Below are positions 1 through 64,000 of a stretch of DNA of 64,000 bases, piece by piece; the stretch's first letter is position 1; every line of letters begins with the position of its first letter. Location of the stretch: IMG/VR virus record IMGVR_UViG_3300006880_000001, positions 1 through 64,000 of that record; one strand, given 5' to 3'. Position numbers and translations under genes: made by a program. Origin of the DNA: a virus. The notes under the pieces are model-generated. The model had not been told where the DNA came from and did no database searches. It was given only the letters and a program-made list of their open reading frames with translations.

Positions 1-275
1 GGCATCATCGGCATCGGCGACTGGTTGACGGTCGCGGTGGCCCCCGCCGCGACCGGGACCGTCGGGTTCGGGATGGACGTTCCGCCCTGGGCCACCTGCG
101 TCGTCTGGGCGGCCTGCGCGGCTGCAACCGCACGCGAGACCATGTTCAGGCCGAACTGGGTGAAGAGCCCGGCGCTCTGGGTGCCTGGCTGCACCGGAGG
201 GGTGGTCGGGGTCCCGCTCGTGACGATGGGTTGGCCAGCGGCGGGAGCCGGCCCGGACGGGATCCAGAAGGGCAT
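1..275 (-). CDS. Pro/Thr/Gln-rich putative virion protein, 5' part (runs off window)
   Basis: Read manually: ATG at 275, MPFWIPSGPAPAAGQPIVTSGTPTTPPVQ..., open to the window edge. Confidence 0.55.
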   Translation of the reverse strand, partial: MPFWIPSGPAPAAGQPIVTSGTPTTPPVQPGTQSAGLFTQFGLNMVSRAVAAAQAAQTTQVAQGGTSIPNPTVPVAAGATATVNQSPMPMM

Positions 276-323
276 GCGACGAGCATACCATCGGTCGGAC
301 CCGACCGAGAAGCTGGACTTCTC

Positions 324-494
324 CTACGGGTCCCGACGGTCGAAGCGCGGCGAGAAGAACGCCAGGATCGGCAGGATCGGTAGGGGGATCGAAGCTGCGA
401 CCAGGAACGACCCGGTCACGTGGCCGGCGCCGGCGCCGAGGAGAACGGCGACCGCCGCCGACACTGCGAACGCGATCTTACGGTTGGCGGACAC
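324..494 (-). CDS. small membrane protein (56 aa)
   Basis: Read manually: GTG start, KIAFAVSAAVAVLLGAGAG...IPLPILPILAFF, two hydrophobic stretches. Confidence 0.45.
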   Translation of the reverse strand: MSANRKIAFAVSAAVAVLLGAGAGHVTGSFLVAASIPLPILPILAFFSPRFDRRDP

Positions 495-711
495 CGCGAG
501 CTCCGATCCGGCCGAAGAACTGGAGGTACACGCGCCGGCGCTGTTCGGCCTGCGCCGCGCGGAGGAAGGCGAAGCCGCCGCCGACCAGCTCGGCCCCGGT
601 GCCCATCCACCGAACGTGCGGGTCGCGGAGATCCGACAGGCCGTAGATGGCGCCGCCGGCGACGATCAGCCAGGGGAGCCGGTGCCAAAGGGGAGCGAGC
701 CAACGACGCAT
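478..711 (-). CDS. small membrane protein
   Basis: MRRWLAPLW... start; hydrophobic segments; GTCAC-N10-TA promoter directly upstream. Confidence 0.55.
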   Translation of the reverse strand: MRRWLAPLWHRLPWLIVAGGAIYGLSDLRDPHVRWMGTGAELVGGGFAFLRAAQAEQRRRVYLQFFGRIGARGVRQP

Positions 712-757
712 CTCTTCCTCTGTATCATGGCCTGGTGACCGCGTACGATGGTCTGCA

Positions 758-1246
758 GTGCAGCCGCGCCTGCTCTTCACCGGTGGCGACGACGCCTTCT
801 CGGTATTGGTCCGAGGGTGGACAGGGAGCTACGCGACGCACGCAGCCATCGTCATCGGCGACCAGGTGCTGCATGCGGTGGGCAAGGGCGTCATCCTGGA
901 GATGCGATCAGCGCTGCGCACGCGCTACGGCTACTACGACGTCGCCGAGCTCGAAGTCCTCCCCGACGTCTCCGAGGGTCTTCGGTTGGCGAGCGCGCAG
1001 GTCGGTCGGCGCTACGACAACCTCGACGTCGCGTCCCGACTCCTCTTCGTCGCGCTGCGCGGCCTCCTGCCCTGGACTGCGCGCCGCGCTGTCAACACGC
1101 CGGGCGCGTGGACGTGCGCGCGCTTCTGCATGCTCCTCGACCCCATCGGCGATCGCATCCCAGAGTGGCGGCACGTCGACCGGACTTCGGTGACCCCCGT
1201 TGACCTTCTCGCCGTAGCCGGGCCGAGCTTCCGCCGCGTCGGCTAG
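758..1246 (+). CDS. permuted papain-like NlpC/P60 peptidase/amidase (YiiX/YebB-like)
   Basis: His before Cys: THAAIV...HA...GRRYD...WTCARF...TPVDL; GTG start 758 inferred from upstream TACGAT -10. Confidence 0.75.
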   Translation: MQPRLLFTGGDDAFSVLVRGWTGSYATHAAIVIGDQVLHAVGKGVILEMRSALRTRYGYYDVAELEVLPDVSEGLRLASAQVGRRYDNLDVASRLLFVALRGLLPWTARRAVNTPGAWTCARFCMLLDPIGDRIPEWRHVDRTSVTPVDLLAVAGPSFRRVG

Positions 1247-1458
1247 AGGCGATAGCGGCAGTGGTACTTGCGGAACATCTCGCGCTTCCCCTGCTCCTTG
1301 CCGAAGGTGGCTCCGACGAAGAGCCCGACGATGAAGCCGGCGCCGAGCGGGATCAGCATGAGGCGGGACACCGACCCCAGGCTGGGCAGCGGGATCAGCG
1401 GCGCGCCGGGGTCCGCCAGAGTCGGACGATGGCCGTCGAGGGTGATGACGCTGGGCAC
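1243..1458 (-). CDS. small membrane protein with MPSVITLDG N-terminus
   Basis: One TM helix and a basic tail; first 9 aa identical to ORF 62856-63065. Confidence 0.7.
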   Translation of the reverse strand: MPSVITLDGHRPTLADPGAPLIPLPSLGSVSRLMLIPLGAGFIVGLFVGATFGKEQGKREMFRKYHCRYRL

Positions 1459-1490
1459 CGACTACGAGCGTACCCGATCTGGAGCGCGGG

Positions 1491-2387
1491 TCACAGTAGC
1501 CCGGCGCGGGTGAACAACGGCCGCAGGACGGCGTCGACCGCCGCGGCGACGGCCTTTGCGGTGGCTTCGTTCCCGTGCTCGAGGTCGGAGAAGGTGTGGG
1601 GGTCCAGCCACTTCCGCAGCGTGTCACGGAAGGCGTGGGGGCTGACGTTGGGCAGGTCGGCGCCGGCGCGCGCGCGGTCGCGGACGACCATCCAGATCCC
1701 CCAGGTCGACAGGCCTGCGCCGAGGTGCGCCTGGCGCCCGCCGAGCTCGGGGATGATCCGGCGCAGGAACGGGCCGGTCAGCCGCTCCGCGCGCAGCAGG
1801 TCCCGGTAGGGCCGCATGACGTCGACCGCCGACGGAGCGAGGGGGATCCACAGCGTCCCGATCTGCACGCTGTGGACGCCACGGCGTTGGCGGAAGCCGG
1901 CCGATCGGATCTCGGCGACCCCCGATCGCCGCGCGCCCGTCGCGAGGAGGAGGGTCAGGAGCGCGACGTTGCGGTGATGCTCCGGGTGTGGTTGGGCGGG
2001 CAGCGCCGCACCGAGGATCGCCACCACCTGCTCGGGGGTGAGCACCCGCTCGCGGATCGGTGGGGGCCGATGGTCGATGACGATGCCGTCGGTGAAGTCG
2101 ACGCCGCGGTGACGCTGTGCCCACCCCCGCGCTGCGTACTGGACCCCCATCATCATCTTGGCCGCGGTGTTCGGCCGGACGCGGTCCAGGAGCTGCGTGT
2201 AGTAGCTCTGCGCGCGCTCCTTCGTCCAGTCCTGCGGGTTGCCGCCGACGGAGCGGCAGAAGTCGGTGACGGCCTTGAGGTAGAGATCCTTGGTCGCCGG
2301 CGCCAGCTGTTGACTGGCGCGGATGGTGCGATGGAGATCGGTTGCGGGCGGGTCCGAGGGCACGTTCAGCGAGGCTATCACGCCCAC
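1491..2387 (-). CDS. tyrosine recombinase-like protein, catalytic Tyr apparently absent
   Basis: N-terminal core-binding region, TGARRS (Arg), PHAFR (HxxR), then LEHGNEATAKAV with no Tyr. Confidence 0.8.
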   Translation of the reverse strand: MGVIASLNVPSDPPATDLHRTIRASQQLAPATKDLYLKAVTDFCRSVGGNPQDWTKERAQSYYTQLLDRVRPNTAAKMMMGVQYAARGWAQRHRGVDFTDGIVIDHRPPPIRERVLTPEQVVAILGAALPAQPHPEHHRNVALLTLLLATGARRSGVAEIRSAGFRQRRGVHSVQIGTLWIPLAPSAVDVMRPYRDLLRAERLTGPFLRRIIPELGGRQAHLGAGLSTWGIWMVVRDRARAGADLPNVSPHAFRDTLRKWLDPHTFSDLEHGNEATAKAVAAAVDAVLRPLFTRAGLL

Positions 2388-2411
2388 GGGTAGGCCGGGG
2401 CGAAATCAGGC

Positions 2412-3596
2412 TTACCGACTGGCGCGGAGGAGCAGGATCGCCAACCCACCGACGAGTACGACACCGCCGAAGATGGCCGGGGGTGTTCGGTACCACGGCG
2501 GGGTCGGTGTCGGTGGGGGCTGGTCGGGTGCAATCGTCACCGGCGCCAGGACTGGCTTGTTGAGCGTGCGGCAGCCCTGGCTCAGGACCGTCGACACGGC
2601 CAGGGTCGAGGCGGCGATGGCCGGATTCGGGGACGACGAGCCCGCCGATACGGCCATCTGGCCTGCGGAGGATTCGTACTGGCGGCAGATGAGGCGTGTG
2701 AGGCGATCGGCCTGGCGTCCGATCCAGTCGACGCTCTCGGTGAACCGCTGCCACGTCGACTTCGGGAGTCGCTGCAGGATGATCGTCGCCGATGTCATCG
2801 AGTTCATGCGTGCGGACACGCCCCAGGTGAAGTCCTGGTTCTCGAACTCGACGGGCTCGGCGCAGACCGGTTGGCCATCGGGCCAGTCCCCTCCGGGGCA
2901 TGCCCGACACCATTGGCCGCATGCCCATAGGGTGTAGATGTCCTTGACGGGCACCTTGCCGCCGAAGACATCGGGCGAGAGGTAGTAGCCGCCCCGCGCC
3001 ATGAAGCGTCCGACGCCGCCCGGCTTCGACAGCTCGTCGGCCGTGGGTTGGGGCTGGGCGGTGAAGCCCTTGTAGCGGAGGACGAACTTGCCCGGGAACG
3101 CCTTCAGGAACTCGTTCAGCGACAGCGTCTGGTAGGTCTTCGGTGTGGGGATGCTCGCCGCGGTGGTGCCCGGGATCTGGGCGGGGCGCGCGGTGATGCC
3201 ACCCGGCCCGGCGGGGATCTGGCGGTTCGCTGCGGCCGCGAAGAGGCGCCTCGACACATCGGCCCAGGCGTAGCCGAGCTGCCGGAACTGGTCTGGGTGG
3301 AGCGTGAACGTGCGCTCGATCGGCTTGTTGAGGTCCTTGCCCCGGAAGTCGAACACCGTGAACAGGAACGGCGGTGCCGCGGTCGCGCCCTTGCCGAAGT
3401 AGATCTGGATCGTCGCGGGCGGGAACCGCGCGTAGTAGCCGTAGTTCTGGTACTGGCCCTTGGCCAGCGCCGCGCAGTCCACGCTGCCGCAGTTGGGCAG
3501 CCGCGTGGCGACGTCGCGCATCTCGGCGAGCTGCCGCAGGAAGGCAGCCCGGTCCTCGGCCGAGACCGGCTGCCCGAGACCAGAGAGGTTCACCAT
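2412..3596 (-). CDS. Cys-rich putative virion membrane protein with C-terminal TM anchor
   Basis: Leaderless start (TACAAT-N6-ATG), N-terminal LSGLG, Cys pairs, Pro linker, TM helix and basic end. Confidence 0.7.
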   Translation of the reverse strand: MVNLSGLGQPVSAEDRAAFLRQLAEMRDVATRLPNCGSVDCAALAKGQYQNYGYYARFPPATIQIYFGKGATAAPPFLFTVFDFRGKDLNKPIERTFTLHPDQFRQLGYAWADVSRRLFAAAANRQIPAGPGGITARPAQIPGTTAASIPTPKTYQTLSLNEFLKAFPGKFVLRYKGFTAQPQPTADELSKPGGVGRFMARGGYYLSPDVFGGKVPVKDIYTLWACGQWCRACPGGDWPDGQPVCAEPVEFENQDFTWGVSARMNSMTSATIILQRLPKSTWQRFTESVDWIGRQADRLTRLICRQYESSAGQMAVSAGSSSPNPAIAASTLAVSTVLSQGCRTLNKPVLAPVTIAPDQPPPTPTPPWYRTPPAIFGGVVLVGGLAILLLRASR

Positions 3597-3628
3597 GGGG
3601 TGATTGTAGACCACACCACCCCGCCACC

Positions 3629-4042
3629 CTACGGCTTCCAGCCCTTCGGGGGCTTCCAGCCGGCGGCCTTCGCCTGAATGGCCCAGGCCGGCCAGGCCTT
3701 GCCGTTCTCAGCCTCCGACACGGCGGCCTGGATGGCGGCTTTGGCGATCTTGAGGGCCCGCGCCGCGGCGGTATGCGTCTCCCAGTACAGCCCGATGCGG
3801 TCGTGGTTGGCGCCCTTCGTCGCTGCCGCGGCAGTCGACGCGGCAACATGCTCCAGCGAGCCCCGGGCGTCTTCGGCGTCGGGCTCCTCGCGGTAGTGTT
3901 TGATGGCCTTCGCGAGCGCGTCCGCACGGAAGTCACTCGGGTCTTGACCGAGGCAGCCACCGATGTCGTCTTCCGCCTCCAGGTACCACGAGAGGCGGAA
4001 GGCGTGGCGGTCGCTGTCGTCGACGACGAGGTGATCCGCCAC
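3629..4042 (-). CDS. hypothetical phage protein
   Basis: Coding-like composition, packed in an operon downstream of the recombinase. Confidence 0.7.
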   Translation of the reverse strand: MADHLVVDDSDRHAFRLSWYLEAEDDIGGCLGQDPSDFRADALAKAIKHYREEPDAEDARGSLEHVAASTAAAATKGANHDRIGLYWETHTAAARALKIAKAAIQAAVSEAENGKAWPAWAIQAKAAGWKPPKGWKP

Positions 4043-4045
4043 GGC

Positions 4046-4648
4046 CTACTCCAAGTCGCAGGGGAAGGTACCCTGGCAGGGCAGGGCTGCCGCCTTCTGG
4101 CGCTCGCGGTCCTCGGCAGCGATGCGCTCGCGCGCCTGCGCAAGTCGAACCGGGTCCTTCACCTGTTGCGTCCATATCACGCTCAGGCGCTCCCGTTCGG
4201 CTGGGGTCAGCGGCGGAAGCCGCCCGTCCGTCGACGACGGTACGCCCCACTCTCTCCGGGCGAGTTCGTCGGCCCGCCGAGCCATCAGGAGCTCGCCGTC
4301 CGAACGCCCTGCGGGGGTGCTGCTCTCACGGGGGACCTTGCGAGGTTCCGCCAAATCCTCGATCGGAACCACGATGACGACCCTGACGTCGTCCAACACC
4401 GTGAGGGTGGGCTTGGTGCCGGAATAGGGACAGACGCGGAACCAGTCGACGGTTCTTCGTTGTACGCAGGCCAGCGCGGTGTGGACCAAATTCGGGAGGT
4501 CGCCGCCGTGACCTCTGCCGAAGCAGCGTGACCGCCGCATCCCAGGACGCCAATGCGCGGCGGGAATGACGGCATAGCGTACGTCGTGGGCGAGGGTGAG
4601 GGGCGTGACGGCTATTGGCGTCCGGTCGTTGGCGAGGTCGAAGTTCAT
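4046..4648 (-). CDS. hypothetical protein
   Basis: ATGA overlap with the recombinase stop; AAGGAG RBS. Confidence 0.65.
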   Translation of the reverse strand: MNFDLANDRTPIAVTPLTLAHDVRYAVIPAAHWRPGMRRSRCFGRGHGGDLPNLVHTALACVQRRTVDWFRVCPYSGTKPTLTVLDDVRVVIVVPIEDLAEPRKVPRESSTPAGRSDGELLMARRADELARREWGVPSSTDGRLPPLTPAERERLSVIWTQQVKDPVRLAQARERIAAEDRERQKAAALPCQGTFPCDLE

Positions 4649-5520
4649 TTCGTCTCCTTGCGTCGACGCGCCGTGATGACTTCGGCGACATCGCCGCCGC
4701 GTGCGTGGCGGTCGTAGCGTTGGGTGGTCTTCGGGTCCCGGTGATGGACGGCGCCCTGGACCTGGCGGTCCGGCAGGCCAGCGTCGTAGGCCTCGGTGAT
4801 GAAGGCGACGCGGAAGCAGTGCGGATGGAAGCGATGGCCGACGGCGGCGGCGTAGCGGCTGACGATCTTGTTGATCGTGCCTTCGTGCATGGATGCGTCT
4901 TGGGGGCCCCGCGCCGGGAAGAGAAACGTCGACGGGGGCGCCACCGCCAGCCAGGCCTGGACCGCGGCGAGGGTGACGGCGGGCAGCGCCGCGACTTCCG
5001 TCCGCCCACCCTTGACCGTCACGGTCAGTTGGTTGCCTTGGAGGTGGCGGCGGCGGGCGGTGGCGATCGAGGCTCGCCGCAGGCCAACGTCGTAGAGGAG
5101 GCGCAGGATCGCGGTGTCGCGTGGCGAGCGCTCCGCCGCGGCGATCATCGCCACCGCGACCTCGTTGGGGATGATCTCCGTGGTGCCGGTCGTGGACGCC
5201 TCGGGCCGTGGCAACACCTTCGCGAAGAAGGGGTTGGCCGTGACCACCCCGGTGCGGAACAGGATGTCGTAGATCGACGCCAGCACCGCCAGCATGCGGC
5301 GGACGCTCGAGGGGGCGTAGGTGGTGATGAGGCCGTCACGGTACAGACGTGCCTGCGCCAGGGTCGCGAACCGCGGATCGACCCGATAGTGATCGCAGAA
5401 CGTGCGCCACTTCTGGAGATCGGATCGATAGACCTCCTGCGTCTTCGGGGATCGCCGCGTGCGGATGAACTCCTCGGCGGCGTCATCGAAGACGGATCGG
5501 GGGCGGTGGACGAGCTCCAT
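4645..5520 (-). CDS. tyrosine recombinase/resolvase (XerC/D-like), intact catalytic set
   Basis: GLRR (R), KGG (K), HPHCFR (HxxR), VHH..TTQRY (H, Y). Confidence 0.92.
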   Translation of the reverse strand: MELVHRPRSVFDDAAEEFIRTRRSPKTQEVYRSDLQKWRTFCDHYRVDPRFATLAQARLYRDGLITTYAPSSVRRMLAVLASIYDILFRTGVVTANPFFAKVLPRPEASTTGTTEIIPNEVAVAMIAAAERSPRDTAILRLLYDVGLRRASIATARRRHLQGNQLTVTVKGGRTEVAALPAVTLAAVQAWLAVAPPSTFLFPARGPQDASMHEGTINKIVSRYAAAVGHRFHPHCFRVAFITEAYDAGLPDRQVQGAVHHRDPKTTQRYDRHARGGDVAEVITARRRKETK

Positions 5521-5526
5521 GGCGTG

Positions 5527-5595
5527 GCTATTATATCGGCCTAGGGTTGCCTGTCAATATAATAGCGAACTTGGCTGTTTACACTAGTGTAAACA
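5527..5595. repeat. AT-rich inverted repeats, candidate recombinase (res/att) site
   Basis: GCTATTATAT (5527-5536) / ATATAATAGC (5557-5566) inverted pair; perfect 20-bp palindrome TGTTTACACTAGTGTAAACA (5576-5595). Confidence 0.65.
5530..5557 (-). promoter_or_regulatory. consensus sigma70 promoter of the recombinase
   Basis: TTGACA-N16-TATAAT, 9 nt upstream of ATG 5520. Confidence 0.85.
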
Positions 5596-5600
5596 AGGGG

Positions 5601-5849
5601 TTACGGTTCCTGGCCGAGCCGAGCCCGCAACACGTCGGCGCAGCGACGACACGCCCGCGTGATCGTCAGGTTGACGACCGGGGTGAGGTCCCAGCCGTAG
5701 GGTGGTCGTACGTGGCCGCAGAGGGACGGCGTGTCGACGCCACCACTCAGCTTCTTGCCCGCGGGGGTCAGCTCGCGGATGTGCCACGGCGACGATCCCG
5801 ACGCCGTCACGGCTTCACAGAAGGCGTAGTCGTCGATCGTGGCCATCAC
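5601..5849 (-). CDS. small Cys/His (zinc-binding-like) protein
   Basis: WHIR..SLCG..CRRC. Confidence 0.65.
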   Translation of the reverse strand: MMATIDDYAFCEAVTASGSSPWHIRELTPAGKKLSGGVDTPSLCGHVRPPYGWDLTPVVNLTITRACRRCADVLRARLGQEP

Positions 5850-6202
5850 CGCCCCTGGGCGAAGGTCGCGATGCGCTTCTCCGCTTCACGGCGGTGAAGC
5901 GCATGCCAGTCCTCGAACTTCTTGTGGTGTGTGCAGACGGCTGCGGCGAGCGCGAACAGCGCCTCCGGGAGAGTGCGGCCCTCCGCGTGGATCACGGTGT
6001 CGTCACCGCAGACGGTGGTCGAGACGGTGTAGCCCCAGGTCTTGCCGTACTCGCGCGCGCCGGCCACGGTCCACTGCTCCACGGTCCACTGCTCGCGCAT
6101 GTAGCCGATCGTCACGCGAAGCGTGTCCTGGGACCAGCCGGTGACGCCAGCGAGGAGCTGCATCAACTCCTCGACGGTGGCAGTTGTCTTCGGAGTTTCC
6201 AC
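5846..6202 (-). CDS. hypothetical protein
   Basis: GTG start VETPKTT... after GAGGAAG; operon packing. Confidence 0.6.
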   Translation of the reverse strand: METPKTTATVEELMQLLAGVTGWSQDTLRVTIGYMREQWTVEQWTVAGAREYGKTWGYTVSTTVCGDDTVIHAEGRTLPEALFALAAAVCTHHKKFEDWHALHRREAEKRIATFAQGR

Positions 6203-6204
6203 GG

Positions 6205-6561
6205 TCAGGCCTTCTTCCTCAGCAGGAGGAACGAGGCCAGGAACGGCTGGATGCCCTCCTGGCCGATGTCCACCACGCGTTCGATGACGACGTAGTCGAG
6301 CTTGGAGAGGTACACCGCCTCCTCGTCGCCGACCTGGATCTCGGTCTTCCCGGCAGCGAGCCCTTCCTCGATCAGCTGTGGAAGCGTCTCCCGGCACCAC
6401 TTCTCGGCACTGCGCCAGCGGGCGAGGGTGCGTTCGTCCTCCTCGAACTTGGCCTTGGCCTTGGCCTCCGCCTCGGCCACTTCGACCTTCCGCCGCGCGT
6501 CGTGTCCGCGCTGGAACGCTGCCTCCAGAATGTCCTTGGTGTCCTTGGCGTCTGTCGTCAC
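6205..6561 (-). CDS. hypothetical protein
   Basis: GGAGGA RBS + GTG (VTTDAKD...) inside the longer open frame 6205-6891. Confidence 0.6.
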   Translation of the reverse strand: MTTDAKDTKDILEAAFQRGHDARRKVEVAEAEAKAKAKFEEDERTLARWRSAEKWCRETLPQLIEEGLAAGKTEIQVGDEEAVYLSKLDYVVIERVVDIGQEGIQPFLASFLLLRKKA

Positions 6562-6891
6562 GGATCCTCCTCGCGGATGTCGAGCGGGGCAATGCCGTCC
6601 GCTCTTGTGGGGTTCGCCATCTCGGAGCTGGGGGCAGTTCGCCCAGGAGCACTCGCCGTCGCTGTTGCGGCCGGCGGCGTGGCAGCGGAGCCGTGCCGGG
6701 ACCGAGAAGTGCTTGCCGAGAAGGTCAGGTGGCAGCGGAGGCGGCAGGAGGCCGATCTCGCGCTTGGCCGCCTGCAGCTCGTCGTTCACCGCCTTGTCGA
6801 CGGCGTCCATCGCGGCGTCGAGCTCCCGCTTCGCGGCCTGGTAGCGCGCTCGCGCTGCCTCGAGACGCTGTAGGGCCTCCGCGTGGGTCAT
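6558..6891 (-). CDS. coiled-coil + Cys/His protein, apparent +1 frameshift near its end
   Basis: MTHAEAL...CHA..DGECSWANCPQLRD..GRHC; the +1 frame gives PLDIREEDP-TGA overlapping the next GTG. Confidence 0.5.
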
Positions 6892-6899
6892 GGGGACCC

Positions 6900-7262
6900 T
6901 CAGGCTGCGTCCGCGGTGTCGGCGACCGCTGCGGCGTCGAGGAGCCGACCGCGCAGCTCCTGCTCGGTGGGCAGTCCCCAACGGACCACCGCGGCTTCCG
7001 CGTCTGCGTACCGCGGCAGGCGGATGCCGTGACCGATGAGGTCGCGACGAACCTCCGCGCTCAGGACCGAGCCGAGGTCTACCAGGTGAACCGGGAGGAG
7101 CTCGCAGGTCTGCACGGCGCAGACGAGGCACGCCCGCTCCTCGCGCTGGATCTGCACGTGCGGCGCTCCCGCGTCGGGGACGTCGACACGGACGGCGGTG
7201 ACGACGCGGTGTGCGTTGGCGCGGTGAGGTTGCGTCTCACCACAGAGGGTGCACTTGAACAC
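6900..7262 (-). CDS. zinc-ribbon-like protein
   Basis: CTLC and CLVC pairs; AAGGAG RBS. Confidence 0.6.
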   Translation of the reverse strand: MFKCTLCGETQPHRANAHRVVTAVRVDVPDAGAPHVQIQREERACLVCAVQTCELLPVHLVDLGSVLSAEVRRDLIGHGIRLPRYADAEAAVVRWGLPTEQELRGRLLDAAAVADTADAA

Positions 7263-7264
7263 GA

Positions 7265-7432
7265 TCAGGTCTCCTTGTGTAGGTGGTTGGCGATCCGGCG
7301 TTCGAGCTCGGCGTAGTCGGCCGAGGCGAGAGGCGTGGATACGTCCGATCGGGTCGGTGGCTCCGGTGGGGACACGAGCCGGATCCACTTGCCGTTGGCC
7401 ATGGGGTAGTAGATGGGGAGATTGCGACGCAT
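7265..7432 (-). CDS. small protein ending in a PolA motif-A-like peptide
   Basis: ...ADYAELERRIANHL; TGATG coupling with the upstream gene. Confidence 0.5.
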   Translation of the reverse strand: MRRNLPIYYPMANGKWIRLVSPPEPPTRSDVSTPLASADYAELERRIANHLHKET

Positions 7433-7704
7433 CAGCGACGTCCTTTGGCCTTCCGCGGCCGGTAGCGGGTTCGGATGGCACCCATCGGGAGCACGGTGGC
7501 GACGGTGCCGTCTCGGCGGACCCCGAGCCGCATGCCGTTCGGGGCTTCCCAGATCTCGCCGTGGGGCGGTTCGTCCTCGACGAAGCGGGTGCGGGGGAGG
7601 ATCGACTCGAGCTCGCGCTTGGCGTCCGCGTACGTCCAGTTCGGACGCCAACGCTGGAGGTAGCGTCGGATGGCGTGGTCGCTGAGCGCCTTCGGTTGTG
7701 GCAT
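7432..7704 (-). CDS. small basic protein, RelE/BECR-like signature
   Basis: LSDHAIRRY N-terminus and VATVL C-terminal strand. Confidence 0.6.
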   Translation of the reverse strand: MPQPKALSDHAIRRYLQRWRPNWTYADAKRELESILPRTRFVEDEPPHGEIWEAPNGMRLGVRRDGTVATVLPMGAIRTRYRPRKAKGRR

Positions 7705-7708
7705 TGGA

Positions 7709-7984
7709 TCACCGCCACTGCGGGGGCCGGGATCGCTTCACGCGCCGCACGGGGGCTGTCGTGGTTGTCGACGGCATCACCTGGATCTTCAGAACGCCCC
7801 CGCCACCAAGCCCAGGGATGCCAGTCCCCCCGAAGGCGGCGGTCGCAGCGATGTACGTCGCGCCCTTGTACTGGATCGAGGCGAGGCTGTAGGACGCACA
7901 CAGCGGTCCGATGTACTCACGGCCGGCGTCCGTGATCACGATCCGATGTCGGCCCTGGTCGTCGATGCGATGTTCGAACGTCAC
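7709..7984 (-). CDS. hypothetical protein
   Basis: GTGA coupling within the operon. Confidence 0.55.
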   Translation of the reverse strand: MTFEHRIDDQGRHRIVITDAGREYIGPLCASYSLASIQYKGATYIAATAAFGGTGIPGLGGGGVLKIQVMPSTTTTAPVRRVKRSRPPQWR

Positions 7985-8322
7985 GGGCTCTTCTCCGGTC
8001 GGCCCTTGGCGGCCTCCTCGGCGTAGAGGGTCTGGGCCCGCATCATGGCCATCTGAAAGCTCATGCCCCCTTGCTGGGTCGAGCCAGGGCGGTGGGTCCA
8101 GCGGTTGGTCTCTCCTGGCAGATCTTCGATCGAGACGTACCAGAAGTCATAGCCGTCCGTGGCCGCCCAGCCCGGTTTCGAGAGGACGATGGCCACCCGG
8201 TTGTCGCATCCGCGGACGTGGTAGCGGAGCTCGATGCCGTCCAGGGTCATCTGACGCTCGCCGGAGATGTCCATGCACTCGGCGACGGGGGCGATGTGGA
8301 CCGTTCGATTCTGACCGATCAC
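7981..8322 (-). CDS. hypothetical protein
   Basis: GTG start with GAGGAG RBS overlapping the MazG-like stop. Confidence 0.6.
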   Translation of the reverse strand: MIGQNRTVHIAPVAECMDISGERQMTLDGIELRYHVRGCDNRVAIVLSKPGWAATDGYDFWYVSIEDLPGETNRWTHRPGSTQQGGMSFQMAMMRAQTLYAEEAAKGRPEKSP

Positions 8323-9086
8323 GGTAGCGGCTCCTCGCGCAGGTGCCGCGGGACGTGATTGCCCGGGCAGCTGAGCGCGCACGTGTCCTGGACGATGATG
8401 TAGTAGCAGAGGCAGCAGCGCAGCGTGCCGTCGGCGCTCTTGAACATGTCGCCCGCCCGCGGCGGGTTGACCTCGTCGCGTCGCGTCGGCCATCCGAGGG
8501 CACAGAGGGTCCCGTTTCGTATGGCCGCGTCGCGCGCTGCGGCACTGACGTTGACGTCGCTCCACCGGTGGGGGTGCGCGTTGGCGAGGCAGCCACACGG
8601 CTGCAGAGGCGCCGTGGCCGCGGCCTTGGCGATGACGCCGGCGATGTCGGGCGGCCGCCAGCCCTCGGGCTTCATCTTCTTGCCGTCGGGGCGCTTCGGG
8701 CCCGCCGCCTTGGCCATGTTCGAGGCGTGGATGACCTCCCAGGCCTCGGCAAACGGGACGCCCCAGCTGACCCCCGCACCGAGTGCGACCACGGTGAGGT
8801 CGACGATCGCATCGGTGACGTGGACGAAGGACTCGGGATCGATCGGGTCCCCGTCCCGGCCCGCGACGGCCGCGGTTCGGAGGAACGCTTCGGTCATCTG
8901 CTGGAAGACCTCGACGAAGCCGTTGCCCGGACCGACAATAGCCTCGATCAGCTCGCCGAGCTCCTCGAAGATGATCCGGAGTCGCATCGTCAGGTCGGCG
9001 TAGGTCGGGGCGCGGACGTCCCCGATCGGCTGCTCGTAGAGCTTGCAGAGCTCGGTGATCTGCTGGAAGGCGTGTTTCATGGTCAT
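8319..9086 (-). CDS. MazG-like / PRA-PH-type nucleoside triphosphate pyrophosphohydrolase
   Basis: LRIIFEELGEL...DAIVDL...IHASNMAK...RPDGKKMKPEGW..PD. Confidence 0.85.
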   Translation of the reverse strand: MTMKHAFQQITELCKLYEQPIGDVRAPTYADLTMRLRIIFEELGELIEAIVGPGNGFVEVFQQMTEAFLRTAAVAGRDGDPIDPESFVHVTDAIVDLTVVALGAGVSWGVPFAEAWEVIHASNMAKAAGPKRPDGKKMKPEGWRPPDIAGVIAKAAATAPLQPCGCLANAHPHRWSDVNVSAAARDAAIRNGTLCALGWPTRRDEVNPPRAGDMFKSADGTLRCCLCYYIIVQDTCALSCPGNHVPRHLREEPLP

Positions 9087-9089
9087 GGG

Positions 9090-9263
9090 CTACGTCCATC
9101 CCATCGCGATCGCCTGCAGCGCGTCGGCGAGGCGTTGGAGGTTCAGAAGATCCTTCTGCATCTGCCGCACGAAGTCCTCCTCGGCCTTGAAGTCGGCGGG
9201 GTCCCCGGAGCCGATGCTGCCGCGCGCCATCTCGCACAGGCGCTTGATGTCCACCGCCTTCAT
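9090..9263 (-). CDS. small hypothetical protein (57 aa)
   Basis: Read manually: MKAVDIKRLCEMARG...AMGWT; fills the operon gap. Confidence 0.5.
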   Translation of the reverse strand: MKAVDIKRLCEMARGSIGSGDPADFKAEEDFVRQMQKDLLNLQRLADALQAIAMGWT

Positions 9264-9504
9264 CGACAACCCAGGCCGAGGAGAGGTGGGCGGCTCCGCC
9301 CACAGGCCGTGCCGCCACGGGAGCGGAACTGCGAGAGGACGCCTTCGAGGTAGGCGTCTGCGTCAGACCGGTTGCCGCTGGCGGCGGCCATGGCTGCCAG
9401 CCAGCACACGATCTCGAGGTACCCTCGATTCATCGCGACACCTCCTGTTCCTGGGTGCTCATGCGTATCCTTTCCGTGCATCGTACCGCCGCGGGGTGAC
9501 CGTT

Positions 9505-9963
9505 TCAGCGCGCCCGCCAGCCGCTGAGGCCGATCGGGATCGGGATGGCATCGTCGATGCGGTCGATGCGTTCGATCTGCTCGGTGACGACGTCGTCCAC
9601 GAGGGGTGGGACGTCTGCCGCGAAGTCGGCGGGGGGCGCCGGGTCCCGTGGCGTGACGTCGACCTCGATGCTCTCGTGCAAGGCCACGGGCGGCTTGCAG
9701 TCGCCGAACCACTCGCGGTCGTCGGTGTCGAAGGAGAGGAGCTCGAGGCTCCCGGCGTGGGTGTTGCGCGGCGGCAGGGCCATCGTCCACGTCACTCGTT
9801 CGTGCGGATGCGCGCTGATCTGCCGCAGAAGGCTGGCGAGGACGCTGTTGCCGAAGCGCTTGCCGACCTCGCCGATGATCACCATCATGTCCTCGTGGAG
9901 GAAGTGATCGCGGCTGCCGTCGCGGCGATGGTGCGTCAGTTGCCAGAGGCGCATCGGAGCCAT
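9505..9963 (-). CDS. hypothetical protein
   Basis: TGATG coupling; GGAGG RBS. Confidence 0.55.
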   Translation of the reverse strand: MAPMRLWQLTHHRRDGSRDHFLHEDMMVIIGEVGKRFGNSVLASLLRQISAHPHERVTWTMALPPRNTHAGSLELLSFDTDDREWFGDCKPPVALHESIEVDVTPRDPAPPADFAADVPPLVDDVVTEQIERIDRIDDAIPIPIGLSGWRAR

Positions 9964-10535
9964 CACCGCCTCTCGGGCGGGTCGTTGGCAGCTTCGCGGA
10001 TCTTGAACGCGTTCAGGGACGCCTCCAGGTGATCGGCGAGGCGGCCAACGCGGCTCCACGTGGTGATGCGCTGTGCGGTCTTGGCCTCGTGCAGACGGAT
10101 CGCGTGGTAGACCGTCTCCGGGACGGCGCTCACGTCGATGGCCTCGAAGTCGTTGTCGACCGCGTCGCGGCAGTCCACGTCGATGACTTCGTAGGCGGGC
10201 GACTTCGGGTCGACCCGTACGACGACCTCGACGATCTGGAGTCGGCCGCTCTGGTGCAGGATCAGCGCCCGCTTCGCGCCGAGGTGTGTCGGGTACTCGA
10301 TGCGGGCCTCCTTGAGCTTGGTGCGGACCTGAAGGCCGTGGATGGGGGTGGTCGCGTCGGCGAGGTTGGGCAGTCCGTGGAGGGGGGTTTGGTCGAGACG
10401 TTCGATGAGCTCGGCCTCGACACGACGGATGGTCGTCACCATCTTCTCGCGTTGCTTCACGTAGACCTCCTTGGCGAGGCGGTTCTGGCCGCCGAGGTCG
10501 GGCAGGAGGGAGGATTCGACGAGAGGCTTGGACAT
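9963..10535 (-). CDS. hypothetical protein
   Basis: GAGGAG RBS, coding-like composition. Confidence 0.7.
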   Translation of the reverse strand: MSKPLVESSLLPDLGGQNRLAKEVYVKQREKMVTTIRRVEAELIERLDQTPLHGLPNLADATTPIHGLQVRTKLKEARIEYPTHLGAKRALILHQSGRLQIVEVVVRVDPKSPAYEVIDVDCRDAVDNDFEAIDVSAVPETVYHAIRLHEAKTAQRITTWSRVGRLADHLEASLNAFKIREAANDPPERR

Positions 10536-10562
10536 GGGTGTTTTCTCCTCAGGAGCACCGGA

Positions 10563-11009
10563 TCAGGAGCACCGGATCGCGCAGAATTGCTCGGGGGTGG
10601 TGTCAGCAGGGACGAAGTCCAGGATGCGCGCCTCGCAGTAGACCGCTCGGAACCGGTCTCCGTTGTCGACCCTATGCTTCTTGATGTAGTGCACTTGGAT
10701 GACCTCTGCGAAGAGGGCGGCGGTTTCCTCGTTCGCGTGGGCGGTCCAGACCGCCGGCCGCCAGGTGTGGCCGGGGTCTCCGCTCAGGTTGTCGCGGTAG
10801 AACTTGACCGCGCACCACGCCATCACCTTCGGCACCTCGCGGTGGATGTCGTAGAGGAGCTCGTAGAGTCTCTTGATCTCCGCGAGGTCCGCGAACGTCG
10901 GAGCGGTGGGGAGTGAACGCGCCGCTGCACTGGCGAGGGAGAGCCGCGCGCGGAGTGGGGTTTCCTCGTATCGCGTTTCCTCCACGATGCGGGTTCGGAT
11001 GATGTCCAT
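10563..11009 (-). CDS. hypothetical protein
   Basis: MDIIRTRIVEE start, AAGGAG RBS. Confidence 0.6.
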   Translation of the reverse strand: MDIIRTRIVEETRYEETPLRARLSLASAAARSLPTAPTFADLAEIKRLYELLYDIHREVPKVMAWCAVKFYRDNLSGDPGHTWRPAVWTAHANEETAALFAEVIQVHYIKKHRVDNGDRFRAVYCEARILDFVPADTTPEQFCAIRCS

Positions 11010-11013
11010 CGGA

Positions 11014-11790
11014 TCAGATCTCCTTGGCCAGTGCCTCGAAGTGGGCGATGGCGCGGTCGAGGTTGTGGAGGCGGACGCCCTTCGCCGCGTCTTCCGGGGA
11101 GGTGCGTCCGTTGAGGAGCTCGAGGAGCGCGAGGATGGTCGCCTTCGCCACCTTCGCATCGCGGATGGCGGCGAGGAACAGGCGACGAGACTCCTCGACG
11201 AGGAGCGCGTCGAAGTTGCGGAGGGCGAGGAGCGCCGACCGGGTGCCGTCGCGTTCGACGCGGCGGCCGACCTTGCGTTCACGCACCGACCCGGCGCGCA
11301 ATGCACCACGCAGCCGACGCAGCCGCTCGGCCAAGTCGGCCGCCAGGTCAGCGGCGCTGGCGGCATCGAGGTCGAGGCGCGCGACGCCGATGGCCACGGC
11401 GATGCGGCGCTCGGAGCCCGCTGCGATCGCCTCCGCGTTGAGCGCCTTGGCCTGCTCGCGCAGCGGCGCTGCCTTGGCGCGGATCTCTTCCGCGACCCGG
11501 AGCGGGGCGTACCAGCCCAGCGGCGTGTTGGCGCAACCGGTGCGGCACAGGTAGTCCACGTCCTTCTTGAGCTTGAGCGACCGGGTGACGATGTCTGCGT
11601 TGTCGACGGTGTGGATCACCTCGCGCTTGTTGCGCGCGATCACCTTGCTCTTGGCGGTGAGGCCGCCGGAGACCGTGGCCGAGCCGACGATGATGCAGCC
11701 CGGACGGAACGCCGCGAGCACACGTGGGGGCGGCGCCGGCGGCGTCACCTCGATGACGGGGTTCTCTTCGACCTTCTTGAGCGAGCGCAT
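11014..11790 (-). CDS. helical hypothetical phage protein
   Basis: 258 aa ORF with GGAG RBS. Confidence 0.7.
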   Translation of the reverse strand: MRSLKKVEENPVIEVTPPAPPPRVLAAFRPGCIIVGSATVSGGLTAKSKVIARNKREVIHTVDNADIVTRSLKLKKDVDYLCRTGCANTPLGWYAPLRVAEEIRAKAAPLREQAKALNAEAIAAGSERRIAVAIGVARLDLDAASAADLAADLAERLRRLRGALRAGSVRERKVGRRVERDGTRSALLALRNFDALLVEESRRLFLAAIRDAKVAKATILALLELLNGRTSPEDAAKGVRLHNLDRAIAHFEALAKEI

Positions 11791-11793
11791 GGA

Positions 11794-12255
11794 TCACTCC
11801 CCCCGACCGTTGAACCGGACGGCCGTGAGCCAGGCGTCCGCCTCCACCATCGCGGTGGCCTGGCTGTCACTGACGCTGGCGCGGACGATGATGTCGACGA
11901 CCGTCTTCTTGTCTACGATGACGAAGAGCCAGGGCTTGTCGCAGTCCCGCGCGGTGAACTGGCGCGACTTGCCCAGCACGTCGACGTGGGTCGGTCGATA
12001 CTCGGTCTTCCACTGCTCGAGGATGCGGTCGATGTAGCGGGTCTCGATGTACAGGTCAGCGTCGTCCTTGGTGTCGATGCCGACACGGCCGGCGGTCCAG
12101 CCCTGCACGCCGTCGGCCGCGGCGTGGATGGTCATCCACCCGTCGCTCACCATCGGTGGCGTGGCCCACGTCGGATGGGCCCATTTCACCATCACCTTCA
12201 CATACCTCTTCGTCCGGGTCGCCGTCGCCGTCGCCGTCTTCTTGGCCTTCGCCAT
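11794..12255 (-). CDS. hypothetical protein
   Basis: AAGGAG RBS directly after RNA motif copy 1. Confidence 0.7.
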   Translation of the reverse strand: MAKAKKTATATATRTKRYVKVMVKWAHPTWATPPMVSDGWMTIHAAADGVQGWTAGRVGIDTKDDADLYIETRYIDRILEQWKTEYRPTHVDVLGKSRQFTARDCDKPWLFVIVDKKTVVDIIVRASVSDSQATAMVEADAWLTAVRFNGRGE

Positions 12256-12272
12256 GGTCAACTCCTTCTTGC

Positions 12273-12338
12273 GCTCCACCATGGAGCCGTTGGGGCGCCG
12301 CCCGGGTAGCGAACCCGGATCCGATCCGCTCGCGGCGC
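12273..12338 (-). ncRNA. intergenic structured RNA motif, copy 1
   Basis: GCGCCGC-GAGCGGAUCGGAU-CCGGG-UUCGCUA-CCCGG-GCGGCGC plus a second hairpin. Confidence 0.7.
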
Positions 12339-12343
12339 GCCTG

Positions 12344-12703
12344 CTACAGCTTGTAGAGGTACTTGTTGGCTGCTTCGACGTCGCCGAGGGCGATGTGGCC
12401 GAGCGCGGTGCGCACTTCCTCCTCGGTTCGGTTCCCTTCGAACAGCGCGTCGCAGACGCCGCCGAGAAGCTCCTTGGCCCGCCGGGGGATGGTCGGCCAG
12501 CTGGCTTGCGGGTGGCCTTCGAGGCGAACGTGGAAGCAGACGAAGTCCCGCATGATGAGATCCTCGCTCCGACGAGGCGGACGGGATGTGGTCCCGCACG
12601 GCGTCACGGCGCACCACTGTTCCTGATCGTACTGCTCCGGGTGCTCGTCGAGGGCGCGAAGGACAGCGGCGGCGATCTCGGCAGGGGTCTTCTCGGGGGT
12701 CAT
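12344..12703 (-). CDS. hypothetical phage protein (W..CGTT motif)
   Basis: MTPEKTP start with GGAG RBS. Confidence 0.6.
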   Translation of the reverse strand: MTPEKTPAEIAAAVLRALDEHPEQYDQEQWCAVTPCGTTSRPPRRSEDLIMRDFVCFHVRLEGHPQASWPTIPRRAKELLGGVCDALFEGNRTEEEVRTALGHIALGDVEAANKYLYKL

Positions 12704-12717
12704 GGCTTGCTCCGGAT

Positions 12718-13968
12718 CTACCAGCCCAGCTTCTCGCGATCGTCGTCGGGGATCGGGAGGAGGACGTTCTTGACGTAGAGGAGGTCCGCCGCCTGCTCCT
12801 CGAGCTCGTCGTCGACCCAGGCGCTCCTCGACGTCCAGGCACCCTCGTGGGCCGCGCGGGTGATGGCGTTGTGGATGGCGGCGCGGCTGTCGTCGGCCTC
12901 CTCCGCCTCGGCCGCGGCCAGGATGGCCTTGACCTGGTCGTCCTTCGTACCGAACGGTGCCCTGGCGAGGCCGTGGTAGACGATGCGACGGACCGCCTCC
13001 TCCATCGACAGCTTGTCCTTGGTGTAGCGGTCGATGTAGAAGTCGGTCCAGGCACTGCGCCACATCGTGGCGAAGTGCTCGAGGGCGGCACCCTGCGCGC
13101 CCAGGGCCTCACGGGCGACCTCGATCAGGTTCGCCTGCGTGTGCCGCGCGTGGAAGATGACCCGCTTGTCGCGCAGGAGCGTGCAGTTGATGCAGCGGAT
13201 GCGCTCCATCGCCCAGTTGAGCTTGAACCCTGCGCTCCCGTCGTCCGCCGAGGTGATGCGGAGCATCAGGCGGTGCGGCTCGCCGACCGTACCGGCCTTG
13301 CCTCCCTCGAAGTGGTGCGGGCTCTGCAGGATGACGTCGACGCGGGAGCGGGAGCCGTCGTAGCGGACGCGCGCCCGGCTATCGGTCGGCATGATCTCGC
13401 GGATGTCGTTGGCGATCTGGTCGAGGTCGTAGCGTACATAGCGCTCGGACACGACCGAGTAGAGCGTGCGGGGCTTGTCGAGGTCGACGATCAGCGCCCC
13501 GTCCGCCGTGCGCTGCGGGCGCCGGCGGCTGCGGAGCACCGCCTTGTCGCCGGCGCGGCTGCCGAGCCAGAGGTTGACGTTCGAGCGCAGGGCGGGCGGG
13601 ATCGACGCGGGTGCGTAGCTGCTCAGGCGCTGCCAGCCGACTGGCTCGGCCCCGAACTCGAGGCGAGCGCCGTCGACGTCCGACGCCATGACGAGGCCGC
13701 TCCGCCCGATCCGCATGTCGCCCAGGTCGACGGTGTGGTCGATCCGGTTCTCGGCCTGAACCGCGTCGGCCAGCCGATCCATTGCCTCCCCGGTGGTGGC
13801 AAGCTTCAGAAACTGATCGCGGGCGCGCCGGGCGACCTGGTCGCCGACCGCCATCATCTCGGTGCCGTGCTCGAAGAAGGCTTCGCCGGGGTTGAGGCCC
13901 AGCTCCTTCAGGAGCTCGACGCCCTTGTCCGCACGCTTCTTGCCTTCGGGTCGAACCGTCGTCGTCAT
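12718..13968 (-). CDS. DUF932/DUF945-like protein
   Basis: SVVSERY, ITSADDGS, RIRCINC and ARHT motifs typical of this mobile-element family. Confidence 0.7.
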   Translation of the reverse strand: MTTTVRPEGKKRADKGVELLKELGLNPGEAFFEHGTEMMAVGDQVARRARDQFLKLATTGEAMDRLADAVQAENRIDHTVDLGDMRIGRSGLVMASDVDGARLEFGAEPVGWQRLSSYAPASIPPALRSNVNLWLGSRAGDKAVLRSRRRPQRTADGALIVDLDKPRTLYSVVSERYVRYDLDQIANDIREIMPTDSRARVRYDGSRSRVDVILQSPHHFEGGKAGTVGEPHRLMLRITSADDGSAGFKLNWAMERIRCINCTLLRDKRVIFHARHTQANLIEVAREALGAQGAALEHFATMWRSAWTDFYIDRYTKDKLSMEEAVRRIVYHGLARAPFGTKDDQVKAILAAAEAEEADDSRAAIHNAITRAAHEGAWTSRSAWVDDELEEQAADLLYVKNVLLPIPDDDREKLGW

Positions 13969-14022
13969 CGTCTCTTTTGCCTTTCCGCCCCACGGTGGGG
14001 CCTGTGAAGTGTCCCGTGAGTC

Positions 14023-14499
14023 TTACCCACGAGTAGTAAGCGAGTCAAGAAGCTTGTGGGGATCGACCGTGGCCAGGATGTCGCTGTCCGAACCTACGAT
14101 CTTGATCACGACCTTGCCGGCGATTGCCACCGCTTTGGCCTGCGCGAGGAGTGCGGACATCGTCGCCTTGTCGCCGTCGTGCCAGCGCTTGGTGGTCCCG
14201 GTGCCGAGATGAATGTACTTGACCACCACGGCATCATTCGCGGGTCGCGGTGATGGTGGTGGCGGGGGCAGGGGCAGCGGTTCGAGCTGCAGCACCTGCC
14301 GCGTCGCGCGCGGAAAGACGATCGGCAACGTCGCCTCCTCGTCGTCCGCCGGTGGAAGCGGGATCGCCTGTTCGGTCGGCGCCCGGCTGAGGGGAGGTGG
14401 CGCAGACTGCCCGCCCGCTCCCTTGTTGTCTCCGAAGAAGTACCCCGCAGTCTGCCGCAGTGCCCGTCGACGCATGGGAGGCGCTCCTGGGGCGTTTAC
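14023..14499 (-). CDS. Pro-rich hypothetical protein
   Basis: Open frame between neighbours; start uncertain. Confidence 0.45.
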   Translation of the reverse strand, partial: VNAPGAPPMRRRALRQTAGYFFGDNKGAGGQSAPPPLSRAPTEQAIPLPPADDEEATLPIVFPRATRQVLQLEPLPLPPPPPSPRPANDAVVVKYIHLGTGTTKRWHDGDKATMSALLAQAKAVAIAGKVVIKIVGSDSDILATVDPHKLLDSLTTRG

Positions 14500-14825
14500 G
14501 GCTCGACGACGTCGAGGTCGTGGTCCACAGCCCACCGAACCGCCTCGGTGGAGGCGATCCCGGCATCGTAGTGACTCTCGACGTGGATGGCGCGCTGCCA
14601 GCCGGCCGGGAGGTCCACGAGGAGCTCGACAGCGACGTGATGTAGGCCGTCGCAGCGGTACACGAAGACCCGCACCGGATCGTGCGGCAGGAACGGATGG
14701 CGCGCCGTCCGGATCGCCGGGGCCGGCATGAGCGCCATGAGGTTCTTGGCGGTTTCGACCTCGGAGACCGCGGCCTTGAGGGTCTTGGGTGCGATCGTCT
14801 TCTTGCTCTTCTTGCTTTTGCTCAT
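14496..14825 (-). CDS. hypothetical protein
   Basis: MSKSKKSKK start, AAGGAG RBS. Confidence 0.6.
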   Translation of the reverse strand: MSKSKKSKKTIAPKTLKAAVSEVETAKNLMALMPAPAIRTARHPFLPHDPVRVFVYRCDGLHHVAVELLVDLPAGWQRAIHVESHYDAGIASTEAVRWAVDHDLDVVEP

Positions 14826-14914
14826 TGGGAAAGCTCCTTCCGGGACTCCATTAGCCCCGATCGAACCTGCGAGGCAATCACCCCGCAGGGTCTGTCGGAT
14901 CCACCGAAGCCGCC

Positions 14915-15172
14915 TTAGCGCTGCGCGAGCCTGACCAAGTTCGTAAAGGCCAGGTTCTCGGGACGCGGCACACCGGGCATGAAGGCGATGAGGGCGCGGA
15001 CCCGCGCTGCCAGCTCGGGCGCGCAGGCCGCGCAGACCACCAACGACTCGAGCCCATTCGACATGTCGAAGATGGTCCACCCGCCCGATGTCTTGAGATC
15101 TTGCGCGAAGTGGCCGCGCGAGAACGTCAATGGGGCAGCACAGCAGATGCACGGACGCGTGATGGGGTCCAC
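14915..15172 (-). CDS. small zinc-finger-like protein
   Basis: CICC and CAAC. Confidence 0.55.
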   Translation of the reverse strand: MDPITRPCICCAAPLTFSRGHFAQDLKTSGGWTIFDMSNGLESLVVCAACAPELAARVRALIAFMPGVPRPENLAFTNLVRLAQR

Positions 15173-15175
15173 CGC

Positions 15176-16576
15176 TCACCTCCCGGTCGTGAGGAGGAAG
15201 CGGAGCACGCGCGTCCACGCCTCCTCGAGCGTGGCGACGTGCGCGTGGTCGCCGTCGCCGGCGACGTCGTGGGCGAACTCGTGCAGGAGGGTCGCGGTTG
15301 CGGTCTCGACCGAGATCAGCTCACCGCGCGCCAGGGCCACGCGTCGGGTCGCGCCGTCGTGTTGGCCGAGGCGCGACGCGGCGCGGAAGGTGACGACGTC
15401 GAGACGTTCGAGGACGCGATCGATCGCGTCCGATCGCTCGGTCGGTGTCGCGTCGGGGTTGCTCATGACGTCGAGGTCGTCGAGCGCGAACGTCCTCGGG
15501 AAGGCGACGACCACGAACCGGGCCGCCGCCTCAAGGCGTTGCCGCTCGTCGACGTCGAGATCGTTCCAGCCGTGGGTGGCCACGATCTCGTTGGCGGCCG
15601 CGGTCTTGATCTTGTCGAGCGTGCCCAGCGCTGGGGCCAGCACCGCCGCCATCGCCCGGGGCACGACGGCGCCGACGCGGCCGAGGTGGGCCAGGTCGCG
15701 CGAGTCGGCCAGGGTCGTGACCGGGACGGCGGCGTCGCCGTGGACCTTCTTGAAGGCGCCCGCCAGCGCCTCGCTGGCGGCCTTCGACGGCTCCCAGTGC
15801 TCGGAGCCGCGGACGTCCTCGGCGTCCTTCTGGAGGAGCTCGAAGTAGCGCTCGACGAGCTTCGGGTTCGCCTCGACCGCCGAGGCCCACAAGGCCTGCA
15901 GCCGGAAGCGGAGATCCCAGCTGTCGACCATGCGCCGATCGCGGTCCAGCTCGGCGTGCTCGAGGTCGTAGCCGCAGTGTAGGTCCGAGCGGCTGTGGGT
16001 GTAGAGGCCCTTGACGAAGACGTCGCCCTTGCGCGTCGGGTCCAGGAGGATCGAACCGCGCCCGGGTACGTTCACGGTGTTCTTGTCGGGATCGGGCCAG
16101 AGGAAACGGATGTGGTTCTGGACGAACGTCCAGTGGCCCTCGTTGCAGCCGGCCACCTCGATCGAGATGCGCCGCTTGAACTCGCGGCCGCCGGTGATGG
16201 TGAAGACGAGGACGTCGGCCTTGAACTTCTCCGATCGGGCGATCGTCGGCACCCACACCTCGCTACCGGTGCGGATGGTGATCCGGGCGCCCTTGCGGAG
16301 GAGCGCCAGGATGCCGAGCTTCAGCCCCTCGCCGAACCGGCCGATGGTGTCGGTCCGGTTGGCCTTGGACGTCCGGCCGAGCAGGAGGACCTCCTGCGGC
16401 AGCGTGACGCCCTCGTTCTCGATGCGAAGCTTGCCGCTCTTCTTGTCGAAACGGACGGTCATTTTGGCGCCATGTTCGATCTCGGCATCGCGGGAGTTCT
16501 GCACCAACTCGCGGATGCCCTCCCACACGCCCCAGGTCGGCAAGTAATCGACGTCGATGGACAGTTCGAGTTTCAT
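15176..16576 (-). CDS. GHKL (HATPase_c/MORC-like) ATPase with C-terminal HEXXH motif
   Basis: IRELVQNSRDA, ENEG, LGRTSK, IGRFGEGLKLG; TLLHEFAH near the C-terminus. Confidence 0.85.
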   Translation of the reverse strand: MKLELSIDVDYLPTWGVWEGIRELVQNSRDAEIEHGAKMTVRFDKKSGKLRIENEGVTLPQEVLLLGRTSKANRTDTIGRFGEGLKLGILALLRKGARITIRTGSEVWVPTIARSEKFKADVLVFTITGGREFKRRISIEVAGCNEGHWTFVQNHIRFLWPDPDKNTVNVPGRGSILLDPTRKGDVFVKGLYTHSRSDLHCGYDLEHAELDRDRRMVDSWDLRFRLQALWASAVEANPKLVERYFELLQKDAEDVRGSEHWEPSKAASEALAGAFKKVHGDAAVPVTTLADSRDLAHLGRVGAVVPRAMAAVLAPALGTLDKIKTAAANEIVATHGWNDLDVDERQRLEAAARFVVVAFPRTFALDDLDVMSNPDATPTERSDAIDRVLERLDVVTFRAASRLGQHDGATRRVALARGELISVETATATLLHEFAHDVAGDGDHAHVATLEEAWTRVLRFLLTTGR

Positions 16577-16603
16577 GGGTCTCCCGCTTCCTTTCCCTTT
16601 CGT

Positions 16604-16647
16604 GCACTCCCCGGGCAACGAGCCCGGATCCGATCCGCTCGGAGCGC
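16604..16647 (-). ncRNA. intergenic structured RNA motif, copy 2
   Basis: GCGCUCC-GAGCGGAUCGGAU-CCGGG-CUCGUUG-CCCGG-GGAGUGC; starts at the G of the upstream UAG. Confidence 0.7.
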
Positions 16648-17261
16648 TACTCTTCGACGGTGTCGACGGCGTCGGGATCGTCGTCGTCGAGGGCGGCCAC
16701 GGTGTCGCAGACGGCCACCACCGGGTTCGTGAGCCGATGATCGATCATGGCGGCCTTGCGGGCCTCCCGGCGTAGTGTCCGTGCCGGCTCGACGAGCCGA
16801 AGCATGGCGAGGAGCCGATCCGCCTGCGACCCCTCGAGTACGACCTCGATGAGCGGGACCGCGCGATCGTCGGGGCCGCCGAACGGTGCGACCTGCGGCG
16901 TGACGCAGGTCTCGGCCTCGGCCGCGTCGTGGAGGAGGCCGAGGCCCACGAACGTGCGGCGGAGATCCATGGCGATGCCTCGCGCCTCGGCGCGGGCTCG
17001 GTCCTCCGCAAGGTGATCCTCGGTGAGGAGCTCCCAGGTCTCACCGTGGAAGGCGCGTCGGCCGGGCCGCGCCAGCTTCTCGGCGACGAGCTGATCGAGG
17101 ATGCGGCGGATCGACGCACGCGCGCTGCGACGAACGGCGTCGGAGACGCGGGTGGCGTGCTCGCGGCGGGTCAGCGCGTCGAGGACGGCGCCCGTCGTGT
17201 AGCGGCGGCCCGGCTGCGCCTTGAGGATGGCGAGGACACTGTCACGGGTGATATCGACCAC
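16647..17261 (-). CDS. winged-helix DNA-binding-like protein
   Basis: N-terminal wHTH-like pattern (SVLAILK..YTTGAV..IRRILDQLVAEKL..TWEL). Confidence 0.6.
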   Translation of the reverse strand: MVDITRDSVLAILKAQPGRRYTTGAVLDALTRREHATRVSDAVRRSARASIRRILDQLVAEKLARPGRRAFHGETWELLTEDHLAEDRARAEARGIAMDLRRTFVGLGLLHDAAEAETCVTPQVAPFGGPDDRAVPLIEVVLEGSQADRLLAMLRLVEPARTLRREARKAAMIDHRLTNPVVAVCDTVAALDDDDPDAVDTVEE

Positions 17262-17276
17262 GGCTGGGACTCCTTT

Positions 17277-17645
17277 TCAGACATAGGGAAGGACGTCGCC
17301 GCCGTCGCCGTCGGCTGTCCACGTCTCGTCGATCCAGACGGCGTCGAGTGGTGGTGCCGCTGCCCTCGCCTTGGCGATGGCTTCTTCGCGCGTCGGCGCC
17401 ATGACGGCAAAGAGCCGCCGCAGCGAAAGTGGCTTCCGCAGCCAACGCGCTTCGCGCGCGACCTGCCACAGCTTCATCGGTTCGATCTCGGGCTCCGGCC
17501 CCGGAGGGGGAATCGCCCCCGCGTCGGCCAGGATCTCGGCCAGGAGATCCCGGTCATCGGGGTTGCTGCCGATGTAGAAGTCGGCGAACAGGGTGGCGCG
17601 TGCGTGGAGCCACTCTCTCCACTGATCCAGGGTCGACATGGACAT
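17277..17645 (-). CDS. hypothetical protein
   Basis: AAGGAG RBS. Confidence 0.6.
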   Translation of the reverse strand: MSMSTLDQWREWLHARATLFADFYIGSNPDDRDLLAEILADAGAIPPPGPEPEIEPMKLWQVAREARWLRKPLSLRRLFAVMAPTREEAIAKARAAAPPLDAVWIDETWTADGDGGDVLPYV

Positions 17646-17653
17646 GCTCCTTT

Positions 17654-17965
17654 TCAGCGCAGTGCGCGCAGCTTCTTGAAGATGAGGGCGTAGGCCGTCG
17701 GCATCGGCGTGCCGGTGGGGACGAGACTGTCGAGCGCCGCCTCGAGCGTCGCCACCTCCGTGGCCGTCAAGGCATCACGCTCGACGGTCGGGCGGCGAGC
17801 CAGCGTGAACAGCCGCTCGGCCAGCCGGATGCGGCGCTTGTCAGCGCGGCGTCGCATCGGATTGCGGGTGAAGTCGTCGAGGGCATCCGCGAGGAGGAAG
17901 GCGAGATCCGCCTCGTCCTCCTCACTGAGAAGTCCATCGACAACGACGACGATCTTGGTGGCCAC
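17654..17965 (-). CDS. hypothetical protein
   Basis: AAGGAG + GTG after motif copy 3. Confidence 0.6.
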   Translation of the reverse strand: MATKIVVVVDGLLSEEDEADLAFLLADALDDFTRNPMRRRADKRRIRLAERLFTLARRPTVERDALTATEVATLEAALDSLVPTGTPMPTAYALIFKKLRALR

Positions 17966-17978
17966 TGCGACTCCTTTC

Positions 17979-18044
17979 GAGCCCACGGTGGGCTCCTTTG
18001 GTGCGCTCCCCGGCAACGAGCCGGAGATGATCCTCTCGGAGCGC
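17979..18044 (-). ncRNA. intergenic structured RNA motif, copy 3
   Basis: GCGCUCC-GAGAGGAUCAUCU-CCGG-CUCGUUG-CCGG-GGAGCGC plus GAGCCCACCGUGGGCUC hairpin. Confidence 0.65.
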
Positions 18045-18049
18045 TGACC

Positions 18050-18286
18050 TCACCGCGTCCAGGCTCGGATCGCCTGGAGTGCGCGCTCGCGCGTTTTGAA
18101 GCGTTGGTAGGTGGTCTCGGGGAGCCCACCATGCGGCGGATGCGAGACCACGATCTTGCCATTCCGCTCCCAGACAAAGGCCGTGCGGCCATTGGGGAGT
18201 CCGATCGCTCCGGTGGGGGCGTACCGGATCTCGACGCCGTTGGCGGCGAGGTAGTCGAGGAGGGCGGCAGCTTCCGTGACGCTCAT
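18050..18286 (-). CDS. hypothetical protein
   Basis: ATGA coupling, GAGGAG RBS. Confidence 0.55.
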   Translation of the reverse strand: MSVTEAAALLDYLAANGVEIRYAPTGAIGLPNGRTAFVWERNGKIVVSHPPHGGLPETTYQRFKTRERALQAIRAWTR

Positions 18287-19041
18287 GACTCCTCGCCGAA
18301 CGAGCGCGCCCACGCGATCACCTCGGCCGGTAGCTCGCGGTGGAGCCACGACGAGCCCAGCCGATACCCGCATTCGGGACAGACGGCGCGCTGCGCGTGC
18401 GCGTCGAGCGCAGCCTTGTGGTTGCGCCTGGCCGTGACGATGCGCGACCGCTCCTCGGCGAGTCGCGTCGCGCGTTCCGCCGCACTGCGGACATGGCCTA
18501 GGTCCGCCACCGGCGACGGCGCGACGTACGTGGGCTCCGCCTCGGCCCACGCCCGGAAGGTCTCGCCGCGGGCCTCCTGATGCTCGCAGGTGGACTTGAG
18601 GCTGTTCAGGTGGTAGCAGCGGTAGCGGGACACCTCGGGGAACCACTCATTGATGGCGCCCCCGATCTGGCCGCACGAGTCGAGGATCCAGACCTCGCCG
18701 TCTTGGGCCTCGCTCGCCATCTCGTCACGGGCGACGTCCAGCCCATGCAACTTGCCGTCGGTCTTGATGACGTAGCGCGCGGCTGCCTTCGCTGTCGCGC
18801 ACCGCGAGCCGGACCGCTGGTTCATGGCGGTGATCTCGTCGGGCTGATCCTCGAAGAACTGGATCCAGTAGTCGAGGGCGGTGCGCTCTGCCTCGGCGCG
18901 GGGGAGGATGCGGCCCTCCTGGCCGGTGATCGACAACTCCAATTTGCCGCCTCGGTCGTGCAGTGCGACGTGGACGGTGCACCACCGATCGCCTAGGCGG
19001 CGGGTCGCGCGACGGACAGACACAGTCTCGGTCTTGGACAC
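18283..19041 (-). CDS. hypothetical phage protein with C-terminal zinc ribbon
   Basis: SCGQ, YHLN, CEHQ, CPECGY..GSSW. Confidence 0.7.
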   Translation of the reverse strand: MSKTETVSVRRATRRLGDRWCTVHVALHDRGGKLELSITGQEGRILPRAEAERTALDYWIQFFEDQPDEITAMNQRSGSRCATAKAAARYVIKTDGKLHGLDVARDEMASEAQDGEVWILDSCGQIGGAINEWFPEVSRYRCYHLNSLKSTCEHQEARGETFRAWAEAEPTYVAPSPVADLGHVRSAAERATRLAEERSRIVTARRNHKAALDAHAQRAVCPECGYRLGSSWLHRELPAEVIAWARSFGEES

Positions 19042-19068
19042 GGTTGCTCTCCCCGGTTAGGGTCTCAC

Positions 19069-19136
19069 GGGCCCACCATGGGCCCCGTTGGCGCACGCCC
19101 CGGGCAACGAGCCCGGATCCGATCCGCTCGGCGTGC
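19069..19136 (-). ncRNA. intergenic structured RNA motif, copy 4
   Basis: GCACGCC...GGCGUGC outer stem, core identical to copy 2. Confidence 0.7.
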
Positions 19137-19148
19137 TACGGCTGGCTC

Positions 19149-19814
19149 TCAGTCCTCGCGGTTCCAGCGCGGTTCGCGTACGGCCGTCGGCGTGGGCTCC
19201 TTGGGCCCGACACGCCACTCTCCGACCTTGTTTCCGTTCGCGTCGTGGATGAACCCATAGCGGATCCCTCGCGGGGCCACGCCGAGGACGTCATCTCCCC
19301 GCTCGCGCATCTGGCGCGCGATCGCGTCCACCGCGGACGCGACGTCGCTGCCGGTGCGCATGGCATCGTTGCCGAGATCGATCTCGACGGTGAATCGCAC
19401 CTCGGGCGCATCATCGTCCATGACCGACTGCAGGATGTCTCGCGCGGCCTCGGCGCGGCGAGATCCGCGCTTGACGGCGTCGAGAATGCTGTCAGCAAGC
19501 GCGAGCGTGGCTTCGCCCTTCATGCCGTCGTAGTAGCCCCTCGGCTGCGTGAAGTCCGCTTCCGACTTGTACGAGCACGCGCCGAGGATGTCGACGCCGT
19601 CGAAGTCTCCGAGGCGGGCTGTCACCTTGGCGCAGAACCACGCCCACAGGTTGCCCTTCGCTAGTTGCGCGCGGATCCAAGACACTGTCTCGGCGTCGTC
19701 CTCGGCGTCACCGGAGGCGAAGTGATCCGCGGGATCGGTATCCTCCTCCTCGATCTCGAGCTTGAACTCCACCCGCTCGCGGATCTTCTCGGCCAGCTCG
19801 TCTCTGTCCATCAT
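19149..19814 (-). CDS. acidic early protein
   Basis: AAAGGCTAACCGCC-ATG start; D/E-rich. Confidence 0.7.
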   Translation of the reverse strand: MMDRDELAEKIRERVEFKLEIEEEDTDPADHFASGDAEDDAETVSWIRAQLAKGNLWAWFCAKVTARLGDFDGVDILGACSYKSEADFTQPRGYYDGMKGEATLALADSILDAVKRGSRRAEAARDILQSVMDDDAPEVRFTVEIDLGNDAMRTGSDVASAVDAIARQMRERGDDVLGVAPRGIRYGFIHDANGNKVGEWRVGPKEPTPTAVREPRWNRED

Positions 19815-19836
19815 GGCGGTTAGCCTTTCGTCATCC

Positions 19837-19902
19837 GAGCCCACCGTGGGCTCCGTGGTGCGCCACCCGGGCAGCGAACCCGGGGTGATCCGCTCGTGGC
19901 GC
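19837..19902 (-). ncRNA. intergenic structured RNA motif, copy 5
   Basis: GCGCCAC...GUGGCGC outer stem, UUCGCUG loop, second hairpin. Confidence 0.7.
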
Positions 19903-20111
19903 TACTCCTTGGATCGCGGTAGCGCGTCCTCGATCCGAGCCGCGAGATCGCGCAGCGCCCCCGCCAGATCTCGCGCGGCGTCGAGATCGGTCCGGCCCTG
20001 CCCCTCGGGTACGCGGCCCGCCGGTATGTAGGCTGTCCACTGCGCATCGCTGTCAGAGTCGCCGGCGCGAACGAGCCGGATCCGGCCCCCGAGCATTGAG
20101 CGTCCGATCAT
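19902..20111 (-). CDS. small hypothetical protein
   Basis: GAGGAG RBS; stop abuts motif copy 5. Confidence 0.55.
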   Translation of the reverse strand: MIGRSMLGGRIRLVRAGDSDSDAQWTAYIPAGRVPEGQGRTDLDAARDLAGALRDLAARIEDALPRSKE

Positions 20112-20114
20112 GGC

Positions 20115-20807
20115 CTACTCCTCCTCGACGGCGTAGCGGTCGGGGATGATTGCGTTGACGCGTGCCAGGAGCCACGTCTCGCGTTCGGTGAGCGGCCGGG
20201 GCCGGCCACAGAGCCCGGTGGCGCGGGTGGGATCGATCCTCTTGGGCTCGGGCCGGAACCCAGCCGTACCGCTGAGGAAGTCCCACCCACTGTTGCCGAT
20301 GGCGTTTTGCTGTGTGTCGAGCATGAACCCGAGCATCAGTTGCGCGCCGACGGCTTCGACGGCGCAACCCTTGACGGGTCCGTGGGCGCGGCGGCTGCTC
20401 TTCTCGGCGATCACTGCGCGACACCCATAGTCGTGCAACGCTTCGCACAGGATCGCGATCAGCGTCTCATCGTCCGTGCCGTCGTCGATTCCATCGCCGT
20501 CGAGGAGCCCCCACGAGTGCACGGCCGACAGGATGCTCGCGTCGCTGGCGAAGCCAGGCGAGACGGCGGACAGGGTCGCGAGCCACCGGTGGCCGTGGGG
20601 CAAGATGCCCTCCTCCTCGACATACTCGAGCTTGATCAGTAGGTACACAGGCCAGTCGCACGCGATCGGCTCGCCGACGCGCCAGAGCGTACCGTCGTCG
20701 CACTGATCGACGAAACTCCGGTAGGCCACACCGCGCAACAGGCGCAGCGGGGCGCCGGGGGGTCGGGGGTCGGACATGGCGGTTGCGTTCATATCGATGG
20801 CGGGCAT
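20115..20807 (-). CDS. hypothetical early protein
   Basis: AAGGAG RBS after motif copy 6. Confidence 0.65.
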   Translation of the reverse strand: MPAIDMNATAMSDPRPPGAPLRLLRGVAYRSFVDQCDDGTLWRVGEPIACDWPVYLLIKLEYVEEEGILPHGHRWLATLSAVSPGFASDASILSAVHSWGLLDGDGIDDGTDDETLIAILCEALHDYGCRAVIAEKSSRRAHGPVKGCAVEAVGAQLMLGFMLDTQQNAIGNSGWDFLSGTAGFRPEPKRIDPTRATGLCGRPRPLTERETWLLARVNAIIPDRYAVEEE

Positions 20808-20840
20808 CTGCTAGACGCTCCTTTGGCTTTCGCCACTTAT

Positions 20841-20908
20841 GGCGCCCACCACGGGCGCCGTGGGGTGCTCCCCGGGCAACGAGCCCGGATCCGATCCGCT
20901 CGGAGCAC
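20841..20908 (-). ncRNA. intergenic structured RNA motif, copy 6
   Basis: GUGCUCC...GGAGCAC outer stem, core identical to copy 2. Confidence 0.7.
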
Positions 20909-20923
20909 GCGGTGCGGCTGCGG

Positions 20924-21253
20924 CTAGGGCTCGCCGCGGCCGTCGAGGAACGGATCGCAGTCCGCCTCCTCCTCCTCCTCCTCCTCCTCGTCGTCCGCCT
21001 CGTCGTCGCCCTCCTCCGCGTCGTCGCCCTTGCGAATCTCGGCGAGCCACTCCTCGCCGAGATCGATGGCTCGCGCCGCGGTGAGCGTGTACAGATCCGG
21101 GTGCCCGGACTGACACTCCACGTTCTCCCAGCCGTCACGGCGGGACGCCCACAGGTTGAGATACGATCCGTTGATCGTGACGAGTAGCCCCAACTCCTCG
21201 TCGCACGCGACGATCGGACCGTTGCTCAGTACGTCGAAAATGGTCATGGACAT
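20924..21253 (-). CDS. highly acidic small protein
   Basis: Poly-D/E tail; AAAGGCTAATCGCC-ATG start. Confidence 0.65.
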   Translation of the reverse strand: MSMTIFDVLSNGPIVACDEELGLLVTINGSYLNLWASRRDGWENVECQSGHPDLYTLTAARAIDLGEEWLAEIRKGDDAEEGDDEADDEEEEEEEEADCDPFLDGRGEP

Positions 21254-21258
21254 GGCGA

Positions 21259-21927
21259 TTAGCCTTTCCGGTGGAGGGGTTGCAGCCACAGCGCCAGCGA
21301 CGCGGCGATCACCGCGGCGCGCGCGAGGGCTTCGCGATCCTCGCGAGACCAGCGCACGATCCAGTTGTCCGACGCGTCGGCAAACTCGTCGCATGGCTCG
21401 ACGCGGCAGAACGCGATCAGCGCGTCCATGTCGAGATCGCCCTCGATCGTCCACCGGATCGGATCCAACTCGTCGTCAAACAGATCAGCCGCGGTGATTT
21501 CCTCGGCAATCCGGGCCAGATCGTGCGCGAGATCCTGGCAGATGCCGGGCCATTGCGCATCGCGCAGCGCCGACTCCATCTCCGCGTGGCGCGTGTCGTT
21601 CAGGATCAGGTAGCTCGCGAGTGCGGCGGCGCACTCCTGCAGGATCTTCACGAGATCGGCTCGGGTCGGATCGACGATGATATGGTCATACCATCCCACA
21701 GCCCAGTGCGAGGCACCGAGGATGTCCCACCCCGTCTCATCGGGATCCGCCGCTCGGAGTTGCGCGACGATCTCATCATGGTTGCAGCGATCGACGACGC
21801 CCGAGTCCCGATGGACTCCGCCGACGAGCGCGAAGCGCCACCCCTGCTCGGTGACCCGCTTGTCGCTGCAAGCGAAATTCGGAATGTCCTCGTAGCGCTT
21901 CAAGACTTCGATCTCGGTGACGGACAT
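21259..21927 (-). CDS. acidic early protein (HWAVGW motif)
   Basis: HRDS, SHWAVGWYD, YLILND; start after motif copy 7. Confidence 0.7.
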   Translation of the reverse strand: MSVTEIEVLKRYEDIPNFACSDKRVTEQGWRFALVGGVHRDSGVVDRCNHDEIVAQLRAADPDETGWDILGASHWAVGWYDHIIVDPTRADLVKILQECAAALASYLILNDTRHAEMESALRDAQWPGICQDLAHDLARIAEEITAADLFDDELDPIRWTIEGDLDMDALIAFCRVEPCDEFADASDNWIVRWSREDREALARAAVIAASLALWLQPLHRKG

Positions 21928-21948
21928 GGCGGTTAGCCTTGCCTTTCC

Positions 21949-22014
21949 GGGGCTACCGTAGCCCCCTAGTGCACCCCCCGGGCAACGAGCCCGGATCCGA
22001 TCCGCTCGGGGCGC
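21949..22014 (-). ncRNA. intergenic structured RNA motif, copy 7
   Basis: GCGCCCC...GGGGUGC outer stem (G-U pair), core identical to copy 2. Confidence 0.7.
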
Positions 22015-22021
22015 CGCGCTG

Positions 22022-22750
22022 TCACTCGTCGTCGTCGACGGGCGCAACGTACATGCATCGCGTGGTCGCGGGGCGCGGCATGAGGCGCGCGGCGCCCGCA
22101 TCCGTGGCGCGGACGGTCCAATACGTCACGGTGTCGTCCGAGATCTGCGCCAGCCGATCGGCGATATCTTGGACGTCTAGCTCGAGCTGGATCTGAGGGT
22201 CCGTACCGTCGGGCTCGGACGCGGTGTCCGCGTAGGTGTCGCCCTGGTACGTCACGACGACAAACAACGGCAACTCCACGATACAGCGTCCCTCACGGCA
22301 TTCCCGACAGGGTGCATCGACGCGATCGGACTCGAAGTCCGCTCCAAAACGATGGCTACCGCAGCGCGCACACGGCACTTGCGGACCGGGGTTGACGCGA
22401 TGGGGGATCCGCTCACCGTTCATGTTCCGGCAATGGATTTCCCGGGTCGGAGCCGTGTCGTCGTCGTCGTCGTCGTCGTCGTCGGTCCCGAACATCTCAT
22501 CGAGCGCCGCGCGCGCCTCGTCGGCGGAGTCGTGCGGACCGGTCCAATCCGTACAGTCGAGGTAGCCCGGGGCCGACAGGCGCGCCCACCACTTGCCGTC
22601 GACAGTCTCGACGGAGGCGGGATCGCAGCCCGTCTCTTCAGCGAAGCGCTCGTGGCTGCCCCATACGTACGCCGGGGCGACGTACGTCTCCCCACCGGCG
22701 TCGCCAACATGGAAAGCCTCTTGCGTCACCTCTGGTCTCATGAATGACAT
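22022..22750 (-). CDS. acidic first gene of the early operon
   Basis: WARLSAPGYLDCTDW motif, poly-D run, CxxC pairs. Confidence 0.75.
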   Translation of the reverse strand: MSFMRPEVTQEAFHVGDAGGETYVAPAYVWGSHERFAEETGCDPASVETVDGKWWARLSAPGYLDCTDWTGPHDSADEARAALDEMFGTDDDDDDDDDTAPTREIHCRNMNGERIPHRVNPGPQVPCARCGSHRFGADFESDRVDAPCRECREGRCIVELPLFVVVTYQGDTYADTASEPDGTDPQIQLELDVQDIADRLAQISDDTVTYWTVRATDAGAARLMPRPATTRCMYVAPVDDDE

Positions 22751-22770
22751 GGCGGTTAGCCATCCTTTCC

Positions 22771-22853
22771 GAGCCCCACCGCGGGGCTCCTAGTGCGCCG
22801 CGTGGCAGCGAGCCACGGCGATCCCACTGTGGGATCCGATCCACTCACGGCGC
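22771..22853 (-). ncRNA. structured RNA motif, copy 8 (5' leader, with an extra inserted hairpin)
   Basis: GCGCCG..GAGUGGAUCGGAU[CCCACAGUGGGAUC]..CGUGG-CUCGCUG-CCACG-CGGCGC; inner stem covaries. Confidence 0.65.
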
Positions 22854-23279
22854 AAACCTATCGGAAACACGTGTGTTTCCCTTGGCCAAATCCTCTAGCC
22901 CCCGCTGTTTCGCTGTCACGCAAGATCCACGCGTCCCCCCACACCCCTCCACCTAGCGCTCGCATCCGCAAGCGCGCTACGCGCGTTCCCAGCACGGTCG
23001 GGCGATGGCCTATTCGGTTGTCACGCCCCGGGCGCCGTCGGCGCCGCGTGGCAGCTGTAGCTCCCCAGGGGGCGAACCCCGGGCCGATCTCGCGGTCGGG
23101 CGATGGACCCTGCCGCTTAGCCGTCGGGCGCGCGTAGCGCCGTGGCGTCCACCGAGCGCGCGTCCCGGGACCGTGCGCGGCCGCCCGAGGGTGGGCTGGC
23201 GCCGCGCGTAGGCCCGGACGTGCGTCCGGCGCGATCGGATGTAGGTGCTAGTCGTACCTCCGTCGCCCCACCGTGGGGC

Positions 23280-23730
23280 CAAAGGGTGAAAGTCTCGTGG
23301 GTTGCCGTGAGAAACCCGTGGAAATCCCACAGGAAACTCGCCGCTACTCGCCGGCCCATCACTGCGACCGGGGAGTCAACCGTAGCAACGAGTAGGTTTA
23401 GACGCAAGCCCCGTGAAAACTATCTCACAAACTCACGTAATTATTACTGTTTTCCACGTGTTCGTGTGAGCCATACACGGGATTTTCGCGGCTACTCACG
23501 TGTAACCCACGGAAAACTCACAGGAATCGCGGAGTGCCGTGTAACTGTGCGAATCCCCTGTGGAAATCCCACGGCGGACTCACGGCTACCCACGGGCTAC
23601 CCACGGCCGACTCACGGCCCGTACACGGGCGCCTGGCGTACGGGACGCGGGTGGCCGTGAGCGGCCCGTGGGTGACTCACGGCGCACTCGCACCCACACA
23701 CGGCGGATTCACGTGGGATCGCCGGGGCCC
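23280..23730. repeat. repeat-rich non-coding control region, candidate replication origin
   Basis: About 20 CACG/CGTG cores (mostly YCACGG), GTGGAAATCCCAC at 23318 and 23560, AT-rich patch about 23417-23455. Confidence 0.55.
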
Positions 23731-23747
23731 GCGGTAGGCTCGTGGGT

Positions 23748-24017
23748 GTGGATACCCGGGTGATCGGCGTACGACTCCCCCCGGAGATCGTGGCGCGGTT
23801 GGAAGCGATGGAGCGCCAGACGCGGCTCAGTCGCTCGGAGCTACTGCGGCGGATCATCATTACGGCTTTGCAAGGCCAGCCCGACGTCGATGGGGCCCGC
23901 ATCGAGGCCGAGGAGCGGAAGCGCGCGTATGCGGATGCCGTCCGTCTCATCGCGAAGCGGCTGCGCAAGGTCCTCGACGAGGAGCTGGTGGGCAAGCTCA
24001 TCTCACGGAGGGGGTGA
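23748..24017 (+). CDS. ribbon-helix-helix (CopG/Arc-like) regulator
   Basis: VIGVRLPPEIVARLEAM..TRLSRSELLRRII. Confidence 0.8.
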   Translation: MDTRVIGVRLPPEIVARLEAMERQTRLSRSELLRRIIITALQGQPDVDGARIEAEERKRAYADAVRLIAKRLRKVLDEELVGKLISRRG

Positions 24018-24204
24018 ACCGGCCGAGGAGCCTTGTCAAAGCCACCGTGCACGCATCGCAGAGATCTCCACGGCAGCCTCGCGGCACCGCGACAGTGTGA
24101 CCGGCGCCAGCGTGGCACTTCAGACCGTCGTGGACTGGGTAGACTTCGGCGAGCGCAGCGCGGAAGGTGGTACGTCCGGCGGCCAGCTGACGGGCGAGGC
24201 TCAT
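23998..24204 (-). CDS. small hypothetical protein
   Basis: ATGA coupling; CH..H..C..CxxC. Confidence 0.4.
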   Translation of the reverse strand: MSLARQLAAGRTTFRAALAEVYPVHDGLKCHAGAGHTVAVPRGCRGDLCDACTVALTRLLGRFTPSVR

Positions 24205-24470
24205 GCGGTTGCCTCGTCGTCGTCCTCGTCCTCCTCGTCGTCCTCGTCGTCCTCGTCGTCCTCGTCGTCGACCTCGCTGACGGTGTCGACTTCGGGACGC
24301 TTCGCCGACCCCCAATCGATCTCCCAGTCGCCCGGGGAGGCCTCCTCCTCTTCGAGTCGGGCGATCTCCGCGATGGCCGCTTCGCCGGCCTCGTCCGGAT
24401 CGTCGGCCTCGATCTCGACGTTGGTGTAGAGCTGCACGTCGCGCAGCAGGATGACTTCGAACTTCGGCAT
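24201..24470 (-). CDS. highly acidic small protein
   Basis: MPKFEV..VEIEADDPDEA pattern, D/E tail. Confidence 0.65.
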   Translation of the reverse strand: MPKFEVILLRDVQLYTNVEIEADDPDEAGEAAIAEIARLEEEEASPGDWEIDWGSAKRPEVDTVSEVDDEDDEDDEDDEEDEDDDEATA

Positions 24471-24835
24471 CAGTTGGGCGCTCCCGGATCGAGTTCTTCG
24501 GTGTCGGTGAACAGCTCGCCGACCTTCCCGGTGGCGAGAGCCTCGAGCTCGGGTCCGGTGGGCCGCCGCCACGTCCCCTCGCCGAACACGTCGTAGTCGT
24601 CCTCCTCGCCGGCGACGCGGAGGACCTCGACTCGGAGGGTTCCCTCCCAGATCCAGAGCCCAGCTTCGTTCGGCGTCCCGAGGTAGGAGATCTCGGGGGT
24701 GACCGACGGTCCGAACTCCATGAACTCCATCATGGCGCGGTGGCCGATGGCGTCGAGGAGGACGGTCCGGCCGTGTCCGTTGTCGTCGATCTGGTACGCG
24801 AAGAAGCGCTGGTTCCGGTGAGTCGAGGGCTTCAC
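24470..24835 (-). CDS. hypothetical protein
   Basis: Leaderless GTG after GTCAC-N10-TAGGCT. Confidence 0.65.
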   Translation of the reverse strand: MKPSTHRNQRFFAYQIDDNGHGRTVLLDAIGHRAMMEFMEFGPSVTPEISYLGTPNEAGLWIWEGTLRVEVLRVAGEEDDYDVFGEGTWRRPTGPELEALATGKVGELFTDTEELDPGAPN

Positions 24836-24866
24836 GAACCTGAGCCTACCAGCACCCCGTGACCGT

Positions 24867-25265
24867 TCACGTGTGGCCGAGCTTCTTACCGAAGTCGATC
24901 CAGGAGGAGATCTCCTTGCTCAGGACCGCGTCTGGCCAGACGTCCGGCGAGTAGGGGACGTCCCCGAAGCCCTCGATGTCGGCGATGACGAGCGCCAGCA
25001 GTCGGTGGGCCTGCTCGCCCGGTCCTGGCTTGACGATCGCGTCGTGGGCGTCCCCGGGCGTGCCCTCGACGACCGCGATGACCGGAGCGTCGTGGGCCGG
25101 GTCGTAGGGTCCGTGCAGCTCGCCGAAGAGGCTTCGGATGGTCGTCAGACCGAAGCGGCAACCAGGCCAACGTCGCTCGCAGAGGCTGCGCGCGGCGCGT
25201 TCGTCCCCTTCGAAGCAGGGCTTCTGGATGCCCTTCTCCCACGCGGCGACGATGACCTTCTTCAC
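24867..25265 (-). CDS. hypothetical protein
   Basis: GTGA coupling to the dehydrogenase stop. Confidence 0.55.
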   Translation of the reverse strand: MKKVIVAAWEKGIQKPCFEGDERAARSLCERRWPGCRFGLTTIRSLFGELHGPYDPAHDAPVIAVVEGTPGDAHDAIVKPGPGEQAHRLLALVIADIEGFGDVPYSPDVWPDAVLSKEISSWIDFGKKLGHT

Positions 25266-26611
25266 GGGTTGAACCAGCCCGGGCGACCGATCCGCACGTA
25301 GTCGACGCCCTTGGCGGCCCAGTCGTGGCCTTCCCAGCTGCCGTGGGCGTCGATGATGGTCTGGTGACCCCCTCGCCACCGTTCTTGGGGCCAGCTCGCG
25401 TAGGCGTCGTGTGCGGTGGCCAGGACGACGACGTCCGCGCTGCGAACTTCCTCGGTGGAGCCCGCTGCACGCAGCCCCTGGTGATCGATCCGCTTCACCA
25501 TCTCGTCCAGCTCCGCCGGCGAGAAGAGTGGATCGTGGACGACGATGGAGGCGTCGAAGGGATGGCACAGGCTCAGGGCCTTGGCGAGCCGCAGCCCGGG
25601 GGACATGCCCACGTCTCGGAAGTTGGGACGGTAGCCGAGACCGAGGACCGCGACTGCGGGCGAAGGGTTGCTCGTCCACACCCTGCGCCGCGTCTTGTGC
25701 CAGATGAGCTTGGCGATCTCGGTGCTGATCCCCTCTTCGGCGAGGTTGGCGACGTCGAACATCGTCTGCGGGTCGCAGATGGACGTCCGCCCCCGAGGGG
25801 TGTCGATGTGGCGGTACGTCCCCTCCGCGAGGTACTTGCTGCCGAGGGGAACGCAGCGCCCTCCGCTGCCGAGGCCGAAGTAGAGGGAGCCGAAGGACTC
25901 GAAGCGCCAGTGGGTCGCCGCCAGCTGCACCGCGGTGGCGACGTCGACGTTCGGGTACGACAGCGCGACGTCGTGGACCAGCATGATGACGCTATGGAAG
26001 ATGGCGTTCTCGAGCGGCTTCACGAGCTCGGCGGTCTCGAGGTCGGTCGTCATGATGCGGTCGCGCGGCGTCACGCAGGTCAGGACCTCGATCGCCTTCG
26101 CCAGGCTGACCTCATCGAGGGCGCCGACGACGCGGGGCAGGTTGCTCAGGTTCTTGTCCGGGCTGGCGAACCAGTCTCGCCTGGGTGCGTGGGCGAACGT
26201 GTGCCCGCATGCGGCGGCTGCCTCCGCGAGCGGGCGGAGCGTCCCTGGCGTCACCGTGCTCTCGACGATGATGCAGGTGGGCTTACGTGCGTTGTCGCAG
26301 ATCCAGCGCACGGTCTCGACGACCGCGTCCATCCACGGCGCGTCACGACGTTCCGACGGCACCGCTAGGATGTGCGCGTCGGCGTCGAGGTCGAGCGTGG
26401 CGGTGCGGTCCGTGGTGGCCCAGAGGCGATCACGGTAGTGGACCTCCGCCAGGTAGCTGAGGAACTCGCCGGCCTTCGGCGCGCCGTTGTTGATGGCGTC
26501 GACGACGGTCGGATCCGGATCGTAGCCGACGACGCCAGCCAGTCGACTCCCGGCGAAGTGGACCGCGGCGGTCAGGCCGACGTAGCCGAGGCCGTGGACC
26601 GCGATCTTCAC
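25262..26611 (-). CDS. UDP-glucose/GDP-mannose (UDP-ManNAc, WecC-like) dehydrogenase
   Basis: GLGYVG, IVESTVTPG, AELVKPLEN, GSGGRCVP, VLGLGYR, ATAHD. Confidence 0.9.
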   Translation of the reverse strand: MKIAVHGLGYVGLTAAVHFAGSRLAGVVGYDPDPTVVDAINNGAPKAGEFLSYLAEVHYRDRLWATTDRTATLDLDADAHILAVPSERRDAPWMDAVVETVRWICDNARKPTCIIVESTVTPGTLRPLAEAAAACGHTFAHAPRRDWFASPDKNLSNLPRVVGALDEVSLAKAIEVLTCVTPRDRIMTTDLETAELVKPLENAIFHSVIMLVHDVALSYPNVDVATAVQLAATHWRFESFGSLYFGLGSGGRCVPLGSKYLAEGTYRHIDTPRGRTSICDPQTMFDVANLAEEGISTEIAKLIWHKTRRRVWTSNPSPAVAVLGLGYRPNFRDVGMSPGLRLAKALSLCHPFDASIVVHDPLFSPAELDEMVKRIDHQGLRAAGSTEEVRSADVVVLATAHDAYASWPQERWRGGHQTIIDAHGSWEGHDWAAKGVDYVRIGRPGWFNP

Positions 26612-27312
26612 GCGCCCTCCTTGGGGGAGCCGAGGCGCCACTTCGCGGCAGGCTTCACGCATCGGAAGGTGCGGAAGAGACCGTTGGCGTAGTCGAAGGT
26701 CGATTCGACCTTGAGCCCGGCGGACTCGAGGAGGTTGGTACCTTCGGAGACCGTGTACGATCGCGAGTAGGGGCAGCCCTCTCCGTCGGTGGCCCACCCG
26801 AAGGCCTGGCCCTGGGTGAGCCCCCGTGCCATGTGCTTCTGGGTCTCCTCGGCGAGGTTCTTCTCGAGGCCTTCGGTGTAGAGCATGATGGCCGCGCGAC
26901 CGCCGGGCTTGAGGACGCGGACGAACTCGTCGAGGACAGGGCGCGGGTCCTCGATGTGGTGGAGGACCCCGTGGCAGTTGACCACGTCGACCGTGCCGTC
27001 GGGCAGCATGGTCTTGTCCGAGTGCATGAGGGGGACGCCGATCGCCTTGGCCAGGTACCCGGCCGCCTGGACGCGCGCCATCGTCATGCGGACGTTGGTG
27101 ATGACGACGTCCGCGAACCAGACGGTACAGCCGCGCCGGAGGAGGCTCATCGTGTCGGAGCCCCCGCCGCAGCCGTACTCGAGCACCGCCTGCCCTGCGA
27201 CCCGATCGAACTCATGGGCAATGGCGTGATCCGGGTAGCACTTCTCCTTGTCGGGCGGGTACCCCGACGCGCACTGCCAGAACTGTCGAACCACAGTGAG
27301 ATCGGTGTCCAT
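26608..27312 (-). CDS. class I SAM-dependent methyltransferase
   Basis: VLEYGCGGGSD, GVLHHI, RVLKPGG. Confidence 0.9.
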   Translation of the reverse strand: MDTDLTVVRQFWQCASGYPPDKEKCYPDHAIAHEFDRVAGQAVLEYGCGGGSDTMSLLRRGCTVWFADVVITNVRMTMARVQAAGYLAKAIGVPLMHSDKTMLPDGTVDVVNCHGVLHHIEDPRPVLDEFVRVLKPGGRAAIMLYTEGLEKNLAEETQKHMARGLTQGQAFGWATDGEGCPYSRSYTVSEGTNLLESAGLKVESTFDYANGLFRTFRCVKPAAKWRLGSPKEGA

Positions 27313-27364
27313 GGCTTCGATCCCTACCACGGGCCGGTGACCGAACATGGTAAAGTGCCGGAAC

Positions 27365-28372
27365 ATGAAGCTCAGGATCGTGGTCACCGGCGCCCGCGGC
27401 TTCGTGGGTAGCATCTTCGCCCTCCGCGCCTTCGAGCGCGGCCACGCGGTCTTGGCTCTCGACGACGAGAGCCGAGGCCTCAACGACATCGAGGCAGCCA
27501 TCGGGCTCTGCTACCAGCGGCACGACTGCCTCGGCGGCATGCGCGACATCGCCGCGTCGTTCCTGGGGACGACCGACGTCGTCGCCCACTTCGCCGCCGC
27601 CACCGGGTCGCTCGAACGTCCGATCGACGAGCTCCGCGACTACAACGTCGGCATGACCCAGCGGGTCTACGAGGACGCCCTGGCGCTCGGCGCCAAGACC
27701 TTCCTCTGGCCCACCACCTCGCTGGCCCTGGGCGTACCCGACTCGCCCTACGTCCAGTCGAAGGAGGAGGGGCTCACCAAGCTCCGCGAGATCGACGCCA
27801 AGGCACGCATCTCGGTGCCGGTCCGGTTCTTCAACGTCGCCGGCGCCTACAAGGGATTCAGTGAGCTCCGCCGGAACGAAGTCCACGCGATCCCGGTGAT
27901 GCTGCAGAACTACCTGAACCGGACGCCCTTCATCGTCAACGGCGACGACTACGACACCGTCGACGGCACGCCGTCGCGCGACTTCGTCCACATCTTCGAC
28001 GTCGTCGAGTACCTCCTCGACATCGCCGAGGGCAAGATCCACCCCTGCGCCCACCGTACGGACGGCGCGGTATGGCTCGGCACCGGCATCGAGACCACCG
28101 TCCGTCATCTCATCCGCCTGTTCGACCATGCCGTCGGCCATCTCGACCACCGAATCGGTCCCCGCCGCGCGTTCGACTGTGGCCGGCTCGTGGTCGACCC
28201 GGACCAGCGGCAGCAGTTCTGGCGCGCGCGTAACGGCCTGGCCCCGTCCTGGGTCGCCGTCCGCGACGAGCTGACCGCGCTCTTGCACGCACCCCGCGAG
28301 CTTCTCGGCCTCCGCGTGATCGAGGTAGAACCCCAAGCGAAGACCGTCCCCGCGATGATCATGGGGCGCTGA
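27365..28372 (+). CDS. NAD-dependent epimerase/dehydratase (GalE-like)
   Basis: VTGARGFVG, HFAA, PYVQSK (YxxxK), RFFNVAG, GDDYDTVDGT..RDFVH. Confidence 0.9.
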   Translation: MKLRIVVTGARGFVGSIFALRAFERGHAVLALDDESRGLNDIEAAIGLCYQRHDCLGGMRDIAASFLGTTDVVAHFAAATGSLERPIDELRDYNVGMTQRVYEDALALGAKTFLWPTTSLALGVPDSPYVQSKEEGLTKLREIDAKARISVPVRFFNVAGAYKGFSELRRNEVHAIPVMLQNYLNRTPFIVNGDDYDTVDGTPSRDFVHIFDVVEYLLDIAEGKIHPCAHRTDGAVWLGTGIETTVRHLIRLFDHAVGHLDHRIGPRRAFDCGRLVVDPDQRQQFWRARNGLAPSWVAVRDELTALLHAPRELLGLRVIEVEPQAKTVPAMIMGR

Positions 28373-28489
28373 TGCGGACGACGGTTCTTCCGATGGTGTC
28401 GCCCGCCGCCGTCGCGTGGCTCGTCTACCTGGCGCTGTTCGGTCTCTTGGTGTGGGCGCTTGCGGACGGCCTCAGGGTCGAAGGTGGGA

Positions 28490-30157
28490 TCATGCTCCTG
28501 CTGGCGTGCATGCCCCGACGTGGCCGTGCGTTGCCACCATCGCCGCCGCCTCGTCGCGAGCGATGAGATCGCGCGTCACCTGATCGTCGGATGACGTCTG
28601 GGAGTTGTTCGACGAGGCGCCGTCCGCGGACACGCGCCAGTAGGCCTCCGGCTTCATGTCGTTGGCGTGGAAGCGGATGTACTGGATCTGCTCGGCGGTG
28701 GGGTCGACGTAGAGCTCGTCGCCGTGGACCCCACGCCAGACTGGACGCGCGACCCGGGTCAGGCGGTAGTTGGACAGGAAGTCCTCCATGTTGACGAGCC
28801 GCGGGTCGACATGGCTGCCCCAGCGCCGCTTGACCTCGCGGAGCGCCGACGTGCGCGCCGCGATGTTCGCCCAGCTGAGCACGAAGCCGCCCCGGCCGAG
28901 GGTACGGATCGCCTCCTCCGCGGGCATTGGAGCGTTGCAGAGCTCGGCCTTCTGTCCGTCGCGGAAGACCTGGTAGGGGCCGTAGCAGAGCGCGTGGTCG
29001 CGGAGCGCTCGCGCGTCGAGGAGGAGCTTGTTGGGCTCGAACCAGTCGTCGGAGCCAAGGCGGGTCCAGTACTCCGTCCACTCGCAGGCGAGGTCCATCC
29101 CGATCTCGTTCAGGGCGACAGCGCCCAGCTTCGGGTACCGCGCGTAGAAGACGCGGGGATCGCGATCCTGCCAGCGCCGCATGATGCTGCACGTGTCGTC
29201 GGTGGACCCATCGTCGAGGACGACCGCGATCCAGTACGGGTAGACCTGGCGCTCGAGGGACGCCAAGGTCTCGTCGAGGGCCCACCCGCGGTTGTGGGTC
29301 GGGATCACGACCGTGAAGGTCTGCTGCCGGGCCTTCATGTCGCCGAGGACCCGATCGATCAGCTCGACCTCCCGGGGCGTGTAGGGCCGGGGCATCCCCT
29401 CGCTCGTACGTTGCACCTGCCGGAAGCTCGCCGACTCGAAGTGGAGATGTCGGTTCGAGTCGCCAAGGCCGTTCCGGTAGGTCACGACCTTCCAGATGAG
29501 GTTCTTGCCGTAGTTCCCCCAGTGGATCACTTCGTAGGGGAAGACCTCGAGCTCGCCATCGTGACCCAGGAACTGTCGCGGGAACTGCGCGTGGTGGGTC
29601 CGGTAGACGACGTCGAAGCAGAGGTCCGGCGACCACCGCCACAGCTTCACGAACCAGCCGTCGTCGAAGCCGTAGTCGGTTCTCGCCCAGGTCGCGTTCC
29701 GCCACAGCTGGGTGTAGTGGCAGCGGTACGCCGGCGCGAGCTTGGGCAGCGTCGGGTCGCGCGGCGCAGCCGGGTCGCCGAGGCGTTCATGACAGAAGGC
29801 GCGGATGGCCGTGACGCCCTCGGGGGAGAGCTCCTCGTCGCCGTCGGCCCACCAGATGAAGTGGGGCCGTAGGCGATGGACGATCTGCATCATCCGATCC
29901 TTGACGGCCAGCTCGTTGCGGAAGTCCTGCTCCGCGGGATCGATCAGGAGGAGGTGCTCGGCGGGGATCTCGCGCTGCAGGACCGCGCGCGTCCCGTCGA
30001 TGGAGGCGTCGTCGCAAGCGACGATCACATCGCAGAACTGCCGCAGGTTGTTCAGGACCCGCGCGAGGTCCCCCTCCCGTACGATCTCGTTCCTGACCTT
30101 GAGGAAGCCACAGATGAGCGGGCGGTTCTCGTCGGACACGTCGGGGAGCTCCTTCAT
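28490..30157 (-). CDS. two-domain GT2-family glycosyltransferase
   Basis: CDDASIDGT / DGDE in the first domain; VVIPTHNR..LDDGSTD..LGSDDW in the second. Confidence 0.85.
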   Translation of the reverse strand: MKELPDVSDENRPLICGFLKVRNEIVREGDLARVLNNLRQFCDVIVACDDASIDGTRAVLQREIPAEHLLLIDPAEQDFRNELAVKDRMMQIVHRLRPHFIWWADGDEELSPEGVTAIRAFCHERLGDPAAPRDPTLPKLAPAYRCHYTQLWRNATWARTDYGFDDGWFVKLWRWSPDLCFDVVYRTHHAQFPRQFLGHDGELEVFPYEVIHWGNYGKNLIWKVVTYRNGLGDSNRHLHFESASFRQVQRTSEGMPRPYTPREVELIDRVLGDMKARQQTFTVVIPTHNRGWALDETLASLERQVYPYWIAVVLDDGSTDDTCSIMRRWQDRDPRVFYARYPKLGAVALNEIGMDLACEWTEYWTRLGSDDWFEPNKLLLDARALRDHALCYGPYQVFRDGQKAELCNAPMPAEEAIRTLGRGGFVLSWANIAARTSALREVKRRWGSHVDPRLVNMEDFLSNYRLTRVARPVWRGVHGDELYVDPTAEQIQYIRFHANDMKPEAYWRVSADGASSNNSQTSSDDQVTRDLIARDEAAAMVATHGHVGACTPAGA

Positions 30158-31188
30158 GGCTTGGCGCGGGTGAGGACGTCCACGATGCGCTCGGCGGCAC
30201 GCCCATCGCCGAATGTACCCTTACTGGTCCGCACCCGTCCCAAAAAGGACGAGACGAGCTCCGGCAGCGTCGAGATGTCTCGGACCAACTGACAGGCGCC
30301 GTCGAGGGCCTCCGGCCGTTCCGTGACGTCGCGCAGGATGAGGCACGGCCGTTCAGCGTCGGCGGCCTCCTCGATCAAGCCCCCCGAGTCGGTGATGACC
30401 ACGGCAGCGGTAGCCACGAGCTGGGCCATGGTCTCGTGGCGAACCGGCTGGAGGATGATGATGTCCGGGTGGTCTCGCACCACCGCCTCGACGGCGCGGC
30501 TGATGAGCGGATTCGGGTGTACCGACCAGAGGATCTTGAGCCGCTCGTTGGCGCACGCTCGTACGGCTTCGGCGATGAGGCGGATGCGCGGCCAATTCTC
30601 CCGACGGTGAACCGTGACCAGCGCGTAGTCGTCGCTGAGGGTCCGGCGGAGGTTCCGACACGCGTTGCGGAAGGCGTCGATGCCGGTGTTGCCCGTGATC
30701 GCGACCCGACCGAGGACGCGTTCGCGGTGGAGGTTCTGCGACGCGTGGGGCGTGGGTGCGAAGTGGAGCGTCGCGATCTGGCTGATGAGCCGCCGGTTGC
30801 CCTCCTCCGGGTACGGCCATTCGGAGTAGGTACGAAGGCCCGCTTCGACGTGCGCCACCACCGCCCCGCGGTACCACGCGGCCAACGCACCCGCGAGCGC
30901 CGTCGTGGTGTCGCCCTGAACCACCACGACGTCGGCATCGTGCTGCCTCAGGTGCATGCTGACCGCCGCGATCGCTTGCCCCAGGAGGATGTCGAGCCCC
31001 GTATCGGAGGTGCGATCGATGGGGGCCACATCGGCCGACAGCCCCGTCTCGGCCAAGTGCTTCTGCAAGAGATGCGCTTGCTGGCCGATCGCGAGCACGC
31101 GGTGTTGGACCTGGCGGGACGCCAGGACGTTGCAGATCGGCGCAAGCTTGATGAGCTCGGGCCGTGTGCCGAGAACCACGGTGATCAT
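30154..31188 (-). CDS. wecB: UDP-N-acetylglucosamine 2-epimerase (non-hydrolysing)
   Basis: GTRPELIKLAP, VQGDTTT, HVEAGLRT, PEEGNR, TGNTGID, HRREN, TDSGG, TERPE. Confidence 0.93.
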   Translation of the reverse strand: MITVVLGTRPELIKLAPICNVLASRQVQHRVLAIGQQAHLLQKHLAETGLSADVAPIDRTSDTGLDILLGQAIAAVSMHLRQHDADVVVVQGDTTTALAGALAAWYRGAVVAHVEAGLRTYSEWPYPEEGNRRLISQIATLHFAPTPHASQNLHRERVLGRVAITGNTGIDAFRNACRNLRRTLSDDYALVTVHRRENWPRIRLIAEAVRACANERLKILWSVHPNPLISRAVEAVVRDHPDIIILQPVRHETMAQLVATAAVVITDSGGLIEEAADAERPCLILRDVTERPEALDGACQLVRDISTLPELVSSFLGRVRTSKGTFGDGRAAERIVDVLTRAKP

Positions 31189-31238
31189 GGTGGCGCCTCC
31201 ACCAATACCACACGGAGTTCCGTATCCGTGCTAACTGG

Positions 31239-32057
31239 ATGGACATGGAACGGCCTCCGCTGCTCTGCGCTGCGATGCCTACCCGGAACGACCGCCTGCC
31301 GCTCCTACCTTGGGCCATCCGCCAATGGCTCGCGCAGACCGAAGACGTCCGTGGCAGCGCCTTCTGCCAACTCTGGATCGGCGTCGACGGAGGGTGGTCG
31401 GACGCCGCGCGGGTCACCACGTGGTTGACCCAGCAGCTGCACGGTCTACCGCCCGAAGTACTCATCGTCCCCATCCCGTTCGCAGGTGCGATCGGTGGGA
31501 AGCGCAACCTCCTCCTGGAGGAGATCGACCGCGGAACGGAGCGCCTCGGCCTGAAGGTCTGGATCCTCACCTGGGACGACGACGACTTCCATGGACCGAA
31601 CCGCCTCCTCTACACCACCCGCGCGATCCAGAAGGACCGCAACGTGACCGTCCTCGGCACGCGCATCATGAAGATCTTCCTGCTCCCGCGCGGTGAGGCG
31701 TGGCGCTATGAGTACCCTGCGGGGCGCCGCCCGGAGTACTACGTCGGCGGCACCATGGCGTTCCGGATCGACGAATGGCGGGCAGAGCCATACAGCGGGG
31801 CGGCCAAGACCGGCGAGGATGCCACCTGGGTCGTGAACCGCATCATGGCGGGCGCGGTCCACGCAGAGATTCCCCACGTCGGCGACGAGTACGTCGCCAT
31901 CTACCACACCGGCAACACGGCCTCACAGCTCCCACCCGAAGACGGCTTCCGAGATCCCTGGTTCGAACCGACGACGCTGGCGCCTTCCTTCTGGGCCGCC
32001 TGGCCGGAGATCGACGCGGCCTACCAGGCATTTCGAGGAACGGCCACCGCACCGTGA
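31239..32057 (+). CDS. GT2-like glycosyltransferase
   Basis: MPTRNDR, IGGKRN, WDDDD, GED. Confidence 0.75.
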   Translation: MDMERPPLLCAAMPTRNDRLPLLPWAIRQWLAQTEDVRGSAFCQLWIGVDGGWSDAARVTTWLTQQLHGLPPEVLIVPIPFAGAIGGKRNLLLEEIDRGTERLGLKVWILTWDDDDFHGPNRLLYTTRAIQKDRNVTVLGTRIMKIFLLPRGEAWRYEYPAGRRPEYYVGGTMAFRIDEWRAEPYSGAAKTGEDATWVVNRIMAGAVHAEIPHVGDEYVAIYHTGNTASQLPPEDGFRDPWFEPTTLAPSFWAAWPEIDAAYQAFRGTATAP

Positions 32058-32070
32058 TACTTATGGCCTG

Positions 32071-32403
32071 ATGCTGCCCAAGCCGTTGCGGTCCGGCGCC
32101 AAGCTCCACCTCTCCAACCGCTTCCGCGCCACCCTTCTGAAGGCTGTCGACGTAGCGTTTGCCATGGCGCTCGTTGACGATCCCACGCTCGAGAGGTTGC
32201 GCGCCCAGGTCACCAACCGACTTGGAGCGCGGTTACCGCTCACGGAGCGTCAGACGACACGTACGGCCCGCGTGCTGCTTGAGGCCATGTTGATCACTTT
32301 CTCCACGCACCTCGATGCAAAGGACCGGGCGGAGATGGAATCCTTCCTGGAGATGATCGAGGCGAAGAATGCGCAGGTTGCCAAGCGGAAGAGGCGCCGC
32401 TAG
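32071..32403 (+). CDS. hypothetical protein
   Basis: 110 aa helical ORF with a basic tail. Confidence 0.55.
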   Translation: MLPKPLRSGAKLHLSNRFRATLLKAVDVAFAMALVDDPTLERLRAQVTNRLGARLPLTERQTTRTARVLLEAMLITFSTHLDAKDRAEMESFLEMIEAKNAQVAKRKRRR

Positions 32404-32442
32404 ACGATCCGTAGGTCACAGCGCCGTGATACGGTTCGCGGC

Positions 32443-32607
32443 ATGATCCTGCCCTACGTTCCCGTCCTCGTCATGGTCGCTGGTCTCTTGCTGTACCTGC
32501 TGAGCAGCAACGCGAAGGCGCAGGAGCTCGGCCGGATCCTGTTCTTCGTCGGTCTGTTCTTCACGGTCGGTGTCATCGGCGGTGCGAAGGTCCTGACCCT
32601 CAAGTAG
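32443..32607 (+). CDS. small two-TM membrane protein (54 aa)
   Basis: Read manually: MILPYVPVLVMVAGLLLYLLSSNAKAQELGRILFFVGLFF...; leaderless after a GTCAC-N10-TACGGT promoter. Confidence 0.7.
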   Translation: MILPYVPVLVMVAGLLLYLLSSNAKAQELGRILFFVGLFFTVGVIGGAKVLTLK

Positions 32608-32634
32608 TTCACCGACGGTGATCGATCACGGCCC

Positions 32635-32663
32635 TTGACACGCCTACATGGTGTCGCTAGGTT
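32635..32663 (+). promoter_or_regulatory. sigma70 promoter of the Pth2/tRNA-like operon
   Basis: TTGACA-N17-TAGGTT, 7 nt upstream of ATG 32671. Confidence 0.7.
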
Positions 32664-33025
32664 CGGTGGCATGTCCCATTGACCGTCAGCCGCCCGCGGC
32701 CACGTCACTCGCCCACTACGTCGTCATCCGCGCTGACCTCCCCCTCGGGTTGAAGGTCGCCAACACAGTCCACGCAGCTGGGCTATCCGCCTCCTGGCGA
32801 GACGGTCCGCTGCCCACCGACACCATCGCCGTGGCTCTCGCCGCGCGTGATGAGAGCCACCTCCACGAGCTCTCCGTGAAGCTCGCGGAGCGCAACATCC
32901 TCCACCACCCTGTCCGTGAGTCCGACGGACCCTACGCGGGGCAGTGGATGGCCATCGGCCTCGAGCCGACCGCCGACCGCGACGCGGTCAGAAAGGTGGT
33001 CTCGCACCTACCGCTCGTGCGGTGA
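32648..33025 (+). CDS. peptidyl-tRNA hydrolase type 2-like protein (PTH2/PTRHD1-like); true start probably the out-of-frame ATG 32671
   Basis: YVVIRADL..G.KVAN.VHAA, VALAARDE, AIGLEP, VVSHLPL. Confidence 0.75.
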   Translation: MVSLGSVACPIDRQPPAATSLAHYVVIRADLPLGLKVANTVHAAGLSASWRDGPLPTDTIAVALAARDESHLHELSVKLAERNILHHPVRESDGPYAGQWMAIGLEPTADRDAVRKVVSHLPLVR

Positions 33026-33033
33026 ACGTTCCT

Positions 33034-33108
33034 GGGGTCGTGGTGTACGCACGCACGCGCCGTCCTCGCGCCGGCGAAGACCTGGCCTGCCGCCAGGCGA
33101 CCCCACCA
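33034..33108 (+). tRNA. non-canonical tRNA-like gene 1 (9-nt anticodon loop UCCUCGCGC)
   Basis: GGGGTCG/CGACCCC acceptor + A-CCA; GTGT/GCAC D stem; CGCCG/CGGCG anticodon stem; CCTGG/CCAGG T stem with 7-nt loop lacking TTC. Confidence 0.75.
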
Positions 33109-33109
33109 A

Positions 33110-33186
33110 GCGCGCTTAGCTCAGCAGCAGAGCACCGAGCGTAATGGACTCGGGTGTCGGGGGTGCGACTCCCTCAGCGCGCGCCA
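33110..33186 (+). tRNA. non-canonical tRNA-like gene 2 (9-nt anticodon loop CGUAAUGGA)
   Basis: GCGCGCT/AGCGCGC acceptor + G-CCA; TA-GCTC/GAGC D arm; CCGAG/CTCGG stem; GGGGG/CCCTC T stem with TGCGACT loop. Confidence 0.85.
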
Positions 33187-33218
33187 GCTGTCACCCTGTT
33201 GTGGTAACGATGCGGGGT

Positions 33219-33470
33219 ATGAGCGATCGATCCAGCGCCGACATCTTCGCGACGATGTTCCTGCTGCTCGACTCGGACAAGACCAAGGAGCAGATCGCCC
33301 AGGAGCTGTGGAAGAAGACATTCGAGTTTGACTTCTCATGCCAGCAGCTCGAGATCGACGACACGTTGGTGCGGTTTGGCCTCGCCAGAAAGGTGAAGCG
33401 CCCCGACTACCCCGACGAGACCATCACCCAGTACCGGCGCGCGGACGGTCGGCGCTGGGATGATCCGTAG
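33219..33470 (+). CDS. hypothetical protein
   Basis: MSDRSSADIF..., GTCAC-N10-TA promoter upstream. Confidence 0.6.
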   Translation: MSDRSSADIFATMFLLLDSDKTKEQIAQELWKKTFEFDFSCQQLEIDDTLVRFGLARKVKRPDYPDETITQYRRADGRRWDDP

Positions 33471-33471
33471 G

Positions 33472-34404
33472 TCACCAGGACCCGATCGCGACCTTCGCCC
33501 GCTCGACGTAGGAGGTGATCCAGGCCGCCTCCTCGGGGAAGTAGATGGCCGGGACGTCGAAGCACCACCAGGGTCTCTCGCCGGGGTAGAAGCGGCAGGG
33601 GATGAAGTCGATCGGCGCCGACGGCGGGTCCCCACGGCCAGGGATCCAGCCATCCGCGAGGAGCAGGAGCCCCCGGTGCATGTGCTCGTGGGGCGTTAGC
33701 TGTGGAGCGTCGATGGGGTCGACCAGGTAGAGATCTCCCTGCCGCCAGACCCCCGTCGAGACCTCCTCCACGACACCCTGGGCGCGGGGATGGGCGAGGA
33801 AGGCATACGACCCGATCGTTTCGTCGAGGTCGGTGTAGTTGGTCCGGGAGGGCAGGTACGGCGCGATCGTGTCGACCAGGGCGTCGTGGGGGATTCCGTA
33901 GTTGAGGGGGAGCATGTAGCGCCAGATCTCGGCGGTGGCCCCCGAGTAGCACATCGGGAACCGGACCTCACCGGGGCGCATGACCGCCGGCGGCCTTGGT
34001 GGCACGGGCGCCGCGGGCTGCATCCAGATGTCCCCGAGGCCGCGGTAGACGATGAAGTCCTCGCGGCGATCGAAGAAGGTCCGCGACAGGGGGATCATGT
34101 CCACGTCGGAGGTCAGGAGGAAGTCCTCGGGGTCGAGGAAGGGCTCGCAAGCGGCGACCAGCCGCGCACAGCGCATCGTGTTGGCGATGCCGAGCGGGGC
34201 CACCGCGTCGATGATGCTGGTGGTGGAACCCGCGAGCGCGAGCTCGGCGCGCACGAGATCGCCGAACGGCGTGTCCCAGCCCTCGGCGTGGAGGTACACC
34301 AACGCCTTGTAGCCGAGACGGCGCCACAGGCGGACGACCAGGGGGAGGTAGATGGCGTAGGTGGGGGCAGCGTCGCAGGCGAGGACGATGTAGCGTTGCT
34401 TCAT
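33472..34404 (-). CDS. putative glycosyltransferase (DxD)
   Basis: ARL, LLTSDVDMIPL, PMCY; glyco-cluster context. Confidence 0.6.
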   Translation of the reverse strand: MKQRYIVLACDAAPTYAIYLPLVVRLWRRLGYKALVYLHAEGWDTPFGDLVRAELALAGSTTSIIDAVAPLGIANTMRCARLVAACEPFLDPEDFLLTSDVDMIPLSRTFFDRREDFIVYRGLGDIWMQPAAPVPPRPPAVMRPGEVRFPMCYSGATAEIWRYMLPLNYGIPHDALVDTIAPYLPSRTNYTDLDETIGSYAFLAHPRAQGVVEEVSTGVWRQGDLYLVDPIDAPQLTPHEHMHRGLLLLADGWIPGRGDPPSAPIDFIPCRFYPGERPWWCFDVPAIYFPEEAAWITSYVERAKVAIGSW

Positions 34405-35012
34405 CTCGGGGGCACCAGGTCGCGGAGGAAGGGATGCCACGAACGCCAGCTCTCTTTGTGCTCGGGGAAGGCGCGCGTGATGGTCTCGTGGTAGCGGTCG
34501 AGCTCGTCGAGGTTGACGAACCGCTCGCGCCAGAGGACGGCGGTGTGGGGTGTGGCGTGGGTGAAGACCGAACGGCGCCAGTCGCCCTGGACGGCGTCGC
34601 GGTACGACGGCTCCTCGAAGTCGTGGGCGACGACGATGGGCGCCCGGGTTTGACTGGTGACGAACGCGATGGTGTCGACCCGGGCGTCGACGGTGACCGA
34701 GTCGTCGATGAAGACGACGTCGTAGTCGTGGTAGTGGAGGAACGGTGCGGCGAGCTTCGCCATGGGCACCCCCTCCTCGTAGTGGAGGCGGCAACCCGGC
34801 CACGGATCGGTGAAGAACTCTCGGCGGACCGCCTCGTAGTACCAGGCCTCGCCGTTCTCGAGGACGTCCAGATGCGTGAGGTCGGGGAAGACCACGTCGT
34901 CCTGGAACATCGGTGAGCTGAAGCATCCCGATCCGAGCTCGAGAAGCCGCCGGATCGGACGGAGCTGCGCTAGAAGGACGAAGACCGGGATGTGCGATCC
35001 GGAGGCGATCAT
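34401..35012 (-). CDS. methyltransferase-like protein
   Basis: LLELGSGCFSS, DVVFIDD, VVAHD. Confidence 0.65.
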   Translation of the reverse strand: MIASGSHIPVFVLLAQLRPIRRLLELGSGCFSSPMFQDDVVFPDLTHLDVLENGEAWYYEAVRREFFTDPWPGCRLHYEEGVPMAKLAAPFLHYHDYDVVFIDDSVTVDARVDTIAFVTSQTRAPIVVAHDFEEPSYRDAVQGDWRRSVFTHATPHTAVLWRERFVNLDELDRYHETITRAFPEHKESWRSWHPFLRDLVPPR

Positions 35013-35854
35013 GCGTCGGGCCCGAAGGGGAGGATGGTGACGAACCCGAAGGGCTCGATCTCGTCTGGGGGCCACGCCGCGCGTTCGAGGCCCGAGAGAC
35101 GCTCGGTGAGCGCCATGTCGGTCTGCACCACCTTCTGCAGCTGCGGCGCGTAGGTGGCGCCGTCCGCGGCGATGCGATACCACGCGTCCGGGCGGTACCA
35201 GTACGTCGGGATCTGGTCGGTGTGGGTGGCCCCCGCGGCGACCCGGGCGCCATCGACCGAGAGGCCGCGCCAGACGAACTCCGTGAAGCGCGCGGCACGG
35301 ACGTTGAACAGCCAGTCCTCCATGTTGCGGAGGCCGGGGTCGACGAAGTTGCCGAAGCGCGCCTTCACCTTGGCGAGCACCGACGTCTTCATGGCGATGT
35401 TCGCCCACGAGGCGCAGAACGAACCGGCGAGGAGCTCCTGGCGCGCGGGCCGTGGGTAGTTGCCAGCGCCGGCGACGTTGCCCTCGTTCTCGTAGGGACC
35501 GAAGCAGGCGTCGGCGAAGCGTAGGGCGATGCGGTCCAGCGCGAGCTTCTCGGGCTCGAACCAGTCATCGGAGCCGAGGCGGACCCAGTAGGTCCCCTCC
35601 GCGACGGCGAGCTCCATGCCGATCTCGTTCATCGCGACGCCGCCGCGGTTGTCGTCGAAGCGGCGGTAGCGGATGCGCGGGTCGATCGTGTATGGGTGCA
35701 CGACGGCTTCGGTGTTGTCGATGGAGCCGTCGTCGAGGATGTACAGCCGCCAGTCGCGGTCGGTCTGCGCGCGCACCGACTCGATGGCCTGGGGCAGCGT
35801 CTTGGCCCGGTTGTAGGTGGGCAGGATGACGACGAAACGACCTTCCTTGTGCAT
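35009..35854 (-). CDS. GT2-family glycosyltransferase (paralogue of the C-domain of 28490-30157)
   Basis: ILPTYNR, LDDGSID, RLGSDDWFEP, SWANIA, NMEDW. Confidence 0.88.
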   Translation of the reverse strand: MHKEGRFVVILPTYNRAKTLPQAIESVRAQTDRDWRLYILDDGSIDNTEAVVHPYTIDPRIRYRRFDDNRGGVAMNEIGMELAVAEGTYWVRLGSDDWFEPEKLALDRIALRFADACFGPYENEGNVAGAGNYPRPARQELLAGSFCASWANIAMKTSVLAKVKARFGNFVDPGLRNMEDWLFNVRAARFTEFVWRGLSVDGARVAAGATHTDQIPTYWYRPDAWYRIAADGATYAPQLQKVVQTDMALTERLSGLERAAWPPDEIEPFGFVTILPFGPDA

Positions 35855-36531
35855 CAGGGTCTCCGACAGTAGAACGTGCGGAAGTCGCCGCAGTTGTAGA
35901 CCTGGACGTCCTCGATCCGGAAGCCGGCGCGTTCGATGACCTCGCGGCCCGCCGCCTCGGTGTAGTGGCGGGCGATGCAGCCATCACCGTCGGTGCAGGA
36001 CCCGAAGGCCGCGTCCTCCGCCCAACCCTGCTCGAGGCGGGGGGCGATGATCCAGTCGCAGCGCTGCCGCAGGTGCTCGGTGTAGAGCATGAACGTCGCC
36101 CAGCCGGTGGGCCGCAGCCGTGCGTGCAGCGCACGGAGCACGACGTGCATCATCGGCTCCTCGATGTGGTGGAGGACGCCGTGCGAGTTGATGACGTCGT
36201 AGGTCACGTCCGCCGGCGGAAGCGCGTCGCTCGCCGTCAGCCACCAGAACTGCGCGCGTGCCAGCATCCGCGGTCCGAGGAGCTCTTCGATGCGGCGGCG
36301 CGAGGTCTCGAGGTTGTCGGGGACGATGTCCACCAGGGTCACGTGCTCGGCGCCCGCCTTTAGGTACGACATGGCGTCGGCACCGCCGCCGCAGCCGTAC
36401 TCGAGGACCCTCTTGCCAGCGACCTCGGCCAGGTGTTGGACCCGCGCGTGGTCCGGGTAGACCACGGTCTTGTCAGGCGGGAAGCCCGACGCGTGGATCC
36501 AGAATTGGCGATCTGCGGCTAGCCGAGTCAT
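35854..36531 (-). CDS. class I SAM-dependent methyltransferase (paralogue of 26608-27312)
   Basis: ASGFPPDK..YPDH, VLEYGCGGG, HGVLHHIE, MLYTE, TDGDGC. Confidence 0.88.
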   Translation of the reverse strand: MTRLAADRQFWIHASGFPPDKTVVYPDHARVQHLAEVAGKRVLEYGCGGGADAMSYLKAGAEHVTLVDIVPDNLETSRRRIEELLGPRMLARAQFWWLTASDALPPADVTYDVINSHGVLHHIEEPMMHVVLRALHARLRPTGWATFMLYTEHLRQRCDWIIAPRLEQGWAEDAAFGSCTDGDGCIARHYTEAAGREVIERAGFRIEDVQVYNCGDFRTFYCRRP

Positions 36532-37292
36532 GGCAACACTTCCTTGATGGCCTGGATGGCGTATTCACCCTCGATGCTGGGGATGGCGTCGCGGATCCGC
36601 TCGGCATAGTTGTCGGGGGTCATGGAGGCCCACGGGATGCGCGCACCGCGGGCGTGGTGGGCGACCGACTCCGGGTTGGGCTCGGAGATGAACTCGATGT
36701 AGCGCGCGCGGGCGACGCCGGGCGCGTTCTCGACCGAGCCGAAGGTCTCGACCCAGAAGCCGGGGCCGAACGGGCTCTGACCGCCGGGGGCCTGCGTGGC
36801 GGGGCTGAGCGCGCGCTGGCGCTCGACCAGGATGCGCAGCGCTTCGGCGCCGGCGGTGGCGCTGATGACCGCGGTGTGGGCGTACTCGCCGTCCCAGACC
36901 AAGGCGACCTCCCCCTGGTCGATCGACGAGCCGAGCACCGACCGGAAGTAGAGGACGTCGACGTCGCTCCAGATCCCACCGTGGCGATGGAGGAGCCAGT
37001 GGCGGAGGACGTCGGAGCGGAAGACCTGGCACCACGCGCTCGAGGCGTCGTAGCCGGTCAGGCTGGCGCCGGTGACCTCATCGGGATCGACGAAGGCCAT
37101 CTCGATGTCGGCCTTGAGGGCGTCGTCGAAGTAGCAGCGCCCCGCGGGGTAGGCCGTCTGCTCATGCGGATGGGGTCGGTAGAGGGTCACCCGCCAGTCC
37201 GGGTGATGGATCCGGAAGCTCCACATGGACAGGTACTGGAACCAGGGGAGGGTCGTGTTTCCCCAGTAGAAGTGGGCGTGGCGCTGGTTCAT
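36528..37292 (-). CDS. DXD sugar-binding glycosyltransferase (GT32/Och1-like)
   Basis: HFYW, RSDVLR..LLHRHGGIWSDVD, FGP. Confidence 0.8.
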   Translation of the reverse strand: MNQRHAHFYWGNTTLPWFQYLSMWSFRIHHPDWRVTLYRPHPHEQTAYPAGRCYFDDALKADIEMAFVDPDEVTGASLTGYDASSAWCQVFRSDVLRHWLLHRHGGIWSDVDVLYFRSVLGSSIDQGEVALVWDGEYAHTAVISATAGAEALRILVERQRALSPATQAPGGQSPFGPGFWVETFGSVENAPGVARARYIEFISEPNPESVAHHARGARIPWASMTPDNYAERIRDAIPSIEGEYAIQAIKEVLP

Positions 37293-37356
37293 CTTCAACG
37301 ACTGTAACAGCTCACCGCGATCGGGCAGCAGAAAGACCTCTGCTAGAATCGCGGGT

Positions 37357-37680
37357 ATGCCCAGACGTGATCTGCTCCCTGGAGGACGTGCCGCTGGACG
37401 GTCTCCGTCCGAGTTCGATCCCGCGCAGCTGCGCCGCGGCATCAAGGTCGAGCTGGAGCACACCCCCGATCGTCGGATAGCCCGCGAGATCGCGATGGAT
37501 CACCTGACGGAAGACCCGCGCTATTACACCAAGTTGGCGCGGGTCCACCTGGATGGCGTTGGACGAAAGACCATCGCCGCCGGAGTGGTCTTGGGGTTCG
37601 TCGTTACGGGGTTCGTCGCCTGGCGCTACCGCCGCCAGGTCATTTCCGCAATCGCGACCATCGCCCCCGCGGTCTCCTGA
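37357..37680 (+). CDS. DUF5661-like protein with C-terminal TM anchor
   Basis: GIKVELEHT..IAREIAMDHLTEDPRYYTKL, then LDGVG and a TM helix. Confidence 0.75.
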   Translation: MPRRDLLPGGRAAGRSPSEFDPAQLRRGIKVELEHTPDRRIAREIAMDHLTEDPRYYTKLARVHLDGVGRKTIAAGVVLGFVVTGFVAWRYRRQVISAIATIAPAVS

Positions 37681-37716
37681 AAGAACGGTCACCGCGCCGT
37701 GGTACAGACCACGGTG

Positions 37717-39093
37717 ATGACCGAGAGCATCTACATCATCGGAGGTGGGACCGTATTCCACGTCCGGCCCCACCTGGCCCTGGCCGCGATGGCGTACGGC
37801 ACCGCTGCACGCCGGCTCGCCCACCACGTCAACCATGCGGGCCGCGTCTACCACGCCGACCACACGGGCAGCTTCCACGGCGCCGTGCACCTTTACCTGA
37901 CGAAGATGGCGGGGGACGTGCACGAGGTCACGTACCCGCCGACCGACGGGACGGCTATGAAGCCGCGCCCCCGCCTCGAGACCAACGACGACGTCGCCAA
38001 CCTGGTCGAGAAGATCGTCGCCGACCCGACGGCGAGGATCCTCTTCCTACCGGTCGCGCTGTGCGACTTCCGAGGGCAGGTGAACGAGGGCCCAGCACAC
38101 CCATTCGACCTCGGCGTCGCCGGCTCCGGCAAGGAGCTCCCCCGCCTGTCGTCGGCGCAGCAGTACACCATGGACCTCGTCGCTGCTCCGAAGATCCTGC
38201 AGATGGTCCGCGCCACCCGGAAGGACCTCTTCCTCGTCGCCTTCAAGACGACCGCGGGCGCTAGCCGCGAGGCGCAGTTCGAGGCGGGCCTTCGACTGCT
38301 CAAGACGGCGTCGTGCAACCTGGTGGTCGCCAACGACATCCGTACCCGACACAACATGATCGTCACGCCGGAGCAGTCGTGGTACGCCCCCTCCGACGGC
38401 GACCGCGATGCGGTCCTCCGCGCGGTGGTCGACATGGCGATCCACCGATCGCAGGGCACCTTCACACGGTCGACCGTGGTCCCCGGCGATCCGGTCTTCT
38501 GGAACTCGAACCACGTCCCGAGCTCGCTGCGTACCGTGGTCGATCACTGCATCCGCCGCGGGGCCTACCGCGCGTTCCTCGGCAAGACGGTCGGCCACTT
38601 CGCGTTCAAGGTCGACGACAAGACATTCGTCACCTCCCGCCGCGGCGCCGACTTCAACGATATGGCCAAGGCCGGCATGGTCAAGGTCGAGCTCGACGGT
38701 GTCGATCGCGTCATCGCCCACGGCGCCAAGCCCTCCGTCGGCGGGCAGAGCCAACGCATCATCTTCCACGACCACCCGGACGTCGACTGCATCGTCCACT
38801 TCCACTGTCCGCTGCGGGAGGGGGCACACGTCCCGACGCGACCCCAGTGGCTCTACGAGTGCGGCTCCCACGAATGTGGGGAGAACACCAGCGACGGCCT
38901 CGCCCCGTTCGAGCTCGGCGGCTACAAGCACAACGTCAGCAAGCTGGTCGGCCGCGGCGCCCCGGTCTACGCGGTCATGCTCGACCGGCACGGTCCCAAC
39001 ATCGTCTTCCACCGGGACGTCAACCCGCAGGACGTCATCGACTTCATCGAGCAGAACTTCGACCTCACCAAGCAGACGAGCGACATGCCATGA
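37717..39093 (+). CDS. CoaB/DFP-like domain fused to a class II aldolase/adducin-like domain
   Basis: PVALCDF, PKIL, LVAFKT, LVVAND (CoaB-like); TSRRG, KPS, IVHFH (aldolase II-like). Confidence 0.7.
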   Translation: MTESIYIIGGGTVFHVRPHLALAAMAYGTAARRLAHHVNHAGRVYHADHTGSFHGAVHLYLTKMAGDVHEVTYPPTDGTAMKPRPRLETNDDVANLVEKIVADPTARILFLPVALCDFRGQVNEGPAHPFDLGVAGSGKELPRLSSAQQYTMDLVAAPKILQMVRATRKDLFLVAFKTTAGASREAQFEAGLRLLKTASCNLVVANDIRTRHNMIVTPEQSWYAPSDGDRDAVLRAVVDMAIHRSQGTFTRSTVVPGDPVFWNSNHVPSSLRTVVDHCIRRGAYRAFLGKTVGHFAFKVDDKTFVTSRRGADFNDMAKAGMVKVELDGVDRVIAHGAKPSVGGQSQRIIFHDHPDVDCIVHFHCPLREGAHVPTRPQWLYECGSHECGENTSDGLAPFELGGYKHNVSKLVGRGAPVYAVMLDRHGPNIVFHRDVNPQDVIDFIEQNFDLTKQTSDMP

Positions 39094-39680
39094 GCGACGA
39101 GACGAAGACGTTGTCTTTCCTCTTCGAGCTCGGGATCTCTTCGCCCCAACCGGGATCCCCCGCATCGCGCCCCCTGGGCTGGACGGACATCCACGTCAAG
39201 GTCCACGCCGACAAGGACTCCACCTTCGTCGACCTGGGCGTCGACTCCACCGTCGTAGGGCTGGGGCCAGGAAGGCTCTTCCTCACCAGAGACGACGTGA
39301 CATGGCTCGTCGAACGTCTCGTCGCATGCCGCGAGGTGATGGCCCTGCCGGATGTACCGAACACGGGCGGGAGGGGTTGCGCCGCGTGGCAGTGGGACCG
39401 CCAGCGCGCTGTCGAGGCCCATGTGGATGCCGCCCGGGCGCACCTCGCCTCGGCCTACCACATCATGCGCTCCCCCAGCCTCAATCCGAGCGGCGACCAC
39501 TACCGAGTCCTCGAGCAGATTCGGGAGCGCCTGCGGCTGCTTGTCGATGCGATCCCGACCAACAATGAGGTCCTGGCGGCGTTCAACGCGGAGCGCGCGT
39601 ACCGGAAGGCAGAGGACGAGGCCAGTGCTGGGATCGCCCAGATCGCGAAGCTCGAAACGGTGAAGGGCCCGGCCGAGTAG
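39090..39680 (+). CDS. hypothetical protein
   Basis: ATGA coupling. Confidence 0.6.
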   Translation: MSDETKTLSFLFELGISSPQPGSPASRPLGWTDIHVKVHADKDSTFVDLGVDSTVVGLGPGRLFLTRDDVTWLVERLVACREVMALPDVPNTGGRGCAAWQWDRQRAVEAHVDAARAHLASAYHIMRSPSLNPSGDHYRVLEQIRERLRLLVDAIPTNNEVLAAFNAERAYRKAEDEASAGIAQIAKLETVKGPAE

Positions 39681-39741
39681 CCGAGCCCTTCACGCAGCAC
39701 AGACAGGATGATCACCCCAAAAAATGGAGTGATATCAGATA

Positions 39742-40188
39742 CTAGAACGTGTAAGAGTGCCGGAAGAAGACCTCGAGATAGGCCTCGCCGGCGACCGCCT
39801 CGCTCGTGATGGCGATCTGCGGGTTGCCGGCGGCGACCGTCGCGTCGATCGACCAGGTCGAGGTGCCCGAGCGGTTGGTCACTTTGCACATGAAGCGCGG
39901 GACCAGGTCGTTGCCGATGCCGGCGCCGACCGACAGCTGATCACCGAGGAGCAGGTTTCTGGCCTGGGCCTGGATCATGGTGGTGGCGGCGACGGTGCCG
40001 ATACCGTCGACGCCAGCCCGCCCGAGCACGCGCATCGGGCCGCCTTCGGAGGCGTCGGTGCGCAGGTCGGGCGTCGCGGCGCCGGACGAGGTGATCGTGA
40101 AGGTGCCGCCGAGGGGCGAGCCCGAGTTGGCGAGCAGGTAGACCAGGCGGTCCTGGGTGACGTCGACGAGCGTGACGGTGATGGCCAT
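39742..40188 (-). CDS. beta-rich putative virion protein
   Basis: GGAGGA RBS; T/S/A/G-rich beta pattern. Confidence 0.65.
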   Translation of the reverse strand: MAITVTLVDVTQDRLVYLLANSGSPLGGTFTITSSGAATPDLRTDASEGGPMRVLGRAGVDGIGTVAATTMIQAQARNLLLGDQLSVGAGIGNDLVPRFMCKVTNRSGTSTWSIDATVAAGNPQIAITSEAVAGEAYLEVFFRHSYTF

Positions 40189-40233
40189 GAGAGTCCTCCT
40201 TGCGTGGGTTGGGTGAAGTACGTGAGGTTCGGA

Positions 40234-40482
40234 TCAGCGACGGCGCTTGGAGCGCGCACCCGCAAGCCCGGCGCGGAAGCGCCACGTTTGGGGCATCTTC
40301 GTGGTGCCGCAGTGGACGCCGTACGCCTTCGCGGCCGCGCGCCAGGTCTTGCCTGAGGCTCCCTTGCCGTAGAGGTCGATGCGCGACCCACGGTCGAGAT
40401 GGCGCCAGGCAGTCGCGCAGGCGCCCTTCTTGGCGAGTCGGAGGGCCTTCTTGGCGTCTACGTTGACTGTTTTCTTGGGCAT
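40234..40482 (-). CDS. small basic protein (..LAGARSKRRR)
   Basis: K/R/C-rich with the shared C-terminal motif. Confidence 0.7.
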   Translation of the reverse strand: MPKKTVNVDAKKALRLAKKGACATAWRHLDRGSRIDLYGKGASGKTWRAAAKAYGVHCGTTKMPQTWRFRAGLAGARSKRRR

Positions 40483-40506
40483 GGAGAGGGGCCTCGAGCT
40501 CTTGAC

Positions 40507-40728
40507 CTACTTGCGTCTCCCTCGGGCCGGCTTGCCGAAGCCGGGACCGGGGTGCTTGACACCCGCGCGGCGCAGGCACTCGTTGTACTTGGCGACGCGC
40601 AGGACCTCGCGGTCCTCGGGCCGGGTGCGCTTGGTGGCGGTCCAGGCGCGGTCCCAGCAGGCCTTCCGCGCGGCGGTGCGCCGGCGGCCGGCCTTGCTGG
40701 CGACGAGCTTCTTGCCGACGCGCTTCAT
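40507..40728 (-). CDS. small basic protein (..GFGKPARGRRK)
   Basis: K/R-rich, in a tandem operon. Confidence 0.65.
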   Translation of the reverse strand: MKRVGKKLVASKAGRRRTAARKACWDRAWTATKRTRPEDREVLRVAKYNECLRRAGVKHPGPGFGKPARGRRK

Positions 40729-40731
40729 GGT

Positions 40732-41052
40732 TCAGCGCCTACGCCGACGCCGGCGACGAGCACGGCCGAGGGAGGCGCCATCCATGCCCTGCCACATCAC
40801 GCGCTCGCGCTCGGCCTTGGCCTCGGCGGTCAGCGGCGCCATCTTCTGCCACTCCTTCTTGCCGGCGGAGACGCCGCGGGCGTAGGAGGCCTTGGCGATC
40901 GTGGCGCAGGCCTTCCGGCCGATGATCTTCTTGCCGAAGGTCTTGGCGGCGCGGTCAGGGCAACCGCCCCCCTTCTTGATCTTCCAGCCCTTCTTGATGC
41001 GACCGGTTCGGGCGTTGACGCCCTCGCACTTCTTCCAATCGGACGTGGCCAT
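40732..41052 (-). CDS. small basic putative core protein (..LGRARRRRRRR)
   Basis: KCEGVNARTGRIKKGW..KGGGCP; paralogue of 41091-41393. Confidence 0.75.
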   Translation of the reverse strand: MATSDWKKCEGVNARTGRIKKGWKIKKGGGCPDRAAKTFGKKIIGRKACATIAKASYARGVSAGKKEWQKMAPLTAEAKAERERVMWQGMDGASLGRARRRRRRRR

Positions 41053-41090
41053 GGACCATCTCCTCGCTCAGAGCTCGGGGTTGGGACAGA

Positions 41091-41393
41091 TCAGCGGCGG
41101 CGCCGCCGCCGACGGCCCCGAGCTCCGGTGAGGCCGGGCAGCGTCAGCTGCTCGACGACGCTCGTGGTCGACTTGCCGGCCTTGGCGGCCTTGTAGCCGT
41201 CGCGCTTGCCGCGACTGAACATCGTCTTCACGATGGTGCCGCAGCGGCCGCGGCCGACGACGGTCTTGCCGCCGGCGCGTGGTGCCTTTTTGGTCGGCTG
41301 GGGGCAGCCACCGCCCTTGACGGACCGGTAGCCCTTCTTGATGCGGCCGGTGCGCTTGTTGATGCCGGCACACTTCGCGCGAGCGGTAGCCAT
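41091..41393 (-). CDS. small basic putative core protein (..LTGARGRRRRRRR)
   Basis: KCAGINKRTGRIKKGY..KGGGCP; leaderless behind the palindrome promoter. Confidence 0.75.
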   Translation of the reverse strand: MATARAKCAGINKRTGRIKKGYRSVKGGGCPQPTKKAPRAGGKTVVGRGRCGTIVKTMFSRGKRDGYKAAKAGKSTTSVVEQLTLPGLTGARGRRRRRRR

Positions 41394-41412
41394 GGAGCAA
41401 AGCGTACTCGAG

Positions 41413-41428
41413 GATCGAAGGTGCGATC
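41413..41428. promoter_or_regulatory. 16-bp palindromic operator, copy 1
   Basis: GATCGAAGGTGCGATC just upstream of the TACGCT -10 of 41393(-). Confidence 0.7.
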
Positions 41429-41475
41429 AAGGCGAACCTGGCACCGGGCTCGCAGGGCGTGGTACCCTGGTCGAC

Positions 41476-41739
41476 GTGCCTGACGCCAACCACGCCGGGG
41501 ACGCTGAGGCGAGCCAAGTCGACGTGCTCCACCTCGCCATGCGGGGGCTCACCAACGAGATCGGCCAGCTCACGCGACGCATGGAGGCTGTCGAGAGCGG
41601 CCTCGCGCTCGTGGGCGAGCGCCTGACGCGCCTGGAGGTCCTCTCTGACGGCATCCACCGTCTCGCCAACGCGATGCAGGGTCTCACGCTGGAGCTCGAG
41701 CTCGCGCGAGTCCGGGGGGCGAAGGCCGACGGAACCTAG
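41476..41739 (+). CDS. coiled-coil protein
   Basis: TACCCT-N7-GTG leaderless start; heptad pattern. Confidence 0.55.
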   Translation: MPDANHAGDAEASQVDVLHLAMRGLTNEIGQLTRRMEAVESGLALVGERLTRLEVLSDGIHRLANAMQGLTLELELARVRGAKADGT

Positions 41740-42017
41740 CGTCGGCGCCGACGCGGACCGGTCAGATCGAGGAGCTCGCCGCGCTCACCGCGGGTCTTGC
41801 GCACGCCTTGGTGCGGGGCCGTTCGGACGCACTGCGCGACGACCAGCCGACGGAGGTCGTACATCTTCCGCTTGGCCTGCCCTGCGTAGGGCTCGGCATA
41901 GAGGAGCGCGTCGACGGCGCTCTTGCAGTCCCCGAGCTCGAGGTGGTCTCGGATGAGGCGCACCTGCGCGCTGACCTCTCGATCTGCGTTGTGTTGCTGA
42001 CGTCGGCGGGTACTCAT
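41736..42017 (-). CDS. small basic protein (..LTGPRRRRR)
   Basis: ATGA coupling; shared C-terminal motif. Confidence 0.7.
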   Translation of the reverse strand: MSTRRRQQHNADREVSAQVRLIRDHLELGDCKSAVDALLYAEPYAGQAKRKMYDLRRLVVAQCVRTAPHQGVRKTRGERGELLDLTGPRRRRR

Positions 42018-42349
42018 CGACGCCTCCGTGGCCGCGGCCCCTTCAGCTCCAGCTGGCGACCGCGTTCCGCGGTCTCCTCGGCGAGCCGGCTGTAGTCCTT
42101 CGGCGCCGAGCGCGTGCAGCGCGCGAGCATCTGCTCGCGCCATCGGTAGTCGCCTCCGACGTCGCTCACGTCCTGCTTCTTGCGTCGTGCGACGCCGAAG
42201 AGATGCTTCAACTCGGCCAGGCGGAATACGAAACCTTGGCAGTCGTCATTGGCCATCGCGCGCCGGACCTGCGCGTCGACGGCCACGGCCTGCTCGCGAA
42301 GGGATGGACGTTTCCCTCGCGGCCTCATCGGACCCTTTGGCAGCGCCAT
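42014..42349 (-). CDS. small basic protein (..LKGPRPRRRR)
   Basis: AAGGAG RBS; shared C-terminal motif. Confidence 0.7.
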   Translation of the reverse strand: MALPKGPMRPRGKRPSLREQAVAVDAQVRRAMANDDCQGFVFRLAELKHLFGVARRKKQDVSDVGGDYRWREQMLARCTRSAPKDYSRLAEETAERGRQLELKGPRPRRRR

Positions 42350-42361
42350 GGTTCAGGCTCC

Positions 42362-42652
42362 TTACGAGGGGGGACCCTTCTTGAACTTCGAGGCAGCGCG
42401 GGCGTCCGCGGCCTTGTCGTTGCCGGCGATCGCGGACGCGAACTTGGTGAGGGCTGCGTCGATGACCTTGGGATCGATCTTGCCCTTCGTCAGGTTGGCC
42501 AAGAGGGCCACCGCCGCAGCCTTGACCGCGGTCAGGATCTCGACTGCGCGGTCGTCGATCTGCGTCTTGGTGAGCCCCGCCAGCGACGACAGCAGCGACT
42601 GCAGTCGGTCGTAGTGGTCGAGGAGGTGGCGAAGGTCTTCGAGCTTGCTCAT
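42362..42652 (-). CDS. amphipathic helical protein
   Basis: ATGA coupling, AGGAG RBS. Confidence 0.65.
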   Translation of the reverse strand: MSKLEDLRHLLDHYDRLQSLLSSLAGLTKTQIDDRAVEILTAVKAAAVALLANLTKGKIDPKVIDAALTKFASAIAGNDKAADARAASKFKKGPPS

Positions 42653-42924
42653 CGAGCTCTCCTGCGGCGTGCACCGCGCAGCGGCGTCCCGCATCGGTTG
42701 GAGGTCCACAGCTGCAGCGCCTCTTCGAGGTGCTCCTTGGCCTTCGCGCGGAGGTGTCGGATGGACTTCTGGCTGCCGACGGTCTTGGTTACGAGCTCGC
42801 GCCGTGGGCCCATCCTCATGCCGTGCGAGTAGACCGCCCCTTCGATCGCGTCAGCTCGCTCGAGGAGTCGCTCGGCCGTGGCGCGAAGACGGACGGCTCG
42901 GTGGCAGGGGCTTCGGTGCGACAT
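42649..42924 (-). CDS. small basic protein (..LRGARRRRAR)
   Basis: Shared C-terminal motif. Confidence 0.55.
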   Translation of the reverse strand: MSHRSPCHRAVRLRATAERLLERADAIEGAVYSHGMRMGPRRELVTKTVGSQKSIRHLRAKAKEHLEEALQLWTSNRCGTPLRGARRRRAR

Positions 42925-43297
42925 CAGGGTCCTTTGTGCGGAGCTTGTCGATGGCTCGACGGAAGTTGATGGCGGCCTGGACCGCCGCCCGCACCGATTC
43001 TACCGCGGCGTCGGACTCGGCGTCACGGGCAAGCGAAGCCACCGCCAGGAGACGGTAGGCGGCCGCGAAGGCAGCCAGGACCGGCGCCCGTGCGCCCCGA
43101 TACCGCTCCAGGCCACGAAGCGCATCCGGGTACGACGCCGCCTCGTCGACGATGCGGTCCTGGGTCGTCCGATCCCAGGTGTCGAACCCAGTCGCCGACG
43201 CTTCGAGCACCGCGAAGCTCCGGCGGAGGGCCTTCTGGTGACCACCACACCCCACCGCAAGGGTGAGGACCATGAGAAGGATGCGACGGTAGGTCAT
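42851..43297 (-). CDS. lipoprotein
   Basis: MTYRRILLMVLTLAVG-C lipobox. Confidence 0.7.
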   Translation of the reverse strand: MTYRRILLMVLTLAVGCGGHQKALRRSFAVLEASATGFDTWDRTTQDRIVDEAASYPDALRGLERYRGARAPVLAAFAAAYRLLAVASLARDAESDAAVESVRAAVQAAINFRRAIDKLRTKDPDVAPKPLPPSRPSSRHGRATPRAS

Positions 43298-43348
43298 CAC
43301 TTTGGGTTGTACCATGGGCGGTCACGGGGGCGTGGTATCGTGTTTGGG

Positions 43349-43750
43349 ATGCATACCCATCTGTCCTCACGACACCGCCGCCCGGTCAAAGGGGAATGCT
43401 ACTGCGACCGCGTCTGGATGGGGATCTTCCCGCCCCCGCCCTGCGATCCGGCGGTCTGCCGGCGGCGCTCCTTCGCCGATCGCTACTTCGACTTCCCCTT
43501 CCCGGAGCGCAGCACCGCACAGCCGCCGCAGCCGCGCGAACCGACGACCGGGAGTCCACCGCCCCACGCGCCGGAGTCGACGACCGTTCCAACGCCGGTG
43601 TACCCGGTCCCGACCCCGCCCGTGATTCCCGAGGTGCAGGGGACGGGGTGGCAGTGTCCGTGCTGCGGCCTCGTCCACGCTCCCTGGGTGAGCTCCTGCG
43701 GCTGCGCAGTCCGGATCATCATCACGCCCACGACCACGACCATCCAGTGA
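43349..43750 (+). CDS. Pro/Cys-rich protein with C-terminal GWQCPCCG..APW..C.C zinc ribbon
   Basis: Leaderless after GTCAC-N10-TATCGT. Confidence 0.65.
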   Translation: MHTHLSSRHRRPVKGECYCDRVWMGIFPPPPCDPAVCRRRSFADRYFDFPFPERSTAQPPQPREPTTGSPPPHAPESTTVPTPVYPVPTPPVIPEVQGTGWQCPCCGLVHAPWVSSCGCAVRIIITPTTTTIQ

Positions 43751-43900
43751 AGGTCCCAACGCGCGAGGAGATGCTCGCGGCCCAGCTCCCGTTCGAAGTC
43801 GAACGGATCTCAGTGACACCGGAGGGGACCACATCGCCGGTCACCTGGCGGTACCTCAGCGAGGCCGCGATGCACGAGCAGGATGCCGCGGCCCGCGCGG

Positions 43901-44218
43901 CTATCGCAGGCCCTTCAGAAGGTCCGCGACGTTCCCCGGATAGATCTCCTGCAGACGGCGCTCGACCGCGCGGACCAACCCCTCGCGCTCCACGAGGTGG
44001 TCGCGGGCGGCGAGGGTGATGCTGAGGAGACCGACGAGGAGCGCCGACGAGAGGCGATTCACGTCGATCTCCCGGATGGCCGCGTCGAGGTGGGCGAAGT
44101 GCCCGCCATCGAACAGATCGTCGATGGCGTCGTAGAGGACGTCGAGCGCGTCGTCCACCTTGCCCTCCGCGTCGAATGTGTAGACGCGATCGAGCCACAG
44201 GTGACTGTCGGGCAACAT
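43901..44218 (-). CDS. hypothetical helical protein
   Basis: TGATG coupling. Confidence 0.6.
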   Translation of the reverse strand: MLPDSHLWLDRVYTFDAEGKVDDALDVLYDAIDDLFDGGHFAHLDAAIREIDVNRLSSALLVGLLSITLAARDHLVEREGLVRAVERRLQEIYPGNVADLLKGLR

Positions 44219-44487
44219 CAGTCCTCGGCCGCCTTGGGGGGAAGCTTCGGGATGCGGGTCGATCCTGCCTGGTGGATCTTGGCCGCCTCCTTACCATGGT
44301 CCGCGACGCCTTGACCGACGAGGTAGGCGATGACGAGGGCCACGACCTTCTCGAGCTCGTCCTCGGTAACGGTGACGCTGACCTTGGCGAGCAGCGGTGT
44401 GACCAGAACGAAGAGGACGGTGGCGATCGTGGCCACCGCCTTCTTCGAGCCGGCGATGGCGGAGAGGAAGCGCTGAAGGAGTTCCAT
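44218..44487 (-). CDS. holin-like two-TM protein
   Basis: SKK-TM1..TM2-YLVGQGVAD, charged tail. Confidence 0.65.
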   Translation of the reverse strand: MELLQRFLSAIAGSKKAVATIATVLFVLVTPLLAKVSVTVTEDELEKVVALVIAYLVGQGVADHGKEAAKIHQAGSTRIPKLPPKAAED

Positions 44488-44492
44488 CGGGT

Positions 44493-44508
44493 GATCGTAC
44501 CTTCGATC
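44493..44508. promoter_or_regulatory. 16-bp palindromic operator, copy 2
   Basis: GATCGTACCTTCGATC, 5 nt upstream of the holin-like ATG. Confidence 0.7.
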
Positions 44509-44520
44509 AGCCCTTTTCTG

Positions 44521-45153
44521 TTACTGCTTCGGCAACTCCTCAGTTTTCTTTAGCCTTCTCGCGCGCGCATCCTCCCGTGGCGACCAGCGATAGTGCCCGT
44601 GTGGCTTCGTGACGCCGTAGTCGCTCGCTGGCTTGGTCGTCGGTTGGGTGGTCGGGATCTTCTGCGTGATGTCGTACGAGGGTCCCTCGAAGGCCTCGTC
44701 CTGTTTGTGGGCCATCCAACGGGCGAGGAGCGCGAAGAGCAATACCCCGCCCACCATCGTCCCCACCATGGCGTACGCGGGCAGTCCAGGCTGACGGCCC
44801 CCTTCGAGGGCGCGGGTGACGTACGTACGGACTACCTTCGCGTTCCGGGCCAGGTGCGTGATCCACTGCTGGACGGTCGTCCCCGATGTGGGCCAGGCCA
44901 CCCGGGCGAGCGTGGGGTCGAAGGCCCAGTGGAGCCGCTGCGCGATGAGGGTCAGCACCCACTGTGCCGCCACCGCGGTCTCCTTCGTGATGCGGCCGTC
45001 GACCGGGAGCTCGAGGACCTCCTTGGGCACCTGGGATCCGGCCTGCGCGAACTGGCTTGCGGCGGTCCGCAGGGCTTGCTGGAGCGCGGCGAACTCAGTC
45101 CGGGTGGCCTCGTTGGTCGCCTCGCAGGCGTAGGCGGTACAGGCGGGCGGCAT
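44521..45153 (-). CDS. membrane-anchored protein with a peptidoglycan-binding-like motif
   Basis: ALQQAL..LPVDGRI..ET; C-terminal TM; similar to 46625-47263. Confidence 0.6.
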   Translation of the reverse strand: MPPACTAYACEATNEATRTEFAALQQALRTAASQFAQAGSQVPKEVLELPVDGRITKETAVAAQWVLTLIAQRLHWAFDPTLARVAWPTSGTTVQQWITHLARNAKVVRTYVTRALEGGRQPGLPAYAMVGTMVGGVLLFALLARWMAHKQDEAFEGPSYDITQKIPTTQPTTKPASDYGVTKPHGHYRWSPREDARARRLKKTEELPKQ

Positions 45154-45226
45154 GCGAAGAATCGTACCATGAGCGTCCGCGCATTTCGCTGCGCGTTCGA
45201 TCAGCCGATCTATATTGGGCACCATT

Positions 45227-45697
45227 ATGACCGCCAAGAACTACAACGACCTCTCAACCACGTTCGTCAAGGATGTCACCTCGCGCGCGCAGGCGTTCGT
45301 CGGTTCGATCCTCGACCAGGCGACGGCCGAGGCCAAGGCCGGCATGCAACGGGTCTTCAACGGCGGCGCCCCGACCGCAGCGACACCCCCGACCAACGGC
45401 CACACCAAGAAGAAGCCGACCAACGGCCACGCCAAGAAGGCGAAGCCCAAGGCGAAGGCGAAGGCCAAGGCGACGAAGGCGTCGGGATCGAAGCCGCGGA
45501 AGAAGCCGGTCAAGATCGACCCCGACCAAGTCGTCGAGATCCTCACCCAGGAGGGTCCGCTCGGACGCGGAGAGCTCGCGCGTCGCATCGGCGCCTCGGA
45601 GAGCGCGACCTACAACATGCTGACCACGCTGCTCGCCGAGGGACGCATCAGCAAGTCGGGTGCGCGACGTACCGCGAAGTGGGGCACGGTCAACTGA
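45227..45697 (+). CDS. Lys/Ala-rich (histone H1-like) linker + C-terminal winged HTH
   Basis: KKAKPKAKAKAK; LGRGELARRIGASESATYNMLTTLLAEGRI..G..W. Confidence 0.75.
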   Translation: MTAKNYNDLSTTFVKDVTSRAQAFVGSILDQATAEAKAGMQRVFNGGAPTAATPPTNGHTKKKPTNGHAKKAKPKAKAKAKATKASGSKPRKKPVKIDPDQVVEILTQEGPLGRGELARRIGASESATYNMLTTLLAEGRISKSGARRTAKWGTVN

Positions 45698-45707
45698 AGG
45701 AACGCCC

Positions 45708-46406
45708 ATGAACACGAAAGACATCGACGTCTCAGAATGGGTACACCACGAATTCCGGTCGGCCTTCCTCCTCCCTCAGGACCGCCCAGGCGGATTCGTC
45801 CGTGAGCTCTTCACCTACAGTCGGTCGCAGCCGATTGTCGGTACGACGCGGATGTCGGAGCTGGTCCATACCAACATCCCGCGGTCGGGCGACAGCGGTC
45901 TCCCTCGGGATTGGGGGATGGTCGTCTTGGGGTGGCGCGCGACCACGGACGCTCCGATGGATGAAGCGCTCATGCGCTGGGCGGCCGCGACGGTGGTGCG
46001 CTTCGAGTACAACAGCAGATGGTACGCCGATGCGCCGCTCGCCAATCTCCTCCGCAAACCGCAGCCGCTTCTCGACAGACCTGTGACGATGGAGGACTTC
46101 GCTATGCCGCGTAGGGCGACATCGGACGAATCGAGCGCACCACTCGGCGGCGCGCTCCCCATCTATATGCGCGACAACATCTCGTACAAGGTCGACGTCG
46201 CCGCGCCGCATGCAGAGTCGGACGCCTTCCGTGCACACCTGGCGTGTGAGTGGCCCGGCGGTGTCACGCAGGCCCTGGGCCACCTGCGCGCCCTGCAGAT
46301 GACGAAGGAGACTTCTCCGTTGGTCTCCGCTGCCATCGGCGCCCTGACGAAAGACGTCACGTTCTGGGTGCACTTCAACGGACTGCTCAAGCGCCCGATC
46401 CAGTGA
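45708..46406 (+). CDS. divergent paralogue of the putative large capsid protein
   Basis: Shares RSQPI, TN.PR.GDSGLP, RFEYN, LPIY.RD.ISYK and GL..RPI with 61452-62144. Confidence 0.8.
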   Translation: MNTKDIDVSEWVHHEFRSAFLLPQDRPGGFVRELFTYSRSQPIVGTTRMSELVHTNIPRSGDSGLPRDWGMVVLGWRATTDAPMDEALMRWAAATVVRFEYNSRWYADAPLANLLRKPQPLLDRPVTMEDFAMPRRATSDESSAPLGGALPIYMRDNISYKVDVAAPHAESDAFRAHLACEWPGGVTQALGHLRALQMTKETSPLVSAAIGALTKDVTFWVHFNGLLKRPIQ

Positions 46407-46440
46407 AAGCTGTCACCCCGCCGGCGTACCATCCTTCGGA

Positions 46441-46644
46441 ATGGCTCGAACGAGTTTCGCGAAGGAGACCGTCCTCTGCCTCTGGCAGTGGAACCCCCGC
46501 CTTGGGCGCTGGCTGTCGCTCCGGCGGGTGACCGCCTCGACGGCGCAGGAGAAGCTGGCGGCGGCGCGTCGGGCGCGTCCCGAGGGGATCTTCGCCGTCA
46601 GCCTGCGCGCCCCGACCGGGAAGCCTAGCGATACCAGCCCTTGA
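46441..46644 (+). CDS. small hypothetical protein
   Basis: GTCAC-N10-TACCAT promoter directly upstream. Confidence 0.55.
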   Translation: MARTSFAKETVLCLWQWNPRLGRWLSLRRVTASTAQEKLAAARRARPEGIFAVSLRAPTGKPSDTSP

Positions 46645-47263
46645 GGCCAGCGGCCTTCTTGCGCTTGCGCTTGGGCAGGAAGACGAGGAGGCCAGCGCCG
46701 AGAACACCCGCGGCGAGGAGGCCGTACACGAGCTTCTTGCGACCCGACGTCGGTCCGATGGCCGAGGTCGCGCTGCCGTCGGGGAGCATGGGTGGGAGCG
46801 GGACCGTCTCCGCCGGACCGGGCGCTGGCGTGTTGGCGGGAACGGCCCGGATGTACGCCCCGACCGCGCGGATGGCGGTCGGCAGCCCCGGCGCGTACCG
46901 CGCGAGGCGATCGTACGCGGCCGCGCTGGACACCGTCGAGGCGAGCTCGGCGAATGGGATGGCGCCGTAGCGCTCCGCCGGGGCGGCGACCGTCGGCGCC
47001 GCGACCAGGATGGCGCCCGCGTGGACGCCGGCCGCGTTGGCGATGGCCTTGAGGGACGTCAGCGTCCTCTCCCCCAAGATCCCATCGACGGGGATGAGCG
47101 CCTTGCCCATCTTCCGCAGGACCCTGTTGATCTCCTCCTGGACTTGTCGGAACAGCGTACTCGTCGTCGGGCTGTCGTAGCCGAAGCAGCCAGCGGCGGC
47201 GCACTTGTACTGGGCCGGAGCGAGACCCAGAACGCCGAGACCCATGGATCCGAGACCTTGCAT
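46625..47263 (-). CDS. membrane-anchored protein with a peptidoglycan-binding-like motif
   Basis: MQGLG N-terminus, QVQEEIN..IPVDGILGERT, C-terminal TM + KRKRKK. Confidence 0.7.
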   Translation of the reverse strand: MQGLGSMGLGVLGLAPAQYKCAAAGCFGYDSPTTSTLFRQVQEEINRVLRKMGKALIPVDGILGERTLTSLKAIANAAGVHAGAILVAAPTVAAPAERYGAIPFAELASTVSSAAAYDRLARYAPGLPTAIRAVGAYIRAVPANTPAPGPAETVPLPPMLPDGSATSAIGPTSGRKKLVYGLLAAGVLGAGLLVFLPKRKRKKAAGLKGWYR

Positions 47264-47281
47264 GGGGCGATGGTAGCAGAG

Positions 47282-47297
47282 GATCGAAGGTACGATC
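47282..47297. promoter_or_regulatory. 16-bp palindromic operator, copy 3 (bidirectional promoter)
   Basis: GATCGAAGGTACGATC flanked by TACCAT(-) and TAGTCT(+) -10 boxes, each 6-7 nt before an ATG. Confidence 0.75.
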
Positions 47298-47315
47298 CAC
47301 GGTAGTCTCGAGGCC

Positions 47316-48149
47316 ATGACCTGCCTGCCGGCGTGGCACCCCAAGCTCCGGGCCGTCCTCGCTCGCGACGTCAAGGTCCCCTCGGGATGTCCGGTAGATG
47401 GCAGCGGCAACATCCCCTGTCGCCCCGACACCCTTCGTGCGAAGGCGGAGGCGCTCCTCGTTGGCCGCGGGCTCTGGCGCGGGGCCCTATCGCTCGACGC
47501 CTACTCGCTCGGTCGCAACATCGCCACCGAGGTTGGCGCCGGCACGACACCCGAGGAGATGGTGGCTCTCGCAGAGGCGTCGGTGAACCAGGCCAAGCGC
47601 CGCGGCAAGAGCGTAAGCGCGCTCATCCTGACCGCGAGCTCGGGGAACGCGGGGTGGTACGGACCGATCCACGGCCCCTCGGGTGTCGGCTCGGCGCCGT
47701 ACGGTCGGTGGACGGCGTCGTCGAAGGATCCGACGCTCGCGACGCTGACCGTCGCCGACTTCGTCCTCCGCGGCGAGTCGGGCAACTTCACCCATGGTGC
47801 TGACGACCAGCTCGGGCTCGAGTACTTCGACGACCCCGTCGGGCTCATGCAGCGCCATGCGACGAACGGCCAATACTGGGTGGGGCCGTTGCCGGGTGTC
47901 GATCCCTGGCGCATCACCCTCTTCCGAACCATGAAGTCGGTGAAGCCGACCAGCCTCGTCGGCGCGCCGCTGCTCGTCCGTGGTGTGGCGTTGGCGCGCG
48001 CCGGACATCAGAAGCCGCCCCCCGTCGACTCTCTACCCGTATGCGCGTCCAGCGGGGGATTCGTCGCAGCCTTGGCGGTCGGCACTGCCATGGTGGGTGG
48101 GGCGCTCTGGTGGCGACGTCGTCACGGCCCCCTCCCCCTCCCACGGTAG
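47316..48149 (+). CDS. SleB/Hydrolase_2-like cell wall hydrolase with C-terminal TM anchor
   Basis: LGRNIATEVG..EMVALAEASVN resembles LAR.I..EA....AVA.V..N; GA; TM + RRR. Confidence 0.55.
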   Translation: MTCLPAWHPKLRAVLARDVKVPSGCPVDGSGNIPCRPDTLRAKAEALLVGRGLWRGALSLDAYSLGRNIATEVGAGTTPEEMVALAEASVNQAKRRGKSVSALILTASSGNAGWYGPIHGPSGVGSAPYGRWTASSKDPTLATLTVADFVLRGESGNFTHGADDQLGLEYFDDPVGLMQRHATNGQYWVGPLPGVDPWRITLFRTMKSVKPTSLVGAPLLVRGVALARAGHQKPPPVDSLPVCASSGGFVAALAVGTAMVGGALWWRRRHGPLPLPR

Positions 48150-48164
48150 ATCGAACCTTCGATC
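48149..48164. promoter_or_regulatory. 16-bp palindromic operator, copy 4
   Basis: GATCGAACCTTCGATC then TACCGT -10 and ATG 48183. Confidence 0.7.
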
Positions 48165-48182
48165 CTGTGGTACCGTGCATGC

Positions 48183-48245
48183 ATGGCGAACAACTGCTGC
48201 ACTCGCCCGATCGTCAAGCCGAAGCGGCCACCGGTCAAGCGCTGA
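48183..48245 (+). CDS. 20-aa basic peptide
   Basis: MANNCCTRPIVKPKRPPVKR, leaderless at the predicted transcription start. Confidence 0.45.
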   Translation: MANNCCTRPIVKPKRPPVKR

Positions 48246-48273
48246 ACCCGTCCTGTCCCCCTCGGAGGAAGTG

Positions 48274-48606
48274 ATGCCCACCTCGTACGCCAACATCGGC
48301 CGCGGCAACTACCAGGTCCGCCTCCACGGCCGCGCCAAGACCGTCTCGCGCACCCAGCTCGAAGCCATCGACCGCGACATCGATCGCCTGCGCAGCGGCA
48401 AGGGCTGCGTCATCTTCTTCCCCCGCAAGAAGGGTGGGAAGGGCATTCGCGCCGTGCAGCGCTGCGAGGGCAAGAGCACCTTCAAGACGCCGTCCTTCCG
48501 CCAGGCGGCGCGGACCCGCGCGAAGAAGCAGTGCCGGAAGGCGAACCTCTTCACGCGCTGCAAGACGGGGCGGGTCATCGGCCGGAAGAAGAGCAAGAAG
48601 CGCTGA
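48274..48606 (+). CDS. small basic Cys-containing protein
   Basis: GGAGG RBS, MPTSYANIGRG..., K/R-rich. Confidence 0.7.
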   Translation: MPTSYANIGRGNYQVRLHGRAKTVSRTQLEAIDRDIDRLRSGKGCVIFFPRKKGGKGIRAVQRCEGKSTFKTPSFRQAARTRAKKQCRKANLFTRCKTGRVIGRKKSKKR

Positions 48607-48609
48607 GCG

Positions 48610-48966
48610 ATGGAACCGCCCCAGGCACAGTCCCTCTTCGAGACCGCGCTCTCCTGGGGAGGCCTGGGGGTCCTGACGTTCGCGCTCGGCTTCATCTCCT
48701 GGATCCTCTTCAAGCGGCTGTCGAAGAACGAGGAGCGTCAGGAAGAGCGCCACGAGAAGCTCGTCGCCGGCATGCAGGCGTCCCTGGACAAGGCACGTGA
48801 GGAGGCGGTCGCGAGTGAGGAGAGGCATCGGCAGGAGATCCAGGCCATGGCCAACCGGCAGATCACCATGTCGGAGTCGTACGCCCGCGAGTACCACAAG
48901 CTCGCCGAGAAGGCGACCGAGGTCCTCGGCGCGCTGTCGCGCAGGATCAACAGCCGGGGGCGCTGA
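48610..48966 (+). CDS. single-TM coiled-coil protein (holin-like)
   Basis: N-terminal TM followed by a charged coiled coil. Confidence 0.65.
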   Translation: MEPPQAQSLFETALSWGGLGVLTFALGFISWILFKRLSKNEERQEERHEKLVAGMQASLDKAREEAVASEERHRQEIQAMANRQITMSESYAREYHKLAEKATEVLGALSRRINSRGR

Positions 48967-48967
48967 C

Positions 48968-49273
48968 GTGCCGCTGCCGGAAGGACATCGTCGGATCATG
49001 GCACTGGTCAACGCCTCCATCCCCTCTGGCCGAGCGCCCGAGCTCCCGCTCGATCCGGACATGGAGGCTGCGCTCGAGGCGTCCGACCGCGAGCGCGCGG
49101 CCATCTACGCCTCGATGGACGACCTCTCCGACAAGTTCGAGCAGCTCGCCGACGACATCGACAGCGGTCCACAGAACGATGCCATCCCCGTCGAGATCTC
49201 GGAGGACGAGGACAGCCTCGCCGTCCATGTCGACGCCGCCCTCGACAGCACGCCGGTCCCGCGCCGGCGCTAG
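48968..49273 (+). CDS. acidic hypothetical protein
   Basis: GTG right after the previous stop. Confidence 0.5.
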   Translation: MPLPEGHRRIMALVNASIPSGRAPELPLDPDMEAALEASDRERAAIYASMDDLSDKFEQLADDIDSGPQNDAIPVEISEDEDSLAVHVDAALDSTPVPRRR

Positions 49274-52098
49274 ATGAGCTCGAGCGTCACGAGGACGTTG
49301 GTCTGCGCCGTGCCCGGGAGCGCCGACTTGGTGACCTGCATCGAGAGCAGGTCACCCGCGGCGAACGAGATGGAGGCCGAGGCCGACGAGCCGCTCGACG
49401 CTGTGTGGGCGACGGTCAGCACGAGACCGGTCGAGGCGCCGTTCTTCCGCATGGTGTAGACCGTGTTGCCGGCGCCGACGCCGGCCGTGCAGTGCATGCG
49501 CAGATTGCGGATGATGCAGGCGCGGGGGATGTTGAGCTGGATCTCGGTGGTGCCGACCAACGCCTGGCCGAAGCCCGGCGCCATGAAGCGCGCGGCGGTC
49601 ACCGCGGCGTCCGTGTCGACGGTGCCGAAGGTGACGGGGAAGCCGCCGACGGAAGCCCAGCCAGTGTTGTTGGCGGCGGCCTCCTTCGTCCAGAGGACCG
49701 TCGCTTGGCCGCCGCTCGAGTTGACGAGGGCGGAACCGATCGGAGCGGTGACGTTGTTCTGCGGACCCGCAGCGAGCGCCATGAGGGCGATCTGTCGCCC
49801 CAGACCGGCGTTGCCGCCTGCGGTGACGCCCACGGACGCGCCAACAACGACGCCGGTCGGGAAGCCGATGAGCGCGTTCGCGGTACCACCGGTGACCTGG
49901 ATGCTGCCCGCGTTGCCGGAGGTGGTGGTCCAGATCCGGGCCGGTACCGGGGTCCCATCCGCCTGGTTGGTGAGGAGGATCGAACCGCCGCCCCTACCAC
50001 CCGCCAGCGTCGTCGTTGCGGCGTCGCCGACTTCCTTGCTCGACACGTTCAGGATGTCGGAGACGTTGCCGGTGCCGCTGGTGGAGCCGACGGCCATGCC
50101 GAGCGTGGCAGCCGCGGTGCCGCCAACGACCTGCACGCGAGAGCCGAGACCACACCGGTTCGACGTGATGCGTAGCTGGCCGCCGCTGTTGGAGGCGACG
50201 GCGGTCGTGAGGACACCGTTGATGCGGTTGATGACGTCGACGAGGGCCTGGTCGGCCGCCGTGAAGACGATCGACTGATTTGTCGTCGCGTCGATGTTGA
50301 CCGTGAGCGCCTCACCACCGACGAAGCCGGTCGGGTAGGTACCGGCGACGCCAGTGCGCTGCGCCTGCGTACAGCTGAAGGTGATGGTCTGCGGCGCGCC
50401 GCCATTGACGGCGACGGTCAGGGTGTCGCCATTGGTCATGACGTACGGCATCGGAAGCGTAGAGACCACGGCCCCCGTGTTGTCGGCGGGGACCTCGATG
50501 CCGGCGTTGGTGATGACGCCGAGGTTGTGTTGGGCGATCCGCGAGCCGAAGATCGGCTCCGTCGTACCTCGCGTCCATCGTGCGATCGAGAACGCGTTGA
50601 TGACCATGCAACCGCTGACGGTCGAGTTGCTGATCGATCCGGGGGACGCCGAGAAGTTGACGCAGGTCAGCAGATTCAGTCCGCCGGTCAACGCCATGGA
50701 CCCACGCACCGTCTGGTGGTCGCCGAGACCTTCGATGGCGCGCAGGTTGAAGCCGACCGCGGTGTTGACGGCGGTAGGGGTCATCCGTGCGATGCACCCC
50801 GCGACCAGTACCTCGTACGCCGATTCGATGACGAAGCCGGTCGGGCCACGCGTGGAGTCGGCGATGCTGTTGCTGACGTGCACCTTCGACGGCAACGTGG
50901 ACCCGCCCACGCCGAAGATGTACACCGGCGTGACGTCGACGGCGGAGGCCGCGACGATGTAGCGGGCGATGTTGGCGGTGTAGGTCAGGCCCTCGATGTA
51001 GCGGAAGAGCTTGACCTGTGGGCGGCCGGTGCCGAGATCCGGATCGACGTTGCCTTCGACATCGCGCACGAAGACGTTGCCGATCATGTCGACGTTCTGC
51101 AGGTTCAGGGCGTCGACCGACCCGCGAATGACGTTGCTGGCGATCACCGATCGCTTGTGCGAGGTGGCGCCCGGACCGTCTCCGGTGAACGTACAGCTCA
51201 GCGCCGAGTTCGAGACGTTGTGGGTCTGGTTACAGTGGATGTTGAATTCGAAGTTGCCCACCAGACCCGTCGGCTCGAAGTCGATCTCCTGGTCGTGGGG
51301 GCCGCTCAGCCAGTTGTGCGAGATGATGATCCGCCCCGTCGCGCGCTGGATGCCGATGCCCGAACGCGAGCTCACGCAGTCGAGCGCGTTGGCGACGATG
51401 CGGACGTTGGTGACCTCTTTGGCCGACTCGCCGAGGATCTGGATGCCATCGCCGGGCTGCCCGAAGAACCAGCAGCCGACGACCTCGACGTCCGTCGGGC
51501 CGACCGCGTCGGAGGCCGCGCCGCGGATGCGGATGATGTGGTCCTGCTCGGAAATGTTGGTGAGGCTGAGGCCATCGAACCCGAGGTTGTAGAAGCGGAT
51601 CCGCTTCGAGCCGCCGTGGACATAGAAGAGGTAGTAATCCTGGAGGCCGGACGAGCCGGTCATGAGCAACTTCGAGGCAGGACCGTCACCCAAGAAGAAG
51701 ATGTCGGTGACGCCGTTGAGCTCGAAGTTCCACACGTTGGGCGGGGCGGGGCGCTGGAATGCGTAGTTCCCCGGGGGGAAGTAGAGGATGCCGCCACCAG
51801 CAGCCGACATCGTCGCGATCGCCGTCTTCGCCATCGCGTCGTTGTTCGTTACGCCATCGCGCACGAAGCCGAAGTCGCGGACCGCGTTGTACACGCGTAG
51901 GTTGTGCAGGTTCTGGATCGTCCAGCCGGAGGTTGGCGTGCTGGTCTTGAGCCACGTGCGCGGCAGGACCGTGGACGTATCGATACCGATGGAACCCACC
52001 GTCGCCGCGTACGGAGCGGTATCGTACGACGTCGCTTGCTGTGCTGCGTCGATCAGGTTGACCCGCAGCTTCTGGGTGCCGAAGACGCCGGCCGTCAT
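49270..52098 (-). CDS. beta-helix (pectate lyase-like) spike / receptor-binding protein
   Basis: VRDFG..DGVTNND..GGGILYFPPGNY, PbH1-like repeats, repeated beta-sandwich linkers, C-domain shared with 52098-54245. Confidence 0.8.
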   Translation of the reverse strand: MTAGVFGTQKLRVNLIDAAQQATSYDTAPYAATVGSIGIDTSTVLPRTWLKTSTPTSGWTIQNLHNLRVYNAVRDFGFVRDGVTNNDAMAKTAIATMSAAGGGILYFPPGNYAFQRPAPPNVWNFELNGVTDIFFLGDGPASKLLMTGSSGLQDYYLFYVHGGSKRIRFYNLGFDGLSLTNISEQDHIIRIRGAASDAVGPTDVEVVGCWFFGQPGDGIQILGESAKEVTNVRIVANALDCVSSRSGIGIQRATGRIIISHNWLSGPHDQEIDFEPTGLVGNFEFNIHCNQTHNVSNSALSCTFTGDGPGATSHKRSVIASNVIRGSVDALNLQNVDMIGNVFVRDVEGNVDPDLGTGRPQVKLFRYIEGLTYTANIARYIVAASAVDVTPVYIFGVGGSTLPSKVHVSNSIADSTRGPTGFVIESAYEVLVAGCIARMTPTAVNTAVGFNLRAIEGLGDHQTVRGSMALTGGLNLLTCVNFSASPGSISNSTVSGCMVINAFSIARWTRGTTEPIFGSRIAQHNLGVITNAGIEVPADNTGAVVSTLPMPYVMTNGDTLTVAVNGGAPQTITFSCTQAQRTGVAGTYPTGFVGGEALTVNIDATTNQSIVFTAADQALVDVINRINGVLTTAVASNSGGQLRITSNRCGLGSRVQVVGGTAAATLGMAVGSTSGTGNVSDILNVSSKEVGDAATTTLAGGRGGGSILLTNQADGTPVPARIWTTTSGNAGSIQVTGGTANALIGFPTGVVVGASVGVTAGGNAGLGRQIALMALAAGPQNNVTAPIGSALVNSSGGQATVLWTKEAAANNTGWASVGGFPVTFGTVDTDAAVTAARFMAPGFGQALVGTTEIQLNIPRACIIRNLRMHCTAGVGAGNTVYTMRKNGASTGLVLTVAHTASSGSSASASISFAAGDLLSMQVTKSALPGTAQTNVLVTLELI

Positions 52099-54245
52099 CA
52101 GATCAGCTCCACGGTAGCCGTCACGTTCGTCTGCCCCGCGGTGACCGCGCCCGACTTCGTGATGCTGATGGAGAGCAGGTCTCCAGCGACCACCGTGAAG
52201 GTGTGGGTCGTGTCCACGGCGTTGCCGGTGGCGGTGTTGCCAAGGGTCGTCAGGAGCGTGGTGTCCACGCCGTTCTTGCGGACGGTGTACGTGACGGTCG
52301 CGGCGTCGGTGCCAGCACCGGTCACGTGGACGCGCAGGTTGCGGACCGTCCCCGGGCGAGGGAGATTGATCTGGAGCTCGGTGGCGCCGGCGGTCGCCGT
52401 GGTGAAGCCGGGCGCGAAGTACAGCGCCGTCGCGACCGTGCCGGCGTCGCCGATGCCGAAGACGACCGGTCCACCGCCACAGGGGACCCAGCCTGCGGCG
52501 CCGGTGCCGGTCTCCTTGTAGTAGAACGCGGTGTCCTGGCCACCGTCACGGCGGGCGTATAGCGACCCGACGCGGGCGGTGACGACGCCTTCGGGCGAAC
52601 CGTTGCCGGTGCGGTACGTGGTGCCGACCGCCGACGCGTTGAGGCCGATGTACGGGAATACGGTGGTGCCGACCTCGGAGTAGTCGGCCGTCGCGGCGTC
52701 CCACAGGTTGGTGGCGTCCATCAGCTGGCCAGTGGTGAGCGAACCACCACCGGCGTCCTCGTAGCGGATGCCGACGTCGATCTGGTCGGCCTGGTTGTCG
52801 ACCATCTGCACGTTGACGATGTTGGCGCCATTGCAGAGGAGGCGAATGGCCGATCGGAACGTACCCGCGGCCGCCGTCATCTGGTTGCCGACGAGCTGGA
52901 CGCCGTCGACGGCGGCGTTGACCGCCTGAACGTCGATGGCGTCGACCGCGGTGGCGCCCGCGTTCGAGCTCCGGCAGATGTTGTCGCCGACCGACACGTT
53001 GATCGGGTCGAGCAGGTAGATGAACGGCGCGGCCGTGACCTCCTGCACGAGGGTGTTGTTGCCGCAGCGGACGATCGTCGGCTGGATGGCATCCGCGAGC
53101 TCCATCGAGAAGCACGCACCGACACCGGCACCGCTCGTGCGGACCCAGACGTTGCCCGAGAAGGCCAGATGGCTCACTCGACGCGTCACGCGCCAGGAGG
53201 CGTCGGTGCTGGCGTAGACACCGCTGGTCTGAACATTGCCGACGAAGGTGGAGTCCGCGACGTTCGTGATCTCGACGAAGCCGTTCAGGATGACGTTGTT
53301 GTTGAACGCCATCGCGTTGATGCGATCGGTGTCGTGGCCGACGAGGGACACCGCACGCCGCTCGGTGGCGTGGGTGTGGATGATCTCGTTGCCGGTGATG
53401 ACGACGTCCTGCGTCACCCCCGCCGCGGTCGAGACGAAGGCGATCTCGCGCTCGCAGCCGGTCAGGTAGCTGTCGCAGACCCAGAGGTTCGACACGCCCT
53501 GCTCGACGCCGACGCCATAGCGGGCGATCGACTCGAAGACCGAGTCGAGGACCCACACGCGCTGCACCAGGTTGCCAGCTGCGCCGAAGAGGTGGAGGCC
53601 GTCGCCCGCGTTCGCGACTGTGTTTTGGAAGCGGCAGCGGAAGAACTGGATCTCCGTCGGAGAGCCGGTACCGTCGCCGATCTCGACCAGGTGGTTCTGC
53701 CGCGACGCCGCCGGGTTCGAGAGCCCGCTACCGTCGAAGGTCACATCCTCGAATCGGATCTTTGACGCGTTGCCGCGGATCCGGAAGAGGCTCCACGCTG
53801 CCGCACCGGCGTTGCCGCTCTGCTTGAAGACGGTCGCGCTGCCCTGCCCGACGATGATGACGTTGGCCATCGCGTTCATGTCGATGGAGTACGGATTGGC
53901 TCCGTCCTTCGACATGAGGTACGTCCCGCGCGGGGCGTAGACGACCCCGCCGCCGGCCGCGTTGCAGGCGATGATGGCGTTGTTGATCGGGACGCGGTCG
54001 TCGGCGACGCCGTCGCCGGCGGCACCGTAGTCGCGGACCGAGTACCAGTGGAACGATTGGTTCAGGATCGTCCACGCGGTGTTGCCCGCTGCGGTCTTCT
54101 GGTAGGCACCCGGCGTCCCCTCGCGGCTGTACAACGAGCCGATGACGGCGGACACGCCACCCCCCGCCGTCGGATCCCCAGGCTGGCTGAGGATGTCGAC
54201 GAGGTTGAGGCGGATCTTGATGGCGCCAGCGTAGCCTGCCGTCAT
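52098..54245 (-). CDS. beta-helix (pectate lyase-like) spike / receptor-binding protein
   Basis: VRDYGAAGDGVADD..GGGVVYAPRGTY, PbH1-like repeats, GSPEGVVTA.VGSLY motif. Confidence 0.82.
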   Translation of the reverse strand: MTAGYAGAIKIRLNLVDILSQPGDPTAGGGVSAVIGSLYSREGTPGAYQKTAAGNTAWTILNQSFHWYSVRDYGAAGDGVADDRVPINNAIIACNAAGGGVVYAPRGTYLMSKDGANPYSIDMNAMANVIIVGQGSATVFKQSGNAGAAAWSLFRIRGNASKIRFEDVTFDGSGLSNPAASRQNHLVEIGDGTGSPTEIQFFRCRFQNTVANAGDGLHLFGAAGNLVQRVWVLDSVFESIARYGVGVEQGVSNLWVCDSYLTGCEREIAFVSTAAGVTQDVVITGNEIIHTHATERRAVSLVGHDTDRINAMAFNNNVILNGFVEITNVADSTFVGNVQTSGVYASTDASWRVTRRVSHLAFSGNVWVRTSGAGVGACFSMELADAIQPTIVRCGNNTLVQEVTAAPFIYLLDPINVSVGDNICRSSNAGATAVDAIDVQAVNAAVDGVQLVGNQMTAAAGTFRSAIRLLCNGANIVNVQMVDNQADQIDVGIRYEDAGGGSLTTGQLMDATNLWDAATADYSEVGTTVFPYIGLNASAVGTTYRTGNGSPEGVVTARVGSLYARRDGGQDTAFYYKETGTGAAGWVPCGGGPVVFGIGDAGTVATALYFAPGFTTATAGATELQINLPRPGTVRNLRVHVTGAGTDAATVTYTVRKNGVDTTLLTTLGNTATGNAVDTTHTFTVVAGDLLSISITKSGAVTAGQTNVTATVELI

Positions 54246-54257
54246 GGGCGGGGTCCT

Positions 54258-55259
54258 TTACAGCTGCAGGGGGATGTAGATCCCAGGGTTGCCGTCGCTT
54301 CCGGTGAGACCACCACCGCCTCCACCCGCACCGCCCGCGCCGCCGAGCACCGTCGGCGTACTCCCCGAGAAGGCGTGGAAGCCGATGATGATGACCCCGC
54401 CACCGCCACCGCCGCCGCCGCCGATGCCCGCCGCGGCCAGCGTGGCCCCTGCGCCGCCGTTCGCCGAGATGGTTCCGTTGTTGACGACCTCGCGAGCGAA
54501 GATGAATATGCCACCTGCACCCGAACCGCCACCGCGCCCCGCCGTCCCGCCATCGCCACCACCGGCACCACCGCCTGCTCCCGGTTGAAGCTGGATGAGG
54601 CCTGCCGTGGAGAAGTAGTTGCCGACGCCCCCCGAGATGGGATTCCGCACCGTACCGCGGTTGGCCACCGCGGCCGTGACCGTACCGCCGCCGCCCGCGG
54701 TGCCGCCGGATCCCGCGCCACCGGCGCCTCCCGAGCCCGTGAAGCCCGGGATGCATTCGGTGCGGTTGGTGCCGGCGTTGCCATTGGTGGCGGTTCCGTT
54801 ACCGCCAGCCCCCGACGAACTGCCCCAGACCGCCGCGGTGACCGCGCCGCCTCCCGACGATCCGGACGCGTTCACGCCGTTCGTGCGGATGATGCCACCA
54901 ACATCGACCGTGAGCGTGCCGCGCACCCAGATGCGGCAACCCCCTGGTTGCAGGATCTGTCCGGCGGGGACCGTCAGATTCGTGTAGTAGGTATCGCGTG
55001 TGAGCGTGACGGTGCCCGCAACGGTGAGCGCACCGTCGGAGCCGTCGCCGAAGAGGTCCCGTGGTGTGAGGGGAACCCAGGCGGTGTCCGCGGATCCCAC
55101 CTTCTGCCAGATCAGGCTCGTCGATGTCTGGTAGTAGAAGGAGCCAAGAGCCGCGACGACACCACCGCCGCTCGAGGGATCCGCGGCGCCGGGTTGCAGA
55201 GTCGGCGAGGTCGCAGCACCGCCCAGGGAGACCACGTCAGAGGCGAAGGGAAGGCTCAT
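54258..55259 (-). CDS. glycine-rich fibre/spike protein
   Basis: FGDGSDG, GGGxG repeats, N-terminal DP..GGGV.A.GS.Y motif shared with the beta-helix proteins. Confidence 0.75.
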   Translation of the reverse strand: MSLPFASDVVSLGGAATSPTLQPGAADPSSGGGVVAALGSFYYQTSTSLIWQKVGSADTAWVPLTPRDLFGDGSDGALTVAGTVTLTRDTYYTNLTVPAGQILQPGGCRIWVRGTLTVDVGGIIRTNGVNASGSSGGGAVTAAVWGSSSGAGGNGTATNGNAGTNRTECIPGFTGSGGAGGAGSGGTAGGGGTVTAAVANRGTVRNPISGGVGNYFSTAGLIQLQPGAGGGAGGGDGGTAGRGGGSGAGGIFIFAREVVNNGTISANGGAGATLAAAGIGGGGGGGGGVIIIGFHAFSGSTPTVLGGAGGAGGGGGGLTGSDGNPGIYIPLQL

Positions 55260-55819
55260 GTCGGATCCTCCACCCGGATGTCGAACACATGGCCCGAGAC
55301 GAGGCTGGTTGTGGTCTGCACCCGGAACTGCGTGGTGGTGCGATCGCCAGCTACCGCATCGGGAAGCGAGTAGCCGATGACGGTGGCGCCGCCCGCCTGT
55401 GTCATCTGGATGCGGTAGGCGTCGCTGGCGCGCGCGGCGGGGAGGGTGATGAAGAAGTCGCTACCCTCGGCTCCCGACGCCGAGTAGCGGAAGACCTGAG
55501 CCGTACCCGACCCGCCGCCGGCCGAGCCGCCGATGGACACGAACGGCCGCGGAATGAGGAAGGTGGTTGCCTCGGCGCCGAAGACGCGGAGTTCGCTGTG
55601 GAGGATCTCGAGCCAGACATCGACGCTCAGGATCCCACCCGTGGTGTTCGTGACGGTGACCTGGGTGGCGTCGGCGGTGGCGGTGAAGCCCGCCGTATCG
55701 AAGAAGATCCGGTCCGGGATCAACGCGACGGCGTTGACGTTCAGACTGTGCGGGAGCGACGCGTTTCCGCCGCCCGCGACGTTCGCGAACGACAAAACCT
55801 GATGAAGGCGGTTTGCCAT
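55256..55819 (-). CDS. putative virion protein (paralogue of 55833-56444)
   Basis: Shared RL..., PF, EG.DF..TLP and PD.VAGDRT.TQFRV motifs. Confidence 0.7.
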   Translation of the reverse strand: MANRLHQVLSFANVAGGGNASLPHSLNVNAVALIPDRIFFDTAGFTATADATQVTVTNTTGGILSVDVWLEILHSELRVFGAEATTFLIPRPFVSIGGSAGGGSGTAQVFRYSASGAEGSDFFITLPAARASDAYRIQMTQAGGATVIGYSLPDAVAGDRTTTQFRVQTTTSLVSGHVFDIRVEDPT

Positions 55820-55832
55820 GGACGATCTCCCA

Positions 55833-56444
55833 TCAGGTCCTGGTGGCGAGCATGAAGTCGATCTTGTCGCCGGCGGACGGCGCGAGGCTCGTCAGGACCC
55901 GGAACTGCGTCGGCGTTCGATCTCCGGCGACGAGGTCCGGGCATTCGACGGTGTACTGGGCGATCTGCTGACCCGCCTGGCCGGGGATCACGACGTAGTT
56001 GTCGTTGAGCTCGGCGACCGGGAGGGTGACGATGAAGTCGGTGCCCTCGATACCGGTAGCGGTGTACGTGAAGGCCTGGTAGCCGGCGACGCCGCCGCCG
56101 CTGCCGCTGCCGCCGGCGACGATGAACGGCTGCGGCGTCAGCGCCTTGAAGAGCGTGTCGGGCGTGCCGCCCGTCGCTCCGAAGTTGCGGATGAACGTGT
56201 GCCAGTGCCAGAGGAGGACGTTGCACGACCCGACCCCCGCGCCGTTGTTGCGGACGGTGATCGACGTGGTCGTGATGTTGGTGACCGAGAAGCTGCCGTT
56301 GTCGAGGAAGAGCTGGTCCGCCGCGATGGGGATCGTTCCCGCCGGATCCGCCGCGGTGTACAGGAGCCCCTGGACATCCGTGACCGTCGATGTGGCGCCG
56401 GGACCGATCGTGTTGAACGCGATGATTCGGAGCAGACGGTCCAT
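55833..56444 (-). CDS. putative virion protein (paralogue of 55256-55819)
   Basis: Same shared motifs; GAAGG RBS. Confidence 0.7.
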   Translation of the reverse strand: MDRLLRIIAFNTIGPGATSTVTDVQGLLYTAADPAGTIPIAADQLFLDNGSFSVTNITTTSITVRNNGAGVGSCNVLLWHWHTFIRNFGATGGTPDTLFKALTPQPFIVAGGSGSGGGVAGYQAFTYTATGIEGTDFIVTLPVAELNDNYVVIPGQAGQQIAQYTVECPDLVAGDRTPTQFRVLTSLAPSAGDKIDFMLATRT

Positions 56445-56514
56445 GCGCTAACCCCTTCTTTTCGCGGGCGCTCGGGTGGCGTGTGGCATCACCAGGCCTG
56501 GGGCCAGTGTAGGG

Positions 56515-56530
56515 GATCGCACCTTCGATC
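56515..56530. promoter_or_regulatory. 16-bp palindromic operator, copy 5
   Basis: GATCGCACCTTCGATC upstream of the TACACT -10 of the spike operon. Confidence 0.7.
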
Positions 56531-56585
56531 TCAACGACCACGCATCGCCGTGCCCTACGCGTGGGTGTGTTAGGATGGAGCGGCC

Positions 56586-56921
56586 ATGGCCGCCAAGACC
56601 ATCGACCTCTCACACGAGGGTGCCGCCGTTCTGATCTTCGTGCAGCCAGGCTGCGGCGCGTGCGACGACTTCGTCCCCATCCTCGCCCCACGCGCGCAGG
56701 CCTACCGCATGGCCGGCCTGAAGGTGATCCTGCTCAACCTAGCGAGCGCCGACGCGGCGATCCAGGCGGCTGCGGACCAGTACCAGGTCCGGGCAACGCC
56801 GACCACCATCGTGGTGCGTCGCGGCGCAGCGCCCCTTCGGATCGAAGGAGCCGTCGACGCCCGGTCCGTCGATCATATCCTCTCCGAGGCGTACCGCTGG
56901 CACAACCACACGCGGCCGTGA
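56586..56921 (+). CDS. thioredoxin-like protein
   Basis: F.QPGCGAC active site, cis-Pro ATPT, EGA. Confidence 0.85.
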   Translation: MAAKTIDLSHEGAAVLIFVQPGCGACDDFVPILAPRAQAYRMAGLKVILLNLASADAAIQAAADQYQVRATPTTIVVRRGAAPLRIEGAVDARSVDHILSEAYRWHNHTRP

Positions 56922-56923
56922 CC

Positions 56924-57895
56924 CTAGAGGACGTTGCCGTCCTCGTCGATATCGATGACGCGTCGGCCGGGACGACGGGCGCCTGCGTAGGCTCCGGCGC
57001 TGCGATCGGTCCACCACGCCCAGGCCCGCCAGCCGCCGTAGAGGGCGAGGCCCGCCAGGGCGACGTAGCCCACGGTGGTCAGGGTGTTCGTCGGAGCCAC
57101 CTGGCCGGGCGCCTGCGGATCCGGCACCAGGCGATCGCAGGCCTTGGCGCACGCGTCGCCGCGCGAGCCCGTGGCGATGCATTGCTCGAGGCAGCTCGTC
57201 GCCGTCTTGTAGGCTGCGTTCAGCTGCGTGGTGTAGTTCGCCGAGACCTTGGCGCTGTTCTCGGAGATCTTCATCTCCGCGTACCAGCCGTAGAGGCGCA
57301 CCGCCGCGAGGACGCCGAGGACGACGAACAGGCCGACGATGACGATGGTCAGCGGGCCGAGGCCGAGCTCGCCCGTCTGGGTGAGCCGTGTCGTGAGCTC
57401 CGCCAGCGAAGGCGCCTTCGCCTGGAGGAAGTTCTGGTCGGTGGTGAGGACCTTGACGTCAGCGGACGAGACGAAGCGGTTCGCGGCCGAGGCCGGCTGC
57501 GTCGCCTCCCGGAGTGCACCCAGGAGCTGCGGCGCCGTGTCGTCGTTGAACATGGCACCCGCGAGGCTGCCTGCAGTCGCACCGCTGCCACAGTCGAAGA
57601 GGATGGCCTTCTCGCCAGGGACACCCTTCCAGGCGAACAGGGTCGGCGCCGGGACGCTCTCCGGGAGCCCCGCGACGTTCTGGGCGCGCAGCTGCGCGAG
57701 CATCCCGCGCTGCGTCTCGTAGATGGAGATCGCGAAGAGGTTGTAGGCCTTGAGCTGTGCGCAGGTAGCCCGGCCCGCTCCGAGGAGCAGGGTGATGTGC
57801 TTCGCCATCACCCGAAGGTTCTCGCGGGTTTGGTCGATGTAGGCCGTCGTCCGCTTGAGGCTCTCTGCCTGCTCGGAGGTGAGCTGGTCCGCCAT
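56924..57895 (-). CDS. putative virion membrane protein, two TM helices flanking a CxxxC...CxxxC loop
   Basis: GELGLG-TM, CLEQC..CAKAC, TM + basic tail; leaderless start. Confidence 0.7.
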   Translation of the reverse strand: MADQLTSEQAESLKRTTAYIDQTRENLRVMAKHITLLLGAGRATCAQLKAYNLFAISIYETQRGMLAQLRAQNVAGLPESVPAPTLFAWKGVPGEKAILFDCGSGATAGSLAGAMFNDDTAPQLLGALREATQPASAANRFVSSADVKVLTTDQNFLQAKAPSLAELTTRLTQTGELGLGPLTIVIVGLFVVLGVLAAVRLYGWYAEMKISENSAKVSANYTTQLNAAYKTATSCLEQCIATGSRGDACAKACDRLVPDPQAPGQVAPTNTLTTVGYVALAGLALYGGWRAWAWWTDRSAGAYAGARRPGRRVIDIDEDGNVL

Positions 57896-57913
57896 GCTTC
57901 GACGGTACCACGC

Positions 57914-57929
57914 GATCCCACCTTCGATC
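57914..57929. promoter_or_regulatory. 16-bp palindromic operator, copy 6
   Basis: GATCCCACCTTCGATC upstream of TACCGT -10 and ATG 57895. Confidence 0.65.
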
Positions 57930-57993
57930 CACGGTCCCTGTTCCGTGGGGCACTTACCAGGGACCGTCACCCCGCCATGGTACTCGTAGGACG

Positions 57994-58545
57994 ATGACTC
58001 ATGACTATCAGACGCGGCGCGAAGTCGTTTACACCGGCCAGGACGACTTCACGGGCACCCCCTGCCGGGTGATCTACCTCAGCGAGTGGCACGGACCTAA
58101 CCGACGCCACAACGCGGTCATCGTCGAACGCCAAGACGGCGCCGATGCCATGGGCGTCGCGCGCTGGCGCGTCGTCGACGACGTCGGCATCTACACCCGT
58201 ATGGCAGCCGCAGCGTGCGTGGCTGCATTCTTCGGCACGGCGGCCGCTAAGCCCCCGGACACGTCGACCCCGACGCCGGCACCCATCGCAGACACCGCGC
58301 CCACCGCCTATGACGAGGAGGATGTCGCCCGCGCGCTCGCGAGGTGCGTCCCGATCGGATCGTACGGCGCGACGATCCTTGGCGAGGCGGGGCCGATCGT
58401 GGAGCCGAGCATCCACGAGGTGGATACCCGGAAGCTCACGGTCCACGAGATGGAAACCCGTAAAGTCGTGGTCGACTTCGATCTCCTCCAGGACGCGTCG
58501 GAAGACGAGACGTCCTTTCAGGATGTCGCGCCGGAACAGCGCTAA
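57994..58545 (+). CDS. hypothetical protein
   Basis: GTCAC-N10-TA promoter upstream. Confidence 0.6.
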   Translation: MTHDYQTRREVVYTGQDDFTGTPCRVIYLSEWHGPNRRHNAVIVERQDGADAMGVARWRVVDDVGIYTRMAAAACVAAFFGTAAAKPPDTSTPTPAPIADTAPTAYDEEDVARALARCVPIGSYGATILGEAGPIVEPSIHEVDTRKLTVHEMETRKVVVDFDLLQDASEDETSFQDVAPEQR

Positions 58546-58574
58546 CCGTCACCCCGGTGTGCTACCACGCCGGG

Positions 58575-58997
58575 ATGGCCGAGCCCCCAAAGCTATATCA
58601 GGTCTATCGTCCCGTCGCGACCTACCTCTGCCAGACCTTCGCCCGCTGCAACTGTCCTGCGACGGCGCTGAAGCGTCCACCCCGCTGGCGGTGGGGCTTG
58701 CCGAACCTCCTCACCGAGAGCGTCTGGGTCACCTCGCCGACGGTCACCGACGCCCTACCCACCGACTGGCAGGCGGCGCTGGTCGGGATGGCGATCCTCG
58801 ACGACCGCATCGACCGGACGTTGGTCGGGCTCTACGCCGGCTCAGGCCTCTCCCAGGAGAGCCTCCAACAGCTGATCCAGGGGTGGGTCCGGGAGCGCGG
58901 GTTGAAAGGAGCCGAAGACGCGCAGGCCCAGGCGGTCATCCTCAGCTACGTCATGGAGGTCACGCGAGACCAATTCCTGGCCGCACGGCATCGCTGA
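58575..58997 (+). CDS. hypothetical protein
   Basis: GTCAC-N10-TA promoter, leaderless ATG. Confidence 0.6.
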   Translation: MAEPPKLYQVYRPVATYLCQTFARCNCPATALKRPPRWRWGLPNLLTESVWVTSPTVTDALPTDWQAALVGMAILDDRIDRTLVGLYAGSGLSQESLQQLIQGWVRERGLKGAEDAQAQAVILSYVMEVTRDQFLAARHR

Positions 58998-59042
58998 AGA
59001 CCATTTGCGGAAGGTCATTTCGCGTGGTACCGTCCGGCTACC

Positions 59043-59555
59043 ATGCGCACGATGACCTGTCTGGCCGGCCTCCTGCTCCTCGTGGGCTGTGCGGTGGACG
59101 AGCCCTGTGTGTACGACGAGACCCGCGCCGAGATGACCTGTGTTGACACCGACGCGACCGTCTCAGATGATGGGATCATGCGTTGGTGGCAGACGATGTT
59201 CGCCAAGATCACCCCCTACCTGGGGGTCTCCGGGACGTACAAGGTCGAGGGCTACGCCATCGCGCAGGCCTGCGCCGGGCAGCAGCGCTCCTACCTGAGC
59301 GGTACCTTCACCACCCAGTTCACGCTTGATGCGGCGGGCGGCATCTCCCCGTCCAGCTTCTCGCTGAACCGGACGCTCACGAGGCCGCCCGCGGCCCTCG
59401 TGGTCTACATGGAGTCGAGCGGCAAGCAGTACCGCTTCGACTTCGTGGACAACTGTGGCGGGAAGCTTCGCGGGTCGTGGATCGCGGAGTTCGTCGACCC
59501 CGCGACCGGCTTGACCTGCTGGCACTTCGGACACGCCACCGCGACCCGCCACTGA
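59043..59555 (+). CDS. lipoprotein
   Basis: LAGLLLLVG-C lipobox. Confidence 0.65.
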   Translation: MRTMTCLAGLLLLVGCAVDEPCVYDETRAEMTCVDTDATVSDDGIMRWWQTMFAKITPYLGVSGTYKVEGYAIAQACAGQQRSYLSGTFTTQFTLDAAGGISPSSFSLNRTLTRPPAALVVYMESSGKQYRFDFVDNCGGKLRGSWIAEFVDPATGLTCWHFGHATATRH

Positions 59556-59559
59556 CGAG

Positions 59560-60423
59560 CTACTCGTCGGTCGCGTACGTCTCGAAGGCGAAGGTCGCTC
59601 CGTCCGCCACGTTGTTGTAGTAGATCATCAGGTACTCGCCGAGGGCGGGGTTGATGACGAACCGCGACGTGGTGGTCGAGGCGACGGCGGCGGCAGAGGC
59701 CACGGTAGCCTCGCGCATGTTGAAGAAGTTGTCGATGAGCCCGACACGGACGTCCGCCGCCGCGCTGCCCTTCGTGTAGACGATGATCGTCCGCCGGCCA
59801 GAGACTGGGAACTGCGCGGCCAGCTTCTCGACGCCGGCGCCAGCGCCAGCAGTCGTCACCTGGCCGGTCTGGTAGAGCGGGAACCGCGACGTGGGGATGA
59901 TGGGCGGCGGGGCGCCCAGGTAGGCGTAGAGGTGTAGGAGCGGGGCGTTGTACGCCGCGTTGGGGACCGTGGTCCCGAACGTCGCCGTTGACCCGTCCGC
60001 CTTCACGTACGTGTTCCCGAACTGGAAGAGCTCTTCGGTGAGCGTTCCGGCGAAGGTCGTAATGACCAACGACGACGTCGTGTTGAAGACGGCGGTCGGG
60101 ACCACGTTCTGAGTCGCCGGTTGCGAGAAGGCCAGTGGCGCCTTCACGGAGACGCGGCGAGCGAAGTCCCAGAGGCTTGCGCTCGGGACCAGCTTCTGCA
60201 GCGAGTACGACACCCAGACGCGGTCGACAGTGCTGCGGGGGCCGATGGCGAGGCCGCCCAACGCCGGCATGGCCTTGGAGTTGATGGGTGGGAAGACGAG
60301 GTTCGTGCCGTCCGGGTCGTTCGCGACGACCGTATCGCCCCAACGGGCGATGAGGATCTCGAAGACGTTGTTCCTCTGCGCGAGGACGTCATCGACGGAG
60401 ATGGCGCTGTTGATCCAGACCAT
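59560..60423 (-). CDS. beta-rich putative minor capsid/vertex protein
   Basis: GGAGG RBS; in operon with the capsid-like genes; beta-strand pattern. Confidence 0.6.
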   Translation of the reverse strand: MVWINSAISVDDVLAQRNNVFEILIARWGDTVVANDPDGTNLVFPPINSKAMPALGGLAIGPRSTVDRVWVSYSLQKLVPSASLWDFARRVSVKAPLAFSQPATQNVVPTAVFNTTSSLVITTFAGTLTEELFQFGNTYVKADGSTATFGTTVPNAAYNAPLLHLYAYLGAPPPIIPTSRFPLYQTGQVTTAGAGAGVEKLAAQFPVSGRRTIIVYTKGSAAADVRVGLIDNFFNMREATVASAAAVASTTTSRFVINPALGEYLMIYYNNVADGATFAFETYATDE

Positions 60424-60427
60424 AGGC

Positions 60428-60757
60428 TCAGCCTCCGATTGCGGTCGGCCACGCCTCCGAGATTGCGACGGAGATGAGTCCGATCGCACCGGACCCCGCC
60501 GCGTGGCAGCCCTGCTCGGGCGCCAAGACGAAGGTCGCCTCGGAGTTGGGCGGGATCAGGAACGTCGCTTGGGTGTTGCTCGCGATGTTGACGTCCTGTG
60601 CTGTGTGGGCGAAGAAGATGTTGACCGGACCGACGTTCCGAACGACGACGCGGATCGGTACCTTCGACGCGTAGGTGATGACCGCCGGCGCGCCGACGCC
60701 GAGGTTGGGGACGGTCATGGTCTTGACCGTCGACGGTTGCATGGCGCGGGGAGACAT
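60428..60757 (-). CDS. small beta-sandwich virion protein
   Basis: RVVVRNVGPVNIFF..FLIPP pattern; GGAGGA RBS. Confidence 0.65.
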   Translation of the reverse strand: MSPRAMQPSTVKTMTVPNLGVGAPAVITYASKVPIRVVVRNVGPVNIFFAHTAQDVNIASNTQATFLIPPNSEATFVLAPEQGCHAAGSGAIGLISVAISEAWPTAIGG

Positions 60758-60774
60758 GGTCGTCCTCCCCCGGC

Positions 60775-61287
60775 TCAGCGCGCCTCGGACGGCGGCGCGA
60801 CCGTGACGTGGAAGCCCTGGAAGGTGAGCTCGATCCGGAGGTTGGCCACCACGGGGTTGAACGCCACCGCCGGCACCGCGAGCGTGTCGACTGAGATGAT
60901 GAGCTGCTCGGCCTTCTTCAGGTAGAGCGGCTCAGCGAGCTCCCAGGTCGCCTCCGACTGGCCCTTGATCAGGGTGTGGAGGAGGGTCGGGGCGCGGGTC
61001 CACAGGTGATCCTTCGAGACGTCCTGGATGCGCACGCGCACGAAGCGCAAGAGGATGTCGAAGACCGAAGACGGCTGGATGGCCAGGATGACGTTGTTGG
61101 CATCGAGGCCGGTCACCCGTGGGATCATCCGATGGATCTCGAACGGGCGATCGAAGGAGTTCAGGAACGTCGCGTCGGGGAACTGAACGCCTGAGGCCGA
61201 GAAGGGGACGATGAGCTCGCCCGGGATCGAGAACGGCTCGCGGAAGGTGATGTTGAGACCAGCGAACGTGCTTGGCAGGCGACCCAT
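60775..61287 (-). CDS. putative small single-jelly-roll major capsid protein (170 aa)
   Basis: Alternating beta pattern (RPFEIHRM..VRVRIQD..P.YL..QLIISV..IELTFQG); adjacent to the 230 aa gene; fold is inferred. Confidence 0.55.
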   Translation of the reverse strand: MGRLPSTFAGLNITFREPFSIPGELIVPFSASGVQFPDATFLNSFDRPFEIHRMIPRVTGLDANNVILAIQPSSVFDILLRFVRVRIQDVSKDHLWTRAPTLLHTLIKGQSEATWELAEPLYLKKAEQLIISVDTLAVPAVAFNPVVANLRIELTFQGFHVTVAPPSEAR

Positions 61288-61356
61288 GGAAGAGCTCCCG
61301 ATCGTCGAGGGGTTTGGACTTGATTCCCCGACGTCAAGGCCATCCTACCAGACGAC

Positions 61357-61372
61357 GATCGAACCTGCGATC
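61357..61372. promoter_or_regulatory. 16-bp palindromic operator, copy 7
   Basis: GATCGAACCTGCGATC upstream of the TAGGAT -10 of 61287(-). Confidence 0.7.
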
Positions 61373-61416
61373 AAAAGGCCAAGGGCCCGTCGGCACTTCG
61401 CCGTACGGGCCCTTTG
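61373..61416 (-). terminator. intrinsic terminator after the putative large capsid gene
   Basis: AAGGGCCCGT..ACGGGCCCTT hairpin followed by TTTT on the minus strand. Confidence 0.6.
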
Positions 61417-61451
61417 GGGGATAGCCAGGCGCCGTCGAGGGCGCCGTCCGA

Positions 61452-62144
61452 TCAGGTGATCGGGCGCTGGATCAGGCCGACGAGGCGGACGACGAAGTCC
61501 GCGAAGCCGAGCACCGCACCACCGTCCGAGGCCGCCTGCGCGATCGCGAGGGCGGTTTCCGGCTGGAACTGCATCTTGTACGAGATGCCGTCGCGCAGGT
61601 AGATCGGCAGCACCAGCGACGCGCGGTCACGCGGGCTGGGGATGCCGTTCTGCGCGAGCTCGATGTTCGCCGCCGTCGTGAACAGCGAGTAGCCCGACCC
61701 CTGCGGGTAGTACTCGAGCTGTCCGGTGGTGAACTCCTTGTTGTTGTACTCGAACCGCAGCGCGGTCACGCGGTTGATGTTGAACAGCGTGCGGAGCGTC
61801 GGCGGGTCCGAGAAGTCGCCGAGGACCGGCTGGGCGCCGGCAGCGCGGCAGACGCGGTTGCAGCGCACGCAGATCGCGTACACGAGCATCGCGTAGCCCT
61901 GCGGCAGGCCGGAGTCGCCGGCGCGCGGCACGTTCGTGTCGACGCGCGACATCGGGCGAGTACCGCCGGGGATCGGCTGCGAGCGGCCGACCGCGAAGGC
62001 CTCGACCTGCGCCTGCTGCGCGTTCGACAGCTGGACGGCCGAGAAGTAGCTGTCGTCGATCCAGTCACGGAGGGAGATCACGGTCCCGTCCGAGAGCTTG
62101 ACCGTGGTCGTTCCTGGGGATACACCAACAGTTCCCTGCGACAT
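61452..62144 (-). CDS. putative large single-jelly-roll major capsid protein (230 aa)
   Basis: Strong AGGAG RBS, own terminator, TN....G.LP..Y.V..I pattern, C-terminal VRLVG..RP strand; fold is inferred. Confidence 0.6.
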   Translation of the reverse strand: MSQGTVGVSPGTTTVKLSDGTVISLRDWIDDSYFSAVQLSNAQQAQVEAFAVGRSQPIPGGTRPMSRVDTNVPRAGDSGLPQGYAMLVYAICVRCNRVCRAAGAQPVLGDFSDPPTLRTLFNINRVTALRFEYNNKEFTTGQLEYYPQGSGYSLFTTAANIELAQNGIPSPRDRASLVLPIYLRDGISYKMQFQPETALAIAQAASDGGAVLGFADFVVRLVGLIQRPIT

Positions 62145-62233
62145 TGTCTTTTCTCCTGAGAGGGTGAGGACTTGCAGCCCTATCGGGGAGGGCGGACCTC
62201 CCTAGCGCAGGGCTTGGTGGACGTGGGTCGGGA

Positions 62234-62815
62234 TCAGCCCCAGATCGTGCCGCCGTACGCGCCGGCGAGGTTCGACGTCTGGGGGCCGCCGAGCAGGTTG
62301 ACCTGATCCGACTGCGCGGACTGGCCGAGCAGATCGACCGGCGGCGACTCCGACAGCGACGCACCGGCGATCGAGCCGCCGTTGATCATGCCGTAGGCCG
62401 GCGACTGCGGAGTCGCGGCGGGCAGACCCATGGCGCCGTTCAGGTAGTCGACCTGGGGCAGGCCGAAGCCGTTCAGGTAGTCGACCTGGGGCAGGCCGAG
62501 GGCCGCGGAGCCCATCAGGTGGCGCTCGACGAAACGCACGCCGGCCGAGACGAGGAGACCGAGACCGGCCATGACGCCGGCGCGGCGGGTCGAGGGCATC
62601 GCCCACAGCCCCAGCGCAGCGGCCGCGCCGACGCCGAAGCCGACGTCGTCGCTCTTCATGTACCAGCTCGATCCCTTGTCCGTCGCCATGCGGACGAGGG
62701 CGCTCACGATGGCGGGCGCGCCGGCGCCGATGAAGGCGCCGTACAGGGGAGGCAGGCCCTCGGGCTCGCCGAACTCGTTGAGGCCAAGCAGGTTGACCTC
62801 GCTCAGGTGCTTCAT
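62234..62815 (-). CDS. multi-TM virion membrane protein with a Gly-motif-rich tail
   Basis: Three hydrophobic segments, then (GLPQVDYLNG)x2, INGG, LLGG. Confidence 0.7.
   Translation of the reverse strand: MKHLSEVNLLGLNEFGEPEGLPPLYGAFIGAGAPAIVSALVRMATDKGSSWYMKSDDVGFGVGAAAALGLWAMPSTRRAGVMAGLGLLVSAGVRFVERHLMGSAALGLPQVDYLNGFGLPQVDYLNGAMGLPAATPQSPAYGMINGGSIAGASLSESPPVDLLGQSAQSDQVNLLGGPQTSNLAGAYGGTIWG
62435..62499. repeat. 33-bp-period tandem repeat (GLPQVDYLNG x2)
   Basis: GCCGTTCAGGTAGTCGACCTGGGGCAGGCCGA at 62435 and 62468. Confidence 0.9.
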
Positions 62816-62855
62816 CTGTCGTCTCCTCTGGTGAAGGTCACGTGTGGCCTCGGGT

Positions 62856-63065
62856 TCAGCGGGCGCACTTGGCAGCGCCTCCCTTTTGGAAGGCCCATCC
62901 GGTCTTGACGCGCTTGTCGGGGCAGAGTCGCCCCCAGCGCTTGGTTCGGCTGTTGTAGATGCAGCGGCAGCCGTCGGCATCGACGGCGGCACCGTCATCG
63001 CCCAGCCCCGCACCGCGGCGCTTCTTGCCGCGGCGGGGACCGTCGAGTGTGATCACGCTCGGCAT
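62856..63065 (-). CDS. small basic Cys-containing protein with MPSVITLDG N-terminus
   Basis: TGATG coupling; CRC..NSRT..KTGW..KGG resembles 40732 and 41091. Confidence 0.7.
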   Translation of the reverse strand: MPSVITLDGPRRGKKRRGAGLGDDGAAVDADGCRCIYNSRTKRWGRLCPDKRVKTGWAFQKGGAAKCAR

Positions 63066-63787
63066 CAGTGCTCCTCGCCCTCGTCGGGCAGCGGTGGCGG
63101 CGAAGGGGCTTGCGGCATGTTGGCCGCCGACTCGCGCATCGGGTTGACGAACTGGCGCCAGCCGCGCTGGTCGGCAGCCTCCTCGACGATCGCGGGGAGC
63201 CCGGCGGTCCACTGCTGGCCGACCGGGACTGCGTAGGCGCCGTGCTGCTCGGCGGTGATGATGGGCGTCGAGGTCGGCGGATGCATCGCCGCCGCGGTCG
63301 TCTTGCCGACGATGTTCATGGCGGCGGTCATGACCGGTTGCATCGGCGGTCGGCCCCAGGCGTAGCCGTGGACGTTGCGCAGCGTACCCGGCTGGAACGG
63401 CGCCGCGGCTTGAGGCGGGGTCGACGGCGAGGTGGCGACCGGCGTCGCCGCGGTCGTCGCGACGAGCGCCGCCGCGCGCTGGATGCGGCGCTTGAGGAAC
63501 CAGCCCCGGACGCGATCCACGAGGCGTGGCTTCCCGGCGCTGAAGCCGTAGTAGTACGGGAGCGGTGCGTAGCCGAGCCCGTTCACCGGCGGCGAAGTCG
63601 GCGGCGACACCACTGCAGTCGTGGCCGGCGCCGCGCTCGTGATCTCGATGCCGAACTGCGGCGCAGCGGTGAACTGCCAGGCGACGTTCATCGCCGCCTG
63701 GACCGGATGGTAGCCCGGAATCGGCTGGCGGACATTCGTCCACGACGTCACATCGGGGCGAACGTACGCGAACGGTGCCTTCTTCAT
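63065..63787 (-). CDS. Pro/Ala/Thr-rich putative virion protein
   Basis: Leaderless start behind palindrome copy 8; VNGLG; internal PV..AAMN repeat. Confidence 0.65.
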   Translation of the reverse strand: MKKAPFAYVRPDVTSWTNVRQPIPGYHPVQAAMNVAWQFTAAPQFGIEITSAAPATTAVVSPPTSPPVNGLGYAPLPYYYGFSAGKPRLVDRVRGWFLKRRIQRAAALVATTAATPVATSPSTPPQAAAPFQPGTLRNVHGYAWGRPPMQPVMTAAMNIVGKTTAAAMHPPTSTPIITAEQHGAYAVPVGQQWTAGLPAIVEEAADQRGWRQFVNPMRESAANMPQAPSPPPLPDEGEEH

Positions 63788-63805
63788 AGTGTCGACGGTA
63801 GCGTG

Positions 63806-63821
63806 GATCGAACCTGCGATC
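63806..63821. promoter_or_regulatory. 16-bp palindromic operator, copy 8
   Basis: GATCGAACCTGCGATC upstream of TACCGT -10 and ATG 63787. Confidence 0.7.
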
Positions 63822-63913
63822 AACTGCCAAACATCGGAGATCCCACGCGTCGCGGGCGGTGCTCTCCGTTTTCGTGGGTGCGCATGGTCGACGAAGCGAG
63901 GTCGGGGCAGCGC

Positions 63914-64000
63914 TTATCGGCGCTTGCGCTTGTGCAGAAGGGCGTACGCGACCAGCGCGGCGATGCCGACACCACCGGCGATCTTGAGCGCGGGCCAGCG
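63914..64000 (-). CDS. 3' end of a membrane protein (TM + HKRKRR)
   Basis: ..LKIAGGVGIAALVAYALLHKRKRR-TAA. Confidence 0.6.
   Translation of the reverse strand, partial: RWPALKIAGGVGIAALVAYALLHKRKRR

Follow-up and report, generated by a model that had tools for sequence, protein, structure and literature searches.

The window analysed here, a 64-kb stretch of a viral genome of 129,359 bp, carries on its minus strand a string of co-oriented genes (1243..22750) whose products mostly have no family match and among whose 28 ORFs no paralogues were detected. Two of the genes in this string are tyrosine-recombinase-like. Upstream is a non-coding control region (22860..23745, minus strand) that is densely populated by CGTGAGT/CGTGGGT repeats and contains an AT-rich patch, in which no minus-strand ORF passes a filter on third-codon-position G+C (GC3) and which is presumed to be the promoter/operator of this leftward operon. 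The first ~11 kb of the gene string are punctuated by a structured element of about 44 nt, present in exactly eight copies in the whole genome; these fall within 12.3-22.9 kb and share the minus (mRNA) orientation. All eight copies placed on this strand by an earlier note were found; they are spaced, as it had described, among the cistrons of a single run of co-oriented genes, and covariance models returned the same eight.

The element, which is presumably carried in phage messages, was compared across a family of 22 distinct sequences including other viral and metagenomic contigs. Its outer stem P1, free in sequence, measures 7 bp in all 22 and opens on its 5' side into a one-sided bulge, or linker, of 11-13 nt overall, composed of the invariant GAGNGGAUC and 2-4 further nucleotides. 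A GC inner stem follows, of 5 bp in 17 sequences and 4 bp in the remaining 5, capped by a YUCGYUR loop of 7 nt, and the P1 return strand stacks directly on this inner stem through a junction of 0 nt. The stacked pairs total only 11-12 bp, about 12 unpaired bases concentrated in the one bulge and the one loop are invariant across the family, and the spacer after P1' is without conservation. In the window a second GC hairpin, which the earlier note had rightly called usual, accompanies seven of the eight copies, with stems covarying around a central RYGGU/ACCGU; it is missing from copy 2 and from the relatives.

The leader copy (copy 8, core 22790..22853, minus strand like all other cores) has an extra 7-bp hairpin inserted in its linker, a U-G pair in P1 and the inner stem GUGG/CCAC. 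P1 reads GCGCCCC/GGGGUGC in copy 7 (21966..22014), with a G-U at pair 3, GUGCUCC/GGAGCAC in copy 6 (20860..20908) and GCGCCAC/GUGGCGC in copy 5 (19855..19902), where the linker is 1 nt shorter and the loop is UUCGCUG. Copy 4 (19088..19136) carries P1 GCACGCC/GGCGUGC, copy 3 (17998..18044) is distinguished by the linker GAGAGGAUCAUCU and a 4-bp inner stem, copy 2 (16599..16647) has its first P1 base overlapped by the stop codon TAG of gene 16647-17261, and copy 1 (12290..12338) combines P1 GCGCCGC/GCGGCGC with the loop UUCGCUA. Second hairpins occupy 12273..12289 (minus strand) after copy 1 and about 17979-17997, 19069-19087, 19837-19854, 20841-20859, 21949-21965 and 22771-22789 after copies 3-8. 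A palindrome with the CCCACGGTGGG core of these hairpins also occurs alone, without the main motif, between two genes of the operon (13985..14003) and again at about 23263-23281; save one weak match at 117579, the palindrome class is confined to 12.2-23.3 kb of the genome.

By searching the 129,359 bp with the composite pattern GAGNGGATC..CC..GGYTCGYTR, we obtained seven matches on the reverse strand, none on the forward strand and none in the control; copy 5 lies one base off this pattern. A covariance model seeded with seven copies, copy 8 being left out, recovered its seed copies at E about 1e-14 to 1e-10 and, at E about 1e-3, also the withheld copy 8, whereas its next-best matches had E-values of at least 0.08 in the window with filters off and at least 0.96 in the whole genome. 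A covariance model of the family yielded the identical set of eight copies, copy 8 having E-values of 5e-4 to 2e-3 over the two models.

The pairing of these stems is maintained while their sequence changes. In the seven-copy alignment all 89 cells are standard pairs, 5 of the 13 pairs change on both sides, none of 500 shuffles matches the observed pairing and slid registers pair only 33-56%; the inner stem of copy 8 adds two compensatory changes, bearing out the covariation that had been claimed for it. Among the 22 family sequences, which contain 11 different and unrelated P1 5' strands, 144 of 154 P1 cells are paired against 102.7 +/- 5.3 with shuffled partners (none of 2000 shuffles attained 144). 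In a model-fitted family alignment 92.4% of the cells are paired and both partners differ in 10 of the 13 pairs, a result equalled by none of 500 shuffles. The description of a covarying, strand-oriented, intergenic structured element thus stands, and covariation persists in the larger alignment that the earlier note had proposed to build and model. These data bear on the idea that the repeat is a functionless, neutral or selfish intergenic linker spread by recombination. The repeat unit indeed runs on to the start codon in three window copies (GGCTAACCGCCATG) and the genes between copies are unrelated; however, compensatory changes preserve P1 pairing in 11 sequence versions and 12 unpaired bases are invariant across contigs with no specific genes in common, which indicates purifying selection on a fold; a functionless linker is highly improbable.

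Other properties of the fold are less clear-cut. Folding energies of the eight copies compared with shuffles were mostly unremarkable (z from +0.09 to -3.15, below -2 in two of the eight). The earlier note had argued for the minus strand from G-U pairs, and this argument holds in the window, where 94/94 cells are paired in the sense and 91/94 in the antisense, but the trend is reversed in the relatives (152/165 sense vs 162/165 antisense), so that the choice of acting strand is itself provisional. A six-pair pseudoknot between linker and loop, also suggested previously, receives no support from covariation: AGCGGA pairs perfectly only with the loop UUCGCU of copies 1 and 5, and the variable linker base N11, which is never G (0/22 sequences), does not covary with loop G29. 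A shorter, three-pair pseudoknot between GAG of the bulge and YUC of the loop could form and is consistent, when read by hand, with 22 of 22 sequences; the contact being invariant, covariation cannot test it.

Placement relative to genes is equally regular. In the window P1 begins -1 to 15 nt past the upstream stop codon, in the relatives the stop is mostly 2-14 nt upstream, and the motif is in the coding sense wherever an upstream ORF could be identified. Each window copy is then followed by a purine-rich RBS and a start codon. The gap between element and following start ranges from 15 to 77 nt. The position just after a stop and before an RBS reported earlier was accordingly recovered, with the qualification that the ORF called ahead of the leader copy 8 fails the GC3 filter. 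The overlap of a stop codon with the first P1 base, seen in copy 2, recurs in the relative L300; any cut would therefore have to fall inside or after the element, which would stay on the upstream message. Between 11500 and 24500 we counted 3 sites resembling intrinsic terminators vs 4.2 expected, none of them at a copy, and the 3' flanks of the element contain no U run. An operon with no terminators above chance is compatible with a single long primary transcript; it may be expressed early and as one transcript of ~17 kb, which we only infer.

The location of the element, mostly between stop and RBS, with the invariant single-stranded GAGNGGAUC exposed between two stable helices, could also suit a site at which a host protein or the ribosome binds and controls expression with no cut being made: the target of a translational regulator or of a GGA-binding protein, a ribosome dock that relies on partial complementarity to the 16S 3' tail, or a processive antitermination signal. 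A comparison by hand with the universal 16S tail, GAUCACCUCC, indicates that GAG and GAUC of the bulge are complementary to its CUC and GAUC. N11 is nevertheless never G, although a G would lengthen this pairing, the bulge is separated from the following start by 50-70 nt, no gene lies downstream of the copies at operon ends, and antitermination signals of the nut or put type are known at one or two per operon rather than at eight. We consider such a binding site unlikely.

Each relative has a single copy, which closely follows a stop codon and, in at least two lineages, lies where an operon ends: in G002 (L101) and L147 the element stands at a convergent gene junction with no cistron downstream, which means that its job needs no following gene. 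The genes flanking it are diverse. When the 233 ORFs of the virus were compared by tblastn with five carriers, complete or nearly so, and with 11 partial loci, only a spike-like and a Sak4-like protein were found, and the five fully fetched relatives have no specific protein in common with the virus in this search. The lack of a partner protein common to carriers points to a host factor or to a self-contained RNA. Among 151 sampled genomes of the phylum of G007 there was a single match, the 56-kb contig of the sample's centre itself, a probable phage contig. Among the matches listed (at least 120 genome-contig matches to the pattern), one had the full architecture. Apart from the probable phage contig, the element was confined to viral or metagenomic contigs, usually with one copy. 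Rfam 15 gave 5 weak matches in positions 11500-23500 of the window at E up to 10, none at any copy, and 11 weak matches in the loci of seven relatives, none at the motif. The earlier statement that no known Rfam family fits is upheld and, as judged from these sequence models, the element is a new family absent from Rfam.

In four contigs (L142, L144, L146 and L151) the upstream sequence, motif, hairpin and RBS are common up to the ATG, after which the sequences diverge, and gene families that flank the motif on one side in some cases lie on its other side elsewhere, which lends some support to the proposal that the copies seed gene shuffling. A cassette-like exchange of this kind would be accounted for if the element acted as DNA, either as a folded single-strand or cruciform site of recombination or replication or as a protein operator. 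Mosaic joints coincide with the element, the wobble counts of the relatives favour the opposite strand, the two tyrosine-recombinase-like genes belong to the same gene string and the accompanying palindrome is found alone in the control region. Such a site is nonetheless very unlikely: the unpaired parts are conserved and the outer stem is free, the reverse of an integron attC site, no recombinase is common to carriers, the orientation always follows transcription, and assembly contigs of two DNA runs just break at the repeats, with no well-supported rearrangement.

Sequence comparison demonstrates a conserved structure, placed just after stop codons and spread among unrelated phages. Our favoured explanation, to which we give a probability of roughly 0.4, is that it is a cis-acting RNA at cistron 3' ends through which host machinery defines or stabilises message ends. 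The element, a few nucleotides past the stop, would mark the 3' end of the cistron and, once folded, would be recognised by the host machinery, so that a message end would be formed or protected at or just after it. This might occur by an endonucleolytic cut in the short spacer behind the element, or by a block to 3' exonucleases or a termination-like release. Each upstream message would then end in a stable structure while, in this virus, the next message would start with the second hairpin and its RBS, and the eight marks would split the first ~11 kb of the leftward operon into separately stabilised segments. Relatives manage with one copy, so such punctuation may be peculiar to this virus. 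Against a simple exonuclease block, a plain GC hairpin would be enough; the presence of 12 unpaired bases that never vary hints at a more particular role, for instance catalysis, a tertiary fold or recognition by a specific binder. The unconserved spacer, the antisense-favouring wobbles of the relatives and the unexceptional folding energies all count against the message-end explanation, and the sequence turned up in no RNA run.

A more definite version, in which messages are cut at cistron ends either by a new small self-cleaving ribozyme or by host tRNA-processing enzymes that read a tRNA-like minihelix, appears possible but doubtful. A new ribozyme class, cutting the polycistronic RNA unaided at each copy, would fit a compact RNA of ~44 nt with covarying stems and ~12 invariant unpaired bases in bulge and loop, found in phages that share no protein, with several copies per transcript and with the possible GAG-YUC pseudoknot consistent in all 22 sequences. 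No known ribozyme family (hammerhead, twister, pistol, hatchet, HDV-like and others) gave an Rfam match, however, the longer linker-loop pairing is without covariation and cleavage brings no obvious gain to operon-end copies, leaving a ribozyme quite unlikely. An HDV-like topology was also weighed by hand and dropped because the relatives have no second hairpin.

In the minihelix version P1 would mimic the 7-bp acceptor stem and the inner hairpin a T arm of 5 bp with a 7-nt loop starting YUCG, the GG of the bulge would correspond to D-loop G18G19, and RNase P, 3' trimming enzymes and the CCA-adding enzyme of the host would cut the operon as in the mitochondrial tRNA punctuation model. The geometry of 7 bp, 4-5 bp and 7-nt loop with a zero-nt junction is kept throughout the family, the loop starts with UUCG or CUCG and the bulge GG is invariant. 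N-CCA follows five of the eight window copies, the virus's own tRNA-like genes (33034-33186) also encode CCA, copy 8's extra arm sits where an anticodon stem would be, and carriers have no phage partner protein in common. But loop position 58 is C or U in 22/22 sequences where a T loop has A, and 16/22 carry C at position 54, so that the loop departs from the T-loop consensus, U54-U55-C56-R57-A58. Of 14 distinct relatives, 1 has CCA after the element, although CCA is left unencoded by many bacteria. The element was missed by ARAGORN, which found only the tRNA at 33110-33186, and by the Rfam tRNA and tmRNA models, the former giving a lone weak match in L132, off the motif, and the latter none. 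In addition, RNase P cleavage 5' of P1 would, in copy 2 and L300, deprive the upstream stop codon of its last base, and the base preceding P1 has no U preference. We regard a minihelix, too, as improbable.

Compact covarying RNAs with a dozen invariant unpaired bases have in some earlier cases proved to be ribozymes, mimics or specific regulatory sites, and this one is common to phages sharing no specific genes and absent from Rfam. If it defines message ends, it would show how GC-rich phages handle long operons without canonical terminators, and it could provide a portable 'insulator' for synthetic operons; if the ribozyme or minihelix explanation were true, it would be a bacterial-virus counterpart of mitochondrial tRNA punctuation, eightfold in one operon. 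The array constitutes a natural experiment, with eight P1 versions in one transcript, and the element may also mark joints where phages swap small early genes.

Among known systems, intrinsic terminators differ from the element by their 3' U run. The lambda nut and HK022 put sites, the mycobacteriophage L5 stoperators and the phiC31 repeats resemble it as oriented, conserved intergenic signals of phage early operons; nut and put, one or two per operon, have other sequences, while the L5 stoperators and the phiC31 conserved inverted repeats act as short operators in DNA and have no covarying stems. REP elements are likewise GC-rich folded repeats just past stop codons which can stabilise upstream mRNA and, within 15 nt of the stop, reportedly affect translation of the upstream gene. 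REPs are, however, chromosomal, present in hundreds of copies and linked to RAYT transposases, in contrast to an element that, in a sample of 151 genomes from one phylum, appeared in just 1, on a probable phage contig. Integron attC sites share the position right after an ORF, a folded structure kept while the sequence varies, gene shuffling and a tyrosine recombinase, but their conserved core sequences lie in the paired outer arms, whereas here the outer stem is free (11 unrelated sequences), the unpaired parts are conserved and no recombinase is shared. Compared with tRNA punctuation and tRNA-like RNase P substrates (mitochondrial transcripts, the C4 RNAs of phages P1/P7 and the CI RNA of P4), the element has the 7-bp stem on a 5-bp stem, the 7-nt loop, its YUCG start and the bulge GG, but neither a D or anticodon arm nor A58; CCA is unconserved in its relatives, and in copy 2 the point at which cleavage would fall coincides with part of a stop codon. 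The RNase III sites of T7 (R0.3, R0.5, R1 and others) comprise about two helical turns (~20 bp) of duplex with an internal loop. The 11-12 stacked bp of the element, short for RNase III, its one-sided bulge of 11-13 nt, its invariant bases and the absence of any sequence or model similarity set it outside that class. In both cases, nevertheless, stem-loops that resemble one another and contain an internal loop recur between the cistrons of a long phage transcript, and T7 uses a host enzyme whose cut leaves a 3' structure that stabilises the upstream message; by analogy, we propose that the element may act likewise.

All eight copies of the element reported in the earlier note were recovered, position for position, on the minus strand. 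A composite pattern run over the whole genome matched seven times on that strand and nowhere else, its reversed control giving no match. A covariance model built from seven window copies (R1) recovered its seed at E about 1e-14 to 1e-10 and found copy 8, the leader copy left out of the seed, at E about 1e-3, the next-best matches having E ≥0.08 when the window was searched with filters off and E ≥0.96 across the whole genome. Read 5' to 3', the element consists of the outer stem P1 (7 nt), GAGNGGAUC followed by 3-4 nt, a 4-5-bp stem CCGG(G), the loop YUCGYUR, the stem return and, without a gap, the P1 return; copy 8 carries in addition a 7-bp hairpin inserted after GAGNGGAUC, within the linker. 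As the earlier note had claimed, pairing is conserved although P1 varies: in the seven-copy alignment all 89 cells are standard pairs and 5 of the 13 pairs change on both sides, a result matched by none of 500 shuffles, and slid registers are only 33-56% paired. Minimum-energy folds contained P1 and the inner hairpin in five of the eight copies, and most folding energies did not beat those of shuffled versions, the sequence being GC-rich (z from +0.09 to -3.15). That the element is a functionless repeat, among the weaker readings, seems to us extremely unlikely.

The window covers bases 1-64000 of an IMG/VR virus record that is 129,359 bp long, has a G+C content of about 68% and ends in direct terminal repeats; the minus strand carries every gene from ~22,750 down to 1,243. 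Most products of this gene string were without a Pfam or PHROG family match, the exceptions being a GHKL-type ATPase-like protein, a MazG-like protein and two tyrosine-recombinase-like proteins of the PHROG integrase family (1491-2387 and 4645-5520). The rest of the genome holds replication genes, spike-like proteins and a glycosylation cluster of sugar-nucleotide and glycosyltransferase/methyltransferase genes (25262-31188 and 35009-37463; UDP-GlcNAc 2-epimerase, UDP-sugar dehydrogenase, NAD-dependent epimerase and GT2 enzymes). The order of the genes, the control region upstream of them and the lack of terminator-like sites lead us to infer that the string is expressed early and as a single long transcript. 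No close relative of the virus was found among 50,697 phage records by megablast of 11 kb or blastn of the motif units, a search for related loci with the 472-aa protein found none, and tblastn with the polymerase and a 780-aa protein returned distant matches only (<33% identity).

When viral contigs were first scanned with a degenerate pattern, at least 117 loci were returned, mostly chance matches; R1 gave nine matches at E ≤1 on 100 of the listed loci, six of them true and lying on five loci, and two weak false matches on 19 other loci (17 from the degenerate scan plus two further ones, L125 and L126). An exact-linker scan gave one match, by chance. Of the viral contigs matched in pattern scans, 15 of 16 contained the element, as did about 22 of the 30 metagenome contigs matched, some of which duplicate viral records. 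Among the 120 genome-contig matches listed, 24 had at least six of the seven P1 positions pairable and, on inspection, only one, a 56-kb contig of a MAG, had the full architecture. A family model (R2) found the eight copies in the virus genome and a single good copy apiece in five other virus records (37-63 kb); in 150 other genomes from the phylum to which the carrier MAG belongs it had no match.

Deduplication left 22 distinct sequences, among which the 5' strand of P1 takes 11 forms and the helix 15. Across them 144 of 154 P1 cells are paired, against 102.7 +/- 5.3 with shuffled partners, and none of 2000 shuffles reached 144. In a model-fitted alignment, which leans towards the model, 92.4% of 302 cells are paired (37-48% in slid registers), and two-sided changes affect each of the seven P1 pairs and three of the inner pairs, which none of 500 shuffles reached. 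No Rfam family fits, in agreement with the earlier note: there was nothing at the motif, either in the window or in the relatives. An HDV-like fold, a K-turn, a guanidine-II-like hairpin pair and a CRISPR-repeat mimic were compared by hand and set aside, their defining parts being absent and Rfam matches lacking. The literature on tRNA-like, RNase P and phage intergenic elements, intercistronic processing and structured-RNA surveys yielded general papers only; a survey of viral structured-RNA candidates (PMC10690425) may list the motif in its supplements. Six short motif strings sought in the literature gave unrelated primer-type matches only.

The bulge bases G8 A9 G10 and G12 G13 A14 U15 C16 and the loop bases U27 C28 G29 and U31 are invariant across the family. 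Such a density of invariant unpaired bases, like the lack of a partner protein, would fit a new ribozyme, a candidate reading that we hold to be unlikely. A six-pair pseudoknot AGCGGA:UUCGCU, proposed in the earlier note, gained no support: the pairing is exact for UUCGCU loops only, and the base that varies within the bulge (C, A or U) shows no covariation with the loop. For the loop-closing Y-R pair, the window copies alone gave an appearance of covariation, but 9 of the 22 distinct sequences have C.A there (11 of the 23 rows of the fitted alignment), so the loop is a heptaloop. Likewise, the assignment of the acting strand from G-U pairs stands in the window (94/94 cells paired in sense, 91/94 in antisense) and reverses in the relatives (152/165 against 162/165), because in many of these the seventh pair of P1 is C.A and the fifth pair of the inner stem A.C. 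The acting strand thus rests on orientation, which is always that of the flanking genes.

In the window, the spacers run in the order stop codon, -1 to 15 nt, element, 5-6 unpaired nt, second GC hairpin, purine-rich RBS and start. In copy 2, P1 begins on the G of the TAG that ends gene 16647-17261, which is itself well supported. The unpaired stretch reads N-C-N-A-N, with CCA in five of the eight copies. This CCA, together with the 7/5/7 geometry, the YUCG loop and the bulge GG, recalls a tRNA-like element, and the virus's own two adjacent tRNA-like genes (33034-33186) also encode CCA; these have unusual T loops, and ARAGORN called the second alone, as tRNA-Ile with anticodon AAT. A tRNA-like identity is nonetheless unlikely: the element departs from the T-loop consensus and goes undetected by tRNA finders, CCA is nearly absent among the relatives, and cleavage on the 5' side of P1 would leave an incomplete stop codon at copy 2.

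The second GC hairpin, described in the earlier note as usual, is present after seven of the eight copies and is an element separate from the main motif. All nine members of its palindrome class (core CCCRYGGTGGG) lie between 12.2 and 23.3 kb, seven after the motif and two alone, with a CCCACGGTGGG core, at 13985-14003 and 23263-23281 (about 13989 and 23267). Since it stands alone at two sites, an independent role as DNA operator or RNA hairpin is suggested. For the main motif, a DNA-level site is a weaker reading and very unlikely. The genes after copies 8, 7 and 5 (~22750, ~21936 and ~19820, minus strand) have in common the 14 nt up to and including the start codon, GGCTAACCGCCATG, so that the repeated cassette reaches the ATG; no paralogy was found among 28 ORFs for the genes between copies. 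Immediately before copy 8, on the minus strand, lies a perfect 8-bp palindrome, GGAAACAC..GTGTTTCC, then GATAGGTTT (22863-22885), which could be a leader hairpin or attenuator. The ~900-bp non-coding region upstream of the operon (22860-23745), with ~20 CGTGAGT/CGTGGGT/CCACGG repeats and an AT-rich patch, looks like an operator/promoter or origin region. An inverted repeat of the GTGGGATTTCCAC type occurs there in duplicate.

The five carriers obtained in full have no specific protein in common with the virus, and when its 233 ORFs were compared with these and eleven partial loci, only a spike-like and a Sak4-like protein gave matches. A Ro60/Y-RNA link was discarded, the carriers being without any such common protein. 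Genes on both sides of the element vary widely and form no cluster of more than four members; a single gene family lies upstream of it in three contigs and downstream in another. Four viral contigs (L142, L144, L146 and L151) are identical from the end of the upstream gene to the next ATG, across motif, hairpin and RBS, and diverge immediately beyond that codon; the element thus coincides with mosaic joints, and the boundary is sharp. Assembly contigs of two DNA runs, which may come from the source samples, showed breaks at the repeats and nothing more, and their joint sides, all of 20-24 letters, are not trusted. Among the runs listed as containing the sequence, none is an RNA run. The distance from stop to element is tight and that from element to start loose. 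In two carriers (G002 and L147) the element sits at a convergent junction, that is, at an operon end, and in a tailed phage (G006) it follows the first small gene of an operon with ATPase, exonuclease and Sak4.

Taken together, the lack of a common protein, the diverse flanks, the mosaic joints, the tight stop distance and the operon-end copies link the element with the 3' end of the cistron before it, and the same facts suggest that a host factor, or the RNA itself, is at work. A putative protein or ribosome binding site also belongs to the weaker readings and is improbable to about the same degree as a tRNA-like element. We tentatively favor, with a probability of roughly 0.4, the element as a cistron-end mark, at which host machinery would form or protect message 3' ends. 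The likeness to the RNase III sites of T7 is one of layout; by the size criterion of that class the element falls outside it, and we therefore claim an analogy alone.

What the first reader, a model, noticed from the sequence alone, without database searches (positions are those of the whole stretch)
32635..33148. Pth2-like gene appears to need a +1 shift at CATT, which matches the AAUG in the co-encoded tRNA-like loop
Seen: TTGACA-N17-TAGGTT lies 7 nt before ATG 32671, the leaderless geometry used across this element. That ATG reads ATG TCC CAT TGA (M-S-H-stop). Reading CATT as four bases (ATG TCC CATT GAC CGT CAG...) enters the Pth2 frame. The in-frame starts at 32648, 32651 and 32666 lie within the promoter or upstream of the predicted transcription start. 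The loop of tRNA-like gene 2, C-G-U-[AAUG]-G-A, places the exact anticodon of CAUU between a U and a purine, and pairing extends over CCAUUG with one G-U. Known: prfB autoregulates by +1 shifting at CUU-UGA-C (here CAU-UGA-C), and minigenes such as lambda bar cause peptidyl-tRNA drop-off. Inference: a natural quadruplet-decoding tRNA, or a minigene/drop-off sensor, gates Pth expression. Caveat: one extra C in TCCC (assembly error) would give in-frame MSIDRQ; the loop would then pair with UCCAUUG over 7 nt, which is still notable.
Basis: partly seen in the sequence, partly recalled or inferred. Interest (0 to 1): 0.88.

Follow-up and report, generated by a model that had tools for sequence, protein, structure and literature searches.

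The report
Phage four-base-codon tRNA gates Pth2-like gene
A phage gene for a peptidyl-tRNA-hydrolase-like protein seems reachable only when a neighbouring tRNA with an enlarged anticodon loop reads four bases (CAUU) as one codon, and this gene-plus-tRNA pairing changes in step across dozens of other phages.

Summary
In the window a TTGACA-N17-TAGGTT promoter sits 7 nt before ATG 32671. That ATG opens ATG-TCC-CAT-TGA. Reading CATT as one codon enters the Pth2-like frame and gives a 117-aa protein.

The tRNA at 33110-33186 has a 9-nt anticodon loop, CGU-AAUG-GA. An assembly error is excluded: two runs that may be the source and one run from another study show no indel there.

The decisive evidence is comparative:
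- Of 50 loci (window plus 49 viral contigs), 48 have an ATG leader from which only a +1 shift reaches the gene.
- 24 of the 50 have no in-frame start at all.
- 33 of the 50 (strict scan; 48 with relaxed or hand curation) carry an expanded-loop tRNA whose central four bases are the exact complement of a productive in-frame quadruplet.
- 12 codon/anticodon pairs appear in the strict set and 16 in the relaxed set.
- Among unique loci there are 28 matches against 1.2 expected (P about 1e-41).

The complementarity usually extends to a fifth base. The protein has the Pth2 fold.

Not shown: transcription start, aminoacylation, the amino acid inserted, and why the gene is gated.

I found no paper describing this. 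This scan has already noted the same module on at least 51 other genomes.

The parts
32635..32663 (+). Promoter-like site: -35 TTGACA (32635-32640), 17-nt spacer, -10 TAGGTT (32658-32663). It lies 7 nt before the leader ATG, which is leaderless-mRNA geometry.
   Evidence: Read. The exact 12-base word recurs at G000 87448 and, with one change, at 96888. In the family, TANNNT lies 4-9 nt before a leader ATG in 23 of 41 unique leaders, against 226 of 3686 other ATG triplets. The transcription start has not been mapped.
32671..32682 (+). Leader mini-ORF ATG TCC CAT TGA (M-S-H-stop). It is in the frame from which a +1 shift enters the Pth2-like frame.
   Evidence: The same architecture occurs in 48 of 50 loci. 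L002 has ATG TCG CAT TGA C; its one difference is synonymous in the leader frame but not in the Pth2 frame.
32677..32680 (+). Proposed four-base codon CAUU. The following G (32681) can pair with loop position 3.
32681..33025 (+). Pth2-like coding part read after the shift (DRQPPAATSLAHYVVIRADLP...), with stop TGA at 33023-33025.
   Evidence: Pfam PTH2 gives E 4.7e-4 and 20.8 bits, below the cut-off of 23; 40 of 41 family members match at E<=0.01. The family profile hits archaeal Pth2 2zv3 at E 3.1e-5. The AF2 model has pLDDT 94.2. Foldseek matches 1q7s, 2zv3 and 3erj with TM 0.70-0.75.
33034..33108 (+). tRNA-like gene 1. It is a cloverleaf with the 9-nt loop UCCUCGCGC, a non-canonical T loop CCUGCCG and an encoded CCA. 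It has no matching quadruplet in the leader, and its role is unknown.
   Evidence: Found by hand parsing and by my own cloverleaf scan. ARAGORN does not call it. It is unchanged in a related contig of run X3 over 33040-33108, whereas the spacer 33197-33214 carries 7 changes. In-frame GCGA is not avoided in the genome (302 observed against 273 expected).
33110..33186 (+). Candidate quadruplet-decoding tRNA, with encoded CCA. Its anticodon loop is 33140-33148 (CGUAAUGGA) and its four-base anticodon AAUG is 33143-33146.
   Evidence: On 29 family members the cloverleaf shows compensatory changes in all 21 stem pairs, while loop ends L1:L9 pair in 35.7% and L2:L8 in 20.7% of cells.

Best explanation
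This is a two-part recoding module of a large, high-G+C phage (129,359 bp, direct terminal repeats).

Proposed course of events:
1. A strong promoter makes a (probably leaderless) transcript that begins at or next to AUG 32671 and runs through the Pth2-like gene into two tandem tRNA genes.
2. Ribosomes start at that AUG and read UCC. At CAU they take one of two routes.
3. With ordinary tRNA-His they read a triplet, meet UGA and release the tripeptide M-S-H.
4. With the phage tRNA at 33110-33186 they shift. Its 9-nt anticodon loop offers AAUG, plus a U that can pair with the next G. It occupies four bases, so the next codon read is GAC and the 117-aa Pth2-like protein is made.

The gene is therefore expressed only in proportion to the decoding activity of the phage's own expanded-loop tRNA.

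Shown by sequence and comparison:
- the frame architecture;
- the tRNA structure;
- the exact and covarying codon/anticodon complementarity across the family;
- the Pth2 fold.

Inferred:
- the transcription start;
- that the tRNA is charged and acts on the ribosome;
- which amino acid it inserts;
- the purpose of the gate.

My preferred guess for the purpose, at roughly one in three, is a feedback or feed-forward link. In it the hydrolase acts on esters of this tRNA, or on the peptidyl-tRNAs its activity generates.
For: Architecture in the window.

No assembly error: (X1 and X2 show 0 differences; independent X4 shows no indel over 32633-32910).

Family-wide need for a +1 shift:
- 48 of 50 loci have an ATG-started leader in the frame that needs +1. 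The control frame gives such a leader in 16 of 50.
- 24 of 50 have no in-frame ATG/GTG/TTG upstream of the conserved HY..R motif.
- The leaders are related as peptides in the leader frame (MSH, MTH, MNSSH, MTSSH, MSSTH, MNSSL...).

Covariation of leader and tRNA:
- By the strict scan, 33 of 50 loci have an 8- or 9-nt-loop tRNA within the 6-kb locus whose central quadruplet is the exact reverse complement of a productive in-frame leader quadruplet.
- The 12 pairs are CATT, GAAT, GTAG, CTAA, CCTT, GATT, GAGC, GCTT, GTAT, CTAC, GGTT and ATGC.
- Among 43 unique loci, 31 have such a tRNA and 28 match, against 1.21 expected. The Poisson-binomial P is 1.3e-41. The product of the worst per-class chance over 12 classes is 3.6e-19.
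- Relaxed and hand curation adds 15 loci and 4 pairs (CGAG, CTAG, CCAA, CCAC), giving 48 of 50.

The stop codon is not the signal: in 22 of 48 loci the matching quadruplet is 1-18 codons before the leader's stop.

tRNA quality:
- Rfam gives 45.4 bits.
- All 21 stem pairs show compensatory changes and the loop ends are unpaired.
- Loop layout is conserved: position 3 is U in 29 of 37 and position 8 is A in 32 of 37.

Fifth-base complementarity occurs in 33 of 37 unique pairs.

Linkage: 38 of 48 matched tRNAs lie downstream on the same strand, with a median of 325 nt from gene end to loop.

In this genome the Pth2 leader is the only CATT site that combines a short ATG leader, a nearby 0-frame stop and a long open +1 frame.
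Against: - There is no experimental datum of any kind. No RNA run holds the stretch, so the transcription start is only predicted.
- Aminoacylation, ribosomal use of the tRNA and the protein's N-terminus are untested.
- Unlike half of its relatives, this window does have in-frame starts (ATG 32648, GTG 32651, GTG 32666). They could serve on read-through transcripts from the co-oriented upstream genes.
- The window's tRNA is one of the less canonical members: its D loop has no GG, its T loop is UGCGACU, and loop position 8 is G (3 of 37).
- In-frame CATT occurs 6 times in predicted genes of the phage (12.6 expected). This is not a specific avoidance: it ranks 49 of 217. Two of the six are followed by a purine. 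Decoding must therefore be inefficient or context-dependent.
- A five-base pairing would naively predict a +2 shift, not the +1 shift that the frames require.
- The strict tRNA set was selected by a scan that demands paired stems, so the pairing percentages are partly by construction. The compensatory changes and the conserved T loop are not.
- L023/L026 carry an AAUG tRNA but have an ordinary long in-frame ORF, so the tRNA may have other uses.
Confidence: 0.8

Rival explanations
1. Ordinary initiation. The Pth2-like protein is translated from an in-frame start (ATG 32648, GTG 32651 or GTG 32666) on transcripts that read through from the upstream co-oriented genes. The M-S-H mini-ORF would then be an unrelated or merely regulatory upstream ORF of the promoter-proximal transcript, which mainly serves the tRNAs.
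For: The three in-frame starts exist. The upstream ORFs 32071-32403 and 32443-32607 are on the same strand. The same promoter word at 87448 drives non-coding tRNA-like genes. A few relatives do have an ordinary in-frame ATG next to the HY motif: L046 and proteins P0003 and P0004.
Against: 24 of 50 homologous loci have no in-frame start at all, yet keep the same leader design. None of the three starts has a recognisable Shine-Dalgarno sequence, by reading. All three lie within or 2 nt behind the promoter hexamers. This reading leaves the exact, covarying tRNA complementarity unexplained.
Confidence: 0.08
2. tRNA-independent programmed +1 frameshifting at the leader's stop codon, as in prfB or at a 'hungry' stop. 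The ribosome would pause at CAU-UGA-C and shift, so the gene would sense termination efficiency rather than a tRNA.
For: In the window, and in 26 of 48 loci, the quadruplet's fourth base is the first base of a stop codon, often U-GAC. UGA-C is a weak termination context (recalled knowledge of prfB). The Atkins review was seen only in the passages.
Against: tRNA-His cannot re-pair on AUU, and most family P-site codons (GCU, GAU, GAA, CGC, GUA...) cannot re-pair in +1 either. There is no room for an internal Shine-Dalgarno in a 3-codon leaderless ORF. In 22 of 48 loci the tRNA-matching quadruplet is not next to the stop. This mechanism cannot explain why a neighbouring tRNA loop tracks the site through 12-16 different quadruplets.
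Confidence: 0.04
3. RNA-RNA regulation without decoding. The tRNA-like RNA would bind the leader through its loop, like a T-box specifier-anticodon contact or an antisense kiss, and control translation or stability. The protein would then start by some non-canonical route.
For: Complementarity is 5 nt, longer than a codon. tRNA-like gene 1 and other odd tRNA-shaped genes that match no codon travel with the module.
Against: The matched quadruplet is always in frame with the leader ATG and always at a place where a 4-base step enters the open Pth2 frame. A kissing contact has no reason to respect frame. This reading gives no route to a protein in the 24 loci without any start codon. The tRNAs keep full cloverleaves, T loops and often an encoded CCA.
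Confidence: 0.05
4. Artefact: a missing C in the TCCC run (assembly error) makes an ordinary in-frame ATG look out of frame.
Against: Three assemblies, one of them from a different study, show the same letters. 47 other loci from unrelated contigs have the same out-of-frame design.
Confidence: 0.01

Closest known systems
+1 frameshift-suppressor tRNAs (sufD tRNA-Gly, sufA6/SufB2 tRNA-Pro, sufJ tRNA-Thr) and engineered quadruplet-decoding tRNAs
   Same: Both are full tRNAs with an enlarged anticodon loop that carries four bases complementary to the site where the frame moves by +1. The names are recalled. Of the papers, I saw only the search listing and the start of the abstract for PMC9094753, PMC8481270 and 10.1101/2020.12.31.424971.
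   Different: The known ones are laboratory mutants or designs with mostly 8-nt loops that rescue accidental frameshifts. Here the tRNA is wild-type and phage-encoded, and its loop is 9 nt laid out 2+5+2. It is genetically linked to one dedicated programmed site, and the pair covaries through 12-16 quadruplets in nature.
prfB (release factor 2) autoregulatory +1 frameshift
   Same: Both have a short 0-frame ORF that ends in UGA-C exactly at the shift site and a product that requires +1. Possibly both share the logic that a translation factor's synthesis reports on its own substrate. This comparison rests on recalled knowledge.
   Different: Here there is no slippery CUU-U and no Shine-Dalgarno stimulator. 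The stop is dispensable in 22 of 48 relatives, and a trans-acting tRNA defines the site.
Suppressor tRNAs of stop-codon-recoded phages, and Sec/Pyl redefinition
   Same: In each case a dedicated tRNA lets a ribosome read through what is otherwise the end of an ORF. In phages such a tRNA is carried by the virus itself. This comparison is recalled; no paper was read for it.
   Different: Those systems redefine a triplet stop and keep the frame. Here a sense codon plus one base is read and the frame changes. Only one gene per genome appears to depend on it.
Archaeal/eukaryotic peptidyl-tRNA hydrolase Pth2 (Pfam PF01981; PDB 2zv3, 3erj, 1q7s)
   Same: The fold is the same over the whole length: Foldseek probability 1.00, TM 0.70-0.75. 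The family profile matches 2zv3 at E 3.1e-5.
   Different: This is a divergent family of its own, with 741 representatives at E<=1e-10. The window's protein scores below Pfam's cut-off. In the alignment the GKGK lysine stretch of Pth2 falls on a gap or variable residues, and the RD of Pth2 aligns with RE. Activity and substrate are unknown.
Lambda bar-type minigenes
   Same: Both are 2-3-codon ORFs followed by a stop, the kind of message that yields peptidyl-tRNA drop-off which a Pth must clear. This comparison is recalled.
   Different: Here the minigene is joined by recoding to a Pth-like gene. No drop-off has been shown.

Membership tests
Quadruplet-decoding / +1 frameshift-suppressor tRNA | Complete tRNA cloverleaf | tested here: met
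   Rfam tRNA gives 45.4 bits against a gathering score of 29, and ARAGORN calls it. On 29 relatives all 21 stem pairs show compensatory changes, with 95.8-100% of cells paired. The set was chosen by a stem-requiring scan.
Quadruplet-decoding / +1 frameshift-suppressor tRNA | Anticodon loop enlarged beyond 7 nt | tested here: met
   The loop is the 9-nt CGUAAUGGA between a 5-bp stem. Across the family the loop ends L1:L9 pair in 35.7% and L2:L8 in 20.7% of cells, at or below the ~37.5% chance level. The classical suppressors have 8 nt (recalled), so the size differs.
Quadruplet-decoding / +1 frameshift-suppressor tRNA | Four loop bases complementary to the four mRNA bases at which the frame moves +1 | tested here: met
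   AAUG faces CAUU in the window. There is an exact match in 33 of 50 loci (strict) and 28 of 31 unique loci against 1.21 expected, covering 12 different pairs.
Quadruplet-decoding / +1 frameshift-suppressor tRNA | Aminoacylated and used by the ribosome, giving a +1 product | not testable with these tools
   There are no RNA or protein data (one search lists no RNA holder). The body resembles other expanded-loop tRNAs rather than any canonical isoacceptor, so the amino acid is unknown.
prfB-type programmed +1 frameshift | Slippery P-site codon that can re-pair in the +1 frame (CUU-U) | tested here: not met
   CAU would have to re-pair on AUU. The family uses CAU, GCU, GAU, GAA, GUA, GAG, CUA and others.
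prfB-type programmed +1 frameshift | 0-frame stop codon in the A site at the shift | tested here: inconclusive
   It is present in the window (CAU-UGA-C) and in 26 of 48 loci, and absent in 22 of 48.
prfB-type programmed +1 frameshift | Internal Shine-Dalgarno stimulator a few bases upstream | tested here: not met
   Only ATG TCC precedes the site, and the -10 box lies 7 nt before the ATG.
Pth2 (PF01981) | Sequence match above Pfam's gathering score | tested here: not met
   The window protein scores 20.8 bits against a cut-off of 23 (E 4.7e-4). 40 of 41 family members match at E<=0.01, with a best E of 1.2e-9.
Pth2 (PF01981) | Pth2 alpha/beta fold | tested here: met
   The AF2 model has pLDDT 94.2 and pTM 0.86. 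The top 12 Foldseek PDB hits are all Pth2/Bit1 structures, with TM 0.66-0.75.
Pth2 (PF01981) | Catalytic residues and peptidyl-tRNA hydrolase activity | tested here: inconclusive
   In the alignment the acidic residue after R is kept as E, invariant E80 of alignment A2. The lysine-rich GKGK stretch is not kept. Which residues are catalytic is recalled, not tested, and there is no assay.
Leaderless mRNA | Transcription start at or next to the A of the start codon | not testable with these tools
   The geometry fits: a -10 box lies 7 nt before the ATG, and TANNNT lies 4-9 nt before a leader ATG in 23 of 41 unique leaders against 6.1% of other ATGs. No 5'-end data exist.

The most novel reading that the evidence does not exclude
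The module is a self-measuring governor for a translation-reprogramming weapon. In this reading the expanded-loop tRNA's main job is to impose +1 frameshifts at in-frame CAUU(R) in host messages. It would use a five-base codon-anticodon helix (loop layout 2+5+2) that the ribosome nevertheless translocates by four bases. The Pth2-like enzyme would hydrolyse the ester of this very tRNA or of the peptidyl-tRNAs it generates. Because the enzyme's own message can be read only by that tRNA, its level would track the tRNA's activity. This would be a natural, evolvable 'lock and key' that has diversified into at least 16 orthogonal quadruplet pairs.
Probability: 0.15. Interest if true: 0.97.

Novelty: categorically new. 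Interest (0 to 1): 0.9.

Why it matters
**A new class of natural recoding.** Four-base decoding by tRNAs with enlarged anticodon loops is known from laboratory suppressor mutants and from synthetic biology. As far as my searches reach, it is not known as a wild-type, conserved, programmed way of expressing a gene. If experiments confirm it, it would stand beside selenocysteine, pyrrolysine and programmed frameshifting.

**Ready-made parts for code expansion.** It would offer a ready set of natural, presumably efficient quadruplet tRNA/codon pairs. The design rule differs from the engineered one: a 9-nt loop with U at position 3, a purine at position 8 and a fifth complementary base.

**Open mechanistic questions become testable.** One is how a five-base helix yields a four-base step. 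Another is whether pairing or P-site repositioning sets the frame.

**A gap in phage biology.** The module points to an unknown link between a tRNA-ester hydrolase and a frame-shifting tRNA.

**A practical annotation problem.** Gene callers give this family arbitrary starts, and tRNA finders label these tRNAs Ile(AAU), Leu(AAG), Ser(GCU) or 'Pyl'.

Tried and rejected
**Searches and scans that gave nothing or little**
- A BLASTN of 31000-35000 against deposited phage genomes found no match.
- A single-protein scan of viral contigs found no relative. The alignment-based scan did.
- Rfam with gathering filters on the whole window returned nothing. The tRNA appears only with the permissive run.
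- The consensus promoter scan found 0 sites, because the -10 box is TAGGTT, not TATAAT-like.

**Tests within this genome**
- Genome-wide avoidance of in-frame CATT gave 6 observed against 12.6 expected. That ranks 49 of 217 and follows a general dislike of NNT-A/T contexts, so it is not evidence.
- Of those 6 sites, 2 are followed by a purine, which is too few to test.
- A search for further CATT-dependent genes in the genome found none. The GCGA candidates for tRNA-like gene 1 are at background level. The best-looking one (88524) is the 3' end of an ordinary gene.
- Guessing the amino acid from the tRNA body failed. The nearest relatives are other expanded-loop tRNAs of any quadruplet.

**RNA evidence**
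- No RNA holder is listed for the stretch.

**Loci not resolved**
- L050 fits only loosely: a CCTT leader and AAGG in an 8-10-nt loop.
- L051 lacks the N-terminal third.
- L052 is broken by a -1/+2 frame change inside the domain.
- L035's loop size is ambiguous at 8-10 nt.
- The relaxed tRNA search also yields some spurious 'matches' from ordinary tRNAs when their last stem pair is opened. I therefore base the statistics on the strict scan only.

**Readings rejected**
- Assembly error.
- prfB-type slippage.
- The conserved TTGAC of the I/L-D-S-Q stretch as a -35 box. Its distance to the gene varies too much. It is explained instead as NNT-GAC at the shift site.

**Literature**
- Five full-text searches and passages of two reviews found no description of a natural phage quadruplet tRNA or of a frameshifted Pth2-like gene. 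The reviews were PMC7609411 and PMC5009743.
- Supplementary files were not consulted.
Full report
**What the window is.** The window is the first 64 kb of a 129,359-bp virus record with direct terminal repeats and about 67% G+C. Deposited phage genomes hold nothing similar to 31000-35000.

**The observation.**
- Reading: TTGACA lies at 32635-32640, then 17 nt, TAGGTT at 32658-32663, then 7 nt and ATG 32671. That ATG opens ATG TCC CAT TGA.
- The long frame 32648-33025 is shifted by +1 relative to that ATG. It has in-frame ATG 32648, GTG 32651 and GTG 32666, all within or 2 nt behind the promoter hexamers.
- The exact promoter word is far beyond chance for this composition. It recurs at 87448 and, with one change, at 96888.
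- Of 10 looser promoter-like sites, 4 others have an ATG 4-9 nt downstream, and three of those open ORFs of 119-291 aa.
- Reading CATT as one step gives a 117-aa protein, MSHDRQPPAATSLAHYVV..., with no second CATT read.

**The tRNAs.**
- Directly behind the gene lie two tandem tRNA-shaped genes, each with an encoded CCA.
- Gene 2 (33110-33186) is called by ARAGORN as 'Ile(AAU)'. It scores 45.4 bits on the Rfam tRNA model.
- Gene 2 has a 5-bp anticodon stem around the 9-nt loop CGUAAUGGA. The central AAUG is the reverse complement of CAUU.
- Gene 1 (33034-33108) is a cloverleaf with the loop UCCUCGCGC and an odd T loop. I found it by hand and with my own scan.

**Assembly error is excluded.**
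- Contigs of two runs that may be the source cover 32300-33500 without a difference.
- A 278-nt contig from a different study covers 32633-32910 with one substitution and no indel.
- A related contig keeps 33040-33186 with a single change (in the T loop of gene 2), while the next 18-nt spacer has seven.

**Relatives.**
- The protein has few close relatives by word search.
- An alignment-based scan of viral contigs returned 52 loci with 36-55% identity, from contigs of 4-619 kb and 37-70% G+C.
- In 49 of them, plus the window (50 loci), I could place the conserved HY(V/C)I(V/I)R start of the domain.
- 24 of the 50 have no ATG, GTG or TTG in the gene's frame between the preceding stop and that motif.
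- 48 of the 50 have an ATG-started short ORF in the one frame from which a +1 step enters the gene. The other frame offers such an ORF in 16 of 50.
- The two exceptions, L023 and L026, are an identical pair with a long ordinary upstream ORF.
- The leaders are related as peptides in their own frame (MSH, MTH, MH, MNSSH, MTSSH, MSSTH, MNSSL, MSSRA...).
- The one difference between the window's leader and that of L002 (TCC against TCG) is silent in the leader frame and not in the gene's frame.

**Covariation with tRNAs.**
- ARAGORN finds 'Ile(AAU)', 'Leu(AAG)', 'Ser(GCU)', 'Pyl(CUA)' or four-base anticodons next to the gene in most loci.
- I ran a strict cloverleaf scan of my own: full stems, loops of 7-9 nt, score at least 21. 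I took loop positions 4-7 of 9 (or 3-6 of 8) as the quadruplet.
- I then asked whether its reverse complement occurs in frame in the ATG leader at a place where the next codon lies in the open gene frame.
- This holds in 33 of 50 loci, through 12 different pairs: CATT, GAAT, GTAG, CTAA, CCTT, GATT, GAGC, GCTT, GTAT, CTAC, GGTT and ATGC.
- After removing duplicates, 31 of 43 unique loci have such a tRNA and 28 match, where 1.21 matches are expected from the number of productive quadruplets per locus. The Poisson-binomial P is 1.3e-41. Taking only the worst case of each of the 12 classes still gives 3.6e-19.
- The three misses were L004, L023 and L046.
- Relaxed and hand searches found the matching tRNA in L004 and L046. 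They also found it in all 12 unique loci where the strict scan had found no expanded-loop tRNA, and in L029, the duplicate of L028.
- These searches added the pairs CGAG, CTAG, CCAA and CCAC, giving 48 of 50 loci. They also produce spurious hits, so they are not used for the statistics.

**The stop codon is not the signal.**
- In the window and in 26 of 48 loci the fourth base of the quadruplet is the first base of the leader's stop.
- In 22 of 48 loci the matching quadruplet lies 1-18 codons before that stop, and several leaders carry it two or three times.
- The P-site codons (CAU, GCU, GAU, GAA, GUA, GAG, CUA...) cannot re-pair in +1.

**The tRNA family.**
- On 29 distinct matched tRNAs, all 21 stem pairs show changes on both sides, with 95.8-100% of cells paired.
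- Loop ends L1:L9 and L2:L8 pair in 35.7% and 20.7% of cells, so the loop is truly 9 nt. The set was picked by a scan that requires stems, so pairing as such is by construction. The compensatory changes and the GUUCGA T loop are not.
- Loop position 3 is U in 29 of 37 unique pairs and position 8 is A in 32 of 37.
- Position 3 can pair with the base after the quadruplet in 33 of 37, always a purine when it is U. In L010, L015 and L028 an A faces a T, and in L017 a G faces a C.
- Position 8 pairs with the base before the quadruplet in only 5 of 37.
- 38 of 48 matched tRNAs lie downstream on the same strand, 6 lie upstream and 4 are on the other strand.
- Their bodies resemble each other rather than any canonical isoacceptor, so the amino acid carried is unknown.

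**Leaderless geometry.** A TANNNT hexamer ends 4-9 nt before a leader ATG in 23 of 41 unique leaders. The figure for other ATG triplets in the same loci is 226 of 3686. No 5'-end data exist, and no RNA run holds the stretch.

**The protein.**
- The window's protein is below Pfam's PTH2 cut-off (20.8 against 23 bits), but 40 of 41 family members match at E<=0.01.
- The family profile finds archaeal Pth2 structures, with 2zv3 at E 3.1e-5.
- The AlphaFold model built from 41 sequences has pLDDT 94.2. Its best PDB matches are all Pth2/Bit1, with TM 0.66-0.75.
- The family has 741 representatives at E<=1e-10 in 1.84 billion proteins. Their called starts scatter from inside the domain to 170 residues upstream, as expected if gene callers cannot find the real start.

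**Within this genome.**
- The Pth2 leader is the only CATT site with a short ATG leader, a nearby 0-frame stop and a long open +1 frame.
- In-frame CATT is not specifically avoided.
- GCGA, the word that tRNA-like gene 1 would read, is common (302 sites), so gene 1 is unlikely to be an efficient decoder.
- No other credible expanded-loop tRNA exists in the 129 kb.

**Conclusion.**
- The most economical reading is that the phage tRNA decodes CAUU as one codon and thereby gates the Pth2-like gene. A five-base helix may form. Whether that happens in the A site or by repositioning in the P site cannot be told from sequence.
- The purpose of the gate is open.
- My five full-text searches and two reviews describe nothing like it.
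- Notes of this scan report the same module on at least 51 other genomes, with the same conclusion. I reached it here from my own calls before reading them.

Noticed in passing
window 33034-33108: tRNA-like gene 1 is a cloverleaf with the 9-nt loop UCCUCGCGC, T loop CCUGCCG, a short D loop and an encoded CCA, 1 nt before the CAUU-reading tRNA. It has no matching quadruplet in the leader. Its would-be codon GCGA is common in the phage's genes. It is conserved in a related contig.
   Followed up: partly
outside the window: G000 87448-87907: The same promoter word (CCTTGACA..N..GCTAGGTT) stands before a cluster of tRNA-shaped genes with inserts and a tRNA-Leu(UAA) at 87833-87907. No start codon follows it, so this promoter type also drives non-coding RNAs.
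   Followed up: partly
outside the window: G000 96888-96927: TTGACA-N17-TAGGGT lies 8 nt before an ATG that opens a 119-aa ORF. That ORF also begins M-S-H (ATG AGC CAT CGC...), here in frame.
   Followed up: no
window 5520-5557, minus strand: TTGACA-N16-TATAAT lies 9 nt before ATG 5520 of a 291-aa ORF. This is another candidate leaderless gene.
   Followed up: no
loci L010, L015, L017, L028, L046 and most others (leader and tRNA loop): Codon-anticodon complementarity extends to a fifth base (loop position 3 against the base after the quadruplet) in 33 of 37 unique pairs, including A:T and G:C cases. Yet the frames demand a four-base step.
   Followed up: partly
L023 and L026 (identical pair): Here the Pth2-like domain continues a long in-frame ORF with an ordinary ATG. 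An AAUG-loop tRNA still lies about 3 kb away on the other strand, so that tRNA may have another target.
   Followed up: no
L052:2950-3060 and L051:2990-3010: In L052 the homologue is broken by a -1/+2 frame change inside the domain, after HYCITRTDL. In L051 the N-terminal third is missing. These are either decayed copies or another kind of recoding.
   Followed up: no
L013:3419-3496 and 4241-4316; L009:2480-2630; L020:3319-3395: Some loci carry two expanded-loop tRNAs for adjacent leader quadruplets: CGAG and GCTT in L013, with 8-nt loops. Others carry further odd tRNAs: a 'stop' UUA anticodon in L009, and a 7-bp anticodon stem with loop UUAAUAG in L020, which has no target in the leader.
   Followed up: partly
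L010:4077-5782, L015:4980-5583: Large arrays of ordinary tRNA genes (up to 17 in 1.7 kb) follow the module in some phages.
   Followed up: no
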